Program-made: the position numbers and the translations under genes
Origin: an uncultured Mollicutes bacterium
Lineage (GTDB): Bacteria; Bacillota_I; Bacilli_A; Acholeplasmatales; Anaeroplasmataceae
NCBI GenBank assembly: GCA_937905855.1
Contig: CALCWU010000140.1
Coordinates: 1-54,646 of the forward strand
Direction of reading: 5' to 3'
DNA length: 54,646 bases
Notes under the pieces: model-generated
What the model was told of the DNA's origin: nothing
What the model saw: the letters and a program-made list of their open reading frames with translations, nothing else
Database searches by the model: none
In this document: one piece after another, positions 1 through 54,646 of the stretch
Numbering within the stretch: position 1 is the stretch's first letter
Layout of the letters: every line of letters starts with the position of its first letter

Positions 1-1
1 A

Positions 2-1948
2 AAGAAGCAAAAGAAGAATTTAAAAAGAATTATTATTGCCTTAGTAGCTTTTATAATCGTTAAGGTATTAGATTTAATTTTAGAACATGTAGGTGACTTT
101 CCAAATGGTATAGCATCTTTAATTCCTAGTGAAAGCTTTGGTTGGCTTTTAGCATTTGGCTTATATTTTATAATATATGTCTATATTGGTCATGATGTTA
201 TTAAAAAGGCCTTTGTTAATATCAAGAACGGTCAAATATTTGATGAAAATTTCTTGATGGTTGTTGCGACATTTGGTGCCTTTGGCTTAGGCTTATATAC
301 AGGAATTGTAAAGCATGAGCCTGAAGGATTTGATGAAGCTTGTGCGGTATTATTATTCTATCAGGTTGGTGAATGGTTCCAAAGCTATGCTGTTGGTAAA
401 TCACGTAAATCTATTTCTAGCCTTATGGATATTAGACCAGATTATGCAAATTTACGTCAAGAGGATAACACCTATGTAGAGGTAGATCCTAGTGAATGTA
501 AGGTAGGCGATATTATTTTAGTAAAGCCTGGAGAGAAGGTAGCTCTTGATGGTGAAATAATAAGTGGATCTACAAGCCTAGATACTAAAGCATTGACTGG
601 TGAATCACTTCCTGTTGATGTTAAGGCTGGTGATAATATTTTATCTGGTAGCGTTAATTTAACTGGTACTATTGAGGTTAGGGTTAGCAAGGAATTTTCT
701 AATTCAACAGTTTCTAAAATTTTAGATTTAGTTGAAAATGCCTCATCTGAAAAATCAAAATCTGAAAATTTTATAACTAAATTTTCTAAGTATTATACAC
801 CTATTGTTGTATTTTTAGCATTAGCTTTAGCTGTTTTACCACCTTTAATTATTGGCTTAGCTAAGGGCGATTGGTCAACTTGGTCATCTTGGATTTATCG
901 TGCTTTAAGCTTTTTAGTTGTTTCTTGTCCATGTGCTCTTGTTATCTCTGTTCCTCTTTCTTTCTTTGCAGGAATTGGTGGTGCCTCAAGCAACGGTATA
1001 TTAATAAAGGGTTCAATTTATCTTGAAAGATTTAATAATGCTAATATCTTTGTTTTTGATAAAACTGGAACTTTAACTAAGGGTAATTTTGTAGTTAAGG
1101 AAATAGTTCCAAATGATAAAAAGGATGAAATTCTTCATTATGCGGCTATTGCTGAGCAGATGAGTAATCACCCTATTGCTACATCTATTAAGAAAGCTTA
1201 TGGCTTAGAAATTAAGGATAATTATACAATTGAGGATATTTCCGGCAAAGGTATTAAGGCAAGTGGTGAGCATGAAATCTTATGTGGAAATGAAAAGCTT
1301 ATGGAGGCTTATTCTATTAAATATGAGAAGACAGATAAAATTGGTTCAGTTGTTTATGTTGCCCTAGATAATACCTTCTTAGGATATATTGTTATCGCTG
1401 ATGAAATTAAAGATGATGCTAAGGATACTATTAGTTATTTAAATTTCATTAATTCTAAGACAATTATGCTTACTGGTGATAATGAAAGAATTGCTTCTAG
1501 TGTAGCCAAGGAAATTGGTCTTAAGGGCTATAAGGCTTCCCTTCTTCCTCAAAATAAGGTAGAAGAGGTTGATAAGCTATTAAAGGAAAAGAAGAATCAA
1601 GATGTTTTGTGCTTTGTTGGTGATGGAATTAATGATGCTCCAGTTTTAATGAAATCAGATATTGGTATTGCAATGGGTGGAGTTGGTTCAGATGCGGCAA
1701 TTGAAGCTTCTGATATTGTTTTAATGCATGATGATTTAAAGAGTATTGGTACTGCTAAGAAAATAGCTAAAAGAACAATGACGATAGTTTATGAAAATAT
1801 TATCTTTGCTTTAGTAGTTAAGGTAATAATTTTAATCTTATCAGCACTTGGTATTACTAATATGTGGTTTGCGGTATTTGGTGATGTAGGTGTTGCGGTT
1901 ATAGCTATTTTAAACGCAATGCGTGCAAATAAAAAATACGAAGAATAA
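2..1948 (+). CDS. Heavy-metal-translocating P1B-type ATPase (Cd/Zn/Co-like), 5' end cut by window edge
   Basis: The frame is open from nt 2 (KKQKKNLKRIIIALVAF...GQIFDENFLMVVATFGAF), so the ATG at 254 is internal. Motifs read in the translation: SCPCALVISVP (CPC metal site), DKTGTLT (phospho-Asp), MLTGDN, GDGINDAP. Confidence 0.9.
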   Translation, partial: KKQKKNLKRIIIALVAFIIVKVLDLILEHVGDFPNGIASLIPSESFGWLLAFGLYFIIYVYIGHDVIKKAFVNIKNGQIFDENFLMVVATFGAFGLGLYTGIVKHEPEGFDEACAVLLFYQVGEWFQSYAVGKSRKSISSLMDIRPDYANLRQEDNTYVEVDPSECKVGDIILVKPGEKVALDGEIISGSTSLDTKALTGESLPVDVKAGDNILSGSVNLTGTIEVRVSKEFSNSTVSKILDLVENASSEKSKSENFITKFSKYYTPIVVFLALALAVLPPLIIGLAKGDWSTWSSWIYRALSFLVVSCPCALVISVPLSFFAGIGGASSNGILIKGSIYLERFNNANIFVFDKTGTLTKGNFVVKEIVPNDKKDEILHYAAIAEQMSNHPIATSIKKAYGLEIKDNYTIEDISGKGIKASGEHEILCGNEKLMEAYSIKYEKTDKIGSVVYVALDNTFLGYIVIADEIKDDAKDTISYLNFINSKTIMLTGDNERIASSVAKEIGLKGYKASLLPQNKVEEVDKLLKEKKNQDVLCFVGDGINDAPVLMKSDIGIAMGGVGSDAAIEASDIVLMHDDLKSIGTAKKIAKRTMTIVYENIIFALVVKVIILILSALGITNMWFAVFGDVGVAVIAILNAMRANKKYEE

Positions 1949-1953
1949 AAATA

Positions 1954-1992
1954 AGGTCAATTGTAAAAATAAAATTACAGTTGGCCTTTTTT
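1954..1992 (+). terminator. Rho-independent terminator after the ATPase gene
   Basis: A 10-bp stem (aggtcaattg / cagttggcct, 2 G-U pairs) with a 14-nt loop, followed by tttttt. It starts 6 nt after the stop codon. Confidence 0.55.
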
Positions 1993-2031
1993 GTTAATTT
2001 ATATAAAATAATATATAATTTTTAAAAAATG

Positions 2032-2060
2032 TTGACAATCAAGTTAAAAATAATTATAAT
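2032..2060 (+). promoter_or_regulatory. Consensus sigma-A type promoter (TTGACA-17 nt-TATAAT)
   Basis: TTGACA at 2032-2037, exactly 17 nt spacer, TATAAT at 2055-2060. It lies about 23 nt upstream of the GGAGG-preceded ATG at 2083 and overlaps the ORF-track start at 2029, which argues against that start. Confidence 0.6.
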
Positions 2061-2082
2061 ATTAAAAAAACAGGAGGAAATT

Positions 2083-2772
2083 ATGAAAAAAATTATTTAT
2101 TTATTATTAACAATGGTTTCAATATTATTGTATGTATTATCAATGCTTATCTATACACCAGTTAGTAGCTTTGTTTATTTTGGAATTTCATTTCTATTAA
2201 TTTTATTTGAGGTTATCTTTAATAAAGAGAAAAGAATTTATAATATTATAATACTTGCATCTTCAATGCTTATTTTAACAAAAGCTCATTTGATTTTTCA
2301 ATTTGGATTAATGTTTTATTTTATCTTTAAGCTTACTAAATCATTTACTACGCATAATTATCTAAAAATAGCATTAATATTTGGTTACTCATTATTAAGT
2401 GTTGGTTTTATTGTAATGCTTATTGGCTCTGTGATTTTACATAAAAATATAGTTATTCTTGGGGGAATAAATGAAATATGGCATTTTATACCTGCTTATT
2501 TTTGTTATTCGATGTTTTATTTTGTGATTGAGGCTAAAGATAATAAGATTATTAATTATCTATTTATGGCTATAGCTTTATTAACATTTTTAATTTGTAT
2601 ACCAATGAAGAAAAGCTATTCATATTTTAAAAATGGTAATTTAATGATGGTAATGGAGGATGCCTTTAATACTAATAATAATTGTGTGGTATGTAAAAAA
2701 GGCTTTTATACATTTGAAGAATTAGAAGCTAGAAATTGTAATGCTAATCAATTTATGAAGTTTTATAAATGA
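2083..2772 (+). CDS. Polytopic membrane protein of unknown function
   Basis: The ATG at 2083 is preceded by caGGAGGaaatt. The translation has about 6 hydrophobic segments and a Cys-containing C-terminal tail (NNNCVVCKKGFYTFEELEARNC). No family was recognised. Confidence 0.6.
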   Translation: MKKIIYLLLTMVSILLYVLSMLIYTPVSSFVYFGISFLLILFEVIFNKEKRIYNIIILASSMLILTKAHLIFQFGLMFYFIFKLTKSFTTHNYLKIALIFGYSLLSVGFIVMLIGSVILHKNIVILGGINEIWHFIPAYFCYSMFYFVIEAKDNKIINYLFMAIALLTFLICIPMKKSYSYFKNGNLMMVMEDAFNTNNNCVVCKKGFYTFEELEARNCNANQFMKFYK

Positions 2773-2773
2773 T

Positions 2774-2803
2774 AAAATCCAGTTCGATGAACTGGACTTT
2801 TTT
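2774..2803. terminator. Bidirectional terminator between convergent genes
   Basis: Perfect 8-bp stem tccagttc/gaactgga with a 3-nt loop, flanked by aaaa upstream and cttttt downstream. It sits between the 2772 (+) and 2802 (-) gene ends. Confidence 0.7.
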
Positions 2804-5800
2804 ATAATATAAAGGAATCAATTAATAGATCATTATCTAGTATTTCGATTTCTATTTTTTTATTATCGTTAAATTCTAAATAATAAATATTGTTAAATTC
2901 AACAATTTCGGATTTCCCATCAATTGTTATTTTTATTTTGGAGCTTTGATTTTTAGTTATTATACCAAAGGCTTTATTAGTAGTGTTTAGAACAATACTA
3001 CCATTACCTTTTATAATAAAGCCAAAGGTTGAAAGCTCATAATCCTTACTAAAGCTTTGATTTTTTGTTACATAATAGCTAGCCATACTAGGATTAACAA
3101 GCTTACCATTTGTATTTAAGGCCATGTTTATTTCTGATAGGGCAACATATCTATTAGTTACGGTTTCTTCAATTACTATTTTATAATAGCGTAGCTTGGT
3201 CTCCTTAATGCTTAAAGCAATTAATCTATTAGTAGGAGTTAAATCTTGATATTCATTTATTAGTCCTAGATTATTTAAGTCTTCACCACCATATAGCTTT
3301 AGCTTTTTAGGACTGTGGGTTTCATTACCATTATAGGTAGTTATATTTAAAGTATTAACTAGATAGCTTTTACCAAGATCAATTGTTAATTCAAATGGCT
3401 CGGATGTAATAAGCTTACCCTTAATACTATGGTAGCTAGTATTTTGATTACCATCTATGATATTTTCAATTTTATAATTATCGTCCCATTCCTTATATGA
3501 GTTTGTGTAGCTGATGATTTTTTGATTTGCTAAAGGGATGGCATAGCTATTACTTAGATATTCCTTAGGATAAGCATCATTAAATTCAAAGCTTGTAGGC
3601 TTATAGTCTAAATCATTATATAAGTAACTATTATCAATAGTCTTTAGCTCATTATAGCCACCATAAAGCTCTGCAAAGCCGTCAGAATCAAATGATTGAA
3701 TTATCATTTTAAAATAAATATAATCACCCTTTTTGACACTATAGGTAAGGTAATCATTATTAACATCAACAGGATTTGTTCTTAAGGAATTAATTTTATC
3801 AGTATAGGTACTTGTATTTAAACCGAGCTCTAATAGGGTGTTACTACGCTTTGAGGTTCTAACTCCTATTTTATATTCACCATCATTTGGCATATATATC
3901 TTACCATGATAAATATATATTTCATTATTTTTAATACCATTAACAAAATGCTTATTAATTTGCTCATTTAAAGAGGTTGTGTAGCCGGTAAAATTATTTT
4001 CGATAGCATCATCAATACTAGTATACAAAGCTTTATCATAGCTATATCTAGTGGCATCAATGCCCATATATTTAGGCTGAAGCTCAAAAATAATAGTTTG
4101 TTTATTATTATATTTGATTTCTTTATTAGTAATAGTTAGCTCTAAATTTATTTGACCAGAGGAATTAGTCTTATTAGGAGTGTAGGTTATTACATTATCA
4201 TTTGTTTTAATTTTACCATTTGCTGGCTTTGAAACCTTATTTATTTTATAGCTAAAGCCACTTGGAAGAACTAGATTTTCATCTAAATCAATTGTATAAT
4301 CGGCGTTTGCTTTTATTGGATAGGGATTAACGGTTATTATATTATTTTTATTAATTACTCTTCCTGTTTGTTCCTTTAGGGCAATAGGAATATATAGTGG
4401 TAAGCCATTATATTTGGCCTTTAACTCATCAGAAACATTTTGATTAATTAAAGAGAAGTAATATTCCATATTATATCCTGTAGCCTCACATAAGGCTTCA
4501 TACCAATTATCAGCACCACCAGCACCATTTTTGGCCTTGGCAGCCTTAATAAAGGTATCAACACCAAAGGTATGAATTATATCAGCATAGGTGTTAAGGC
4601 TAGAGGATGTTTCATTTTTACTGGCCTGATTTAGGGTTTCAGTAAGTGAGGTTTTAGGATCTAAATAGCGATTCCAACTAACAAGATTTGGTCTATTTGC
4701 GCTTATATTAGTATAATTTATGTAAGATAGTAGGTTTAAGGCATTATTTGTTACCTCATCCCCAGGATTAAAGCCATAGCGTTGAAAATGGTGATTATAT
4801 TCATGAATTGCACCCCAGCTGCCACTGGTAGTAAATTTTTCATAATCTAATGATTCACTCATCCAGCTTGGTGGAAGATTACACCAATTTCTACCTACAA
4901 ATGCTACTGCACTTCCTGCGGCAACAAATGGATCATAAATGAATGTTACCCCAATATCCTTAGCTGAGCCAGAGGGAATTTGCTTACTTATATTAGAAAT
5001 ACTAAGCCAAAGCTTAGATATTTTCATTAAGTTATCGTAATCTAAATTGACATATTTTTTAGGTCCGGAATGTCTTACTGAACTATCCCACACCTCTAAA
5101 TCAAAATATGGTGAGCTAGTGTTTTTTAATCTTTCAAATTCTTCCTTAGTAGTTAGGCCATAGATAAAATGACAATATTCTAAAGCATTAGAAATTGTAA
5201 TACTAAATTCACACTGATTATTTGGTGTTACATAAATTGGACCGCCTAAAAAGCTTCCTGCATACCCTATCTTAGTGGTTATTTCCATTTCATTACCCAT
5301 AAGTGGCATTCTTGAAAAATCATCTCTTTTAGCCCAAATATTATTTAATTGATTATTCTGTGAATACTGGCCAATTTCAATTTTAACACCACCGGTTTTA
5401 ATTAAATCCTCATCGCTAAGCTCTATTTTAATTACCTCACCAGCAGGAGCATAAAGACCAGTTATATAATTACCACGTCTAGTAGCATTTATATCAATTT
5501 TTTTGATTACGCCTGCTTCATTATCATCTGGTGTACCATAATAATTATTTAAAGCGGTTGTATGCTTATAAAGCTTTCTATCTAATAGCTCATCATTTAA
5601 ATAAAGATTACCATCCTCATCCATTTTGTCATAGGTAGAGCTGCTGCTTTTTAAATAATTAGCCTCATTAATTAAATTAGTTTTTTCCTCATCAGTAATA
5701 TTTTCAAGGCTTGTTCCATAGGTTGGATATCTATTACCCTCATCAGCTATTATAGCCTCTTGTCTTTTAGTTTCCCCTAAAATAGTAAAGCTTTGACCAA

Positions 5801-5912
5801 CCTTAACATTTTCTCCAGTAAATTCTACCTTAGCTTTATTATTATCCTTTCTACAACCAACTAGGGTTAAGGCAATTAAAATTGTAAGTAAAACATAATA
5901 TATTTTTTTCAT
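2802..5912 (-). CDS. Lipoprotein with M60-like (enhancin-like) zinc metallopeptidase domain, Ig-like/PA14-like middle region and discoidin (F5/8 type C, CBM32-like) C-terminal domain
   Basis: Lipobox signal MKKIYYVLLTILIALTLVGC. HEXXH motif GAIHEYNHHFQ (nt 4791-4805) is followed by GDEVTNNALN, matching the M60-like HEXXH...E pattern. The C-terminal NIIDGNQNTSYHS...LKLYGG...YVALSEINM resembles discoidin/CBM32. Confidence 0.75.
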   Translation of the reverse strand: MKKIYYVLLTILIALTLVGCRKDNNKAKVEFTGENVKVGQSFTILGETKRQEAIIADEGNRYPTYGTSLENITDEEKTNLINEANYLKSSSSTYDKMDEDGNLYLNDELLDRKLYKHTTALNNYYGTPDDNEAGVIKKIDINATRRGNYITGLYAPAGEVIKIELSDEDLIKTGGVKIEIGQYSQNNQLNNIWAKRDDFSRMPLMGNEMEITTKIGYAGSFLGGPIYVTPNNQCEFSITISNALEYCHFIYGLTTKEEFERLKNTSSPYFDLEVWDSSVRHSGPKKYVNLDYDNLMKISKLWLSISNISKQIPSGSAKDIGVTFIYDPFVAAGSAVAFVGRNWCNLPPSWMSESLDYEKFTTSGSWGAIHEYNHHFQRYGFNPGDEVTNNALNLLSYINYTNISANRPNLVSWNRYLDPKTSLTETLNQASKNETSSSLNTYADIIHTFGVDTFIKAAKAKNGAGGADNWYEALCEATGYNMEYYFSLINQNVSDELKAKYNGLPLYIPIALKEQTGRVINKNNIITVNPYPIKANADYTIDLDENLVLPSGFSYKINKVSKPANGKIKTNDNVITYTPNKTNSSGQINLELTITNKEIKYNNKQTIIFELQPKYMGIDATRYSYDKALYTSIDDAIENNFTGYTTSLNEQINKHFVNGIKNNEIYIYHGKIYMPNDGEYKIGVRTSKRSNTLLELGLNTSTYTDKINSLRTNPVDVNNDYLTYSVKKGDYIYFKMIIQSFDSDGFAELYGGYNELKTIDNSYLYNDLDYKPTSFEFNDAYPKEYLSNSYAIPLANQKIISYTNSYKEWDDNYKIENIIDGNQNTSYHSIKGKLITSEPFELTIDLGKSYLVNTLNITTYNGNETHSPKKLKLYGGEDLNNLGLINEYQDLTPTNRLIALSIKETKLRYYKIVIEETVTNRYVALSEINMALNTNGKLVNPSMASYYVTKNQSFSKDYELSTFGFIIKGNGSIVLNTTNKAFGIITKNQSSKIKITIDGKSEIVEFNNIYYLEFNDNKKIEIEILDNDLLIDSFIL

Positions 5913-5925
5913 TTTGATACCCCAT

Positions 5926-5949
5926 AAAAAAAGCTATGCAAAGCATAGC
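5926..5949 (-). terminator. Rho-independent terminator between hit and the M60-like gene
   Basis: On the minus strand: gctatgc-ttt-gcatagc followed by ttttttt. It begins 4 nt after the HIT stop, and its T-run ends only 13 nt before the M60 start codon. Confidence 0.6.
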
Positions 5950-5952
5950 AAA

Positions 5953-6354
5953 TTAACGTAGCTTTTCTTTGATTTTAAGAGCTATCTCTTTTAAATCATA
6001 TTGATGCTCATGAAATTTAATTTCTACATCATCATCCTTATATCTTGGAATTATATGAACATGAAAATGCATAACACTTTGACCAGCAGCTTCATTGCAA
6101 TTATTTAAAATATTCACGCCAAGTGCATTAGTGGCTTCAACTATTTTGCTAGCAAGCATATGAACCTTTGCCATTACCTTATTAAATTGATATTCACTTA
6201 TTGATAATATATTAGTACTGTGAATTTTAGGAAATACTAGGGTGTGACCTAGGGTTGCTTGAGATATATCAAGTATTGCTAAAACATCATCATCCTCGTA
6301 AATTTTAGTGCTTGGGATTGCACCATCTCTTATCATACAAAATACACAACTCAT
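5953..6354 (-). CDS. HIT (histidine triad) family nucleotide hydrolase
   Basis: Histidine triad HFHVHIIP near the C-terminus, an N-terminal CxxC (MSCVFC), size 133 aa, and an AAGGAAGGA SD upstream. Confidence 0.9.
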   Translation of the reverse strand: MSCVFCMIRDGAIPSTKIYEDDDVLAILDISQATLGHTLVFPKIHSTNILSISEYQFNKVMAKVHMLASKIVEATNALGVNILNNCNEAAGQSVMHFHVHIIPRYKDDDVEIKFHEHQYDLKEIALKIKEKLR

Positions 6355-6483
6355 AATATCGTCCTTCCTTCATAATTATATTATAATGAATTAAATTAAA
6401 TCTTCAAGGAAAATTCTTTATTTGATTGAAATATTTTGATATTTATTATATCATTTAATAGTGGAATATAAGGAGGAGTTAAA

Positions 6484-7716
6484 ATGAGTATTTTAGCTAA
6501 GCATGCAGTAAATAAGGAAGATAAAAGTAATATCATTACTTTAGGAATGGAGGCTAAGGCCGCAAAGAAAAAAAATCCTAAGGTAATAAACACAACAATT
6601 GGAATGCTATATGATGAGGATGGTAGCCTTTATACATTTGATAGTGTAAATAAGGTAATTGCCTCTTTAAATAATGATGAGAAATTTGCTTATGCCTCAA
6701 CACCAGGTAGTAAGGAATATCACGATGCTTTAAAGCACTGGGTTTTTCAGGATTACGAGGCTGAAATTTTAGCAAATATGCATTGTGCTGTAATGGCTAC
6801 TCCAGGTGGTAGTGGCGCTATTGGTAATACCTTGGCTAATTATTTAAACCCTGGTGATAAGGTCTTATTACCAAATTATATGTGGAGTAATTATAAGCAG
6901 TTTGCTTATGAAAGCTTTGAATCATACGATACCTATACATTATTTAATGAAGAAGGAAATTTTAATTTAGATAATTTAAGACTTAAAATGCTTGAATTAA
7001 AAAAATCTCAAGGAAGAATTGTTCTAATAATTAATGATCCTTGTCATAATCCTACTGGCTATACTATGAGCTATGAGGAGTGGATAGGCTTAATAAGTGA
7101 AATTAATATGTTATCAAGAGATGGCACACCTTTTGTTTTATTATATGATATGGCCTATATCGATTATGATCGAAGAGGCTTACAGGCTTCAAGAGATAAT
7201 ATTCGTTTATTTGAAAATTTAAATGAAAGTGTAATTGCTATTTTAGCATTCAGTGGTTCTAAAACCTTAGGATTATATGGACTTAGAATTGGTGCTCAAA
7301 TCGGACTATCAAAAAGTGAAGAAAATATTATTGAATTTGCTAGAGCAAATAAGTTTTCTTCAAGAGCTAAATGGGGATCATCATCCATACTTGGTATGAA
7401 TATAATAACTAAAATTTTTACTAATAAGGAATATGAAGAAAAATTTAAAAGTGAGCTAGATTATATTAGAGACATTCTTACTACAAGAGCTAATGTTTTT
7501 AAAGAGGAAGCAGCAAAGGTTAATTTGAAGACCTTACCATTTGATTCAGGGTTCTTTATTTCTATTCCTTGTGATAAGCCAATGGAGGTTTATAACGCTC
7601 TTGTGAAAGAGGATTTATATGTAATTCCTTTGGAAAATGTTATAAGAGTAACACTATCATCTATATCAATTGCGGAATGTAAAAAAATACCAGAAATGAT
7701 AAAAAGACACCTGTAA
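6484..7716 (+). CDS. Class I PLP-dependent aminotransferase (aspartate/aromatic type)
   Basis: AspC/TyrB-like layout. Motifs seen: YASTPGSKEY, INDPCHNPTG, and the PLP-lysine motif FSGSKTLGLYGLRIG. A GGAGG SD lies upstream. Confidence 0.85.
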   Translation: MSILAKHAVNKEDKSNIITLGMEAKAAKKKNPKVINTTIGMLYDEDGSLYTFDSVNKVIASLNNDEKFAYASTPGSKEYHDALKHWVFQDYEAEILANMHCAVMATPGGSGAIGNTLANYLNPGDKVLLPNYMWSNYKQFAYESFESYDTYTLFNEEGNFNLDNLRLKMLELKKSQGRIVLIINDPCHNPTGYTMSYEEWIGLISEINMLSRDGTPFVLLYDMAYIDYDRRGLQASRDNIRLFENLNESVIAILAFSGSKTLGLYGLRIGAQIGLSKSEENIIEFARANKFSSRAKWGSSSILGMNIITKIFTNKEYEEKFKSELDYIRDILTTRANVFKEEAAKVNLKTLPFDSGFFISIPCDKPMEVYNALVKEDLYVIPLENVIRVTLSSISIAECKKIPEMIKRHL

Positions 7717-7773
7717 TTTAGGCATTGGAAAAAAAATAATCTTTGCCTCTAAAAATGGCAAATATACAGTTTG

Positions 7774-7836
7774 AAACTGGAGGTTAGCGCTTACATAGTA
7801 CCATGAAAGTGTCAAATCTCCAGTTTTTCATTTTTC
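7774..7836 (+). terminator. Possible terminator / structured element downstream of the aminotransferase
   Basis: A 9-bp stem aaactggag/ctccagttt encloses a 35-nt loop and is followed by ttcattttt. The long loop makes the assignment uncertain. Confidence 0.35.
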
Positions 7837-7843
7837 ACATAAT

Positions 7844-7872
7844 TTGACATTTTTTTAAATATTTTGTATAAT
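7844..7872 (+). promoter_or_regulatory. Consensus sigma-A type promoter for the PPC/LRR module
   Basis: TTGACA at 7844-7849, 17-nt spacer, TATAAT at 7867-7872, about 60 nt upstream of the GTG start at 7934. Confidence 0.6.
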
Positions 7873-7933
7873 TTCATTGATAATCAAAAGTAAAATTTTT
7901 GATGAAAAATAGAAAGGAAAAGGTAGTACAAAA

Positions 7934-9943
7934 GTGAAAAAAATTAGTTTTATTATTTTTATGTCACTAATGCTATTTTTAGGTATTAGTGCAGCTGCCA
8001 AAACTGAAGACTTATCATTTGATGAGTATACAGGTGAGGCTTTAAGCGATGATTATGTTGAAGAAAAAGAAGATGGAATTTCAACATGTGGAGCAATTAT
8101 TATTGATCCTGGTTTAGGTGGAGAAGATAATGATGATGTGTTTGAAATGAATGATACACTAGCAACTGCAACAAATATCAATTCATATTTATCATATGAT
8201 TCGAATAACAAATGCAAGTTTGTTAAATATTTGTCAATTGTAAGTCATTCTAATGGTAATGCTGATATAGATTGTTTTTATTTTACAAATTCATATAAAA
8301 ACAAATATTTTAGTGTAAGTGTTGATGTGCCGGATTTTTTTAAATATTATATTAGCTTATATAGTGTTCAAGAAACATCACAAGGAACAAAATATGTTTA
8401 TGTTGGTAATTCATCAACTGTTATGAATTACTCAAATTTAGAAATAGGAAGTTATGTTATAAAATTTAGTTCTAGAAATAACACACAATCTAATTATTGT
8501 ATAACTGTTTCATTAGAAAGACAAAATAGTATCCGAAATCAAGAAAATAATTCTGAAGCAAATGCAACAACAATATATGAAGGCATCGACAAGAAGATTT
8601 ATTCAAATACAGGAATTATGTTTTTAAAGTTTTATCCATCAAAAACTGGGCTTTATAGATTATCTTGGGATTATAGTAGTATAGAGAGTATTGAAATATA
8701 TGAATATATTGTAGTAGATAATTTAGTTTATACAGGAAAATGCAAAAAAAAATATAAAATGTATGATAATTATAGCGAAGTAAGTTTATTTCAAAATGAT
8801 AAAAATGCAGAAAGAAAAGCAGGATATGAGGGGGAACATCAATATTATATTTGCGCGAAATTAAAAAACAATGGTAAGTATTTTAAAATTTCATATAAGC
8901 AAATAACATTTATTGATAACACAAAAACAGTTGGTGAGAATACGCCTTTTGAATTGCTTTTCCCGGTTGATGATCTTTCAGTTTTCACAACAGTTCATGA
9001 AAAAAGTAATATTGAAGAAAATGTTTTGGAAACAATCATTTTTGATAAAATGACGCAAAATACAGATTATTTTAAAATAAGTGATTATAATAAAATATAT
9101 GCTGGTATTAATGCTGAATCTGCAATATATTGTAATAATTTAACAGAATCAGCATCAGGGGCTATGCATGTTGAATTCTATAGATATGCAACAATTGATT
9201 ATCTATATGGAGATGATGGTGATGGAGAAACATATATAACTGATGCTATAGTAAATTATATGAAGTTTGCTATTTGTGAAGATTTTTCTGGAAGGAATAG
9301 TTCTAATAGTATTGTAGTCTTGATGAACTATAAATATGATTATGTATATGATTTGAATTTATTGGCTTTAAATCAACTCACAAGTGATATTTCTTTAAGT
9401 AATTTTAAATCAATTGTTTTTTCTTCAATTTCATCAGATATTGTTGTTGGTAATTTTTCTTCTGTTGAAAATACAACAGACAAAATGCTAATAAGTAATA
9501 TTGAAAAAGAAATTCTTGAAGATACAATTACTGGTGTAATAGGAGCAACTTCTTCAATATTAGGTACTTTATATGAAACTATAATTTATGCTGATAAAAT
9601 AATGTATAGATTAAATATGTCTGAAAGTGATGAAAAGAAAGTTTTAAACAAATTACCATCTAAAACAAAATGTGTTAAAATTACTTCGAGTAATGGCACT
9701 CTGATGAATACTAATATTAAATATTCTACTATGGAAACACACGTAATTCCATATTTTCCGTTTCAAAATGAACTGGAAAATTCAATTGCCGATACGATGA
9801 TTTTGAATATAAAAACTAATGGAATTAATAGATTAGTTGAAGGCACACTAGGCTATATATTGCAATTTGATATTATGTTTACGAGCATTTCAGGAAAAGA
9901 TTTTAATTATACATTTGATTTTTCAAGAAATATGGAGGATTAG
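7934..9943 (+). CDS. Secreted protein with two N-terminal PPC-like (pre-peptidase C-terminal-like) beta domains and an unrecognised 340-aa C-terminal domain
   Basis: GTG start and signal peptide MKKISFIIFMSLMLFLGISAAAKT. Two units (about aa 68-195 and 200-325) each open with an E-x-N-(D/N)-(T/S)-x-x-x-A motif (FEMNDTLATATNI; QENNSEANATTI) and carry the DxDxYxF-like pattern (DIDCFYF) typical of PPC domains. The rest is unrecognised. Confidence 0.55.
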   Translation: MKKISFIIFMSLMLFLGISAAAKTEDLSFDEYTGEALSDDYVEEKEDGISTCGAIIIDPGLGGEDNDDVFEMNDTLATATNINSYLSYDSNNKCKFVKYLSIVSHSNGNADIDCFYFTNSYKNKYFSVSVDVPDFFKYYISLYSVQETSQGTKYVYVGNSSTVMNYSNLEIGSYVIKFSSRNNTQSNYCITVSLERQNSIRNQENNSEANATTIYEGIDKKIYSNTGIMFLKFYPSKTGLYRLSWDYSSIESIEIYEYIVVDNLVYTGKCKKKYKMYDNYSEVSLFQNDKNAERKAGYEGEHQYYICAKLKNNGKYFKISYKQITFIDNTKTVGENTPFELLFPVDDLSVFTTVHEKSNIEENVLETIIFDKMTQNTDYFKISDYNKIYAGINAESAIYCNNLTESASGAMHVEFYRYATIDYLYGDDGDGETYITDAIVNYMKFAICEDFSGRNSSNSIVVLMNYKYDYVYDLNLLALNQLTSDISLSNFKSIVFSSISSDIVVGNFSSVENTTDKMLISNIEKEILEDTITGVIGATSSILGTLYETIIYADKIMYRLNMSESDEKKVLNKLPSKTKCVKITSSNGTLMNTNIKYSTMETHVIPYFPFQNELENSIADTMILNIKTNGINRLVEGTLGYILQFDIMFTSISGKDFNYTFDFSRNMED

Positions 9944-9945
9944 TC

Positions 9946-11130
9946 ATGGAAGATGAACTAAGAAAATCATATAAAAAAATTTTGTTACCAGTAACAATTG
10001 TACTTGTTTTTTTATCATTCGTTATTGCTTGGTTTGGATTTAAGATGCCTGAAAAACTTAAGCGTTATAAACCTGAAAATTTAGATTTAGAATTTGTTAA
10101 ATATGGTGAAGATTTAGATAATGGTACGAAAAAACATTTCTTTTACAGTAGTGAATATTATCCAATTTGTAAATATAAATCAAAAGCTAATTTAGAGGAT
10201 TATTTTGATTTTGAAATTAATGGTGACGAAGCTTATATTTCAAAATGTAAAGTCGAAGAGTCTTCTATATATTTACCAGAGGTTTATAATCATAATGGAA
10301 AAACATATAAAGTAACTAAAGTTTTAGAAAATGCGTTTAATATCGATACTCATAATTACATAGCATATACATTTAAGATTTATGGAACAAAAAATATTGT
10401 AAGTTTAGATGATCATTTCTTAGAAAGCAAAGGTAATTATTTAATAGATTTGATTTTACATAACTTTAATAATTTGAAATATATTGGAATTGGATCATTT
10501 CAGTTAGGAGATGGTACAAGATTTAATGATAACTTGGAGAGTGTTCATGCCTTTAATACAATTGAATTATATGATATGTATATAGGCAATAACCTAAAGT
10601 TTATTTATCCCACAGCAATTGATGTAGAATATTATAAGATGTTATTTGAAAAAGCAATATTAACTCCAAGTCATACAACTTTTAGAGTATCAAAGAAAAA
10701 CAATTATTATGTAACTGAAAATGGCTGTTTATATTCAAAGGATAAAACAATACTTTATAGATGTTATAGATTTATTAATGAATATGAATTGAATAATTAT
10801 CCGATAAATAAAATTGCATCATTTGCTTTTGTAGTTAATAATAGAGTATCAATATCTATTAATAATGATATTGATGAAATAGCTATGTTTGCATTTGTAC
10901 CAAATTGCTATGTAGAATTTAATGGAAATATTAACAAAATAAGTTCATATGTTTTTGGAAATAGTCATATAAACGGAACAAAAATAACTTTTAATGGTAA
11001 TATAAACGAAATAGAAAATAATGCATTTACATTATTTGATGATTTTAAAGTAACCATTAATATTAATGGTAATGTTACATCATATGGTAGTCAAGAAGGA
11101 GATTATTTAGCAAACGTTATTACTAAATAA
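9946..11130 (+). CDS. N-terminally membrane-anchored BspA-type leucine-rich-repeat (LRR_5-like) protein
   Basis: The ATG is 2 nt after the upstream stop and GGAGG lies 7 nt upstream, so it is likely translationally coupled. One TM helix (ILLPVTIVLVFLSFVIAWFGF). LRR_5-like strings such as IYLPEVYNHNGKTYKVTKVLENAF and INKIASFAF. Paralogue of 11404-12552. Confidence 0.7.
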   Translation: MEDELRKSYKKILLPVTIVLVFLSFVIAWFGFKMPEKLKRYKPENLDLEFVKYGEDLDNGTKKHFFYSSEYYPICKYKSKANLEDYFDFEINGDEAYISKCKVEESSIYLPEVYNHNGKTYKVTKVLENAFNIDTHNYIAYTFKIYGTKNIVSLDDHFLESKGNYLIDLILHNFNNLKYIGIGSFQLGDGTRFNDNLESVHAFNTIELYDMYIGNNLKFIYPTAIDVEYYKMLFEKAILTPSHTTFRVSKKNNYYVTENGCLYSKDKTILYRCYRFINEYELNNYPINKIASFAFVVNNRVSISINNDIDEIAMFAFVPNCYVEFNGNINKISSYVFGNSHINGTKITFNGNINEIENNAFTLFDDFKVTININGNVTSYGSQEGDYLANVITK

Positions 11131-11286
11131 TTAAATTAAGTCAAATTATTTTTATTGTTACTCAATCAATAAAAGCTCTGATTGATGCAGAACCAAGACT
11201 AGCATCACCACAATAAATATATAATCTTGCTATAAAACAAAAGTAATTTTTTTTGATAAAAATTATAAAAAGGAAAATGCTTTAAA

Positions 11287-11389
11287 ATGAAAAAAAAATA
11301 GTTTTATTGGTTTAATGACATTTGATGTTTGCTTTACATCTTATTCTGGCAATGATTATTACTATAATCTTAGTATAAATAGAAATTAA
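11287..11389 (+). pseudogene. Deletion scar of a second copy of the 7934-9943 gene (start fused to last 22 codons)
   Basis: atgaaaaaaaaatagttttattggtttaatgac parallels gtgaaaaaaattagttttattatttttatgtcac at 7934. Nt 11324-11389 translate to DVCFTSYSGNDYYYNLSINRN*, which parallels the C-terminus IMFTSISGKDFNYTFDFSRNMED* of the intact copy. The upstream leader (caaaagtaatttttttt...gaaaatg) also parallels 7884-7933. Confidence 0.7.
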
Positions 11390-11403
11390 AGGAGTGTTAT
11401 TTT

Positions 11404-12552
11404 ATGGAAAATGATTTAAAAAAATCATATTTGAAGATTTTATTACCAATATTGATAATATTATTGATAATTGGTGTTGTAATTGGTTATTTTGCATTGG
11501 ATATGAATACAAAATTAAAGAGATATAAGCCTTCAAATTCGGATTTAAAATTTGTTACCTACATAGAGGATACAAATAATGGTGTGAAGAAGCATTTCTT
11601 TTATAAAGATAGCTATTATCCACTTTGTGAATATAAATCTAATGTTAATTTAGATGATTATTTTGATTTTGAAATTGAAAATAATGAAGCCTATATTTCC
11701 AAATATAAAGGTAATTCAAATACTGTTTATTTACCATCAACATATAAAAATTATAAGGTTGTAGGTGTAAAATCTGGGGCTTTTGATGAAGAATCATTCG
11801 TACGTAATATTTATGGTAATGAAAATATTTTACGTTTAGAGAATAGATTTATTGAAAATGATGGTTTTAAGTTTGTTTATTTTCATAATTTTCCTAATTT
11901 AGAATATTTAGGATATGGTAGCTATAATATTGGCTATTTTATGCTTAATAATAATCTAAAGCAAGCTCATTCATTAAATCTTTTGAACGTTAACATTATG
12001 GAAAGATTATATATTGGTGATAATTTAGAGCTTTTATCTCCTGATGAGGAAGAAATTAATTTTATTCTTTCGCAAATTAATTATTTTAGTAATTTGTTTT
12101 CTATAAATATTACTCTTTCAAAGAAGAATAGTAGATATACATTAGTAGATGGCTCACTCCTTTCAAGTGATTTGAAGACATTATATTATTTAAGAGATGA
12201 TTCAAATCAAAAAACAATCGAAAATGTAACAAAAATTGCATCCTTCGCGATTACCTGTCTTTCAAATAAAGAATATAAATTTGAACAAAGAATTGAAGAA
12301 ATTGAAAGCTTTGCTATTGGAATTAGTAATACTATAAATTTTTTAAATGGTGTTGATAAAATTAATCCTTATATATTTTGTAGTAATTATGGCGATTTAA
12401 ATATTAATATTGAAGGATCTATTGATGAGATTTGTGATAATGCTTTTAGCTTATATGATGAGAAGCAAGGTGGCGAGGTTCATCTACCAAAAAGTATTAA
12501 TAAATATGGAGTTCAAAGTGGACCATATTTACCAACAATAATTATTAATTAA
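11404..12552 (+). CDS. N-terminally membrane-anchored BspA-type LRR protein, paralogue of 9946-11130
   Basis: The first roughly 100 aa align residue-for-residue with the upstream paralogue (ME-DL-KSY-KILLP...KLKRYKP-N-DL-FV-Y-ED-NG-KKHFFY...YYP-C-YKS--NL-DYFDFEI---EAYISK). An AGGAG SD lies upstream. Confidence 0.7.
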   Translation: MENDLKKSYLKILLPILIILLIIGVVIGYFALDMNTKLKRYKPSNSDLKFVTYIEDTNNGVKKHFFYKDSYYPLCEYKSNVNLDDYFDFEIENNEAYISKYKGNSNTVYLPSTYKNYKVVGVKSGAFDEESFVRNIYGNENILRLENRFIENDGFKFVYFHNFPNLEYLGYGSYNIGYFMLNNNLKQAHSLNLLNVNIMERLYIGDNLELLSPDEEEINFILSQINYFSNLFSINITLSKKNSRYTLVDGSLLSSDLKTLYYLRDDSNQKTIENVTKIASFAITCLSNKEYKFEQRIEEIESFAIGISNTINFLNGVDKINPYIFCSNYGDLNINIEGSIDEICDNAFSLYDEKQGGEVHLPKSINKYGVQSGPYLPTIIIN

Positions 12553-12559
12553 TGAAATT

Positions 12560-12594
12560 AAGTCAAATTCTTTTTTTGAATTTGGCTTTTTCTT
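12560..12594 (+). terminator. Rho-independent terminator ending the duplicated module
   Basis: Stem aagtcaattc-type (aagtcaaattc / gaatttggctt, one G-U pair), loop ttttttt, then a T-rich run. Confidence 0.6.
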
Positions 12595-12652
12595 ATTTAT
12601 AATAAATATAAAATATGCTAAAATATATCTATATTTTATGGAGTTGATTATA

Positions 12653-13270
12653 ATGGGTGCTTTTATTACTTTTGAAGGTGGAGAGGGTAGTGGAAAAACT
12701 ACAATAATAAGAAAGATTGTAGCTTCTTTAGAGGAACTTGGGTATAGTGTTGTTTCTACAAGAGAACCAGGTGGAATTGATATTGCTGAGCAAATAAGAG
12801 ATATTATCCTTAAAAAGGAAAATACGAAAATGACTAAGGAAACTGAGGCATTATTATATGCTGCTAGCCGTATGCAGCATTTATCAGAAAGAGTAATTCC
12901 TGCTTTAAATGAGGGTAAAATTGTTATATGTGATAGATATTTAGATAGCTCACTTGCTTATCAGGGCTATGCTAGAGGTCTTGGTATTGAAAATGTATTA
13001 CAAGCAAATCATTTTGCTTTGGATCATTTGCCTGATTTAACGTTTTTTATTGATGTTACTCCTGAGGTTGGTTTAAAAAGAATAGAAAGACGCAATGAGT
13101 TAAATAGGCTTGATTTAGAAAAGCTTGATTTTCATCATAAGGTTTATGAGGGTTATTTAAAGCTATGTGAGCTTTATCCTAAACGAATTATTAAAATTAA
13201 TGGTGAAAGAAGTATAGATGCTGTATATAAGGATGTATTAGATAAGATTTTAGCATATTTAAAAAGGTAG
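12653..13270 (+). CDS. tmk: Thymidylate kinase
   Basis: P-loop FITFEGGEGSGKTT, plus DRYLDSSLAYQG and a LID-like RIERRNELNRLD. The ATG at 12653 has GGAG 9 nt upstream and an extended -10 (TGcTAAAAT, 12616-12624). The ORF-track ATG at 12638 would be nearly leaderless. Confidence 0.9.
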   Translation: MGAFITFEGGEGSGKTTIIRKIVASLEELGYSVVSTREPGGIDIAEQIRDIILKKENTKMTKETEALLYAASRMQHLSERVIPALNEGKIVICDRYLDSSLAYQGYARGLGIENVLQANHFALDHLPDLTFFIDVTPEVGLKRIERRNELNRLDLEKLDFHHKVYEGYLKLCELYPKRIIKINGERSIDAVYKDVLDKILAYLKR

Positions 13271-13280
13271 GTAGATTCTT

Positions 13281-14240
13281 TTGAATATAAAGGATATGGT
13301 TTTAGCCCAAAAGCAAATTAAAATGTTAATAGATAATTCTTATAAAAATGATCGCTTAAACCATGCTTATCTTTTATATGGTGATGATGGTGTTGGTAAA
13401 AAGGAAATGGCATTATATTTTGCCTGCAAGATATATTGTCCAAATGGCGGCTGTATGGAATGTAGTGTTTGCAAAAACATAATTAATGGTGAGCATTTAA
13501 ATGTTAATATTATTGGTCTTTTGGATAATAAAAAGCTTTTAAGTAAGGAGCAAATTACGGATCTTCAGGAGGAATATTCGCGTACTAGCTTAGTTAATGG
13601 TGCTAGAATATATATTGTTGATGGTATTGACACTGCTAGTGTTGCTGCTCAAAATAGTCTTTTAAAATTTATTGAGGAGCCCCAAAACCAAGAAGAAACC
13701 TATGGTATTTTTATCGCAAGGGATAAAACTAAGGTTGTTTCTACTATTCAAAGCCGTTGTAATTTAATTTATTTTCCAACCCTTGATAAAAAAAATTTAA
13801 TTGCTTCAATTACTGATATTCCTCTTGAAAAAAAGGTTATGCTTTCTTATTTAACTAATTCCTATGAGGAAATTATAAAGCTTAATGCTGATGAAAAGCT
13901 AGGTAATGTAATTGAACAGGTTTATAAATTTATGGAGATTAAGAATTCCTGTGGGGCAATTTTATTTTATTTAAATCAAAATAATATTTTAGTAGATAGC
14001 TATCTATCTTATTTCTTAAGATTTTTAATAATAATTCATGAGGATATGATTCATGATTTTTATAAAGAAGATTTGTTATTTTACCCACTTCATGATAAAA
14101 TAGAGGTGTACAAAGAAAGATATAGCATTGCAGAAATTAAGACTAAGCTAGAATTATTGCTTGAGCTTGAAAAAAGAATCAATTTTAATGTTATATCTAA
14201 AAATATTCTTCATGAGTTAGTTGTTAAGTATTATTGTTAG
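13281..14240 (+). CDS. holB: DNA polymerase III subunit delta'
   Basis: HAYLLYGDDGVGKKEMALYFA P-loop-like motif, a zinc module CPNGGCMECSVC, SRC motif STIQSRC, and a position after tmk as in Bacillus. Apparent TTG start. Confidence 0.85.
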   Translation: MNIKDMVLAQKQIKMLIDNSYKNDRLNHAYLLYGDDGVGKKEMALYFACKIYCPNGGCMECSVCKNIINGEHLNVNIIGLLDNKKLLSKEQITDLQEEYSRTSLVNGARIYIVDGIDTASVAAQNSLLKFIEEPQNQEETYGIFIARDKTKVVSTIQSRCNLIYFPTLDKKNLIASITDIPLEKKVMLSYLTNSYEEIIKLNADEKLGNVIEQVYKFMEIKNSCGAILFYLNQNNILVDSYLSYFLRFLIIIHEDMIHDFYKEDLLFYPLHDKIEVYKERYSIAEIKTKLELLLELEKRINFNVISKNILHELVVKYYC

Positions 14241-14253
14241 TAGGTGATTAGGC

Positions 14254-15114
14254 TTGAAGGCTGTTAGAGTTAAATTTAAAAATTTAGGAAAAAAATATTA
14301 TTTTTCTGTTAATAATAAAGAGCGCTTAGCTGATGGAGATAAGGTTGTTGTTAATACAATTAGAGGCTTAGAGCTTGGCTTTGTTGTAGGTGATGTTTTT
14401 AATCTTCAGGGTATTGATGCTGATATGGAGCTTAAGGATATTGTTCGTAAAGCAACAAATGAGGATATAAAGCATTATGAACAAAATAAAGCTATGGAGC
14501 CAAAAATTATTGAGGATACTAAGAGATTAAGCAAAAAAAATAATTTGGAAATAAAAATATTAGGTGCAGAATATACCTTAGATTCTAGTAAGCTAATTAT
14601 TTATTTTGAGGCTGAGGGTCGAGTTGATTTTAGAGAGCTAGTTAAGGATTTAGCGGAAATATATCGAACTAGAATTGAATTAAGACAGGTAGGATCTCGT
14701 GATGGTGCTAAGGCCTTTGGTGGTATAGGACCATGTGGCTTAATTGTTTGCTGTCAAACCTTTATAACAGAATTCAACAATGTTTCTGTTAAGATGGCTA
14801 AAAATCAAAATTTAAGCTTAAACCCAGTTAAGATTTCTGGTAATTGTGGAAAGCTTTTATGTTGTATTAATTATGAGGATGAATTATACACTGAGCTTAG
14901 AAAAAATGCTCCTGAGGTAGGAGATATTGTTACTGATGAGCATGGTGATGCTAAAATATTAAGTGTAGATGTTTTAAATAAAACAGTTAAGGTTAAATAT
15001 TTGGAAAATGATGGCTTTGGCTTTTTAAAGCCTGGTGAATTTGAAATCAAAGAAAGAAAACGTGATCGTAATAAAAATAAAGAGGTAGCAAAAGATGCCA
15101 CAGGTCTTGAATGA
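14254..15114 (+). CDS. yaaT: PSP1-domain protein (stage 0 sporulation protein YaaT / RicT)
   Basis: Conserved Cys cluster GPCGLIVCCQTF...GNCGKLLCCINYE and a position directly after holB. TTG start with GGTGA SD. Confidence 0.85.
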   Translation: MKAVRVKFKNLGKKYYFSVNNKERLADGDKVVVNTIRGLELGFVVGDVFNLQGIDADMELKDIVRKATNEDIKHYEQNKAMEPKIIEDTKRLSKKNNLEIKILGAEYTLDSSKLIIYFEAEGRVDFRELVKDLAEIYRTRIELRQVGSRDGAKAFGGIGPCGLIVCCQTFITEFNNVSVKMAKNQNLSLNPVKISGNCGKLLCCINYEDELYTELRKNAPEVGDIVTDEHGDAKILSVDVLNKTVKVKYLENDGFGFLKPGEFEIKERKRDRNKNKEVAKDATGLE

Positions 15115-15829
15115 GCTACTAGGAAGACCACTTCTTAAAATATATCAGGATAGTGACATATTTAATTTTTCTTTAGATTCAATGCTACTTGCCTCATTTG
15201 CTAGTGTTGGGAAAAGATGCAAAAATATTGTGGATTTATGTAGTGGGAATGCTCCTATTCCACTTTATTTATCACTTAGAACCGATGCTAAAATAATTGG
15301 TGTTGAGATTCAAGAATATTCCTATGAGCTAGCAATGAAGAGTGTTTTAATCAATCATAAGGAAGATCAAATTTCCTTGATACTAGGTAATTTATGTGAT
15401 ATATATAAAAAAATAGGTACAGATTGTTATGATCTTGTTACCTGCAATCCACCTTTCTTTAAAAAGGGCAGTGCTTGTTTAAATCCAAATGATGCAAAGG
15501 TAATTGCTCGTCATGAGGTTATGGCTACCTTGGATGATGTTATTAAGGAGGCATCTATTCTTTTAAAGAGTGGCGGTAGATTTGCTATGGTACATCGTCC
15601 TGATCGTTTAGTTGAAATAATTGATACCCTAAAAAAATATAAGCTTGAGCCTAAGAGATTACAATTTGTTTACCCTAAGGTTAATAAGGAATGTAATCAT
15701 ATTTTAATAGAGGCGGTTAAAGAAGGAAATAGTGGTGGACTTAGGGTCTTAAGCCCTTTATATGTATATAATGATGATAATAAATGGACCAAAGAAATTT
15801 TAAAAATATATAATTATGAGGAGGAATAA
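15095..15829 (+). CDS. SAM-dependent methyltransferase, YabB / tRNA1(Val) (adenine37-N6)-methyltransferase-like
   Basis: SAM motif I VDLCSGNAPIPL and N6-adenine motif IV VTCNPPFF. It sits in the yabB position after yaaT and overlaps yaaT by 20 nt. Confidence 0.8.
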   Translation: MPQVLNELLGRPLLKIYQDSDIFNFSLDSMLLASFASVGKRCKNIVDLCSGNAPIPLYLSLRTDAKIIGVEIQEYSYELAMKSVLINHKEDQISLILGNLCDIYKKIGTDCYDLVTCNPPFFKKGSACLNPNDAKVIARHEVMATLDDVIKEASILLKSGGRFAMVHRPDRLVEIIDTLKKYKLEPKRLQFVYPKVNKECNHILIEAVKEGNSGGLRVLSPLYVYNDDNKWTKEILKIYNYEEE

Positions 15830-15831
15830 AT

Positions 15832-16239
15832 ATGTTTTTAAGTTATTTAAGTAAGAAGGAAAAATTAAAATTCTTGGATTTAGCTATTTATATGGTTGAT
15901 ATTGATGGCGAGCCAACAATATTTGAAAAAAGAATTTTAAATAAAATGTTTGCTGAGGTTACAGATGTAAAAGAGGAATATTCTTTTACTAGAACTGCAA
16001 GCATTGATGAAACAATTGAATTCTTTAAGGATGCTAATCCTGTTGTAAGAAATATTGTTTATCTAAATTTAGTTACAATTTCTATGGAGGATGATTTATA
16101 TAATACATCTGAAATGCTATTTTTAGAGAAAATTCAAAAGACATTTAAAATTAATGATGAAAAACGCCGTGATTTAATTAAAATCGTATATGATGAAAGA
16201 GATTTGCGTGAGAAAGCTGCTAGAGTCATTAAGAGCTAA
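15832..16239 (+). CDS. Small cytoplasmic helical protein, possibly TerB-like
   Basis: 135 aa with no TM segment. KLKFLDLAIYMVDIDGEPTIFEKRILNKM resembles TerB/DjlA-N-type helices, but this is weak. Tightly packed between the yabB-like gene and rsmI. Confidence 0.4.
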   Translation: MFLSYLSKKEKLKFLDLAIYMVDIDGEPTIFEKRILNKMFAEVTDVKEEYSFTRTASIDETIEFFKDANPVVRNIVYLNLVTISMEDDLYNTSEMLFLEKIQKTFKINDEKRRDLIKIVYDERDLREKAARVIKS

Positions 16240-17096
16240 TGATTAGAAAAAAGAGCTTTGATGGTACACCAACGCTATATTTAGTTGCAACCCCGATAGG
16301 TAACCTAGAGGATATTACCTATCGGGCAATTCATATTTTAAATGATGTTGATAAAATATATGCTGAGGATACACGCAATTCCTTAGTGCTATTAAATCAT
16401 TATCAAATTAAAACTCATTTGGAAAGCTATCATGAATTTAATCAGGAAATAAAAACTAAGGATATTATTAATGAACTTTTAAGCGGTATGAATATTGCGA
16501 TTATAACTGATGCTGGTTTACCGGTTATTTCTGATCCTGGCTTTAAAATTGCAAGAGAAGCAAGAAATCAAGGCATTGCAGTTACAACTATTCCTGGTGC
16601 CTCAGCTGGTATTAGTGCTCTTGTCGCTTCAGGTCTTCCTCCTAAGCCATATACATTTTATGGGTTCTTGGATTCTAAGAGTAGTATAAGAATTAATGAG
16701 CTTAATAATTTAAAATTTTTAAAGTCTACCCTTATTTTTTATGAAGCACCTCATCGTATAATTGAATCATTAATAGATATGAGAAATGTTTTAGGTAATC
16801 GTAATGCTGTTATTGCAAGAGAATTAACTAAAAAGTATGAGGAATATATTTGCGGCACATTAGATGAGCTTATTAATTCTTCAAATCTTAAGGGTGAAAT
16901 GGTTGTTCTTATTGAAGGCTATCAGGAAGAGAGTACAACAATTTTAAATCCTAATGAAAAGATTGATGAGCTTATATCCTTAGGCTATAAGCCTAATGAG
17001 GCAATTAAGGAAGTTGCAAAAATGATGAATCAGTCAAGAAATGATATATATAAGGCTTATGCTCTTTATAAAAGAGGCAGCGATGAAGAAGATTAG
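16239..17096 (+). CDS. rsmI: 16S rRNA (cytidine1402-2'-O)-methyltransferase
   Basis: N-terminal LYLVATPIGNLEDITYRAI and AEDTR, with a tetrapyrrole-methylase-like fold pattern. TAATG start/stop overlap with the upstream ORF. Confidence 0.9.
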   Translation: MIRKKSFDGTPTLYLVATPIGNLEDITYRAIHILNDVDKIYAEDTRNSLVLLNHYQIKTHLESYHEFNQEIKTKDIINELLSGMNIAIITDAGLPVISDPGFKIAREARNQGIAVTTIPGASAGISALVASGLPPKPYTFYGFLDSKSSIRINELNNLKFLKSTLIFYEAPHRIIESLIDMRNVLGNRNAVIARELTKKYEEYICGTLDELINSSNLKGEMVVLIEGYQEESTTILNPNEKIDELISLGYKPNEAIKEVAKMMNQSRNDIYKAYALYKRGSDEED

Positions 17097-17694
17097 TTTA
17101 ATTTGTTTGATGCTTTTTTTTCTTTTAGGCTGTAGTTCTTTATCTAAAGATGAAAAGAAATTTTTAAGCTTATATGAAAATCCTGATTATGCTTTAGAAT
17201 ATCAATATTTAGAAAATGATCAAAATATTGTGTCTATAGAATATCAAAGCTTAATGAAAAAGCTAAAGAAGGATACATTTATTCTTTATGTTGGTGGTTC
17301 TTGGTGTAATAATTGTCAGGCTTCATTACCATTTATCCAAAAAAGTGCCATTAATAATGATGTTATTATTTATAATTTTAATCCAAGACTTAAAAATGAA
17401 TATGAGTATGATATTAGAAATTGTACTAATAAGACTACTCTAGGATTATATAAAAGATTTATTGAAATGACCAAATACCAAAATCCTCTTGGTATTAAAA
17501 CAGAAAATACGGATATTGATCGAATGAGCGTTCCTACTGTTTTAGCCTATAAAAAGGGTGAAATGGTTGGTTATGTAACTAGGGAATATTTATATGATGG
17601 TAAGATTTTATATTTAGATGATGATGAAGTAAAGGTTGATTATAGTGCTTCATATTTAAATGAGCTTAATGAATTAATGAATAAAATAAAGTAA
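17083..17694 (+). CDS. Thioredoxin-fold lipoprotein with CxxC motif
   Basis: The start at 17083 gives the lipobox signal MKKISLICLMLFFLLGC. Redox-type motif GGSWCNNCQ. SVPTVLAYKKGEMVG resembles the thioredoxin cis-Pro region. Overlaps the rsmI end by 14 nt. Confidence 0.65.
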   Translation: MKKISLICLMLFFLLGCSSLSKDEKKFLSLYENPDYALEYQYLENDQNIVSIEYQSLMKKLKKDTFILYVGGSWCNNCQASLPFIQKSAINNDVIIYNFNPRLKNEYEYDIRNCTNKTTLGLYKRFIEMTKYQNPLGIKTENTDIDRMSVPTVLAYKKGEMVGYVTREYLYDGKILYLDDDEVKVDYSASYLNELNELMNKIK

Positions 17695-17755
17695 TTTACT
17701 TTGAAAAATTAAAAATTAGATGTATAATGTAGTGTATTAGAAAGAGCGTGATTAT

Positions 17756-19675
17756 ATGAAGGAAAAGTTTTATTTAACAACAGCAATTGCTTACACATCA
17801 AGTAAGCCTCATATTGGTAATGTGTATGAATCAATTTTATCTGATGCAATTGTTCGTTTTAAGAAGAAGGAAGGCTATGATGTTTATTTTCAAACAGGAA
17901 CTGATGAGCATGGCCAAAAAATAGAAAATAAAGCTAAAAGCTTAGGAATAACACCTAAGGAGCATGTTGATAATATCTCTAATCAAATAAAAGAGGTTTA
18001 TAAAATGATGAATATTGATTATGATCATTTTGTAAGAACAACTGATCCTTATCATGAGCGTGAGGTTCAAAAAATATTTAGATATTTATTTGAAAAGGGC
18101 GATATTTATAAGGGATTTTATGAGGGATATTATTGTGTTGACTGTGAATCTTATTTTACAGAAAAAGATTTAGTTGATGGTTGCTGTCCAGACTGTGGTG
18201 CTAAGGTTACAAGAAATAAAGAGGAATGCTATTTCTTTAAGCTAACTCCTTATCAGGATAGATTAGTTGAATATATTAAAACCCATGATGATTTTATTCA
18301 ACCTGAATCAAGAAAGAATGAAATGCTTAATAACTTTTTAGCTAAACCGCTTCCTGATTTATGTGTATCTAGAACATCATATAAATGGGGTATTCCTGTT
18401 GATTTTGATCCTAAGCATGTAATTTATGTTTGGATAGATGCCCTAGCTAATTATATTACAGGTATTGGCTATCATTTTAATGAACAATCTGATCCATTAT
18501 TTGTTAAAAATTGGCCTGCTGATGTTCATATTATTGGTAAGGATATTTTAAGATTCCATACAATTTATTGGCCTATAATGCTAATGGCTTTGGATTTACC
18601 ACTTCCAAAGCAGGTATTTGCTCATCCTTGGATTTTAATGAATCACAATAAGATGAGTAAATCAAAGGGCAATGTTATTTATCCAAGTGAGCTTTGTGAG
18701 CTATTTGGTGTTGATGCAGTAAGATATTATTGTCTTCATGAAATTCCTTATGCTCAGGATGGTAATTTAACATATGAATTAGTTTGTGAAAAGAATAATA
18801 GTGATCTTGCTAATACCTTAGGTAATTTAGTAAATAGAACTATGGCTATGGCTAAAAAATATTTTGATTCTAAGGTTGTAATAAGCTCACAAAAAACAGA
18901 ATTTGATGCTTCATTAGAGGAAATGACTAATAATTTATGTAATACGATGATTAATTTAATGAAGGATTATCATGTTGCAGATGCTATTGATGAGGTATTA
19001 AAGGTATTAAGAAGAGCCAACAAATATGTTGATGAAACAATGCCTTGGGCTTTAGCAAAGGATGAGACTAAAAAGGATGAGCTAATGGATGTTATGTATC
19101 ATCTATTAGAAGCAATTCGTATTTGTGCTATTATGCTTGAGCCTTTTATTCCGGACACATCAAAGAAAATTTATCAAATGCTAAATACTAAGGCTACATC
19201 ATTTGCAGATGCTAAATTTGGCGTAGTTAAGGAATTTAATGTTGGTGAGGCTATAATGCTATTTAAGCGTTTAGATGTTAATAAGGATGTACTTGATATC
19301 GTTCGTGCTCGCGAGGAAGCTGAAAATGCAAAGAAAGAGGAAGCAAATAATCTTATAACAATTGATGACTTTGATAAGGTTGAAATGGTTGTTGGTAAAA
19401 TTATTGAAGCAAATAAACATCCTAAGGCTGATAAGCTTTTAGTGTTTAAGGTTGATATTGGCTCTGAGGTACGTCAAATTGTTTCAGGAATAGCTAAATT
19501 CTATAATCCTAATGATTTGATTGGCAAAAAGGTTGTCGTTGTTAAAAATTTAAAGCCTGTTGTTCTTCGTGGTGTTGAGTCACAGGGTATGCTTCTTTGC
19601 GCAAGTGATGAAGAGGACAAAAACCTTGAACTTTTAAATGTTTCTAAATTAAATCCAGGAGATCATATTAGTTAA
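17756..19675 (+). CDS. metG: Methionyl-tRNA synthetase with C-terminal EMAP/tRNA-binding domain
   Basis: HIGH-like KPHIGNVYE, KMSKS, a zinc knuckle CVDCESY...CCPDCG, and a C-terminal VGKIIEANKHPKADKLLVFKVDIG tRNA-binding domain. Confidence 0.95.
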   Translation: MKEKFYLTTAIAYTSSKPHIGNVYESILSDAIVRFKKKEGYDVYFQTGTDEHGQKIENKAKSLGITPKEHVDNISNQIKEVYKMMNIDYDHFVRTTDPYHEREVQKIFRYLFEKGDIYKGFYEGYYCVDCESYFTEKDLVDGCCPDCGAKVTRNKEECYFFKLTPYQDRLVEYIKTHDDFIQPESRKNEMLNNFLAKPLPDLCVSRTSYKWGIPVDFDPKHVIYVWIDALANYITGIGYHFNEQSDPLFVKNWPADVHIIGKDILRFHTIYWPIMLMALDLPLPKQVFAHPWILMNHNKMSKSKGNVIYPSELCELFGVDAVRYYCLHEIPYAQDGNLTYELVCEKNNSDLANTLGNLVNRTMAMAKKYFDSKVVISSQKTEFDASLEEMTNNLCNTMINLMKDYHVADAIDEVLKVLRRANKYVDETMPWALAKDETKKDELMDVMYHLLEAIRICAIMLEPFIPDTSKKIYQMLNTKATSFADAKFGVVKEFNVGEAIMLFKRLDVNKDVLDIVRAREEAENAKKEEANNLITIDDFDKVEMVVGKIIEANKHPKADKLLVFKVDIGSEVRQIVSGIAKFYNPNDLIGKKVVVVKNLKPVVLRGVESQGMLLCASDEEDKNLELLNVSKLNPGDHIS

Positions 19676-19679
19676 TTAT

Positions 19680-20579
19680 ATGAAAGATAAAGCTTTTAAA
19701 CTCGTTAAGAATGATGTATTTCCTTTATTCATAGTAGTTATTTCATCTCTTATTTATGTTATGGGCTTTGAATGGTTCTTAAAGCCTATTGGTGTTTATG
19801 CAGGAGGACTTACAGGTCTTGCCCAGCTTATTAGGGAGATTTTTCTCTTATTTAATGTTGATCTTAGCGTTGGTCTATTGATTTTTATTTTAAATGTTCC
19901 TATTGTTTTAGTTGGTTTTCGTTTTGTATCTAAGAGATTTGCTATCTATTCTATTATTTGTATTGTTATTCAATCTGTTTTAACGTCTGGTATTTTTCCA
20001 TTTGTTGATTTTGTGGTTAATAGTGGTGCAAATGTTGATTATTTGCTTTGCTCAATTATTGGTGCTATCGTTACGGGCTTTGCTTGTGGATTTGCCTTAA
20101 GATTTGGAACCTCAACGGGTGGTATTGATATTTTAGCTCAAGCAGCAACACTTCGTGATAGTAAGGTTAGCATTGGTATGATTACGATGATTTCCAATGT
20201 TTTAATTGGTTGTATCGGCGGTGGAATTATCCAAAAGAATATGGCTATCATTCTTTATACCTTTGTAAGAATTATTTTAACTAGTATAACAGTTGATAAA
20301 ATTCATACTGCTTATAGCCTATTTAGTCTTAATGTTATAAGTGAAAAATCAACAGAAATAACTGATATAATTTTAAGGGAATTAAATCGTGGCTGTACAA
20401 TAATTAATGTTGAGGGTGCTTATACAAAGGATCATAAATTTGATATATTTATGGTTGTATCATCATATGAAATTCATCAGGTTATGGATATTATAAAGAA
20501 AATTGATCCACATGTATTTGTTGTGGTATCTCCTGTTAAAAGAATATTTGGTAATTATAAAAAGAAAACAATTATTTAA
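19680..20579 (+). CDS. YitT-family membrane protein (DUF2179 C-terminal domain)
   Basis: Five or six TM segments with GGLTG/GGIDI motifs, and a soluble C-terminal domain (ELNRGCTIINVEGAYT...FMVVS) typical of YitT-like proteins. Confidence 0.75.
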   Translation: MKDKAFKLVKNDVFPLFIVVISSLIYVMGFEWFLKPIGVYAGGLTGLAQLIREIFLLFNVDLSVGLLIFILNVPIVLVGFRFVSKRFAIYSIICIVIQSVLTSGIFPFVDFVVNSGANVDYLLCSIIGAIVTGFACGFALRFGTSTGGIDILAQAATLRDSKVSIGMITMISNVLIGCIGGGIIQKNMAIILYTFVRIILTSITVDKIHTAYSLFSLNVISEKSTEITDIILRELNRGCTIINVEGAYTKDHKFDIFMVVSSYEIHQVMDIIKKIDPHVFVVVSPVKRIFGNYKKKTII

Positions 20580-20612
20580 AATGCTAGCTTTTATTTATAG
20601 TTAGCATTTTTA
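20580..20612 (+). terminator. Rho-independent terminator
   Basis: A 9-bp stem aatgctagc/gttagcatt (one G-U pair), 11-nt loop, then ttttt. Confidence 0.55.
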
Positions 20613-20698
20613 TTTGTATTTTAATTAAAATATTTTTTGTCAAATATTGTACTTTTTAAATTAATATAATATAATAATCATATATGGAGGAGCTTATT

Positions 20699-21388
20699 AT
20701 GCTAGATTTGAATTTAACCTTAAAGCTACTTGAGAAAAATAATTTAGATAATATAGATATCAAAAGATTAATTGAATTTTTTGAAAATGACGCTGCCTCT
20801 AAAAATGAAGCAGCAAATGAGGTATATGTTTTTTATCGTAAATTGGTTGTGTTAAATAAGTTTGCTGCCAACCAAACAAAAATTCACTTAATTGCTAGTA
20901 GATACTTAAACAATTCTATTGCAACTAACATTAAAAAAGAGCCTTTACTTTTTTTAGAGATGAATTATTATTATGAGATGTCAGCATATGATAGATGTCT
21001 TTATTATGCAAATTTATTAATTGATGCTGATTCCTATGAATTAACCTTTAGGCTAGCTGCTATTAGTTATGTTTTAACAATATTCTTTAATCAAAATTTA
21101 ATTAAGGATGCTTATACCTATATTGATAAGCTAATGGATATAATTAGACAAGTTGGTGATTATAAGCCTCATGAGCTATTAATCTTTATCATTGACGCCT
21201 TAGATATTTATGCCAAGGCCAAGGATTATGACAAATATCAAGAATATTTATTAAAATATCAAGAAATTATGAAGGAAAATTCAGATTTTAATCATCGAGA
21301 TGGCATCAATTTTTGTTATAAAATGCATAAAATATATCATGATGTTGAGCTTTCAAATGAAAATCCTAATAACGTTTTAAAGGAATGA
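20699..21388 (+). CDS. Cytoplasmic helical-repeat (TPR-like) protein, unknown function
   Basis: The ATG at 20699 is 6 nt after GGAGGAG. The ORF-track ATG at 20684 lies inside that SD. The translation is all-helical and Tyr/Leu-rich and looks like TPR repeats. Its stop overlaps the next start (ATGA). Confidence 0.55.
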   Translation: MLDLNLTLKLLEKNNLDNIDIKRLIEFFENDAASKNEAANEVYVFYRKLVVLNKFAANQTKIHLIASRYLNNSIATNIKKEPLLFLEMNYYYEMSAYDRCLYYANLLIDADSYELTFRLAAISYVLTIFFNQNLIKDAYTYIDKLMDIIRQVGDYKPHELLIFIIDALDIYAKAKDYDKYQEYLLKYQEIMKENSDFNHRDGINFCYKMHKIYHDVELSNENPNNVLKE

Positions 21389-22194
21389 ATAATATCTTAA
21401 ATAATTTTGATAATAATTATTTTTATATTGATGAATATTGTTCAATCTTAATCCCTATTTTCAGATATATTAGGAATTTAGTTACTAATGATGACCTTGT
21501 AAATTATGTTAATAAAATATTAAAATATAATCAAAGTCTAAATGATAAGCTATCCTTTTATTCATTTTTAATCGATGAGGTTAAAATTGATATGAATAAA
21601 TATTATGCCCTATATTTAAATTATACATTTGCTTTAAAGGAATTTTATCGTAATAGTCAAATTATTAAGGAAACACAAATTGAATCAGAGCTTTCAACTC
21701 ATAAATTTAAAATTGAATATGATAATTTAAAGGAAAAATATCATTTAGATATTTTAACAAGCTGTTATAATCGTTTAATTTTAAAGGAAATTAATGAGGA
21801 AATAGTAGAGGATGATACAGCTGTTTTATATTTTGATATAGATAATTTAAAAACAGTAAATGATAAATATGGTCATTACGTTGGTGATTTATATATTCAA
21901 ACATTTGCAAATGAGCTTTTAAAGCATTTTAAATTTCCAGCTAAATGCATTCGTTATGGTGGCGATGAGTTTGTAGTTATTCATCCTAATACAAATGATG
22001 CAGAAATTAAAAATAATGTTAAAGCACTTGAGAAATCATGTGCTAAAATAAAAAAGCTTGGTGGTTATGATTTAAGCATATCTTCAAGCAATGGTTATTA
22101 TTTTGGTGATGGTATAAATAAATACAAGGATATTATTTCAAAGGCTGATGCGAAAATGTATTTAGCTAAGAAAGAAAAGAAACAAAATAATTAA
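21385..22194 (+). CDS. Diguanylate cyclase (GGDEF domain) with helical N-terminal region
   Basis: Canonical GGDEF core seen: DILTSCYNR, LYFDIDNLKTVNDKYGHYVGD, RYGGDEFVVI, ADAKMYLAKK. Confidence 0.85.
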   Translation: MNNILNNFDNNYFYIDEYCSILIPIFRYIRNLVTNDDLVNYVNKILKYNQSLNDKLSFYSFLIDEVKIDMNKYYALYLNYTFALKEFYRNSQIIKETQIESELSTHKFKIEYDNLKEKYHLDILTSCYNRLILKEINEEIVEDDTAVLYFDIDNLKTVNDKYGHYVGDLYIQTFANELLKHFKFPAKCIRYGGDEFVVIHPNTNDAEIKNNVKALEKSCAKIKKLGGYDLSISSSNGYYFGDGINKYKDIISKADAKMYLAKKEKKQNN

Positions 22195-22220
22195 GATGAT
22201 TTAGGTCATCTTTTTATTTT
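22194..22220 (+). terminator. Rho-independent terminator
   Basis: Stem agatga/tcatct, 6-nt loop, then tttttatttttt. Confidence 0.5.
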
Positions 22221-22298
22221 TTTGAAAACGCTTTAAAATATAAAAAGATTTTTAATTATGATAGAATTTAGATAGTTTTATTTAATAGGAGGATGATT

Positions 22299-24959
22299 AT
22301 GTTAAGACTTAAAAATATTAAGAAATATTATAAGGTTGCTGACACACGTGTTGAAGCCTTAAAGGGAATTAGTCTATCTTTTAGAAAAAGTGAATTTGTT
22401 TCAATTTTAGGTCCATCAGGCTGTGGTAAAACTACAACTTTAAATATAATTGGTGGACTTGATAAATATAGCTCCGGTGATTTATTTATAAATGGTAAAT
22501 CAACTAAGGAATTTTCTAATCATGATTGGGATGTCTATCGTAATCACCGAATTGGCTTTATTTTTCAAAGCTATAATTTAATACCACATCAAACAATTTT
22601 AGGCAATGTTGAGCTTTCCTTAACCATTGCTGGTGTTAGTAAGGAAGAAAGAACTAAAAGAGCTAAGGAAGCCTTGGATAGAGTAGGCTTAAAGGGCCAA
22701 TATAATAAGAAGCCTAATCAATTATCTGGTGGACAATGTCAAAGAGTTGCAATTGCCCGTGCTCTTGTTAATGAGCCAGAAATTCTTTTAGCTGATGAAC
22801 CAACAGGAGCCTTGGATACACAAACATCTATTCAAATTATGGATTTGATTAAGGAAATATCTAAGGAAAAGCTAGTTATAATGGTTACTCATAATCCTGA
22901 GCTAGCTATGAAATATTCAACAAGAATAATTAAGCTTTTGGATGGTGAGGTTGTTGATGATTCTAATCCTTTTAGTGAAGAGGATGAAATTGCTGAGGTA
23001 AAAGAAAATGTAATTTCTAATAGCTCTGAAAAAGCAAAAATGAGCTTCTTTACAGCCTTCAAGCTATCATTTAAGAATTTATTATCTAAAAAGGCTCGTA
23101 CAATTTTAACCTGTATTGCTGGTTCAATTGGTATTATTGGTATTTCGATGGTTCTTGCAGTATCTTCTGGTGTAAAGGGCTATATTAAAAATATGCAAGA
23201 TGATATGCTATCAGGAAACCCTATTACTATTACTGAGCAAGCAATTGATTATACAGCACTTATGAATACAATGACTACATCCCAAAAGGCCAATTTTATT
23301 AAAGAGGCTAATAAGGTTAATGTTAATTCTTTAATCAACTCTTTAGTTAAATCTAGCCAAATGATGGTTAAAAACGATATAACTAAGGATTATATTGATT
23401 ATGTTAAACAAATAAATAGTGATGATGTATCTTGTATTACCTATGATTATGGCTTTAACATATCTAATAATATTTATACATCATTTAGTGTTAATAATTC
23501 AACAACTAATCTTTCCTTAACAGCAATAAAGGAAATATATACAGCGGTTTTAAAGGAAACTGAATTTAAGCAATATGCTTCTTATGTTACAAATTTGGCA
23601 TCTTTATTTGCTCAAGCTCCAGATAATGAGGAATATATTAAATCTCAATATAATGTATTATATGGTAATATTGCCACTAAAGAAGACGAAATAATGGTTG
23701 TATTAGATTCTAACTCTGCTATTACTGATTTAGTTTTAGCTCAGCTTGGCTATTATACTCAAGAAGAATTTTTAAATTTAGCATATAAGGCATCTAATTC
23801 CGCCGATTATAATGAATCATTATATAAGGATAAGTTTAATTATGATGAAATATTAAATAAGGAGTTTAGCTGGTATCCTAATAATAGTATTTATGTAAGA
23901 AATGAAGCCAGTGCTAATTTCCCTTTTACCTATAATGCTTATGAAAATAAGATAAGTGGTAATAAAACCAAGCTAAAAATAGTAGGTATTTTGGAGCCTA
24001 AGGCTGATATTTCTTATGGCTGTATGACTTCAGGCTTTTATTATACAGCTGCCTTAAGTCAAAAAACTTTAGCATCCGCTAAGGAATCAGAGATTATTAA
24101 ATATTTAGATGATAATAATCTTGCTGGCTTTAGTGGTGGTGTTATTTATGATACAAACACAGGTATTAATAGATTTTCAGGTCAAGCAATTGTTTACCAA
24201 TATGATTATTACGATAATAAAAATGTTTTACATGCTAATAACAATGGCTTTTTAGGAACTAGCCCTGATTATTCTTTTATGCTTGGAATGATGGGTGGCT
24301 CATCAAGCTCATCACTTTCATCTTATTATACAATAACTAAAAGAGAGCTTGGCGGTAATGATTTAGCTAATAGTATATCTATTTATCCTACTAATTTTGA
24401 AACAAAAAATAATGTTACTGATTATTTGGATAAATGGAATAGTGATGCTGATATTATATTAAATGGTGTTACCCTTACTAAGGATCAAAGAACAAATGTT
24501 AAATATTCTGATGCAATTGCGTTAATGATTACAATGATTAATAGTATGATTAATCTTGTTACCTATGCTTTAATTGCCTTTACATCATTATCACTTGTTG
24601 TATCATGTGTAATGATTGCTATTATTACCTATGTTTCTGTTATGGAGCGTATTAAAGAAATTGGTGTTATTCGTTCTCTTGGTGGTAGAAAGAGTGACGT
24701 ATCACATCTATTTAATGCTGAAACATTTATAATTGGTGCTGTATCTGGCTTATTCGGTATTATAATTACTTATTTACTTTCAGGAATTGTTAATTTGATT
24801 GTAGGTTCATTATCAGGAATCTATACTCTAGCATCTCTTCCTTGGACAGAGGCTTTAATTATGATTGCTTTAAGTATAGTATTAACATTAATATCTGGTT
24901 TGATTCCTGCAAGAAGTGCAGCTAAAAAGGATCCGGTTGCTGCTTTGAGAAGTGAATAA
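22299..24959 (+). CDS. Fused ABC transporter ATP-binding protein / FtsX-family permease (MacB-like)
   Basis: Walker A GPSGCGKTT, signature LSGGQCQRVAIARAL, Walker B LLADEPTGALD. A TM segment, a large extracytoplasmic region and a C-terminal FtsX-type 3-TM bundle follow. The ATG at 22299 is 6 nt after AGGAGG. Confidence 0.9.
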   Translation: MLRLKNIKKYYKVADTRVEALKGISLSFRKSEFVSILGPSGCGKTTTLNIIGGLDKYSSGDLFINGKSTKEFSNHDWDVYRNHRIGFIFQSYNLIPHQTILGNVELSLTIAGVSKEERTKRAKEALDRVGLKGQYNKKPNQLSGGQCQRVAIARALVNEPEILLADEPTGALDTQTSIQIMDLIKEISKEKLVIMVTHNPELAMKYSTRIIKLLDGEVVDDSNPFSEEDEIAEVKENVISNSSEKAKMSFFTAFKLSFKNLLSKKARTILTCIAGSIGIIGISMVLAVSSGVKGYIKNMQDDMLSGNPITITEQAIDYTALMNTMTTSQKANFIKEANKVNVNSLINSLVKSSQMMVKNDITKDYIDYVKQINSDDVSCITYDYGFNISNNIYTSFSVNNSTTNLSLTAIKEIYTAVLKETEFKQYASYVTNLASLFAQAPDNEEYIKSQYNVLYGNIATKEDEIMVVLDSNSAITDLVLAQLGYYTQEEFLNLAYKASNSADYNESLYKDKFNYDEILNKEFSWYPNNSIYVRNEASANFPFTYNAYENKISGNKTKLKIVGILEPKADISYGCMTSGFYYTAALSQKTLASAKESEIIKYLDDNNLAGFSGGVIYDTNTGINRFSGQAIVYQYDYYDNKNVLHANNNGFLGTSPDYSFMLGMMGGSSSSSLSSYYTITKRELGGNDLANSISIYPTNFETKNNVTDYLDKWNSDADIILNGVTLTKDQRTNVKYSDAIALMITMINSMINLVTYALIAFTSLSLVVSCVMIAIITYVSVMERIKEIGVIRSLGGRKSDVSHLFNAETFIIGAVSGLFGIIITYLLSGIVNLIVGSLSGIYTLASLPWTEALIMIALSIVLTLISGLIPARSAAKKDPVAALRSE

Positions 24960-24973
24960 TTGAATATGTTAAA

Positions 24974-25007
24974 AGTCCTGTTAGATTTTAATTCTTACAG
25001 GATTTTT
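24974..25007 (+). terminator. Rho-independent terminator after the ABC gene
   Basis: Stem tcctgt/acagga with a 15-nt loop, followed by ttttt. Confidence 0.45.
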
Positions 25008-25088
25008 AATTTTAAGGAAAGCTTTAGGATAAATCTAGAGCTATCTCAATGGTATAATATGATGATAGACTTATAAACTAGGTATAGT

Positions 25089-25124
25089 AAAAGACCATTA
25101 GATTTGTACCTAATGGTCCTTTTA
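25089..25124 (-). terminator. Rho-independent terminator after gerQ
   Basis: A 9-bp stem gaccattag/ctaatggtc with an 8-nt loop. T-runs lie on both strands. It is 16 nt downstream of the gerQ stop. Confidence 0.6.
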
Positions 25125-25140
25125 TTAAATGTTTGGAGGA

Positions 25141-25494
25141 TTAATCGTTTTTCTTTGGCTGGTAGGGATAATAATAATTAATTTCCTCATCAAAGGTTAC
25201 ATAATTTAAATAAATAGTAAGTAGAATGTAACGCATATTGTTTGTTGGATCACTTATAATGATATGATCCTTACCTGCAGCTTCAAGCTTACCTTTGAAT
25301 ATTTTTGATCCCCATTGTGAATTTTCAAAGTTCATATAAACAGAAACAGTTTTACCAAGATTTAAGCGTAGGATGTTTTCGATATAGCTTTGTTCATTGG
25401 TGTCAACACTTTGATCGGGATAATTAGATGCGTTTTGATAATAAGGCTGTGGCATCATACAGCCATAAAGTGGTGGATACGGATAATAATTCAT
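25141..25494 (-). CDS. gerQ: Spore coat protein GerQ
   Basis: SYIENILRLNLGKTVSVYMNFENSQWGSKIFKGKLEAAGKDHIIISDP...YLNYVTFDEEI is the GerQ/YwdL signature as I recall it. It is adjacent to cwlJ as in B. subtilis. The ATG at 25494 is 6 nt after AAGGAG. Confidence 0.8.
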   Translation of the reverse strand: MNYYPYPPLYGCMMPQPYYQNASNYPDQSVDTNEQSYIENILRLNLGKTVSVYMNFENSQWGSKIFKGKLEAAGKDHIIISDPTNNMRYILLTIYLNYVTFDEEINYYYPYQPKKND

Positions 25495-25507
25495 AATGAT
25501 CTCCTTA

Positions 25508-25927
25508 TTAATAACAATTTTCACTATCTAGGGGAGCGTAAAAGCAGTGGTTTTTATATTTTCCTGAATTCCATTGGTCCCACCATTTAGCTCTACATGG
25601 TTCACCTTTGGGATTATAAAACCAGAGGGCTTTTGTGGCGGGGGCTACTCTTTCACCATTTATTACTCTTTTGGCTAGCTTTTTATCTATTTCCCTTGCC
25701 GCTTGATAGAAATAGCCTTTATGAGTTGCTTCAAAGCCACCAGGATTTTGAAAAACCATTTTTTCTATAGTATTTATTTTTTTGAAATCTAGGCAATTTG
25801 CCCTTACACGATTAATACCTACATTGCCTACTAGTAGCATTCCCTTTTGACCTTCGCCTTCAGCTTCAGCACGCATTAATCTTGCAAGAAGTGCAACCTC
25901 CTTTTCATTATAGGAAACAACTGCCAT
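25508..25927 (-). CDS. cwlJ: Spore cortex-lytic cell wall hydrolase CwlJ/SleB family
   Basis: Hydrolase_2-type motif LARLMRAEAEGEGQKGMLLVGNVGINRV and QFEA-like GGFEAT. Size 139 aa. Forms an operon with gerQ. Confidence 0.85.
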   Translation of the reverse strand: MAVVSYNEKEVALLARLMRAEAEGEGQKGMLLVGNVGINRVRANCLDFKKINTIEKMVFQNPGGFEATHKGYFYQAAREIDKKLAKRVINGERVAPATKALWFYNPKGEPCRAKWWDQWNSGKYKNHCFYAPLDSENCY

Positions 25928-26032
25928 ACAATCACCTCTATTTAATGATATTAAATTATGGTAAAAATTATTACATTAATTGACTATAATTTATATATAT
26001 GATAAGATTATAAGATAGTGAGGAATATAAAA

Positions 26033-26539
26033 GTGAATAAAAAGATAATTTTTTTAATGACAATTTTTATTTTGATATTATCTTTAGCTGGTTGTAAAAA
26101 GAGCTTTTATTCTGAATATAAGGATGCTTATGATTTAGCTTATGATAATGTTTATGAAGAAATTAGTATAGATGATTTTTATAATAAATTGGATAATAAG
26201 GATAGCTTTCTTGTTTATTATGGTCAAAAGGAATGCATTAATTGTTTAATGAATGTTGGCTTTTTTGATAAAAATGCAAAGAAGCTTGGTATTGAAAAAA
26301 TTTATTATTTACGTTCTAAAATATTAGATGTTAATGGTGATGAAAAAAGAGTACAAACCTTACAGGCTAGTGTTGGCTTTGATAATGATAATTCACCTGA
26401 TGCATCACCAAGATTATGGGCCTTTATTGATGGTAGCTATAATAAGGGAATGGCAAGCTTTGTTACAGAAGACGATGAGTTATATGATAATGCATCATAT
26501 AAATTAATGGCTTATTATTTAGAAATAATTCAAAAATAG
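26033..26539 (+). CDS. Thioredoxin-fold lipoprotein with CxxC motif (second copy of this type in the window)
   Basis: The GTG at 26033 is 7 nt after GAGGAA. Lipobox LILSLAGC and CxxC motif GQKECINC. The layout is similar to 17083-17694. Confidence 0.6.
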   Translation: MNKKIIFLMTIFILILSLAGCKKSFYSEYKDAYDLAYDNVYEEISIDDFYNKLDNKDSFLVYYGQKECINCLMNVGFFDKNAKKLGIEKIYYLRSKILDVNGDEKRVQTLQASVGFDNDNSPDASPRLWAFIDGSYNKGMASFVTEDDELYDNASYKLMAYYLEIIQK

Positions 26540-26550
26540 GATGTGATTAT

Positions 26551-27777
26551 ATGTTTGAAAAATTGCCTAGATGCAAGGTTTTTAGGGATCCACTATATGG
26601 ATATATAAAGGTTGAATATAAGCTTATTGCCAAGCTTATCGATACTAAAGAGGTTCAAAGATTAAGAAGAATTAGCCAGCTAAGTGGTGTTAGTATGGTG
26701 TTCCAAACTGCTGAGCATTCGAGATTTACTCATAGCCTTGGTGCTTATCAAATGGCTAATTTAGTTTTAGAAAATGTAAGTGGTGCTGAAAGCTTATCAG
26801 AATATGAAAGAATTTTATTTTTATGCTCAGCTTTACTTCATGATATTGGTCATGGACCATATTCTCATGCCTTTGAAACAGTTATGAAGGTATCGCATGA
26901 AGAAATGACGGCTAGACTAATATTATCAAAATATAGTGAGGTTAATATGGTCTTAAATGAAGAGGATAAAGGTCTTGCTTCTGATATTGCCTCAATTATT
27001 CTGCATAAGGGTAAATTTACAGTTATCGAATCTTTAGTATCATCTCAGCTAGATGTTGATAGAATGGATTATTTATCAAGAGATGCTTATTTTACAGGAG
27101 CAGCCTATGGTGTAATCGACAAGGAAAGATTATTAAGATGTATGCTTATTAAGGATAATAAGGTATATGTAAGAGCTAGTGGAGTTCATTCTGTTGAATC
27201 CTATATAATGAGTAGATATCATATGTATTGGCAGGTTTATTTTCATCCTGTTGCTAGAGCGTATGAGGTTATTTTAGAAAGTATTTATAAAAGAATTAAA
27301 GATTTAACAGAGAATGGTATAAATGTTGATGCTTCAGTTTCTTCATTTTTAAATGCGATTAGTGATGATATTGACATAAGAGAATATGTCAATTTGGATG
27401 ATGCGTATGTTAATGGTTTTATTAAGCAGTTGACTAATTCTTCTGATCATATTTTAAAGGAATTAAGTATCGATTTTATGAATAGACATCTTTTTAAATA
27501 TATTGATATTAATAAGGAGCAGGATCAGGCTGAGCTTCTTAAAATTGAAGAAAAATATAAAAATAAAGAAAATTCTCGCTACTATTATTATGAGATTTCC
27601 ATTACAAGTAGTGCATATTTGGAAACTAATTCATCTCTTCCCTTAGATATAAATGAAATAACGATTTTATTACCAAATGGTGAAGCAATGCCTTTGGAGG
27701 AATATTCACCTATTATTAAGGGCTTAATTCAAACATCATTAAAAAAGAGTACAAGAATTTTTTATCATGAGGATTAA
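26551..27777 (+). CDS. HD-domain phosphohydrolase (SAMHD1/dNTPase-like family)
   Basis: HSLGAYQMA, LLHDIGHGPYSHAFE and DVDRMDYLSRD are motifs of HD-domain dNTP triphosphohydrolase-like proteins. Confidence 0.8.
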   Translation: MFEKLPRCKVFRDPLYGYIKVEYKLIAKLIDTKEVQRLRRISQLSGVSMVFQTAEHSRFTHSLGAYQMANLVLENVSGAESLSEYERILFLCSALLHDIGHGPYSHAFETVMKVSHEEMTARLILSKYSEVNMVLNEEDKGLASDIASIILHKGKFTVIESLVSSQLDVDRMDYLSRDAYFTGAAYGVIDKERLLRCMLIKDNKVYVRASGVHSVESYIMSRYHMYWQVYFHPVARAYEVILESIYKRIKDLTENGINVDASVSSFLNAISDDIDIREYVNLDDAYVNGFIKQLTNSSDHILKELSIDFMNRHLFKYIDINKEQDQAELLKIEEKYKNKENSRYYYYEISITSSAYLETNSSLPLDINEITILLPNGEAMPLEEYSPIIKGLIQTSLKKSTRIFYHED

Positions 27778-27779
27778 TA

Positions 27780-28637
27780 ATGAAAAATATAGGAAGTATA
27801 CAAAATATTAATAGGATACTTAAAGAAAATGAATTGTTTGCTAAAAAGAAATTTGGTCAAAATTTCTTAGTTGACCAAAATATTTTACAAAGAATTGTTG
27901 AGGTATCAGAGATTAATTCTAATGTTAATGTTATTGAAATTGGTCCAGGTCTTGGTTCTTTGACAGAGTATCTTTGCCAAAGAGCTAATAAGGTTTTGTG
28001 CTATGAAATAGATCAGGATATGATAGATTTGCTTGAAAAAAATCTAGAATATGATAATTATCAAATTCTTCATAAGGATATTTTAAAAGCTAATGTTAAT
28101 GAAGATATTGCTACATATTTTGATGATAAGCCTGTGTATTTAGTTGCTAATCTACCTTATTATATTACAACACCTATTATCTTAAAGCTACTTGAAGAGA
28201 CTAATAGAATAAAAAAATATACAATGATGATGCAATATGAGGTTGCTATGCGTATTGCTAGTAAGCCTAATGTTAAAGATTATAACGCTTTATCAATTCT
28301 TATTGCTTACAAGGCTAGGGCAACAAAGGCTTTGGATGTACCAAGAACGGTGTTTATTCCATCACCAAATGTTGATAGTGCTGTTGTAGTTTTAGATTTA
28401 TATGATAAGCTACGAGTAAGTGTTAAGAATGAGGATTTCTTTTTAAAGCTTATTAAAGGAGCTTTTGCTCAAAGAAGAAAAACCTTAATTAATAATTTAA
28501 TGCAAATGAATATACCTAAGGAAAATGCTCTTTTAGCCTTAGATAAAATGAATTTAGATAAGGCAATAAGAAGTGAAGCCTTAAGTATTGATGATTTTGC
28601 AAAACTTAGTGATATATTATTAGAAATGGAAGTATAG
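27780..28637 (+). CDS. rsmA: 16S rRNA (adenine1518/1519-N6)-dimethyltransferase
   Basis: FGQNFLVD, IEIGPGLGSLT, ANLPYYITTPI. Confidence 0.95.
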   Translation: MKNIGSIQNINRILKENELFAKKKFGQNFLVDQNILQRIVEVSEINSNVNVIEIGPGLGSLTEYLCQRANKVLCYEIDQDMIDLLEKNLEYDNYQILHKDILKANVNEDIATYFDDKPVYLVANLPYYITTPIILKLLEETNRIKKYTMMMQYEVAMRIASKPNVKDYNALSILIAYKARATKALDVPRTVFIPSPNVDSAVVVLDLYDKLRVSVKNEDFFLKLIKGAFAQRRKTLINNLMQMNIPKENALLALDKMNLDKAIRSEALSIDDFAKLSDILLEMEV

Positions 28638-28640
28638 AAG

Positions 28641-29798
28641 ATGTTTTTAGATTTAAATATGAGCTTATGGTATAGTTGGATTTTATGCCTAGTTTTATTA
28701 GTTATTGGTATTTTTTTATTAGTAAAGTGCTCTGATATTTTTGTTGGTGGTTCGGCATCAATTGCTAGAAAGATGAAAATTTCACCAATGATTATTGGTC
28801 TTACTGTTGTAGCCTTTGGTACAAGCTGTCCTGAGCTTGCTGTATCGGTTAGTGATTCAATTACCTGCTTAATTAATGGTGGTAATGCTAATGTGGCAAT
28901 GGGTAATATTGTAGGCTCAAACATTTGCAATTTATTAATTGTTTTAGGCTTTAGCGCGGTATTTACTCCTATTATTATTAAAAGAAGTGTTTGTAAGAAG
29001 GAATATCCTATCTTAATTTTAGTATCCGTGGTATTTACGATATTTACACTTTTATTTGGTTTAAATGTTGATGGTGTTAAAACCTTTGCAATATTAAGAA
29101 TCGAAGGTATTATTTTAGTTATTGGCATTATTCTTTATGTTTGGTATTTAGTTTATGATGCTAAAAAGCAAATAAAGAAGGGTTTAGTAGATGAAAATAA
29201 TACTGAAGAAGAAATAAAGGAAATGAAAACATCAAAGTCAATTCTTTATATAATTTTAGGAGCAATTGGAATTGTTTTAGGTGGAGAAGCTGTTGTTTTT
29301 GGATCAAAGAATATTGCTTATGGTATAGGTGATTTAGCTTCCTTAAATAAAGACTTAGTAGAATCATTAGTTGGTCTTACTATTGTAGCTGTTGGTACCT
29401 CTCTTCCAGAGCTTGTTACTTCAGTAGTTGCTGCTAAAAAGGGTGAAAATGAAATTGCTCTTGGTAATGTGATTGGATCTAATATATTTAATATTTTATT
29501 TGTAATTGGTATTGCTGCAACTGTAAATCCGCTTACTGTTGGTAATCAAATCTGGATTGATATGGTTGTTATGCTAGCTGCTACCTTAGTTGTATTTATT
29601 TTTGCATTAAGTGGTAAGATAAATAAAATGGGTGGCTTGACACTTTTAATTTTATATTTAATTTATCTAGGATATTTAATTTTAAGAACAGTTAATCAAG
29701 CTAATTCCAATATTTATATGATTATCTTATTTACTTTATATGCTATTTCATTTATTTTAGTAGTAATTTTTACATTGATAAAGAAGAAAAAAGAATAG
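28641..29798 (+). CDS. Ca2+/Na+ antiporter, CaCA (YrbG-like) family
   Basis: Two alpha-repeat motifs, GTSCPELAVS...GNIVGSNICNLL and GTSLPELVTS...GNVIGSNIFNIL, and about 10 TM segments. Confidence 0.85.
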   Translation: MFLDLNMSLWYSWILCLVLLVIGIFLLVKCSDIFVGGSASIARKMKISPMIIGLTVVAFGTSCPELAVSVSDSITCLINGGNANVAMGNIVGSNICNLLIVLGFSAVFTPIIIKRSVCKKEYPILILVSVVFTIFTLLFGLNVDGVKTFAILRIEGIILVIGIILYVWYLVYDAKKQIKKGLVDENNTEEEIKEMKTSKSILYIILGAIGIVLGGEAVVFGSKNIAYGIGDLASLNKDLVESLVGLTIVAVGTSLPELVTSVVAAKKGENEIALGNVIGSNIFNILFVIGIAATVNPLTVGNQIWIDMVVMLAATLVVFIFALSGKINKMGGLTLLILYLIYLGYLILRTVNQANSNIYMIILFTLYAISFILVVIFTLIKKKKE

Positions 29799-29803
29799 AA
29801 AAA

Positions 29804-29840
29804 AACAGGTTTATTCTAAAATGAGTAAGCCTGTTTTCTA
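29804..29840. terminator. Bidirectional terminator between convergent antiporter and pduL genes
   Basis: A 10-bp stem aacaggttta/taagcctgtt (one G-U pair), with an A-run upstream and a T-run downstream. Confidence 0.6.
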
Positions 29841-29856
29841 TTTATAGTGTATTTAA

Positions 29857-30429
29857 TTACTTAACAATTACACCAGTAACTGTTCCAGATAATAAGCCAG
29901 CATTAGCTTCATCTGTATCAACATGCATTGCTAAAGCATATTTTGGAGATACACGAACAACTGTATCACCAAATGTTAGGTTTCTACCAGTTTCATTTAA
30001 AACCTTAACCTCTACGATTTGACCATTCTCAACACCAAACTCTTTAGCATCCTCTGGAGTCATATGAATGTGACGCTTTGCAGCAATAACACCCTCAGCA
30101 AGCTCAACCTCACCAGCTGGACCAACTAGCTTACAAGGAGCAGAGCCCTTAATATCTCCTGATTCTCTTACTGGAGCAACAACACCTAGAGTTCTAGCCT
30201 CAGTTAAAGAAACCTCTACCTGATTATGATCACGACAAGGTCCTAAAATTGAACACTTTAAGCTTCCCTTTGGACCAACAACCTCAACTTTTTGGTTAGA
30301 AGCAAATTGTCCAGGTTGAGATAGCATTTTCTTAACCTCTAATTGAGCTCCCTCACCGAATAACTTTTCTAATACTTCTTGAGTAACATGTACGTGTCTA
30401 GCACTTGTTTCAATAATAATTTCCTTCAT
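29857..30429 (-). CDS. pduL: Phosphate propanoyl/acyl-transferase PduL
   Basis: Two PduL repeats with ETSARHVHV and AAKRHIHM motifs, plus C-terminal LAMHVDTDEANA. The ATG at 30429 has GAAAGGA 9 nt upstream. Confidence 0.85.
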   Translation of the reverse strand: MKEIIIETSARHVHVTQEVLEKLFGEGAQLEVKKMLSQPGQFASNQKVEVVGPKGSLKCSILGPCRDHNQVEVSLTEARTLGVVAPVRESGDIKGSAPCKLVGPAGEVELAEGVIAAKRHIHMTPEDAKEFGVENGQIVEVKVLNETGRNLTFGDTVVRVSPKYALAMHVDTDEANAGLLSGTVTGVIVK

Positions 30430-30570
30430 TTTATAAAATCCTTTCGTTTTTATCATCTACATTATACCACAATTTTTTTAATTGTGTTATATTTTTAGTG
30501 AAAAATTAGGTAAATATTATACTTGTCTAGAGAACGAAAAAACTGGCTCATAAAATAATTTGGTGGTATA

Positions 30571-31335
30571 ATGAAAATAGGAGATTGTGTTGTAAGAATT
30601 TCTCATAATAAAGATATCATTTTTAGAATATACGATATAAGAAATGATATTGCTATATTGGCAGGAATATATGTTAGACTTATTGCCGACGCTAAATTAG
30701 AAGATTTAGAGGTAATAGATGATGAAATATTATTACGTGCTGAGGATGAAGAATATAGCTACTATAATAATATTGTTTCCAGCATTAAAAGAGATTCAAG
30801 AGAGGTTAATGGTAAGGTACTTCATTTAGATAGTGATGTTGGCTATTTAAGAAAATGCTTGCAATTTTATAAGGACAATAACATTTATGCCTATGGTGTA
30901 TGTTATAAGGAAGAAGAAATGGCTGATAATATAAATGATTTAGTCTTAAAAATAAGACCTGACGTTATTGTAATTACTGGTCATGATTCCTATAATCGCA
31001 AGGGCTTAGATGATTTAGATAATTATTCCCATACCTCTGATTATATTAAAACAATTAAAAAAGTAAGAGAACAGTTTTCTTTAGATGATATTTTTATTTA
31101 TGCTGGGGCATGTGGCTCCAATTTTGAAGCATTAATTGCTAGTGGAGCTAATTTTGCTTCAAGTGTTAATAGAGATAATATTGATGCCTATGATCCGGCG
31201 ATTGTTGCTTATATTGCCGCAACAACAAGAATTACCAATCTTATTAGCTTAGATAAATTTAAAAAATTATCCAAAAGTGCCAATAAGGTTGTTGGAGGAA
31301 TTGATTCCTATGGCAAAATGCGAGTAGTTATATAA
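30571..31335 (+). CDS. yabG: Sporulation-specific protease YabG
   Basis: VLHLDSD..YL.KC, VITGHDS and YAGACGSNFEAL match the YabG (peptidase U57) pattern. It sits between ksgA and ispE as in Bacillus. Confidence 0.8.
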   Translation: MKIGDCVVRISHNKDIIFRIYDIRNDIAILAGIYVRLIADAKLEDLEVIDDEILLRAEDEEYSYYNNIVSSIKRDSREVNGKVLHLDSDVGYLRKCLQFYKDNNIYAYGVCYKEEEMADNINDLVLKIRPDVIVITGHDSYNRKGLDDLDNYSHTSDYIKTIKKVREQFSLDDIFIYAGACGSNFEALIASGANFASSVNRDNIDAYDPAIVAYIAATTRITNLISLDKFKKLSKSANKVVGGIDSYGKMRVVI

Positions 31336-31348
31336 GGAGAATTTATTC

Positions 31349-32182
31349 ATGATTGAAAGAGCTTATGCAAAAATTAACTTAACCTTAGAGGTTGGTAACA
31401 AAAGAAATGATGGATTTCATAATGTTAAAACCTTAATGGTTCCCATTGATTTATATGATGAACTTGAATTTATAGAAATACCAAGTGGTATAGAATTAGA
31501 ATCTAATGTTGATATTAATGATAATTTTGTTTATAAGGCTGCTAAGCTCTTTTTTGAAAGATATAATATAAAGGATAAAGGAATCAAAATTAAGCTTAAG
31601 AAGAATATTCCTCTTGCCTCTGGTATGGCTGGTGGAAGTAGTGATGCATCTGCCTGCCTAAGAGGCTTAAATAAAATATTTGGTTTAAATAGACCTTTAG
31701 ATGAGCTAGCTACTCTTAGTAGTATATTAGGATCTGATATGCCATATTGTGTTTATCAAAGACCAAGTATATGTGAAGGACGCGGTGAAATAGTTAAGGT
31801 TTTAAATGACCTTAACTATAAACCAATACCTATTACCCTATTATTTTATGATTTTGGCTTAAGCACAAAAGAGGTTTATAAAAATTATAAATATTTGGGT
31901 ATAAACAAAGATAATAATTATTTAAAAATTATAAGAGGCTTAAAGGAAAATAACCTTTCACTAATTAATGAAGCAATATTTAATGATTTAGAGGATGTAT
32001 CATTAAAATTAGAGGATAAGCTTTTAAAAAGTAAAGAAATAATAACAAAGCTAGGATATGATAGCTTTCAAAGTGGAAGCGGACCAACAAGATTTATTTT
32101 AGGTAATGTAGATATTAAAATAGAAAATGTTAGAACCTTTAAAACTTATATCTTATCTAATGTTTATGGTAATAAAAACTAA
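31349..32182 (+). CDS. ispE: 4-diphosphocytidyl-2-C-methyl-D-erythritol kinase
   Basis: AKINL.L N-terminus and GHMP kinase motif IPLASGMAGGSSDASA. Confidence 0.9.
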   Translation: MIERAYAKINLTLEVGNKRNDGFHNVKTLMVPIDLYDELEFIEIPSGIELESNVDINDNFVYKAAKLFFERYNIKDKGIKIKLKKNIPLASGMAGGSSDASACLRGLNKIFGLNRPLDELATLSSILGSDMPYCVYQRPSICEGRGEIVKVLNDLNYKPIPITLLFYDFGLSTKEVYKNYKYLGINKDNNYLKIIRGLKENNLSLINEAIFNDLEDVSLKLEDKLLKSKEIITKLGYDSFQSGSGPTRFILGNVDIKIENVRTFKTYILSNVYGNKN

Positions 32183-32325
32183 TATTAAATTTTAGAAAAG
32201 TATTTAAAATGTTGAATTTTGTGATTAAAACGTTTTCTTAAATGAAAGCGGTATTTTAAAAAAGTAGTAATTTTGTTATAATATACTTAAATGATTATTA
32301 AAAGAATAAAGGAGTCACTTTTATC

Positions 32326-33309
32326 ATGTCTATTTTAGAGGGTAAGAAGGTAAAATTATTTGCGTTAGGATCTAATCGTCCTTTAGCAGAAGAAATTGCA
32401 AGCGCTATTGGTGTACAGCTTGCAGATTGTCAGGTTTCACATTTTGCAGATGGAGAAATTAATGTTAGTATTAATGAAACAGTAAGAGGACATCATGTTT
32501 TCGTTATTCAACCAACATCTGCTCCAGTAAATGATAATTTAATGGAATTATTAATTATGTGTGATGCTTTAAAAAGAGCATCAGCTAAAACTATTAATTT
32601 AGTTATTCCTTATTATGGCTATAGCCGTCAGGATCGTAAGGCTAAGAGTCGTCAACCAATTTCTGCTAAATTAGTTGCTGATTTATTACAAACTGCAGGT
32701 GCAGATAGAGTTATTTGTATGGATATTCATGCTGCTCAAATTCAAGGATTCTTTAATATCCCATTCGATAATTTTATGGGATTGCCAATTTTAGTTAATT
32801 ATTTCTTAGACAAGCATTTAGAAAATGTCACAGTTGTTTCACCAGATCATGGTGGTGTTACACGTGCTAGAGAGTTTGCTAAGGTATTAGAGGCACCTAT
32901 TGCCATTATTGATAAGCGTCGTCCTGAACCAAATAAGGCTGAGGTTATGAATATTATCGGTGAGGTTAAGGATAGAGTATGTATCGTTGTTGATGATATG
33001 GTTGATACTGCTGGTACCCTAACTATTGGTGCTGAAGCTTTAATTAAGGCTGGAGCAACTGCTGTATATGCTTGCTGTACACATGGTGTATTATCAGGAC
33101 CTGCTATTGAAAGAATTAAGAATTCTGCACTTAAAGAGGTTGTGATTACTAATACTATTCTTCTTCCTGAAGAAAAGAAAATTGATAAGATTAAGGTTTT
33201 ATCTGTTGGTACCCTATTAGGTCATGGTATCTTACGTATTTTAGGTGATGAGCCATTATCTGGTTTATTTACTTATAGCTATGATAAGAGTAAAAGAGAA
33301 TTATTATAA
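32326..33309 (+). CDS. prs: Ribose-phosphate pyrophosphokinase
   Basis: [10 protein letters not shown], and the PRPP-binding loop [11 protein letters not shown]. Preceded by AAAGGAG and an extended -10 (TGtTATAAT, 32274-32282). Confidence 0.95.
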
Positions 33310-33876
33310 ATGAAATTAATTGTTGGACTTGGTAATCCTACTAAGGAATATGAAGGTACAAGACATAATACAGGCTTTATTTGCCTAGATTATATTGCTT
33401 CTAAATATAATGCTAGCTTTTCTTTAGATACAAGCTTAAAATGTGTATTAGCTCGTGTTAATGTTGATGGCTTTAAGGCTATTTTAATGAAGCCTATGAC
33501 CTATATGAATTTATCAGGTGAGGCAGTACTTGCAGTATGCAATTATTATAAGATTTTGCTTGAGGATATAATTGTTATTTCTGATGATCTTGATTCTCAT
33601 CCTGGTCGTGTAAGACTTCGTGATAGTGGATCTGCTGGTGGTCATAATGGCTTAAAGAATATTGCCCTTCATATGCATAGTGAAAATTTTAAAAGAATTA
33701 AAATAGGAATTGGTAGAAGTAATGTAATTCCTGTTGTTGATTATGTATTGCAAAAATTTCCTGAATCAGAGCTTGCATTAATAAATGAAGCTAAAGAACA
33801 AGTCTATCTAGCTGTTAATGATTTTATTCATGAAATTGATTTTTACAAGATTGCATCTAAATATTCAAAGAAATAA
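33310..33876 (+). CDS. pth: Peptidyl-tRNA hydrolase
   Basis: MKLIVGLGNP..Y..TRHN.GF, and GSAGGHNGLK. Confidence 0.95.
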   Translation: MKLIVGLGNPTKEYEGTRHNTGFICLDYIASKYNASFSLDTSLKCVLARVNVDGFKAILMKPMTYMNLSGEAVLAVCNYYKILLEDIIVISDDLDSHPGRVRLRDSGSAGGHNGLKNIALHMHSENFKRIKIGIGRSNVIPVVDYVLQKFPESELALINEAKEQVYLAVNDFIHEIDFYKIASKYSKK

Positions 33877-33897
33877 AGGAGATTTCTCCTTTTTTTC
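33876..33897 (+). terminator. Rho-independent terminator after pth
   Basis: aaggag-attt-ctcctt followed by ttttt, starting at the stop codon. Confidence 0.6.
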
Positions 33898-33945
33898 TTG
33901 AATTATGTATTTTATTGTGTTATTATTTAAAATAAAGAAAATAAG

Positions 33946-34022
33946 CCTTAAAATAGTTCAGAGAAACTAAAGGATTTATTATTTGCGTTGTTTATACTGA
34001 CTATTTTATAGTCAGTTTTTTC
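33946..34022 (+). promoter_or_regulatory. Candidate PyrR-type transcription attenuator in the permease leader
   Basis: Hairpin ccuu-aaaa-uaguu-CAGAGA-aacua-aagg (33946-33973). Its apex AGUUCAGAGAAACU matches 11 of 14 positions of the PyrR binding-loop consensus ARUCCAGAGAGGYU. A perfect 8-bp terminator hairpin actgacta/tagtcagt plus ttttt follows at 33996-34022, 40 nt before the start codon. Confidence 0.4.
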
Positions 34023-34061
34023 TTTAGAAATATAAGAAAGAGAGAGAATATAAAATTTAAT

Positions 34062-35507
34062 ATGGAACAAAATAAGATGGTTATTGATGTAGAAGAAAGT
34101 CCAAAACGTAAAAGAGACTGGTTTTTATTTGGTATTCAGCATGTTTTAGCAATGCTTGTTGCCTGTATTACAGTACCTTTATTAACAGGACTACCTCTAG
34201 GAGCGACAATTGTTGCTGCAGGTGTTGGAACATTAATTTATGTTTTTGCCACAAAGAAGAAATCACCAGTATTTCTTAGTAGCTCATTTGCTTATTTATC
34301 ACCTATGTTTAGTGCTTTAACATTAGGCGGTGTTAAAAATGCGCTTGAGCCTATTACACCTAACTATATTGCTGTAATAGTTGGTATGATACTTGTTGGT
34401 GTCATTTATGTTATTATTGCTCTTATTGTTAAGAAAACTAGTACAGCGTGGTTAAATAAGCTATTACCTCCTGTTGTTATTGGACCAATCATTATGGTAA
34501 TTGGTTTAAGTCTTGCTACTAGTGCTGTAAGCAATGTTACAGGTGGTACAGCAGCAATTAAAAATGCTACTGGCAATATTGATTGGCGTTATACCTTTGT
34601 AAGTGTACTTGTTGGTCTTGTAGCTTGTGTTACAACTGCTCTTGCTGCTCATTATGGCAAGAAAACAATTAAGCTTATACCTTTTGTTATTGGTATGGTT
34701 AGTGCTTATTTATTTGCAGTTATTCTAACTTTATTTAGCTATATTGATGGTCTTGAATTTATGCGTGTAATTGATTTTAGCATATTTAAGAAGGACTGGG
34801 GTAGTATAGATGCTTGGATTACTACTGATTGGATGTTTAGACGTGCTTGGAATCAAAATAGAGTATTTGATGGTTCAACATTTGGAAGTGTTTGCTTATT
34901 ATTTATCCCTGTTGCTTTAGTTACAATAGCTGAGCATATTGGTGATCATAAAAATTTAAGCAATATCATAGGTCGTGATTTATTAGGTCAAGAGCCTGGT
35001 TTAACTAGAACATTAGTTGGTGATGGTGTTGCTACAGCGGTATCTGGTTGTATTTGTGGTGCTGCTAATACAACATATGGTGAAAATGTAGCTGTTATTG
35101 GTGTAAGTAAAATTGCTTCTGTTAGTGTTGTAATATTTGCGGCAATTATGTCAATTGTTTTAGGTATGTTTGCCCCACTTACTACCTTGCTTGAAACAAT
35201 TCCTGCTTGTATAACTGGTGGTGTAAGTCTTATTCTTTATGGCTTTATTGCCTCAAGCGGTGTAAAAATGCTTATAAAGGATCATGTTGATTTTAATGTT
35301 ACTAAGAATATTATGATTGCATCAGTTATTCTTGTAGCTGGTATTGGTGGTCTTGTATTTGGCTTTGGTGGAACTCCTGCAGCTTATACAGTAAAAATCA
35401 CTTCAACAGCAGTTGCTATGATTTTAGGAATTTTCTTAAATTTAATATTAAAGGATAAACATGAAGATGAACCAGTAGAGGAAGCTGCTGAGTCAAAGGA
35501 AGAATAA
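34062..35507 (+). CDS. NCS2-family uracil/xanthine permease
   Basis: About 12-14 TM segments with NCS2-like motifs (FGIQHVLAM, TIAEHIGDH, GENVAVIG). The start could instead be the ATG at 34077. Confidence 0.8.
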   Translation: MEQNKMVIDVEESPKRKRDWFLFGIQHVLAMLVACITVPLLTGLPLGATIVAAGVGTLIYVFATKKKSPVFLSSSFAYLSPMFSALTLGGVKNALEPITPNYIAVIVGMILVGVIYVIIALIVKKTSTAWLNKLLPPVVIGPIIMVIGLSLATSAVSNVTGGTAAIKNATGNIDWRYTFVSVLVGLVACVTTALAAHYGKKTIKLIPFVIGMVSAYLFAVILTLFSYIDGLEFMRVIDFSIFKKDWGSIDAWITTDWMFRRAWNQNRVFDGSTFGSVCLLFIPVALVTIAEHIGDHKNLSNIIGRDLLGQEPGLTRTLVGDGVATAVSGCICGAANTTYGENVAVIGVSKIASVSVVIFAAIMSIVLGMFAPLTTLLETIPACITGGVSLILYGFIASSGVKMLIKDHVDFNVTKNIMIASVILVAGIGGLVFGFGGTPAAYTVKITSTAVAMILGIFLNLILKDKHEDEPVEEAAESKEE

Positions 35508-35536
35508 AAAAAATACCATTATTCAATTAATGGTAT
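35506..35536 (-). terminator. Terminator serving the minus-strand EAL gene
   Basis: A 9-bp stem ataccatta/taatggtat. On the minus strand it is followed by T8 (plus-strand A-run 35506-35513). Confidence 0.55.
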
Positions 35537-35542
35537 AAATAT

Positions 35543-35570
35543 GAGGACACATTGTGTCCTCTATTTTTTT
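35543..35570 (+). terminator. Terminator serving the plus-strand permease gene
   Basis: An 8-bp stem gaggacac/gtgtcctc with a 3-nt loop, followed by tattttttt. Confidence 0.55.
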
Positions 35571-37200
35571 AATTTTTGTCTTCCTCGTCATCCTTAAATG
35601 GGTTATCATCAATACCCTCAAGGAAATCCAAGGTATCATCCTTTTTAACCTCTGGAGCAGGAGTAGGAGTGACTGTCTTTTCAGCAGTAGCAAAGCTTTC
35701 TTGTGGTGCTTCTTTGACTGGTGTAGGAGCAACCTTAGCTTCCTCCTTAGCTGGAATATTAGTTTCCATATATTGAGCCTTATTAACATCACGCCATTTA
35801 CGATTAGCAATATATGAATCAAAATCATCAACGCTCATAGGCTTTGAATAGAAGTATCCTTGAGCATAGTGAATGTTGTGAGCTTTAATGTAGTCAACCA
35901 TTTCTTGATTTTCTACTCCCTCACATATTAATTCATGGTCATAATTTTTAGCATATTCAACTAGTAAAGCAACGAATTTTTCCTTGATGCTTTGTTTAGT
36001 ATTTTCAGCAAGGAAGCTGCGATCTAGCTTAATAATATCAATAGGTGCACGTTCGATATCTGTTAATGCTGTTTCATCTAGGTCAAATCCGTCAACGGCT
36101 ACAAGGAAGCCATAGTCTCTTAATTTTAAAAGGTTATTTTTAACCTGTCCTAATCTATCATAGGCTGTATATTCACCAACCTCTAGCATAAAGTGGTTTG
36201 GTTCAACACCATATTTTTTAACAATATCAATAAATTGCTGAGATAGATGCTGATCTAATAGCTGTTTAGTAGAAAGGTTTAGTGATAGCTTGATATCAAA
36301 TTCAGGATATTTAGATGATAATGATAAATATTCCTTAACAAGCATTTCAATACCCCATTCACCAACCCAACGGATATCTCCTGATTGTTCCAAAATAGGA
36401 ATGAATTTAGCTGGTGAAACAATGCCTTGAGTTGGATGGTTCCAACGCATTAGGGCTTCAGCACCAAAGATTGTATTCTTATCAATATTAATCATTGGTT
36501 GGTAGTACAATACGAATTCCTTATTCTTAATAGCTTTTTTAATTTCAAGATAGAATTCGTAATTTTCTTTCTCTTCACTTGATAATGTTGAGTAGTAGGT
36601 AGTAAATTTATTACCACCATCTCTTTTAGAAATATAGGTTGCAAGCTCAAGATTTGTTAATAATTCATTGAATGTTGTACCACAAAGTGGATATGTTGCA
36701 CAACCAACACTACATGTTAAATTAATATCAGCAGCAGCTGTTACATGATATTCAGTATTAACACTTTCACATACCTTTTTAGCTATTTTCTCTAGATAAT
36801 CCTTATCATTTTGTTCTTTAATGAAGATTAAGAATTCATCATTATTATATAATGATATAGAAGCATTAAATGGTAAAACTCTAACTAGCTTTAAAGCAAC
36901 CTGCTTTAATATTTCATCACAAGCCTTACGACCTAATAATTCATTTAAATCACTAAAGGCATCAAGGTCAACATATAAGAAGGAGCAAGCTCCGTAAACA
37001 CCAACCTTGTTAATATATTTTGTTGCTGTTCTTTTAATTTGCGTTCTTGACAATGCATCATTCAAAATAACATTAGATTCCTCAGAATATCTTTTCATAT
37101 TGTGTTTGATTAAGAAGAAGATTCCTACTATCAGCAAAATTGCCACTATAATTGCCAAAATAGTAAAAAACATATAGGTACTATCACTTATTGCTAGCAT
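35569..37200 (-). CDS. Membrane-anchored degenerate-GGDEF / EAL-domain protein with acidic Pro/Ala-rich C-terminal tail
   Basis: One N-terminal TM segment. The GGDEF position reads NNDEF (ISLYNNDEFLIF). EAL motifs AEALMRW, LEVGE, KLDRSF, EGVE and QGYF are present, but the DDFGTGYSS loop reads DGFDLDETA. The last roughly 70 aa are low-complexity (PAKEEAKVAPTPVKEAP...DDEEDKN). Confidence 0.8.
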   Translation of the reverse strand: MLAISDSTYMFFTILAIIVAILLIVGIFFLIKHNMKRYSEESNVILNDALSRTQIKRTATKYINKVGVYGACSFLYVDLDAFSDLNELLGRKACDEILKQVALKLVRVLPFNASISLYNNDEFLIFIKEQNDKDYLEKIAKKVCESVNTEYHVTAAADINLTCSVGCATYPLCGTTFNELLTNLELATYISKRDGGNKFTTYYSTLSSEEKENYEFYLEIKKAIKNKEFVLYYQPMINIDKNTIFGAEALMRWNHPTQGIVSPAKFIPILEQSGDIRWVGEWGIEMLVKEYLSLSSKYPEFDIKLSLNLSTKQLLDQHLSQQFIDIVKKYGVEPNHFMLEVGEYTAYDRLGQVKNNLLKLRDYGFLVAVDGFDLDETALTDIERAPIDIIKLDRSFLAENTKQSIKEKFVALLVEYAKNYDHELICEGVENQEMVDYIKAHNIHYAQGYFYSKPMSVDDFDSYIANRKWRDVNKAQYMETNIPAKEEAKVAPTPVKEAPQESFATAEKTVTPTPAPEVKKDDTLDFLEGIDDNPFKDDEEDKN

Positions 37201-37202
37201 AT

Positions 37203-39557
37203 TTATTTACTTCCTTTCCTTTTTGTTGTTTTTTTCTCAGGGGTTTTAGGTGAATCAATATTAAGCTTATGAATTAATTCAATAGCTTTATCAAGCTGCA
37301 TTGCTTTACCAATTAGCCAACCCTGAATTATTCTACAATTCATTTTCTTTAATAAGGCCTTTTGAGCTTCTGTTTCAACACCCTCACATATTATATCTAG
37401 GCCTAAATCATTACCAATTTTACAAATATGGTCAACCATTGTTAGGGAATATTTATCTGATTCAATTCCATTAGTAAATTCCTTATCAATTTTTAAGACA
37501 TCTGCTGGTAATTCCTTTAAATATAATAAAGAAGAATAGCCAGTACCAAAGTCATCTAGGTGAATACTAAAGCCTTGACGCTTTAGGCTGTCAAGCTTTT
37601 CAAGCATTACATCAAAGTTTTCCATTACGAAGGTTTCAGTAATTTCGATAGCGATGCTACCTGGCTTAAGCTCATTTTTATTAAATTCTGAAATTATATC
37701 ACTAACAAATCCAGCTTGTAATAGTTGAGCTGGAGATACATTAATTGAAACATGACAGTTATATGGTTCAAGCTTTTTAGCGGCTTTAAATGATTCTTCA
37801 ATTACAAATTTACCAATTTCTAGAATAAAACCGTTATGCTCAGCCATCTCAATAAATATTTGTGGTGATTGTCTAGAATAAAGAGGATTGTTCCATCTAA
37901 TTAAAGCCTCAAAGCTAACAATTCTTTCAGCAAAGATATCATATTGAGGCTGAAAATACATTTCAAATTCATGCTTATTAATAGCTTCTAGTAGGTCTCG
38001 TTCCATTTTATTACTCTCATTAACATAATTTTCGATAGCATAGTCGTAGACAATTATGTCCTTTGTTGCGGTATTCATAGCTCTTTGTAATGAGATGTCT
38101 AATTTGTTTTTTGCATCCTCTAAAGGAAGAGTGGCTGGTGAATCCATATGATAAATACCGATTTTTATACGAACGAAGATATGGTTATTTTGAACAAGAA
38201 GAGGGGTTTTTAAGGTAAGAATCAATTCGTTACATAGCTCTTGAGCTATTCTTTCATCACGATGGTGGAAAACTACACAAAATCTATCTGCATCCATATG
38301 ATAAATCTTCATACCCTTAAATTTATCCTCTAGTAATCTAGCAAAGGCAATTAGAATTTGATCGCCAATTCTTCTACCAAATACCTTATTTGTTTCTCTA
38401 AAGCCGACAATATTTATTAGGGCTAATGAAACATATTCTGTTTTGGTTAAATCGAGGATATCCATATAATTAGCTGTTAATGATAGTGAATTATCAAGAT
38501 TTGTTAAGGTGTTTTTGCTTAGCATTTGTAATAAATATTGATTGTTAATATATTGCTTAGTATCATCAAAACCGATTAGGTAATAACAGCCATGAGAATA
38601 AATTGAAGCAAGTGATAGATAGTAATCTTGACCATTATGATTGATAGTAGCGATAAAGCTTTGTTCTTTTTTTATACATTGAATTATAGGAGCTCCAATT
38701 GCTTGAAAATCATTGACGCTTTTAATAAAGCTTTCATAATTGAATAAAGCTTTAAATACTTTATTAACAAAGATAATTTTTCCTTTTTTATTTACTTTAA
38801 TGACAATAGATTTAGCACGATTGTAGTTATGCTTATCAATTAAAATTAAGCGTGATGCCTTTTTAAATCCTAATAAAATGATAAAGAAGGATAATAATAA
38901 AACAACAAATGCTCCACTATAGAAAATAAGTGATTGCTGATGAAGCTTATCAGTGCTTAAGGTATTTCCAAAGCTATCAATATGATAAGCAAAGAATAGG
39001 TTATTATATTCCTTAGAAATGACTATTCCTTTATCAAGATTTGCCTTGTAGCCATTATATTCACTTGGATCAATGCTAAAATAATCGGCAATGGTTTTAG
39101 TTTTATATTCTAATTTGTTTGAATAAAGAATTTCACCATTTTCGTTATATAAAAAGAAGCTTTCATCATCATTATAGGTTGTAAATATTTTATCTAATGA
39201 TACATAAGCAATACGTTCATCGTTTTTAATAAATAAATAAGATGCAGTATTTGTTGATGTAATATCTATGCTATTATATGGTGCTATTAAATAGCTTTTA
39301 TCTGTAAAAGCATTTGTATCAATTTCCTCTAAATAGCTAATATCAGTATTTGTGTTATTTTTTATGGCATTTAAATAATAATCTATATTTGTATTTGCCT
39401 CAGTAGTTTTTGTTTGCCAAAATGTTTCAGCCTGAGAAATTGCTGAAGAAGAGGCAACACCATTTGTTGTTACTAAATAAAACATAAAGAAAAAGACATA
39501 TAAAATAATTAAAAATAGTGATAAAAAAATATGAAGCCTTAAATCTTTAAATCGCAT
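37203..39557 (-). CDS. Sensor protein: extracytoplasmic domain between two TM segments, degenerate GGDEF, canonical EAL phosphodiesterase domain
   Basis: The ATG at 39557 is 7 nt after AAGGAG, whereas the ORF-track ATG at 39563 is only 1 nt from the SD. The GGDEF position reads DADRF. The EAL set is complete: FEALIRW, IEITE, DDFGTGYSSL, KIDKEF, EGVETE, QGWLIGK. Confidence 0.85.
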   Translation of the reverse strand: MRFKDLRLHIFLSLFLIILYVFFFMFYLVTTNGVASSSAISQAETFWQTKTTEANTNIDYYLNAIKNNTNTDISYLEEIDTNAFTDKSYLIAPYNSIDITSTNTASYLFIKNDERIAYVSLDKIFTTYNDDESFFLYNENGEILYSNKLEYKTKTIADYFSIDPSEYNGYKANLDKGIVISKEYNNLFFAYHIDSFGNTLSTDKLHQQSLIFYSGAFVVLLLSFFIILLGFKKASRLILIDKHNYNRAKSIVIKVNKKGKIIFVNKVFKALFNYESFIKSVNDFQAIGAPIIQCIKKEQSFIATINHNGQDYYLSLASIYSHGCYYLIGFDDTKQYINNQYLLQMLSKNTLTNLDNSLSLTANYMDILDLTKTEYVSLALINIVGFRETNKVFGRRIGDQILIAFARLLEDKFKGMKIYHMDADRFCVVFHHRDERIAQELCNELILTLKTPLLVQNNHIFVRIKIGIYHMDSPATLPLEDAKNKLDISLQRAMNTATKDIIVYDYAIENYVNESNKMERDLLEAINKHEFEMYFQPQYDIFAERIVSFEALIRWNNPLYSRQSPQIFIEMAEHNGFILEIGKFVIEESFKAAKKLEPYNCHVSINVSPAQLLQAGFVSDIISEFNKNELKPGSIAIEITETFVMENFDVMLEKLDSLKRQGFSIHLDDFGTGYSSLLYLKELPADVLKIDKEFTNGIESDKYSLTMVDHICKIGNDLGLDIICEGVETEAQKALLKKMNCRIIQGWLIGKAMQLDKAIELIHKLNIDSPKTPEKKTTKRKGSK

Positions 39558-39585
39558 AGTCATTCTCCTTAATAATCTTTAATCA

Positions 39586-39613
39586 ATTATACCATAATTT
39601 TTTTAAAATCTAA
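39586..39613 (-). promoter_or_regulatory. Promoter of the EAL-EAL operon
   Basis: On the minus strand: TTAGAT, 16 nt, then extended -10 TGgTATAAT, about 25 nt upstream of the SD. Confidence 0.5.
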
Positions 39614-39648
39614 ATATAATGTAATAAATTTCACTTATTATTCACAAG

Positions 39649-39676
39649 AAAAAGGGGAATCCATTTAGGATTCCAC
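39649..39676 (-). terminator. Rho-independent terminator of the giant LRR gene
   Basis: On the minus strand: ggaatcc-taaat-ggattcc then ccttttt, starting 5 nt after the stop. Confidence 0.65.
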
Positions 39677-39680
39677 CATT

Positions 39681-42600
39681 CTACCAAGCTTTAGGCTTGT
39701 TATTAACATAACGCCAATAATTACCTGCTTTGCTTGGAGCTTCTTCACTATAATAGTAAATTTTTGCTCTTGTATAATATTCTTCCTTTTCAATATTATT
39801 AAATTCATCTAAGCTACCCTTATAATAAATTGTAGTATCAGATGATAAACCTAAACCATATTTACCAATATAGGTAATGGTATTTGGAAGGATTACTGTT
39901 GATAAATAGGTTTGAGCACCAAAAAATGCATAATCACATATAGATTCAACACCATCAGGAATAGTTAAATCTAACATTGATGTGATACTTGTGCAGGCTT
40001 CATAAGCAATAACCTTAGTATTAGGATTAATGGTAAATGATTTTGAATCATCAATAATATCCATTAATACTAAATATTCATTTTCACTATTTCCAAGATA
40101 ATAGCCATTTTCATATTCAGTGTAGTTAAGCTTTGGACAATTATTAAATACATACGCTCCTAGCTTCTTTATTGAGCTTGGAATAGTTATGTTTGTAAGC
40201 TTAGTATCATTTGCGAAGGCCATATCAGAAATTTCTGTAACAGTATTTGGCAATATAACACTTGTAATTTTACTGAAATATCTAAATTGATTTTCATTTA
40301 TTTTAGTTATTCCCTCATGTAATGTAAGTTCATTTTCCATTAAGACATTATCAATATAGAAATTATTAGTATTGGCAGCAGGAGTACTAGAAAGACTAAC
40401 ATTTGTCCACAAGGTCAAGCTACCTTCATAATAAATATTTGTAATATTAATGGTTGTAGTTCCCTCAAATTTTGTAATTGAGCTTGGAATTGTAAGAGAG
40501 TCGAGCTTTAAATAGTTAAGCTTTGATAGGTCGAAGATTGATAGATTATTTGGTAATGTAACATCACTAATTTTTGTTCCTTCAAAATAAATATCATCTA
40601 AATTAGATATAGAAGTAAACATAACATTTAGCCATTCATCAAAGCTACCTTCATAATATAGCTCGCGTTTTGATAAATTTTGATTATAGGTTATATCCTG
40701 TTTACCAATTTGAATGATATTTTTACCTACATTTATTATTTCTACATTTTCAAGATTCTTTAAAGCATCATTATAAATTATTCTTGTATTAGAATTAATC
40801 GTTATTGAAGTAGCAGCTACATCTACATATTCCATTAAGACATAATATTCATTAGTGTTTGTTTCTAAATATTTATTACCATCTTCATCTAGATTATAAA
40901 TAATATTATCACAATTAATAAAATTATTTTCAGAGATTTTCTTTAGGCTTTCACTAAATACTATATTTGTTAGACCTTGTAAGCCATAAAGCGTGTATGG
41001 CTTTATTTCCTCCAAATCAACATTAATGCTTGATGGTATTTCGCTATAGATGTCATCATTCTTTAGCAATAATGTAGCATTTGAATTTACTAATGGATTA
41101 GAATATTGGTTACTAAAACTAATGCTTAGCCACTGGTTGATATTACCTTCATAATAAATTGTTTGAATATTTGTATTATAGAAGGCATCAGCATTAATAC
41201 TTGTAATACTAGCTGGAATTATGACCTCTTTGATAGTGGTTGCTTTATCAAAGAATTTAGTATAGATTGTATTAGTATTATTACTAAATTCAACATGTAA
41301 TAGACCTGCTGGAATGGTCTTACCATCAAAATAATTTAATAGCTTCATTTGAGAGTTAACACCATTTAAATTAATTAATGAATTAAGTCCTGCAAGAGAG
41401 CTTGTGCTAAGTGTAGCTTCATTTAGGTTAAGGGTTGTAATATCTGAATCGACAAAATAATTTGCTGGTATTTCACCACTATTAATCGTTAATGTCTTAA
41501 GTGTTGCAGGAACATTAGCATTTTTAATAGCTTCCTCTAGAGTACCAGAATAACTATAACTCATAAATAATACCTTTAAGGAATTGATACCATTAATATT
41601 ATTAGCAAATGTTGGAGCAAACGGTAGAGTTAAGCTTTCAAGAGCTGTACAGCCACCAAAGGCAAATATTGCAATGCTATCAGCAGAAGGTATTGATAGG
41701 CTTCTTAACTGAACACAGTTTAAAAATGCTTCCTCACCAATTGTTGTAATATTATTATGGAAGGTAATATTTTCAAGCTTTGTAAGATTCATTAAGCCAC
41801 GATTTGCAATAGCTGTAGTACCTAAAACCTCAATTGTGGTTATATTTGCGGCAATATTACTAAATATAGCATTGAAATTACCATTATTTGCATTTTGACC
41901 AATAAAAGGTATTGTAATAGTTGTTACATAATTTGCATCAAAGGCTCTGCCAATGCTTAAAACATTTGTTGGAATATAAACATTTTGAGCCTTAAAGCCG
42001 TAGAATTGATAATTTTTGATAGATGTTATTTCTTCTGGAATAGTAATATTATCGATTTCTTCATTATTCATAAATATTTTTTCTGAGCCAAGAGCAGGAT
42101 TTGAATAAATAGATTCAAAATCAATATTACACCAATCAGCAATTGTGCCTTCATAATATAGCTTAGAGATATTTGCTTCATTAAAGCTTGCGTCAATGGT
42201 AGTAATGGTATTTGCTAAATATAGACTCTCTACAGTACTTGAAATACCACGATTTATTTCATCACCTATGATTTTTACTACCTTAAAGCTTGGAGTTGTA
42301 TCATCTAGCTCATTAGTGAATAAATTAAATAGATTGGCATTTTTAAATGGCATACTTATATTTGTGACATTATTTACTAAATAGAAGGCTTTACCTGCAT
42401 TTGTTAAATCTACATCTTCACTAATATTTATTGTTGTTAGGGAATTTAAGCCACTAAATTGATAGCTTGATAGATTTAAGCTAGTAATATTTAGGGTTGT
42501 AATTGTTTGATATTGATTATCAATATAGAAGTAGAAGTTATCTGCTACCATCATTGGATTTTGAAGCTCATTGTTAAATTCTAGCTTTAACCAATCATTG

Positions 42601-45600
42601 ACATTGCCTTTATAATAAATATTTTCAATTTTATTAGTTTGGTAATTTTCATAAAATTTAGCTGTACCATAGCCCTTAGCATAATTAACTAAGTATAGAT
42701 TTTTAAGGTTTGGCATTTGTGGCATAATTGAATTTAAGGCTACAAAATTAAGTGTTAAATCAACTACATTATCTAAAATAGGGGTAAAGCCATCAAGATA
42801 ATTAACACCATTTATTTCTAGCTTTGTTATTGTGTTTCCATCAAATGAATGCTCACCAGGATACTTTGTAGTTATAAGCTCAGTAATAGTTGTTATACCT
42901 AAGAATGCATAGTCTGTTATAGCATAATCTATATCTGTTAGATCAAGCTTTGTTGGCTGAGCATAGGAATCATTATCCTTAAAATATAGCTTAGCTACCT
43001 GATTAGTTGAATATGCTGGATGGGAATTTGCAGAATTAAATTTATATTTTACCCAGTCCTTAGCACAACCATCAAAATAAATATTCTCAATGGTTGTGTA
43101 ATTAACAAGTCTATCTGCAAAACCTTCAATTGTGTTTGCTAGATATAGACTAGCTATATTTAAATAATATAATGATTCATTAGCAAATGGCGTTGTACCA
43201 ACTGCCTTTACTGTATCAATACTATAACGACTACTATTTGTAATATTATCCATAAAGAAGTAGATTGCACCCTTATAACCAGTAGGTGTGTAAGTACAAA
43301 GCTTTGGAGATTCAAAATAATTAATATTATTACAATCTAAGAAAACATAAGGCTCAATAGTTGTAACAGATGTAGGGATTATAACTTTCTTTATTGATGT
43401 TATTTTGGCAAATTGATAAGAATATAAATAATCAATAGTATCAGGAATTATTAGCTCCTCTAATAATAGATATTCATCATTATTTTTATAATATAAATTA
43501 GAGCCTGTGGCTATTATTTCATTTTTATTATTATAATGAATATCCAAATAATTAGTTAATGTACCATCATAATAGATATTAGCTATTGTTGAATCACTAA
43601 AATCGGCACCTTCCAAGCTAACATCTTGGTTTAAATAAAGATTTTCAACCTTTTGATATGGCATTTTAACATTTATTTCAGCTAAATTTAAATATAGATT
43701 AGTAATATGAACACCATCATTATCATATAAATTTTTGTTTCCGTATCTAAAGATGTCCTTATAGCCAGGATTCTTTACGTTTGATGAAGGAGCAGTAATA
43801 ACTCTAAAATCGAAATTAGAAATTTTAAAGCTATTTATTGTTTTTAAGCTAATTGCATTTTGAAGAATAACACCAGTATTAGGATTAACCTCAAAATCGG
43901 TAGCATCCGTATTAATACCTATTAGGAACTTATAAGGATTGGAAATTGATTGAAGGTATTTACAGTTATTTTCTTCAAAATAAATATTAGCAGTAAGGAA
44001 TCCAAATGAATTATAAGTATAGCTAATATTATCAGGAAGAATTACCTTAGCATCGGTTTTAAGATCCTTGAAGAAGTAATCTGGCAATACTTCACCACTT
44101 GTAAATCTAATTTCTTCAAGATTTTTACCTAGTGTTCCGATATTTGTTAAATAAGTGTAATCACCAGTTAAAGGCAAAGATATTGTTTTTAATGCCGTAT
44201 TATTATTGCCACTTAGAATTACATTACCCATTTTTATAACATTATCAGGGATTACAAGAGATGTTATATTTAAAACATTTGTGAAGGCATTGTTATAAAT
44301 GTATTTAGTAGTATCCGCTACACTTGCATCGCCTTTAGCATTTGGATTAAATTTATAAAGGAATAGATAAGGATTATCTTTAGTACCAAAATAGTAGCCA
44401 TCGTTATAAAGAGTAAGAATAGATAAATCACTAAATGAAACAAATTCAAAATTGAAATCTGTTGGCTCACTAGTAAGGCTAAATGATGTTATTCCTTTAT
44501 AGCCATAAAATGAAGAGCTTGTAAGGCTATGAACCTCAAATGGAATTACAATATCGCTTGCAAGCTTATAAGAATCATTTTCTAAATAGTAGAATTTGCT
44601 AGTATAAGAAATAGGGTTAGTATAGCTCTTAAATTTAATATTACACCAATCAGTAAGGCTAGAATTATAATATAGCTCATAGTTATTATAGTTGAAGCAC
44701 ATACCTTCATTAAACTCTGTAACGCTACTATCAATAGTTATCTTTTTAATTGATTTAACATAATATAGGGCATTACTCTTGATGTTATCTTGATATAGGG
44801 TAATTTCTTCTAGTAATTCATAACTATCATCATTTTTAAGATACAAATTATAATGAGAGTTATTAGTAGAATTTGTTAAGATATTATGACTAATATTACA
44901 CCAATCATCAAAGCTTCCTTCATAATATAAGCTAGACAATTCAAGACCTGCAAGAGCATCCTTGGCAAATGTATTTAGTGATGCTGGTAGATATAAATTA
45001 ACAAATGTATAGCCCTTAAGGAAGTATGCTGGTATTTCACTAATATTTAATAGCTTAACATTTTTTAAATTATTTGGATAATATTTAAAGCTACTATTAG
45101 TATTACCAAATAGGGTATTAAAGCTATCTAGATTTGAAGCATCAATTGTTAGATTTTCTAAAACATTCGTATTAAAAATAATATTTGCCTCAATAGTATT
45201 TACCTTTAATATTGTTAAATTAACAAGACTAGGAAGATTTGCAAGAGCAAGAGAGGTGATATTATCCTCATTTGTAATTGTAACATCAGTTAAGGCTTTA
45301 AGCTCACTATTATCATTATTAAAGTAGTAGCCTAGGCTTTGATTAAATAATGATGGTATAGTAATATTTGTAATATTAGTACCTTCAAAGGCATTAGCAC
45401 CTAGTGATGTAACACTATTAGGAATGGTAATAGATGTTATAAGTGTATCCTTAAAGGCTGCCTCACCAATTGCTGTTACAGTATTTGGAATAGTAATTTC
45501 TTTAAGCTTAGTTCCTTCAAAAATGTAGCTAGGTATAGTTTTATAGGTTCCATTTATAGAAATATTTTCAAGATTTGTACAGCCACTAAATAATCCTTCA

Positions 45601-48600
45601 TATAAAGAATTTGTTGTTAGATTTATATCCTTAAGGCTTGTTAGATTAGTAAAGGCTCTATCAAGCATTTCACCACCTAAAATGGTAACACTTGTTAATG
45701 AGGTAGGGAAATAATATTTTTTTAGCTCACCATTGTTTGGCATCAAGGCTTCGTAGGTGTTTTCTTTTTCCTCATCTTGGAAATAATAACCTAGAGTTTT
45801 AATATTAGAATTATGATTATTACTAATATATGGAAGGGTAATGCTTGTAAGGTTAGTTCCTTCAAAGATGTTTTTACCTACTGAATTAGCGCTTAAAATA
45901 TGGATTTCTTCAACACCCTTGGCATTTAAGAAGGCCTTATCAGCAATTTCTAAATTATCATTATTTAAATTTAAAATATTGTTGATTGTAGCACCATTGA
46001 AGGCACCAGTACCAATATAAGTTAGTGAAGATGTATCATTGATATTAATAATTAAACCATCATTGCCGGTAAAGGCATTTTCGCCAATATATTCAATGTC
46101 TTCATTTAAATTAATATTAGTAAAATGACAATTATTAAAAGCATAGCCACCAATTTTTATTACATTAGCTAATGAAAATTCTTGAAGCTTTGTACAATTA
46201 CTAAAGGCATAGTGATTAATTATTTTTAAGGTATCAGGAGCATTAAATTTTTGAATGCTTGAATTCATAAAGGCTTTATCAGCAATTGTTGTCAATCCAT
46301 CTAAAATAGTTAAGTTATCAAGATTTGGCAAGCTTTTGAAGGTGTTGGTATTAATAATTTCAAGATGACCAATTGTTATATCAGTAATAGATTTGTAGCC
46401 ATCCTCACTATAGCTAAAGAAGAATTCATTGTAATCACTTGGTAATTCTTTAATTGTTACCTTAGTTAAATTATTGGGAATATAATAATTGTGATATAGG
46501 TAATAATCAACACCATAAGGATTAGGATTACGATATTGAATAGTTACAAGATAGCTATTTTGATTTTCATCCTTGGAGAATAAATCACCAAAATAGATAG
46601 AGCTTACAGAAGGTATTTTTATTTCACGAAGATTAATACAATCGTTAAATAAAGGAATAACTATACCTTCTTTATAATCTATTACTACATTATCCTCTAA
46701 AATGATCTTTTCTAGATATTTGCAGTCACTAAAGAATGAACGAGTAATTAAACCATTTTTAAGAGTAAAGCTCTTTAGGGTTTCTGGTAGATAATCCTTA
46801 AGGCTTGTTATTTGATAAAGTGAAGGTGTATCTGTATAGCTAGGATTAATTGTATAGTTAAATGGTAAGGTTAGTGATTCCATATTGTATGCATAAAAAT
46901 CATAAAGATAAATTATATAATCAGGAATTACTAAATCCTTAACATTACTTAATCTTAAGGAATTTTTAGCTATGGTTTTTGTATCAGGATGGAAATTAAT
47001 TTCTTCTAAGTCACTATCTAAGCATGTTAAATAGATTAAGTAAGGATTTTCTTCACTTCCCAAATATTTACCATTATCATAGATATTAACAATATTACTA
47101 TTTAGATTATTTAAAATTGTTTCGTCATCAAAGTAGCAGGTAGGATCATTAATATATAAGTGCTCAAGCCCCTTTAAGCCATATAATGAATTTTTAGTAA
47201 AATGGTTATAGCCTGTTATTGTCAATGTTTTTAAATTCTTAGGAATGTTATTTGCCTCAGGAGTAAATATACCATTATCATCATAGCTATTACCAAATAT
47301 ATAAGAAAAGTAATTTTTAGTATAAATGGTATTAGCTTCATTACCAATAAATGGTAAAACAATTTCCTCAACATCCTTAACTGCTTCATATGGGAAAGCA
47401 TTAAAGTGAATGGTTTCAACAGAATCAGGAATAACTAGCTTAGTTGGTAAATGCTCATAGCCGTAAAATGCTGAACTATAAATTGTTTTTAAAGCCTTAA
47501 AGCTACTAAGATCGATTATTACATTAGAATGAGAAAAGGCATAGCCTGCGATACTTGTTACTAAATCGTAATTAATGGTTAATTTTTCAAGGCTTGTTGT
47601 ATTAGAAAATGCTTTTAATTCGATTGAATTGGAGCTTAAAATATCAATTTCTTTTATTGTTGTTAAATTTTCAAAGGCATATCTAGTAGCATATGCACTT
47701 ATTTTAGTAAGAGTAGAAGGAATATAATAGGTTCCGGAAATGAATTTATCAACATTTTCTTTTGTGTAATAAATATTTTGTTTAACAGCAACGCTGTTTT
47801 CATATTCTAAGGTTCCAAATAAATATGATATTGGTAAATGATATTGCTCACTATAGCCTTCAGGATTTATATACATAAATTCATCAGTATAAATAGCTAA
47901 TTCATTAATGTTCTTACAACCACTAAAAATATTTTTACCAAGATAAATAACTGAGTTTGGAATAGAAACATAGGTTAGATTTAAGTTGTTGGCAAATGCA
48001 CCATCATCTATTCCGATAACAGGTAATCCATTACGAGTTGCAGGAATTATTAATCTATCACCAGTAAAATCACCAATTCCATTAACATAGTAGCTTTGTG
48101 AGTCGCTAGATGGTCTAAAGCTTAAGCCCTCAGATATTTCAGTTTTTCCACAAACCAAACAAACGCCATTTACATAATTATGCTTACCATAAACAGTTCC
48201 TTCAAAGGTTTCGTAGAAATTTTCAAATGTATAGCTATCCCAGCCATGACTTTCAGTTTGACAATCAACCTTAGTATCGGTTTTAACGATATTATAATCA
48301 TATGGATTTAAGACAGGTAATATTTTTGTTTTTTCATAGCCACAAAAATCACAAATCATTTTAATTGAACCAGTAGAATCATTAGTTGGAGCTAAGACTA
48401 GCTCATATCTTCCACTATGAGGAAGCATATCCTTATATTCATCTACATTATCAGGGTGCTCCAAACAAGCATGATAATGATAGTCCTCATTAAAGGACCA
48501 AGAGTCTTCATCATAGCTTGGAGTATGAGAAATATAGAAATAATCATATTCTATTTTACCACAATAGCATTCGCGGTATCTAACACCTTGTTCATATTCA

Positions 48601-49325
48601 TTTGTTGGCGTACTCATAATTATCCACTCGCCAAATTCATGGGGACCTTCCTCATTTTTCAAATTAAAGTGACCACAGGTGCTTGGATGCCAGTGAGTAT
48701 TATCATCATAGGCCCAATCAGGACTAAAAATATGAGTGTGAGTACCACGGGCAATATAACCACAAACACTACATTTTAAGGAATCATAGCTAAATGTATA
48801 GCCATCCTCAGTTACATATTCTAAATAATTTTCAAAAATATGATCTTCCTTAATAACGGCATCATCATGACCACAGGTGCTTGGATGCCAGTGTGAGTTT
48901 TCATCATGTACATATCCTTCATCAAATGTATGGGTATGAGAAGAGATTTGTAAATTTTCTTTTTGAACATAGCCACAGGTTTTACAGTTTCTACTTCTAA
49001 TACCTAATTCTAAATTATCCTGCCAAGAATTAAAGCTATGCTTAAAATAGGCAGATTTTGTGTCATGACCACATGTTGCCTCATGCCAGTGATAGGTATC
49101 ATTATAGCTCCAAGTACTACTATAGGTATGAGTATGGGTACTAGAGGTATCACTCTCATCACCTTTACCTCCTGTTGTAGAAGAACTTGAGCTGCTTGGA
49201 ATTATTTCACTAGGTACACTTACATCACTAGGAATGGAAGTATCATTTGGATTATTTCCACAGGCTCCTAAAAGAAATATTATTAATAAAGAATTAATAA
49301 TAACAAACAATTTGTTTTTACGCAT
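39681..49325 (-). CDS. Giant surface lipoprotein (about 3214 aa): Ser-rich linker, four His/Cys-rich modules, then BspA-type leucine-rich repeats (LRR_5-like) throughout
   Basis: The ATG at 49325 (GAAGGAA 8 nt upstream) gives the lipobox signal [22 protein letters not shown]. The TTG at 49382 lies inside the predicted promoter. There are dozens of LRR_5-like units, for example [48 protein letters not shown] and [41 protein letters not shown]. Confidence 0.85.
   Translation of the reverse strand: [3214 protein letters not shown]
48333..49139 (-). repeat. Four tandem modules of about 66 aa, each rich in His and Cys (putative metal-binding), within the giant protein
   Basis: Shared pattern: (T/S)H(T)H-x-(Y/F)...W.(Y).D...HWH..(T)CGH...(10 aa)...H.F...(about 20 aa)...C..CGY. 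Modules span aa 82-139, 148-209, 214-275 and 285-349. At DNA level gaccacaggtgcttggatgccagtg is identical at 48671-48695 and 48869-48893, and a diverged copy lies at 49067-49091. The spacing is exactly 198 nt. Confidence 0.8.
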
Positions 49326-49372
49326 ATTAAAATTTCCTTCTTTCCCATTTAAAATCGTAAATCTATATTTAA

Positions 49373-49401
49373 ATTTTACCAAAAAAATCTTTTGTTTTCA
49401 A
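49373..49401 (-). promoter_or_regulatory. Promoter of the giant LRR gene
   Basis: On the minus strand: TTGAAA, 17 nt, then extended -10 TGgTAAAAT. The predicted TSS lies downstream of the ORF-track TTG at 49382, which supports the ATG at 49325. Confidence 0.5.
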
Positions 49402-49461
49402 TAATTTATCTTTCAAAATTCAAGGAATAAGTATATAATTTTATATATGTGAGGTTATGAT

Positions 49462-50709
49462 ATGAAAAAAATCAATTATTTTATTGCAATTATTACGCTC
49501 TTATTTGTAATTACGGCTTGTGGGAATAATAAAAATTCAATTATTCCAGCAGAGACTACTAATATAAAAGAATCAAGTAGTTCGATAAGTTCTAGTATTT
49601 CTTCAAGTAGTAATAGTATAAGCTCGGAAGCTAGTTCAAGTAAAACATCTAGTACTACTACAATACCAAGTAGCTCAAGTGATTTAAATATCAGCTATAG
49701 TATTAAAGAAATTTTAACAATAGGCTCTACCTTAAATGAAGGAGAGGTTGGAATTAAAGTAAATTTTGATGGTATGTATTTGAAGCTTATAACTGATAAT
49801 ATGGATAAGCTAATGCTATTTGCTGATGATAGTGCTTATATAAAGGTTAGAGTTAAATCAGGTGATTTTACTGACTATTTAAAAAATAGATATTTAAATT
49901 GTTATTACAATGTATTAGGTAGTGTAACTAAAAACAATAATCAAATAGAAATAGCTTATGAAAAAATCGAAAATATAACATCAACACCAGAAGCCTTTGA
50001 TTTTACTAATTTAACGAAAAAACGTAATAGTATTGGTGAGGTTTATGATGATATTAAAAAGGTAAGTCTTACCAACAAGAGAAATGGTGTAGGCGATATT
50101 GTTACCTTTAATGGCGTTGTTATAGCTACTGATCGTTCTGATTCTAATAGTAAGGCAGTTTTGTATGATAACAAAAATATAATAACTATAATATCTGAAA
50201 AAAAGATTTGTGATGGCTTCACAGATCTTGATAAGGAGTTTATTGTTACTGGAATCATATCAATAAAAAATGGCGCACCTGCGGTATTACTTTTAGATTT
50301 AAAATCAGCTCAAAAAACAATTAATATTGATTATAGCAATGCAAAAGCAGTTAATCCATCATATTTTGCAGGCTGGTATCACCTATCAAATAATATTAAA
50401 GATCCAAGCTATGATGATTTTTCTACTCTTTATTTAGTATCAGGATATATTAATATAGATGATAGTAGAACAAATGCTTATTATTATGGAATGACTGATA
50501 ATAGTAACAATACATTATCAGATACAGGAATAAAAACCTCTATTAAAGGTATTTATTTAATGAATCATTTAAATGTTAAAAGTAGCATATTGTCTGATTA
50601 TTATATGAATGAAATAAAGGTAAGTATGTATTGCTCATTATATCAATTTGATTCTCAAAATCATGGTTGGAAGGCATTCCCAATTGAAAGTACAATTAAA
50701 TCAATTTAA
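49462..50709 (+). CDS. Lipoprotein with Ser-rich linker and beta-rich body, unknown function
   Basis: Lipobox MKKINYFIAIITLLFVITAC followed by GNN, the same residues as after the lipobox Cys of the giant protein. Linker ESSSSISSSISSSSNSISSEASSSKTSSTTTIPSSSS. Divergently transcribed from the giant gene. Confidence 0.65.
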   Translation: MKKINYFIAIITLLFVITACGNNKNSIIPAETTNIKESSSSISSSISSSSNSISSEASSSKTSSTTTIPSSSSDLNISYSIKEILTIGSTLNEGEVGIKVNFDGMYLKLITDNMDKLMLFADDSAYIKVRVKSGDFTDYLKNRYLNCYYNVLGSVTKNNNQIEIAYEKIENITSTPEAFDFTNLTKKRNSIGEVYDDIKKVSLTNKRNGVGDIVTFNGVVIATDRSDSNSKAVLYDNKNIITIISEKKICDGFTDLDKEFIVTGIISIKNGAPAVLLLDLKSAQKTINIDYSNAKAVNPSYFAGWYHLSNNIKDPSYDDFSTLYLVSGYINIDDSRTNAYYYGMTDNSNNTLSDTGIKTSIKGIYLMNHLNVKSSILSDYYMNEIKVSMYCSLYQFDSQNHGWKAFPIESTIKSI

Positions 50710-50710
50710 C

Positions 50711-50753
50711 AAAAAAACTCTATTGGACATTTTATATCTAATAGAGTTTTTTT
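50711..50753. terminator. Bidirectional terminator
   Basis: An 11-bp stem actctattgga/tctaatagagt (one mismatch) with A7 upstream and T7 downstream, between convergent gene ends. Confidence 0.65.
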
Positions 50754-52152
50754 ATGATGTATATATTTTTTTGAAGGTATTATATATTTTAAATAATAAA
50801 CATTTTTTTGACTTCAAATAGGTCACTAAACTTTCATACTCCTTGGGATTGTTTATAATATCTTCAGTTTTAAATGAATATAAAAGTTCATCAGGTGAAT
50901 CGATATCAATGTTTAATTTTTTTAGCCAATTTTTTCTTGCGGTATCTGTTTTCATACGTTCAAGCTTTTGTAAAATCTCCGTTTTGGAAATTGAGTTTGT
51001 TCCTAGAGTATAGTCATCTGTGAAATAATAAAATGCATCACATGATGGTAAATCAAGTGGATAATTAGTTAATGAAATGAAAGAATCACCAAAAATCTTG
51101 GCTAAAACAAGCTGAAATATCTTATCACCTATAAACATAAAAGCTGTCTTGCCATAATTAATTTTTGGAAACATGGTCTTTAAAAAATACCAATAATCCA
51201 TTGTTTTATTAAAATAAGGATGTAGGGCTGGTTTAATAACATATTGAGTCAAACGAGTATAATCCATTTCATAAAGTAAGAAAAAAATATCTTCGTTAAA
51301 ATTAACGTATGTAAATGAAAAATCTTCGTCGCGTCTAAACCATTCATCAACCTTAGGATATTCAGCTATAGATAATGATTTAAAATAATTAGCGGTGAAA
51401 TATTCTTGATATGATCTATGTAGAAAATTATATTTGCCATCTTCAAGATAAAACAATCCTAGATTGTCCTTTAAATCCACTATAAAATCATCAGCATTTA
51501 CTTTTCCTTTAAAGGATGTTTCGTTTATTGTTTTTGTTATATCGGCAATAGAAAAAGAATAATCTTCATTTGTTGAGGCTCTAAAGCAAAATTCGGATAA
51601 TAAATTAATGAATTGAACCTTTTTTAGACTTGTAGCAAATTTCTTATTTTTGTAGCCTTTTATTTTATCATGCTCCTCATATAATACCTGAAAGCTTTGA
51701 TCATAAAATTCATAGGTCTTTGAGGGTATTTTTCCTTTATTGATAAAGATCATAAACATAATTGTCAATAACAAAGGATTTGAGGCGATACTTTTATTTG
51801 TTTGAAATTCTCCATTTTTTAAAATTTCAATAAATTCTTTCTTTTTTGATGTTGGAAAATTAGAAAATTTATCAATCAATTTGCAGGCTGATTTTATAGT
51901 TAGTCTAGCTAATTGGATGTTTTTAAATTTGTTTAAGCACTCACTTGCTTCAGATGGTCTTGATGCTGTTATAAAATAATTTTTAGGATATTTAAATGAA
52001 AGTTCATTTAGTTCATCAAAAAAATTATCTCTTTGGGTTATTCTTATTTCGTCTAGACCATCAAATAATAATAAAAATCCACCTTTTTTTAAGTCATTTA
52101 AAAATTCAGAAAGTTCTATTTCCATATATTGCAAAATAGATGAGTATAGCAT
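50752..52152 (-). CDS. C-terminal part of a NACHT/STAND-like P-loop NTPase (Walker B onward); probably the downstream fragment of a frame-disrupted gene
   Basis: Walker B FLLLFDGLDE (nt 52048-52077), ITASRP, SNPLLLTIMF and FLHRSYQEYFTANYF are NACHT-type motifs. No SD precedes its ATG, and its frame stays open for 7 codons upstream of the ATG, overlapping the end of the upstream ORF. Confidence 0.65.
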   Translation of the reverse strand: MLYSSILQYMEIELSEFLNDLKKGGFLLLFDGLDEIRITQRDNFFDELNELSFKYPKNYFITASRPSEASECLNKFKNIQLARLTIKSACKLIDKFSNFPTSKKKEFIEILKNGEFQTNKSIASNPLLLTIMFMIFINKGKIPSKTYEFYDQSFQVLYEEHDKIKGYKNKKFATSLKKVQFINLLSEFCFRASTNEDYSFSIADITKTINETSFKGKVNADDFIVDLKDNLGLFYLEDGKYNFLHRSYQEYFTANYFKSLSIAEYPKVDEWFRRDEDFSFTYVNFNEDIFFLLYEMDYTRLTQYVIKPALHPYFNKTMDYWYFLKTMFPKINYGKTAFMFIGDKIFQLVLAKIFGDSFISLTNYPLDLPSCDAFYYFTDDYTLGTNSISKTEILQKLERMKTDTARKNWLKKLNIDIDSPDELLYSFKTEDIINNPKEYESLVTYLKSKKCLLFKIYNTFKKIYTS

Positions 52153-52157
52153 CGTTA

Positions 52158-53063
52158 CTAAATTTTGTCTTCCTTAATAAATTGTCTTACAGGTATATAC
52201 ACAGGAACTAAGTTTGTTTTTTCATTTTCGTTTAAATTATTCATAAGATCATAGGAAAACAAGAATTTTAAAAATAATGATTTACCAAAACCTGCTGGTG
52301 CGCTTATTGATGTATATTTTCCAAAGGTTTCAATATATTTTTTTGTTGAAACATCCTCACCTGAAATACTATGCTTTCCATTTTGACTAAATGTTGAACA
52401 ATAATTATTTAAATCAGGAGTTACATAGATGTCATATAAATTGATAGGTTCATTATTATAAATTATAGTTTTGATTAAAATAGTATCATTAACGGCATTT
52501 TCATAATAAGGAAGATATTTTTTTAGGATTGGTTTGTTAGTATCTAAAAATAAATCAGTCATATCCTTTTGATAGAGCGTTTCAAGCTTAATAATATCAT
52601 CATCTAAAAAAGGTTTGTTTATATTACATTTAGTATATTTGACAACGTAAGTAATTAAATAAGCTAGATATTTATCAAAGCTGAAATCTAATATATCATT
52701 GATTGTGACTTTTTCATTTTCAAAAATAATATTTTCTTTGTTGGAACTTTTATCATCTACAATTATCTTATTAATTATATATTTGATTTTTTGATTTATT
52801 TCGTTATTGTTGAACACATCTAAAGTCTTTTTGGTTCTTTCTAAAATTGTTTGCTTATCTAGTTTTTTTGCTGTTTCTACAAAAAGAGAGTTGTTAAGAT
52901 TTCTTTTGGCGTGAGATAGCTCATATGCAAAGTCACTATCAAACAAACGACTAAATTCGGGATTAATAATAGATAATAAATTACCATTAATATTTTTCAT
53001 TGTGTTAATGCTTTTATAAAATCTTATGAAAATTTTCAAAACTGTATTATAATTTAAATTCAT
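52158..53063 (-). CDS. N-terminal part of the NACHT/STAND-like NTPase: about 200-aa unknown domain plus Walker A
   Basis: Strong SD (GGAGG 7 nt upstream of the ATG at 53063). Pre-NACHT motif PINLYDIYVTPDL and Walker A ISAPAGFGKS (nt 52278-52301). The ORF ends in TAG TAA only 39 aa after the P-loop. Confidence 0.65.
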   Translation of the reverse strand: MNLNYNTVLKIFIRFYKSINTMKNINGNLLSIINPEFSRLFDSDFAYELSHAKRNLNNSLFVETAKKLDKQTILERTKKTLDVFNNNEINQKIKYIINKIIVDDKSSNKENIIFENEKVTINDILDFSFDKYLAYLITYVVKYTKCNINKPFLDDDIIKLETLYQKDMTDLFLDTNKPILKKYLPYYENAVNDTILIKTIIYNNEPINLYDIYVTPDLNNYCSTFSQNGKHSISGEDVSTKKYIETFGKYTSISAPAGFGKSLFLKFLFSYDLMNNLNENEKTNLVPVYIPVRQFIKEDKI

Positions 53064-53132
53064 CTTAATTCCTCCCTTTATATAGAAGATTATAGCATAT
53101 TTTGTCGAATTAATAAATAGGTTAAATGATTT

Positions 53133-53249
53133 CGCCTACTTTTTTGAAAAAACCGCCTAGTTTTAATAGATATTAAAAAAAGTTAATAGAAAAAATGGCG
53201 CAGCTACAATGTAATTGGCTTCGCCTATTTTTATGCCTACAATGCCTAG
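53133..53249. repeat. Cluster of five (C/T)GCCTA(C/G/T) direct-repeat motifs in the divergent intergenic region
   Basis: cgcctac at 53133, cgcctag at 53154, cgcctat at 53222, tgcctac at 53234 and tgcctag at 53243. The first two flank the palindrome ttttttgaaaaaa. gtcgaat recurs at 53104 and 53249. These are GC-rich words in an otherwise very AT-rich spacer. Confidence 0.5.
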
Positions 53250-53408
53250 TCGAATGAACATTTACAAATGCTATAGTCGTGTAGTATCATAATGGTGTCT
53301 TAAGCTTAAGAAATCAAGATGAAAGGAAGAGGAAAGAAAAAATGAATAGAATAAGGGCAGATCCCTGGATAAAAAAATAATTGAAAATAAAATAGAAAGA
53401 AAAAAAAT

Positions 53409-53708
53409 ATGGAGAATATAAGCATAACAATAATAGTTGTCCTCTGTTATATGATAGGTGAAATATATAAGCTGATATTTAAAAAAGAAGAATCTTATAA
53501 ATATATTCCAATGGTATTATCAATAAGTGGAGGAATAATAGGTGTAATAATGTATTACACAAATAAAGAAATAATAAATGCTTCAAATGTATGGTCGGCA
53601 ATGCTAATAGGAATAGTAAGCGGAACATCATCAACAGGAGCTAATCAAATAATAAAACAAATATTTGGAGGAAGCAATGGAGCTAATAGTAAGAAAAAGA
53701 ATAGCTAG
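53409..53708 (+). CDS. Small 3-TM membrane protein, phage-holin-like (Hol44/holin_5-like by recollection)
   Basis: 99 aa with three hydrophobic segments. The third ends in GIVSGTSSTGANQIIKQIFGG, followed by a charged tail (NSKKKNS). This resembles the G-L-(A/S)-A-T-G-x-x-Q-x-x-K-Q ending I associate with Hol44-type holins. Confidence 0.45.
   Translation: MENISITIIVVLCYMIGEIYKLIFKKEESYKYIPMVLSISGGIIGVIMYYTNKEIINASNVWSAMLIGIVSGTSSTGANQIIKQIFGGSNGANSKKKNS

Positions 53709-54646: not shown

Follow-up and report, generated by a model that had tools for sequence, protein, structure and literature searches.

Four tandem modules behind the lipid anchor of an Anaeroplasmataceae leucine-rich repeat protein are related to IgA-protease domains and probably form a zinc-stapled stalk

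Between the Ser-rich linker and the leucine-rich repeats (LRRs) of a very large surface protein, encoded in a 54,646-nucleotide stretch of Anaeroplasmataceae DNA (the window, meaning the whole stretch analysed), lie four tandem His/Cys-rich modules, which raise the questions of what family they belong to, how their His and Cys residues are used, and what role they may play in front of an adhesin. An earlier note on this DNA had pointed to these modules, and the translation bears out both their position and the layout of His and Cys in each, including the diverged fourth module (M4) and the CxC motif of the third (M3).

The array is part of a 3214-aa lipoprotein encoded, like all features described here, on the minus strand, and the database copy of the protein (P0003) begins at ATG 49325. 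The numbering in the earlier note (aa 82-350) had been counted from an upstream TTG and is corrected here, the real start being ATG 49325, with the ribosome-binding site GAAGGA (49335-49340), read from the sequence, 9 nt 5' of it. The N-terminus is a lipoprotein signal peptide, MRKNKLFVIINSLLIIFLLGAC (49260-49325), in which direct reading finds the lipobox LLGAC (pattern [LVI][ASTVI][GAS]C) with Cys22 as the lipidated residue. Upstream of the gene, a consensus scan returned a promoter-like site, TTGAAA-17-TAAAAT with an extended -10 TG (49373-49401), which is a pattern match only, such sites being as numerous across the region as in shuffled sequence. A flexible Ser/Pro-rich linker (aa 23-63, 49137-49259) leads to the four modules, which jointly cover residues 64-338 (48312-49136). 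They are followed by a Cys/His-containing cap (aa 339-401, 48123-48311; VDCQ..SHG ... GKHNYVxxVCxVCG), highly conserved in the orthologue P0005 and possibly a half-module or an LRR N-cap, and then by about 2800 aa of BspA-type LRRs (LRR_5, PF13306; 39684-48122), presumed to be the binding part of the protein. The PF13306 assignment is precomputed for the full protein, and the first LRR_5 repeat spans aa 439-474 (26.6 bits, partial query P0001). A terminator-like hairpin with a T-run (39656-39674) lies directly 3' of the stop codon (39681-39683).

The pattern HxH..W..HWHxxxCGH..H..CxxCG is found in four tandem copies of 66-72 aa: M1 (aa 64-129, 48939-49136), M2 (aa 130-195, 48741-48938), M3 (aa 196-266, 48528-48740) and M4 (aa 267-338, 48312-48527). 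In a whole-genome search with the family profile they match at E-values between 1e-21 and 2e-14 (1.3e-21, 1.8e-19, 2.3e-20 and 1.8e-14, respectively), which, as profile scores go, is far above chance. Each of M1-M3 has H1, H3, H16-W-H18, C22-G-H24, H33 and a terminal CxxCG (CxCG in M3), with Tyr in place of Trp at position 9 of M2. M4 reads HTP..W..YHYHACLEH..H..CDFCGY, with Pro269 at position 3, the core HYHAC..H, and the His corresponding to H33 shifted by three residues. The identical core of M2 and M3, previously reported as repeated at 198 nt, was recovered: segments 48670-48709 and 48868-48907 are 198 nt apart and identical at 36 of 40 positions, including the first 26, and a third copy is found a further 198 nt along. 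This had been put down to unit duplication or gene conversion, and a small local conversion between M2 and M3 is plausible from the aligned cores, because M3 of the window carries an M2-like HWHPSTCGH and M3 of the orthologue is different (HWYQATCGH).

The modules had been taken as an uncharacterised domain without a name, a reading that a match to an annotated family was, beforehand, set to refute. No curated model of the module was found in Pfam-A or NCBIfam (E <= 10), which gave sub-threshold zinc-ribbon noise only, and no Pfam model covered the module region among 53 relatives (E <= 1e-5). Candidates from zinc-ribbon, rubredoxin-like and one unrelated Cys-rich peptide family were rejected as below threshold, with Zn_ribbon_RPB9 (PF02150) at 18.7 bits against a cut-off of 25.2 and the other zinc-ribbon families at E 0.1 or worse. 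The Pfam HEWD repeat (PF20576) was absent from the window protein at E <= 10 and from the 53 relatives at E <= 1e-5. The classical C2H2 zinc finger (beta-beta-alpha) was also rejected, since neither AlphaFold2 (AF2) model described below contains a helix and its profile matches are at chance level (E 0.075 or worse). The family is still unnamed, but the domain has already appeared in the recent literature. When the four modules were used as a phmmer query against the PDB, the IgA protease 9qa6 was matched in two stretches (E 1.1e-8), and a profile of 149 modules matched it at E 4.7e-30, over two full modules (53 and 57 bits each) and one half-module, with no other significant match. The matched stretches are ZBD1/ZBD2 (PMC12237041), or CTD2/CTD4 (PMC12415215), of the Thomasclavelia ramosa M64 IgA protease, which were described in 2025 from AlphaFold models only and proposed to represent a putative new zinc-binding 'periscope' fold, with 2His+2Cys zinc sites between small sheets modelled in both papers (PMC12237041, PMC12415215). 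These domains are unresolved in structure 9qa6, and the comparison is via the chain sequence, by which the four modules are clear homologues of ZBD1/ZBD2. A count of 3Cys+1His given in one paper for one IgA-protease site is not reproduced by our alignment.

The two systems share a unit of about 68-70 aa with two three-stranded sheets, an invariant H3, H16, H33 and CxxC, two predicted zinc ions per module, and an extracellular position adjoining the cell anchor. They differ in subtype, the window modules having HWHxxxCGH and a site B of 3His+1Cys, whereas the protease has HWHxC..C and 2His+2Cys. They also differ in arrangement: in the window four uninterrupted N-terminal modules stand behind the lipid anchor of a wall-less bacterium and carry a BspA-type LRR adhesin, whereas in the T. 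ramosa protein 1.5 + 1 modules, with an Ig-like barrel between them, lie at the C-terminus before the sortase signal and the cargo is a metalloprotease.

AF2 models of a single module (M3; pLDDT 96.0, pTM 0.74) and of all four modules (pLDDT 87.3, pTM 0.40) are both all-beta, and the low pTM of the latter, at high pLDDT, is compatible with a rod whose joints are only loosely fixed. In the single module DSSP places strands at positions 15-20, 28-33, 40-43, 51-58 and 63-69, with bridges at 5 and 10-11, a layout that agrees with subdomains II and III of PMC12237041. Foldseek found no fold match in the PDB for the module model; its sole weak analogues are thrombospondin type-1 repeats (TSRs), namely BAI1 TSR3 (probability 0.72, TMt 0.49, 39 columns) and those of thrombospondin-1 and properdin. 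The beta-propellers (BamB, WD40) returned for the four-module model, with TM <= 0.12 and rmsd >40 Å, were dismissed as an artefact of aligning a long rod. The label 'Zn-ribbon-like', used in the earlier note, is therefore only loosely right, no zinc-ribbon family reaching threshold and a fold match being absent. As in the zinc ribbons (the TFIIS/RPB9 C-terminal domain, PF02150, and rubredoxin-like knuckles), the second sheet ends in a CxxC(G) beta-turn knuckle, and subdomain I was said to resemble the TFIIS zinc domain distantly (PMC12237041). Unlike them, the module would take its other two ligands from His residues of a different sheet, with no second CxxC knuckle, and it is extracellular and tandem.

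Conservation of the His/Cys positions is confirmed among homologues. Over 982 unique modules H3, H16, C57 and C60 are present in ~100% and H33 in 94%; C22 (81%), H18 (78%), H1 (65%), H24 (63%) and C20 (32%) are less constant. In the orthologue P0005, which is 58% identical, 33 of the 36 His/Cys residues are identical, compared with 53% of other residues, and the diverged pattern of M4 is kept; H18, absent in 22% of modules, is missing from M2 and M3 of this protein. Positions 18, 20, 22 and 24 are variable and covary, with C20 trading with H24; among ligand pairs 20-24 ranks highest, followed by 22-24 and 20-22. Pairs 9-18, 10-19 and 4-24 fix the register of beta1 and beta2 and put H3 beside C22/H24, and pairs 15-30/32 and 34-58 bring H33 close to both H16 and the CxxC knuckle.

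These data suggest two Cys/His tetrads per module, with all eight positions present in M1-M3 and H3 lacking in M4. The candidate site A comprises H16, H33, C57 and C60, and site B comprises H3, H18, C22 and H24, with C20 instead of H24 in other subtypes. The alternative partition, {H3, H16, C57, C60} and {H18, C22, H24, H33}, was rejected because the DSSP bridges and pairs 9-18, 10-19 and 4-24 set a beta1-beta2 register that leaves H3 at one end of the hairpin and H16 at the other. Sites A and B are told apart by strand register together with covariation, part of which may stem from subfamily structure. In the window, site A would be formed by H79, H96, C114 and C117 in M1, H145, H162, C185 and C188 in M2, H211, H229, C253 and C255 (the CxC knuckle) in M3, and H283, H303, C325 and C328 in M4. 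The corresponding site B would be H66, H81, C85 and H87 in M1, where H64 is spare, H132, H147, C151 and H153 in M2, H198, H213, C217 and H219 in M3, and, in altered form, H285, C287, H290 and possibly H267 in M4. Some modules of the family have only three obvious site-B ligands, and given this variability and the missing H3 of M4, some sites may fall short of a full structural site with four ligands. The earlier estimate that each module has ligands enough for two zinc sites agrees with the published models of the IgA-protease domains, which likewise predict two.

Searching 1.84 billion representatives with a profile built from the four modules alone, as the earlier note had proposed, gave 5036 proteins at E <= 1e-3, each match being a cluster at 50% identity. 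As judged by these matches the family to which the array belongs, described only recently, is very common and ranks among the most frequent components of the surface proteins that gut and rumen anaerobes carry. Its hosts are gut and rumen Bacillota, and Treponema, and a search for related loci with an 11-module alignment likewise gave gut and rumen anaerobes as the carriers. Two bins labelled 'Coriobacteriaceae' and 'Parasutterella' also carry the module; their MetRS are 59% and 45% identical to that of the window, which makes the labels doubtful, and the two were therefore left out of the evidence for other phyla. In a Treponema bin and in a 'Bacteroidaceae'-labelled bin, which have 5 and 23 module matches, MetRS is only 26-35% identical. 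The number of modules per protein ranges from 1 to ~16-18, and the partner domains include LRR_5, Flg_new, FGE-sulfatase, transglutaminase, endonuclease and cohesin. The array starts within 150 aa of the N-terminus in 131 of 173 family proteins, 105 of these 131 having a lipobox-like signal, and in another 27 of the 173 it lies close to the C-terminus, an arrangement shared with the sortase-anchored IgA protease; by these counts, in which lipobox and anchor were called with crude regular expressions, the arrays usually adjoin a membrane or wall anchor.

Taken together, we consider it probable that the array is a set of zinc-stapled modules forming a rigid stalk for the LRR adhesin. Each module of ~68 aa would consist of two small three-stranded antiparallel sheets with almost no hydrophobic core, and would owe its cohesion to two tetrahedral Zn(II) sites: site A would fasten the first sheet to the second at the CxxC knuckle of the latter, and site B would tie the N-terminal strand to the beta2-beta3 loop. 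Zinc would here play the role that disulfides have in eukaryotic extracellular mini-domains, which fits the reducing, anoxic habitat. Four modules and the cap, end to end, would make a thin rigid rod of ~25-30 nm, as scaled from the published 110 Å for three sheets; for the protease, SAXS of CTD2 (in the naming of PMC12415215) fits a fully extended rod. The rod would separate the LRRs from the lipid anchor and its Ser-rich linker, and would therefore act as a stalk or 'periscope', lifting the adhesin off the membrane of this wall-less gut bacterium of the Anaeroplasmataceae. This function is argued from position and architecture, and of the three roles that had been suggested earlier (structural, ligand-binding, and metal sensing or scavenging) the structural one is the best supported. 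The G5/E repeats of SasG and Aap, and other Gram-positive periscope stalks, are comparable, being thin single-layer beta structures without a hydrophobic core, variable in number and adjacent to the anchor, with the same proposed role of projecting a functional head. There is, however, no similarity in sequence or fold, and the zinc of Aap links one protomer to another by way of His and acidic ligands, whereas here an intramolecular Cys/His staple is proposed.

Of the other explanations, the one that survives best, although we regard it as unlikely, is a metal-handling array, in which exchangeable Zn (or Ni, Co, Fe) would serve surface scavenging or buffering, as in the streptococcal polyhistidine-triad lipoproteins, or a zinc-dependent switch of display. 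The protein is indeed a surface lipoprotein, its modules M1-M3 have nine potential ligands, more than two sites need and including the 'spare' H1, and site B is variable, sometimes with three ligands only. But sites of the Cys2His2 type, with all ligands supplied by the protein, usually hold zinc tightly in a structural role, and the module is joined to many unrelated effector domains in widely varying, spacer-like copy number. Moreover, no zinc-uptake genes are found near the array gene, whose neighbours encode GGDEF-EAL proteins, a permease and a lipoprotein without known function, and no histidine-triad or other metal-transport family of Pfam matches at E <= 10.

Somewhat less probable still is that the modules are adhesive or lectin-like units, comparable to TSRs or EGF-like repeats, that bind a host or dietary molecule, with the metal as scaffold. 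This would suit the strong variation of non-ligand surface residues among modules, the precedent of the InlB B-repeat and similar periscope domains, which turned out later to bind receptors, and the weak likeness to TSRs, which are thin, layered, ligand-binding extracellular repeats. The latter are also elongated three-stranded mini-domains with Trp and no real core; the matches are, however, not significant, and TSRs are eukaryotic and stabilised by disulfides and Trp-Arg stacking, not by metal.

A further reading, about as improbable, builds on the stalk itself and leans on the spare His1, the dispensable His18 and the three-ligand variants of site B: site A would be a permanent clasp and site B would bind zinc reversibly, and the rod would stiffen and extend only with free zinc in the gut lumen. 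If so, display of the adhesin (or surface zinc buffering) would be coupled to host nutritional immunity, and the family would, quite generally, be a mechanical element with which anaerobes sense metal outside the cell. Finally, it is very improbable that the Cys are joined in disulfides or make up another cofactor centre (e.g. rubredoxin-like iron) with the His in a different role, since, although the CxxCG knuckle has a weak, sub-threshold similarity to rubredoxins and rubrerythrin and disulfides are usual in extracellular proteins, each module has an odd number of Cys (three), of which the invariant pair (CxxC/CxC) is unsuited to a stabilising long-range disulfide, 4-6 His are conserved alongside them, a rubredoxin centre requires four Cys, the hosts live as strict anaerobes in reducing habitats, and the IgA protease, in which disulfides were neither seen nor predicted, needed reducing agents to stay monodisperse.

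For this window, the outcome amounts mainly to confident annotation and not to discovery. For the family, at least 5000 clusters (50% identity) carry a module, often in 4 to 16 or more copies, that has no entry in the copies of Pfam-A and NCBIfam used here; with a family model, thousands of regions now called 'hypothetical' would gain an annotation, and the model would set expression boundaries for adhesin and enzyme heads, including IgA proteases of therapeutic interest. If each module does bind two zinc ions, the arrays would represent a disulfide-free way of stabilising thin extracellular rods in anoxic habitats, and the surface demand for zinc would be sizeable, with ~8 Zn for the protein described here and 30 or more in the longest arrays.

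The adhesin is encoded by a single 9.6-kb ORF on the minus strand, likely starting at the ATG at 49325, 5' of which lie a GAAGGA and a promoter-like site with an extended -10, while a terminator-like hairpin is found immediately 3' of the stop codon. The 3214-aa product, identical to the database protein P0003, has at its N-terminus a lipoprotein signal peptide (MRKNKLFVIINSLLIIFLLGAC) and a Ser/Pro-rich linker (aa 23-63), followed by the modules M1 (aa 64-129), M2 (aa 130-195), M3 (aa 196-266) and M4 (aa 267-338), at window positions 48312-49136, a conserved Cys/His 'cap' (aa 339-401, window 48123-48311) between module 4 and the first leucine-rich repeat (LRR), and, C-terminal to the cap, ~2800 aa of BspA-type LRR_5 repeats. 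Translation bears out the four tandem His/Cys modules described in the earlier note. M1-M3 follow one pattern, H1-x-H3 .. W9 .. H16-W17-H18-x3-C22-G-H24 .. H33 .. C-x2-C-G (CxC in M3), and M4 is diverged, with Pro replacing H3, an HYHAC..H core and a three-residue insertion ahead of the 'H33' His. The cap carries the motif VDCQ..SHG ... FYETFEGTVYGKHNYVxxVCxVCG, is more conserved than the modules in P0005, an orthologue with 58% identity, and may be either a half-module (one of the two sheets of a module) or an N-terminal LRR cap.

Neither Pfam-A (2025 copy) nor NCBIfam (release 20, June 2026) contains a model of it, and a scan of 53 relatives gave only partner domains and chance Zn-ribbon matches. 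A PDB sequence search retrieved one real match, the T. ramosa IgA protease 9qa6 (E 1.1e-8 with the four-module query), which a 149-module profile matched with an E-value of 4.7e-30 over two complete modules plus a half-module. These stretches of the protease are its domains ZBD1/ZBD2 (PMC12237041) or CTD2/CTD4 (PMC12415215), for which there are only AlphaFold models, the experimental models ending at N876 (PMC12237041, PMC12415215); a third paper likewise has no structure for them (PMC12402451). They are depicted as rods of small three-stranded sheets linked by putative 2His+2Cys zinc sites, the SAXS data of CTD2 fitting a fully extended rod, and are not needed for catalysis (PMC12237041, PMC12415215). 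One window module corresponds to subdomains II + III as defined in PMC12237041. The module, which the earlier note considered uncharacterised, is therefore of a known but uncharacterised kind, outside the curated libraries searched and described since 2025 in one enzyme, by prediction only.

The metal-binding role proposed in the earlier note is supported by this homology to predicted zinc domains and by the conservation of His and Cys across 982 unique modules, drawn from 260 proteins. In this set H3, H16, C57 and C60 are ~100% conserved, followed by H33 (94%), C22 (81%, with C20 at 32%), H18 (78%), H1 (65%) and H24 (63%), and the ligand pattern of M1-M3 is the commonest (342 of 982). The orthologue P0005 keeps 33 of 36 His/Cys, versus 53% identity at the other residues; H18 is replaced by Phe in M2 and by Tyr in M3, a His outside the motif is also changed, and the unusual pattern of M4 is kept. 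In the APC-corrected mutual information, which may partly reflect subtypes, the top covarying ligand pair is 20-24, and 22-24 and 20-22 also covary, so positions 20, 22 and 24 behave as interchangeable members of one site. The pairs 9-18, 10-19 and 4-24/4-22 set the register between beta1 and beta2 and position H3 beside the C22-G-H24 loop, and 15-30/32 and 34-58 put H33 on the same end of the sheet as H16, in contact with the CxxC knuckle. Combined with the DSSP strands of the predicted model, these pairs suggest two zinc sites per module: site A would be formed by H16, H33, C57 and C60, as an inter-sheet clasp, and site B by H3, H18, C22 and H24 (or C20), with H1 as a spare or substituting ligand; the C20/H24 swap would be part of this partition. 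Applied to the IgA protease modules, the partition gives two 2His+2Cys sites, matching the published ZBD1.

The AlphaFold2 models of the four-module array (29-row alignment; pLDDT 87.3, pTM 0.40) and of one module (149-module alignment; pLDDT 96.0, pTM 0.74) are both all-beta, without helices. Foldseek gave no significant PDB match for either, in accordance with the negative fold searches of PMC12237041 and PMC12415215; the sole suggestive analogues are thrombospondin type-1 repeats (probability 0.72, TMt 0.49, 39 columns). Half-modules were found alone, either as the first sheet (profile positions 1-39) or as the CxxC sheet (31-68), at G000:C175:3549-5522 (L141, L144, L145) and G000:C221:7061-7177 in the host genome (G000) and at many more loci in relatives; a 1288-aa ORF of the host has three CxxC-sheet repeats. 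Since each sheet occurs by itself, the two appear to be separable building blocks, as they are in ZBD1 of the IgA protease. In a profile search of the host genome, full modules were found only in the adhesin gene, and half-modules in a few other ORFs.

The search with a profile of the four window modules, suggested in the earlier note, retrieved 5036 cluster representatives (proteins clustered at 50% identity) with E<=1e-3; 1599 of them reach E<=1e-10 and 248 reach E<=1e-30, and a single protein can have as many as 17-18 matched stretches. The large proteins combine the module with LRR_5, LRR_8, Flg_new, Big_3 and GH3, and 53 random representatives with LRR_5 (10), LRR_8 (7), Flg_new (4), FGE-sulfatase (3), transglutaminase (3), DUF285 (2), endonuclease I, cohesin and others. 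In the species-level genome set there are 307 occurrences of the exact pattern HWH[APE][SA]TCGH, nearly always in gut/rumen MAGs of Lachnospiraceae, Erysipelotrichaceae, Anaeroplasmataceae and other Clostridia and Bacilli, and also in many Treponema and Spirochaetales. The family spans phyla, given that a Treponema bin and a Bacteroidaceae-labelled bin have 5 and 23 module matches and a MetRS only 26-35% identical to that of the window. In two further module-bearing bins, labelled Coriobacteriaceae (L074, G063) and Parasutterella (L125, G064), MetRS is Bacillota-like (sharing 59% and 45% identity with that of the window), so that mislabelling or bin mixing is probable. The module is present in 23 of 36 sampled genomes of the window's own family, and in 3/5, 0/9, 0/8 and 0/2 of those from other families of the order.

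The window array has the lipid anchor and its flexible linker on one side and the very long LRR region on the other. Among 173 family proteins, the array starts within 150 aa of the N-terminus in 131, 105 of which have a lipobox-like signal, and lies near the C-terminus in 27, as in the sortase-anchored IgA protease, whereas that of the window is N-terminal, behind a lipid anchor. Stalk or 'periscope' repeats typically show what is seen here, an anchor-adjacent position at either terminus, widely varying copy number and promiscuous cargo, and we consider it probable that the array is a zinc-stapled stalk. Metal scavenging or action as a zinc-gated switch seems unlikely, and direct ligand binding by the array slightly more so; a disulfide or another cofactor instead of zinc is highly improbable. 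A zinc-stapled stalk of eight sheets would form a rod of roughly 25-30 nm, scaled from the published 110 Å for three sheets.

The window is an entire 54.6-kb contig of a 1.79-Mb MAG, 93% complete. Its MetRS is 95% identical to that of a 2.0-Mb MAG chromosome labelled 'Clostridium sp.' and 65-71% identical to those of many Anaeroplasmataceae/Acholeplasmatales gut and rumen MAGs, on which basis the host is a wall-less member of the Bacilli using the standard code, hence the lipid anchor of the adhesin. The adhesin gene is followed directly, on the same strand, by genes for two GGDEF-EAL proteins in a row (543 and 786 aa; 35569-39563, minus strand), through which adhesin expression could conceivably be tied to cyclic-di-GMP signalling. 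Upstream lies a divergent 415-aa lipoprotein (49462-50709, plus strand), a second anchored surface protein; it has an ITAC lipobox and a long linker rich in Ser, and matches no Pfam family. Two ORFs of 301 and 466 aa (50752-53063, minus strand), 5 nt apart in different frames, have no Pfam match at E<=1e-3; the first ends just past a Walker-A-like GFGKS and the second begins just ahead of a Walker-B-like hhhhDGLDE, and together they resemble one STAND/NACHT-like NTPase broken by a frameshift, as a pseudogene or through a sequencing error.

The shared DNA core of M2 and M3 reported in the earlier note, 198 nt apart, was recovered in the segments coding for HWHPSTCGH (36/40 matching), with 26 identical bases, yet across the whole modules protein identity is only ~35-40%. 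In P0005, M3 has HWYQATCGH and M2 HWFPSTCGH, whereas M3 of the window has the M2-like HWHPSTCGH; this comparison favours the gene conversion raised in that note, a short conversion tract from M2, postdating the split of the two lineages, being the best explanation of the M3 core. In G001, a 2.0-Mb, one-contig genome of the same genus (L150, G001:C1:578000-594400), the flanks are ~93% identical and the adhesin gene is absent: window 39675-49280, the whole 9.6-kb gene, is replaced by 31 bp, leaving only the promoter and ~first 15 codons, with a poly-T length difference. This presence/absence polymorphism is new here, as are the family size, the anchor-proximity statistic, the proposed two-site ligand partition with its C20/H24 swap, and the existence of half-modules. 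Unless the G001 assembly collapsed it, its absence between such similar flanks indicates that the adhesin gene is dispensable, an accessory gene variable between close relatives.

What the first reader, a model, noticed from the sequence alone, without database searches (positions are those of the whole stretch)
50752..53063. NACHT/STAND-like NTPase split exactly between Walker A and Walker B by a single frame change in a homopolymer
The 301-aa ORF ends 39 aa after a P-loop (APAGFGKS). The next ORF starts 25 aa before a NACHT-type Walker B (LLLFDGLDE). The combined spacing of about 74 aa is what an intact NACHT domain needs. On the minus strand the junction reads GAA GAC AAA ATT TAG TAA CG ATG. 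The downstream frame is already open 7 codons before its ATG, and that ATG has no SD. Restoring one nucleotide in the A4/T3 run (plus-strand 52160-52166) would give ...FIKEDKNLVTMLYSS... and one protein of about 770 aa. Bacterial NACHT/STAND NTPases are established anti-phage or conflict proteins with an effector-NTPase-sensor layout. Here both flanking domains are unrecognisable, and the gene sits in an accessory island. The break could be a pseudogene, a phase-variable switch, a sequencing error in a homopolymer, or a genuine two-piece system.
Basis: partly seen in the sequence, partly recalled or inferred. Interest (0 to 1): 0.7.

Follow-up and report, generated by a model that had tools for sequence, protein, structure and literature searches.

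The report
Frameshifted bacterial NLR-like defence gene
The two adjacent ORFs are one 770-residue bacterial NACHT (NLR-like, presumed anti-phage) gene broken by loss of a single A, and in related strains the same gene has been knocked out independently at least eight more times, so this is a recently inactivated gene, not a two-part system.

Summary
The minus-strand ORFs 52158-53063 (301 aa, Walker A APAGFGKS) and 50752-52152 (466 aa, Walker B LLLFDGLDE) are two pieces of one gene. They have A5 where the window has A4 (52163-52166). The protein is a NACHT NTPase: its best structural matches are NLRC4, NOD2 and NLRP3 (E down to 1e-11). Its C-terminal domain is a divergent SNaCT14-type sensor domain. 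Its N-terminal ~170 residues form a helical domain with almost no relatives. The break lies inside the nucleotide-binding core, and the second ORF has no ribosome-binding site. Among about 15 alleles I found nine independent presumed loss-of-function mutations: four ±1 indels in A-runs, one 8-bp duplication, three nonsense codons and a Walker A K261N change. A tenth genome keeps only a 3' remnant of the gene. About 97 kb of flanking genes in the same contigs are unbroken. dN/dS among alleles is 0.10-0.26. Verdict: a recent loss-of-function allele of a known kind of defence gene that is repeatedly lost in this species. It is modestly interesting and not a new system.

The parts
50752..53063 (-). 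Whole disrupted bNACHT gene (770 codons when one A is restored)
   Evidence: Colinear with intact 770-aa P0001/P0107 at 95-97% aa identity in syntenic loci
52158..53063 (-). Fragment 1, 301 aa: N-terminal helical domain, then the first strand, P-loop, helix 1 and strand 2 of the NACHT nucleotide-binding domain; ends at a premature TAG
   Evidence: this exact protein is in public collections as P0096
50752..52152 (-). Fragment 2, 466 aa: Walker B onward (rest of the NBD, helical and winged-helix domains, SNaCT-like C-terminal domain). No Shine-Dalgarno. NCBI calls it from a later Met (457 aa, P0100)
52163..52166 (-). A4 run, the site of the 1-nt deletion. It is A5 in all 13 other alleles fetched from other strains (L001-L010, L014-L016)
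52158..52160 (-). Premature stop TAG created by the frameshift
52278..52301 (-). Walker A / P-loop APAGFGKS (K261)
   Evidence: G258, G260, K261 and S262 are nearly invariant in the 53-sequence family alignment
52048..52074 (-). Walker B LLLFDGLDE (D335, D338, E339)
   Evidence: D335, D338 and E339 are invariant in the family alignment
51313..52331 (-). NACHT module (about aa 245-584 of the repaired protein), interrupted by the frameshift
   Evidence: AlphaFold2 model with pLDDT 83.6; Foldseek top hits NLRC4, NOD2, NLRP3, E 1e-11 to 1e-8; family profile hits NLRP3/NLRC4 sequences in the PDB
50755..51312 (-). C-terminal SNaCT14-like domain (aa 585-770), the presumed sensor
   Evidence: Aligns with the SNaCT14 region of P0026; hhalign probability 98.8%, E 5.6e-17 against SNaCT14-bearing homologues. 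The Pfam HMM itself does not reach significance on this protein
52548..53063 (-). N-terminal ~172-aa helical domain of unknown function (presumed effector position)
   Evidence: No Pfam, PADLOC or NCBIfam hit; no PDB fold match, best E 1.4; one hit in 1.84 billion representative proteins, at the same position of a colinear 780-aa homologue
53071..53097 (-). Shine-Dalgarno AAAGGGAGG (53071-53079) and extended -10 TGcTATAAT (53089-53097) of the gene
   Evidence: conserved in all 14 related loci. The promoter is inferred from consensus only

Best explanation
This is a single gene for a 770-aa bacterial NLR-related protein. It has an orphan helical N-terminal domain, a central NACHT NTPase and a C-terminal SNaCT14-type domain. 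In this strain it was recently inactivated by loss of one A from an A5 run at codon 300. The frameshift places a TAG two codons later. It separates the P-loop (strand 1, helix 1, strand 2) from Walker B and the rest of the nucleotide-binding domain, so neither piece can form an NTPase core. The second piece has no ribosome-binding site. The event is one of many. In the population of this low-GC Clostridium sp., intact alleles shaped by purifying selection coexist with at least nine independently damaged alleles and one deletion remnant. That is the pattern expected for a costly, dispensable defence gene that is repeatedly lost. By homology with bNACHT01 and bNACHT11 (inferred, not shown here), the intact protein would bind phage proteins through the SNaCT domain, oligomerise through the NTP-bound NACHT module, and cluster its N-terminal domain to stop growth or kill the infected cell. 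Shown here: gene identity, the fold, the nature of the lesion, recurrent independent lesions, and long-term purifying selection. Inferred: anti-phage function, the activity of the N-terminal domain, and that cost or autoimmunity drives the losses.
For: An intact 770-aa orthologue with the predicted junction sits in syntenic loci. The window differs by one missing A. The NACHT fold is supported by the Pfam match spanning the junction, by homologues scoring above Pfam threshold, by profile hits to NLRP3/NLRC4, by an AF2 model with pLDDT 83.6, and by Foldseek matches to NLRC4/NOD2/NLRP3 at E 1e-11 over about 480-530 columns. The junction (aa 300/301) lies between strand 286-291 and the Walker B strand 330-335. 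Modelled alone, the 301-aa piece loses the NBD strands. The allele catalogue is: window A5>A4 at codon 300; L002 K282*; L005 A7>A6 at codon 240; L006 A7>A6 at codon 180; L007 E464*; L008 S752*; L009 8-bp tandem duplication at codon 93; L010 A7>A8 at codon 65; and P0099, which equals P0097 plus K261N only, in three assemblies. L011 keeps only the last ~140 nt. As a control, 97.5 kb of flanking coding sequence in the same 10 loci has no stops or frameshifts, against 8 in 23 kb of this gene. dN/dS is 0.10-0.26 for pairs with at least 10 synonymous differences. The window allele has 6 synonymous and 2 nonsynonymous private changes, so the break is recent. The same A4 allele appears on a separate short-read MEGAHIT contig. 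No other gene in the 54.6-kb window looks frameshifted. [quoted passage not shown]
Against: No reads were available, so a consensus error at A4/A5 cannot be formally excluded. The second contig with A4 is 100% identical over 4,976 nt and may come from the same sample. The loci were partly chosen because their proteins were short, so the fraction of broken alleles (about 13 of 31 contigs) is rough, and 13 of the 28 members of the main protein cluster (cluster 1) were not listed. For homopolymer indels alone the flank control has little power: 3 changes in about 90 A7 or T7 run instances in this gene, against 0 in about 43 in the flanks (my count). S752* removes only 19 residues and may not abolish function. 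No experiment links this protein to phage defence. PADLOC gives no hit.
Confidence: 0.8

Rival explanations
1. Sequencing or assembly error: the real genome has A5 and an intact gene, and the contig consensus dropped one A.
For: The lesion is a 1-nt change in a homopolymer in a metagenome-assembled contig. The only other contig with A4 is 100% identical over 4,976 nt and may be the same sample. The allele has almost no private nonsynonymous change, as an intact gene would.
Against: A run of 4-5 bases is short for short-read consensus errors, and a MEGAHIT contig with different ends carries the same A4. No other gene in 54.6 kb looks frameshifted, including a 9.7-kb ORF. The same gene is broken in other samples by nonsense codons, an 8-bp duplication and K261N, which are not homopolymer errors.
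Confidence: 0.1
2. Reversible ON/OFF switching: slippage at A-runs scattered through the gene toggles expression of a costly defence protein, as in a contingency locus.
For: Four of the eight truncating alleles are ±1 changes in A5 or A7 runs, in both directions (A7>A6 twice, A7>A8 once, A5>A4 once). The gene has the highest homopolymer density in the window, 3.9 runs of 7 or more per kb against 0-2.4 elsewhere. It has somewhat more such runs than synonymous-codon shuffles give (9 against 5.5, about 7% of shuffles reach 9).
Against: There is no long tract: the longest run is 7, and the window's site is A5. Each site varies in only one strain, so no single tract is polymorphic across strains. 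Five other lesions are not reversible by slippage (three nonsense codons, an 8-bp duplication and K261N), and neither is the L011 deletion. The enrichment over shuffles is not significant and follows from the low GC and Lys/Asn/Phe-rich composition.
Confidence: 0.08
3. A genuine two-piece system, or recoding: the two ORFs are both translated and reassemble, or ribosomes or RNA polymerase slip at AAAA to make the full-length protein.
For: The stop and the next ATG are 5 nt apart (TAG TAA CG ATG), so some termination-reinitiation is conceivable.
Against: The arrangement is found only in this strain. Intact alleles and all more distant relatives are single ORFs. There is no Shine-Dalgarno before the second ORF. 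The cut lies inside the NBD core. C AAA ATT is a poor slippery site, and no stimulatory element was looked for or seen. A4 is too short for efficient transcriptional slippage (established knowledge, not tested here).
Confidence: 0.02

Closest known systems
Bacterial NLR-related proteins with a SNaCT C-terminal domain (bNACHT01, bNACHT11; Kibby et al. 2022 bioRxiv 10.1101/2022.07.19.500537; Robbins et al. bioRxiv 10.1101/2024.12.17.629029)
   Same: Central NACHT NTPase with canonical Walker A and B. A short non-repeat C-terminal domain related at the profile level to Pfam SNaCT14. One polypeptide. Located in a variable region, with relatives common on prophage contigs.
   Different: The N-terminal region is a helical domain of about 170-245 aa, not the ~45-aa extension with an MDPIT-like start described for bNACHT11. 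The Pfam SNaCT14 and PADLOC models do not detect this protein directly. The host is a low-GC Clostridium, not an enterobacterium. No phage data exist. I could not verify that Pfam 'family 14' equals the paper's clade 14, and bNACHT11 (PDB 9ORF) did not appear among the fold hits.
Eukaryotic NACHT NLRs (NLRC4, NOD2, NLRP3, NAIP5)
   Same: Best structural matches to the model, over the nucleotide-binding, helical and winged-helix domains. The family profile hits their sequences.
   Different: 11-16% identity. No LRR sensor and no CARD/PYD effector.
Firmicute NACHT + SNaCT14 proteins of 800-950 aa (e.g. P0019 Anaerocolumna sedimenticola, P0026 Clostridium homopropionicum)
   Same: 29-32% identity from residue ~175 to the C-terminus, including a conserved pre-NBD motif.
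   Different: They have longer, different N-terminal regions and a SNaCT14 domain that scores strongly in Pfam.
NCBIfam NF058535, NACHT antiphage protein EruA
   Same: Weak local match over the NACHT core (E 2e-5).
   Different: 21-23 bits against a cut-off of 1000, and the model is 1318 positions long. This protein is not a member. I found no paper on EruA in the library.

Membership tests
NACHT NTPase (STAND class; Pfam PF05729) | Walker A GxxxxGK[ST] and Walker B hhhhDGhDE, about 65-75 residues apart, in one polypeptide | tested here: met
   APAGFGKS and LLLFDGLDE, with K261 to D335 = 74 aa in the repaired protein. Spacing is 64-74 in 78 relatives. In the window allele the two motifs sit on different ORFs because of the frameshift.
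NACHT NTPase (STAND class; Pfam PF05729) | Pfam NACHT HMM at or above the gathering score | tested here: inconclusive
   The repaired protein scores 19.4 bits and P0001 scores 20.6 bits, against a cut-off of 26.7. Its 31-37% identical full-length relatives P0003, P0004 and P0007 score 35.6-39.2 bits.
NACHT NTPase (STAND class; Pfam PF05729) | NBD, helical domain and winged-helix fold like that of NLRs | tested here: met
   AF2 model with pLDDT 83.6 and pTM 0.72. All top-50 Foldseek matches in the PDB are NACHT NLRs, led by NLRC4 (4kxf) at E 1e-11 and NOD2 at 9e-11, over 460-550 aligned columns.
NACHT NTPase (STAND class; Pfam PF05729) | Conserved sensor-1 arginine after strand 4, and a conserved histidine in the winged-helix domain | tested here: inconclusive
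   R369 is invariant, and H549 (in HRSFQEYF) is nearly invariant, in the 53-sequence alignment. Their structural equivalence to the NLR residues was not checked residue by residue.
bNACHT with SNaCT sensor domain (Pfam PF22720 SNaCT14) | C-terminal SNaCT14 domain | tested here: met
   The Pfam HMM gives no hit on this protein. However, the C-terminus aligns with the SNaCT14 region of P0026, and hhalign of aa 585-770 of the close family against SNaCT14-bearing homologues gives probability 98.8%, E 5.6e-17 over 164 columns. This makes it a divergent member.
bNACHT with SNaCT sensor domain (Pfam PF22720 SNaCT14) | No repeat-type (LRR, TPR, WD40) sensor | tested here: met
   No repeat families in Pfam. 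The model shows a compact alpha/beta C-terminal domain.
bNACHT11-type (clade 14 as described by Robbins et al.) | Short N-terminal extension of about 45 aa with a conserved MDPIT-like start acting as effector | tested here: not met
   Here there are about 245 residues before the P-loop, starting MNLNYNTVLK, with a helical domain of about 170 aa.
Anti-phage defence system | Protection against phage when expressed; abolished by a Walker A mutation | not testable with these tools
   Inference from homologues only. PADLOC gives no hit.
Phase-variable contingency locus | A long simple-sequence tract whose length varies among strains at the same site | tested here: not met
   The site is A5. Among the 15 fetched alleles only the window and the identical L013 have A4; the other 13 have A5. 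The longest run in the gene is 7. Each of the other slipped tracts differs in only one sample.
Phase-variable contingency locus | Enrichment of homopolymers beyond what composition predicts | tested here: inconclusive
   9 runs of 7 or more, against 5.5 expected from synonymous-codon shuffles; 7 of 100 shuffles reach 9.
Split (two-gene) STAND system | Two ORFs conserved as separate genes, each with its own translation signals and a complete fold | tested here: not met
   Relatives are single ORFs. There is no SD before ORF2. The cut lies inside the NBD.

The most novel reading that the evidence does not exclude
Inactivation of this NLR-like gene is selected, not merely tolerated. The protein is costly or self-toxic in the current setting, for example through a resident trigger. 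Strains escape through any available knock-out, and the A-run frameshifts serve as a reversible, multi-site OFF/ON reserve. The K261N allele points this way: it is the only amino-acid difference from an intact allele in 770 residues, and it hits the catalytic lysine.
Probability: 0.15. Interest if true: 0.55.

Novelty: new member of a known kind. Interest (0 to 1): 0.3.

Why it matters
For annotation, the two ORFs should be merged and flagged as one frameshifted NACHT gene. The intact alleles (P0001, P0107) give the working sequence. For biology, the locus offers a small natural series of knock-outs of one bacterial NLR-like gene within one species: frameshifts, nonsense codons, a P-loop lysine change and a deletion, alongside intact alleles under purifying selection. 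Such a series could be used to measure the cost and benefit of an abortive-infection-type sensor in a gut-type anaerobe. The family also has a long N-terminal domain with almost no relatives, in the position where NLRs carry their effector. That makes it a candidate for a new effector activity. None of this changes what is known about how bNACHT proteins work.

Tried and rejected
Searches that gave nothing useful:
- PADLOC gave no hit on either ORF or on the repaired protein.
- NCBIfam gave only a weak EruA match far below cut-off, and I found no paper on EruA.
- A single-sequence search of the PDB gave nothing meaningful.
- A fold search with the 301-aa fragment model (pLDDT 70) gave no match below E 1, so the N-terminal domain stays unassigned.
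- An exhaustive search with the N-terminal 172 aa gave one hit, a colinear homologue.
- A scan of genome contigs with P0001 found no relative in any species-representative genome.
- Two exact-word scans of JGI metagenome contigs found nothing. I therefore could not get an allele sample free of selection on protein length.
- Literature searches for the sample and assembly accessions and for 'bNACHT' with 'pseudogene' found nothing, so the habitat is unknown.

Readings considered and rejected:
- Two-gene system and programmed recoding: see the rival explanations.
- Other split genes in the window as a sign of a poor assembly: the candidate pairs 25141/25508, 16239/17041, 14254/15095 and 5953/2802 are distinct, complete genes.

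L011 (CP091735.1) appears to carry many frameshifts in ordinary genes such as the GGDEF gene and the Rnf subunits. I used it only for the large deletion, not for indels.
Full report
**1. The observation**

The two minus-strand ORFs exist as described: 52158..53063 (301 aa) and 50752..52152 (466 aa). The junction reads GAA GAC AAA ATT TAG TAA CG ATG. Walker A APAGFGKS lies at window 52278-52301, 39 residues before the stop. Walker B LLLFDGLDE lies at 52048-52074, 26 residues after the second ATG. In the repaired protein the P-loop lysine and the Walker B aspartate are 74 residues apart. The second frame is open for 7 codons before its ATG (*GRQNLVT|M), and that ATG has no Shine-Dalgarno. The first ORF has AAAGGGAGG and an extended -10, TGcTATAAT, both conserved in all related loci.

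**2. It is one gene**

Neither ORF alone matches Pfam NACHT. The conceptually repaired 770-aa protein does, and the match (aa 256-388) spans the junction. It is weak: 19.4 bits against a gathering score of 26.7.

A search of 5.8 billion proteins returned P0001, which is 770 aa, 96% identical and covers 100% of the query. Its locus L001 is syntenic, with the same ~415-aa neighbour and the same giant LRR gene. At the DNA level the only indel across the gene between the window and L001 or L002 is one A: the window has A4 at 52163-52166 and the relatives have A5.

More distant relatives are also single ORFs:
- a colinear 780-aa protein at 39% identity;
- 78 of 80 relatives on viral contigs, which have both motifs in one open frame; one of the two exceptions is cut by a contig end.

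**3. What the protein is**

- *NACHT core.* Homologues at about 31-37% identity score above the Pfam NACHT threshold. A profile of 53 family members hits NLRP3, NLRC4, NLRP2, NLRP5 and NLRP7 sequences in the PDB. An AlphaFold2 model of the intact orthologue is confident (pLDDT 83.6, pTM 0.72). All its top-50 matches to solved structures are NACHT NLRs: NLRC4 at E 1e-11, NOD2 at 9e-11 and NLRP3 at 6e-9, over about 460-550 columns.
[quoted passage not shown] The C-terminus of this protein aligns through that region. A profile-profile comparison of residues 585-770 gives 98.8% probability and E 5.6e-17. So the C-terminal domain is a divergent SNaCT14-type domain, although the Pfam HMM does not detect it directly.
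- *N-terminal domain.* The first ~170 residues form a helical domain with no Pfam, PADLOC or NCBIfam match and no fold match. There is a single relative among 1.84 billion representative proteins, at the same position of a colinear homologue.

According to Kibby et al., bacterial NACHT proteins defend against phage, Walker A lysine mutants lose defence, and SNaCT is the fast-evolving presumed sensor. [quoted passage not shown] This triggers heptamerisation, and a short N-terminal extension then causes cell death. The protein here shares the NACHT + SNaCT layout but not the short N-terminus.

**4. What the frameshift does**

In the model, residues 300/301 lie between strand 286-291 and the helices that precede the Walker B strand 330-335. 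Fragment 1 keeps strand 1, the P-loop, helix 1 and strand 2. Fragment 2 has Walker B, sensor 1 and everything after it. Modelled alone, fragment 1 loses the NBD strands. With no ribosome-binding site before fragment 2, a functional two-piece NTPase is very unlikely.

**5. The unexpected part: recurrent inactivation**

The 90%-identity clusters around P0001 and P0002 contain many short members on long contigs. I fetched their DNA and aligned it to the intact allele. Nine different presumed loss-of-function lesions appear, each in a different strain or sample:

| Allele | Lesion |
|---|---|
| window | A5>A4, codon 300 |
| L002 | K282* (AAA>TAA) |
| L005 | A7>A6, codon 240 |
| L006 | A7>A6, codon 180 |
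| L007 | E464* (GAG>TAG) |
| L008 | S752* (TCA>TAA); only the last 19 residues are lost |
| L009 | 8-bp tandem duplication, codon 93 |
| L010 | A7>A8, codon 65 |
| P0099 | K261N (AAA>AAC) |

P0099 differs from the intact P0097 at that one residue only, the Walker A lysine. Its gene sequence is identical in three assemblies.

A complete MAG chromosome of the same or a sister species (CP091735.1, Clostridium sp.) matches the window at 91-93% nucleotide identity. It retains only the last ~140 nt of the gene.

Intact alleles (P0001, P0097, P0098, P0101, P0107, P0110) account for about 18 contigs and damaged ones for about 13. This ratio is rough. I chose loci partly by protein length, and 13 of the 28 members of the main cluster (cluster 1) were not listed.

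**6. Controls**

- *Flanking genes.* In the same 10 loci, seven flanking genes totalling 97.5 kb of coding sequence each align full-length in a single frame with no stops. The NACHT gene has 8 disruptions in 23 kb. So the contigs are not generally error-ridden. The three nonsense codons alone would be unlikely under a uniform rate (0.19 cubed, about 0.007). For A7 indels alone the control has little power.
- *Selection.* dN/dS among alleles is 0.10-0.26 for pairs with at least 10 synonymous differences. The gene was therefore kept functional over the time in which the alleles diverged, and each lesion is recent. The window allele has 6 synonymous and 2 nonsynonymous private changes.
- *Homopolymers.* The gene has the highest homopolymer density in the window (3.9 runs of 7 or more per kb). 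This is only marginally above what its own amino-acid and codon composition predicts: 9 against 5.5, with 7% of shuffles reaching 9.
- *Second assembly.* The window's A4 allele also occurs on a MEGAHIT contig with different ends. That contig is 100% identical, so it may be the same sample.
- *Rest of the window.* No other gene in the window looks frameshifted.

**7. Interpretation**

The best-supported reading is a recent, real loss-of-function allele of a single bNACHT gene, in a species where this accessory gene is repeatedly knocked out or deleted. This fits the general picture, from established knowledge and not tested here, that abortive-infection-type defence genes are costly and turn over quickly.

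The rivals rank as follows:
- A consensus error at A4/A5 remains possible until reads are inspected (about 0.1).
- A dedicated phase-variation switch is not supported. There is no long tract, no shared polymorphic site, and there are many irreversible lesions. Occasional reversion of the A-run frameshifts cannot be excluded (about 0.08).
- A two-piece or recoded protein is very unlikely (about 0.02).

**8. Context**

The gene lies in a variable region:
- Its GC content is 25.3% against 28.9% for the window.
- It is absent from all species-representative genomes scanned.
- It is flanked by a Hol44-type holin, a Pol-beta nucleotidyltransferase and, in L014, an RHS/YD toxin gene.
- It sits next to a 3233-aa LRR protein gene that is itself present in some strains and absent in others.
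- Relatives are frequent on prophage or viral contigs.

**9. Verdict**

The thing itself is a broken member of a known family, so novelty is low. The population-level series of independent knock-outs and the orphan N-terminal domain are the only points of wider interest.

Noticed in passing
window 53138-53248 (minus strand), upstream of the NACHT start: There are five copies of TAGGC[AG] (at 53248, 53239, 53227, 53159, 53138). Two of them lie 21 nt apart, just upstream of the extended -10, so this may be an operator. Ten independent Logan contigs all begin at exactly this point, 98-101 nt upstream of the ATG at (AAA)CTAGGCGG, so the assembly graph branches there in every sample. I have no explanation for this.
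   Followed up: partly
window 39681-49382 (-): The 3233-aa LRR_5 protein gene is present or absent depending on the strain. It is present in the window, L001-L003, L009 and L014. It is absent in L005-L008, L010 and L011, where only its first ~34 codons remain in L011.
   Followed up: partly
window 53409-54555 (+); L014 1-2655: A Hol44-family holin (99 aa) overlaps the start of a 296-aa protein with a C-terminal Pol-beta-type nucleotidyltransferase domain and an unassigned N-terminal ~200 aa. In L014 a 1739-aa RHS/YD-shell toxin gene lies immediately beyond them. The window and the NCBI MAG contig behind L003 both end right at that point.
   Followed up: partly
L014-L016 (gene positions 3001-5313, 1638-3950, 98-2410): A full-length allele has the Walker A lysine changed to asparagine (K261N, AAA>AAC). 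This is its only amino-acid difference from the intact allele P0097. The gene sequence is identical in three separate assemblies.
   Followed up: yes
L011 (CP091735.1) 8214-8348, and 1-4042: Only the last ~43 codons of the NACHT gene remain, a few kb downstream of an Rnf operon. Several ordinary genes in this record (the GGDEF gene, the Rnf subunits) appear fragmented, which suggests a frameshift-rich long-read assembly.
   Followed up: partly
window 49462-50709 (+): The 415-aa neighbour has a lipoprotein-like N-terminus and a serine-rich low-complexity stretch. Its length varies in frame among strains (397-421 aa). It has no Pfam match.
   Followed up: no
window 2802-5912 (-): A 1036-aa secreted-type protein has M60-like (enhancin) peptidase and F5/8 type C domains. 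This is typical of mucin-degrading gut bacteria and is a hint about habitat.
   Followed up: no
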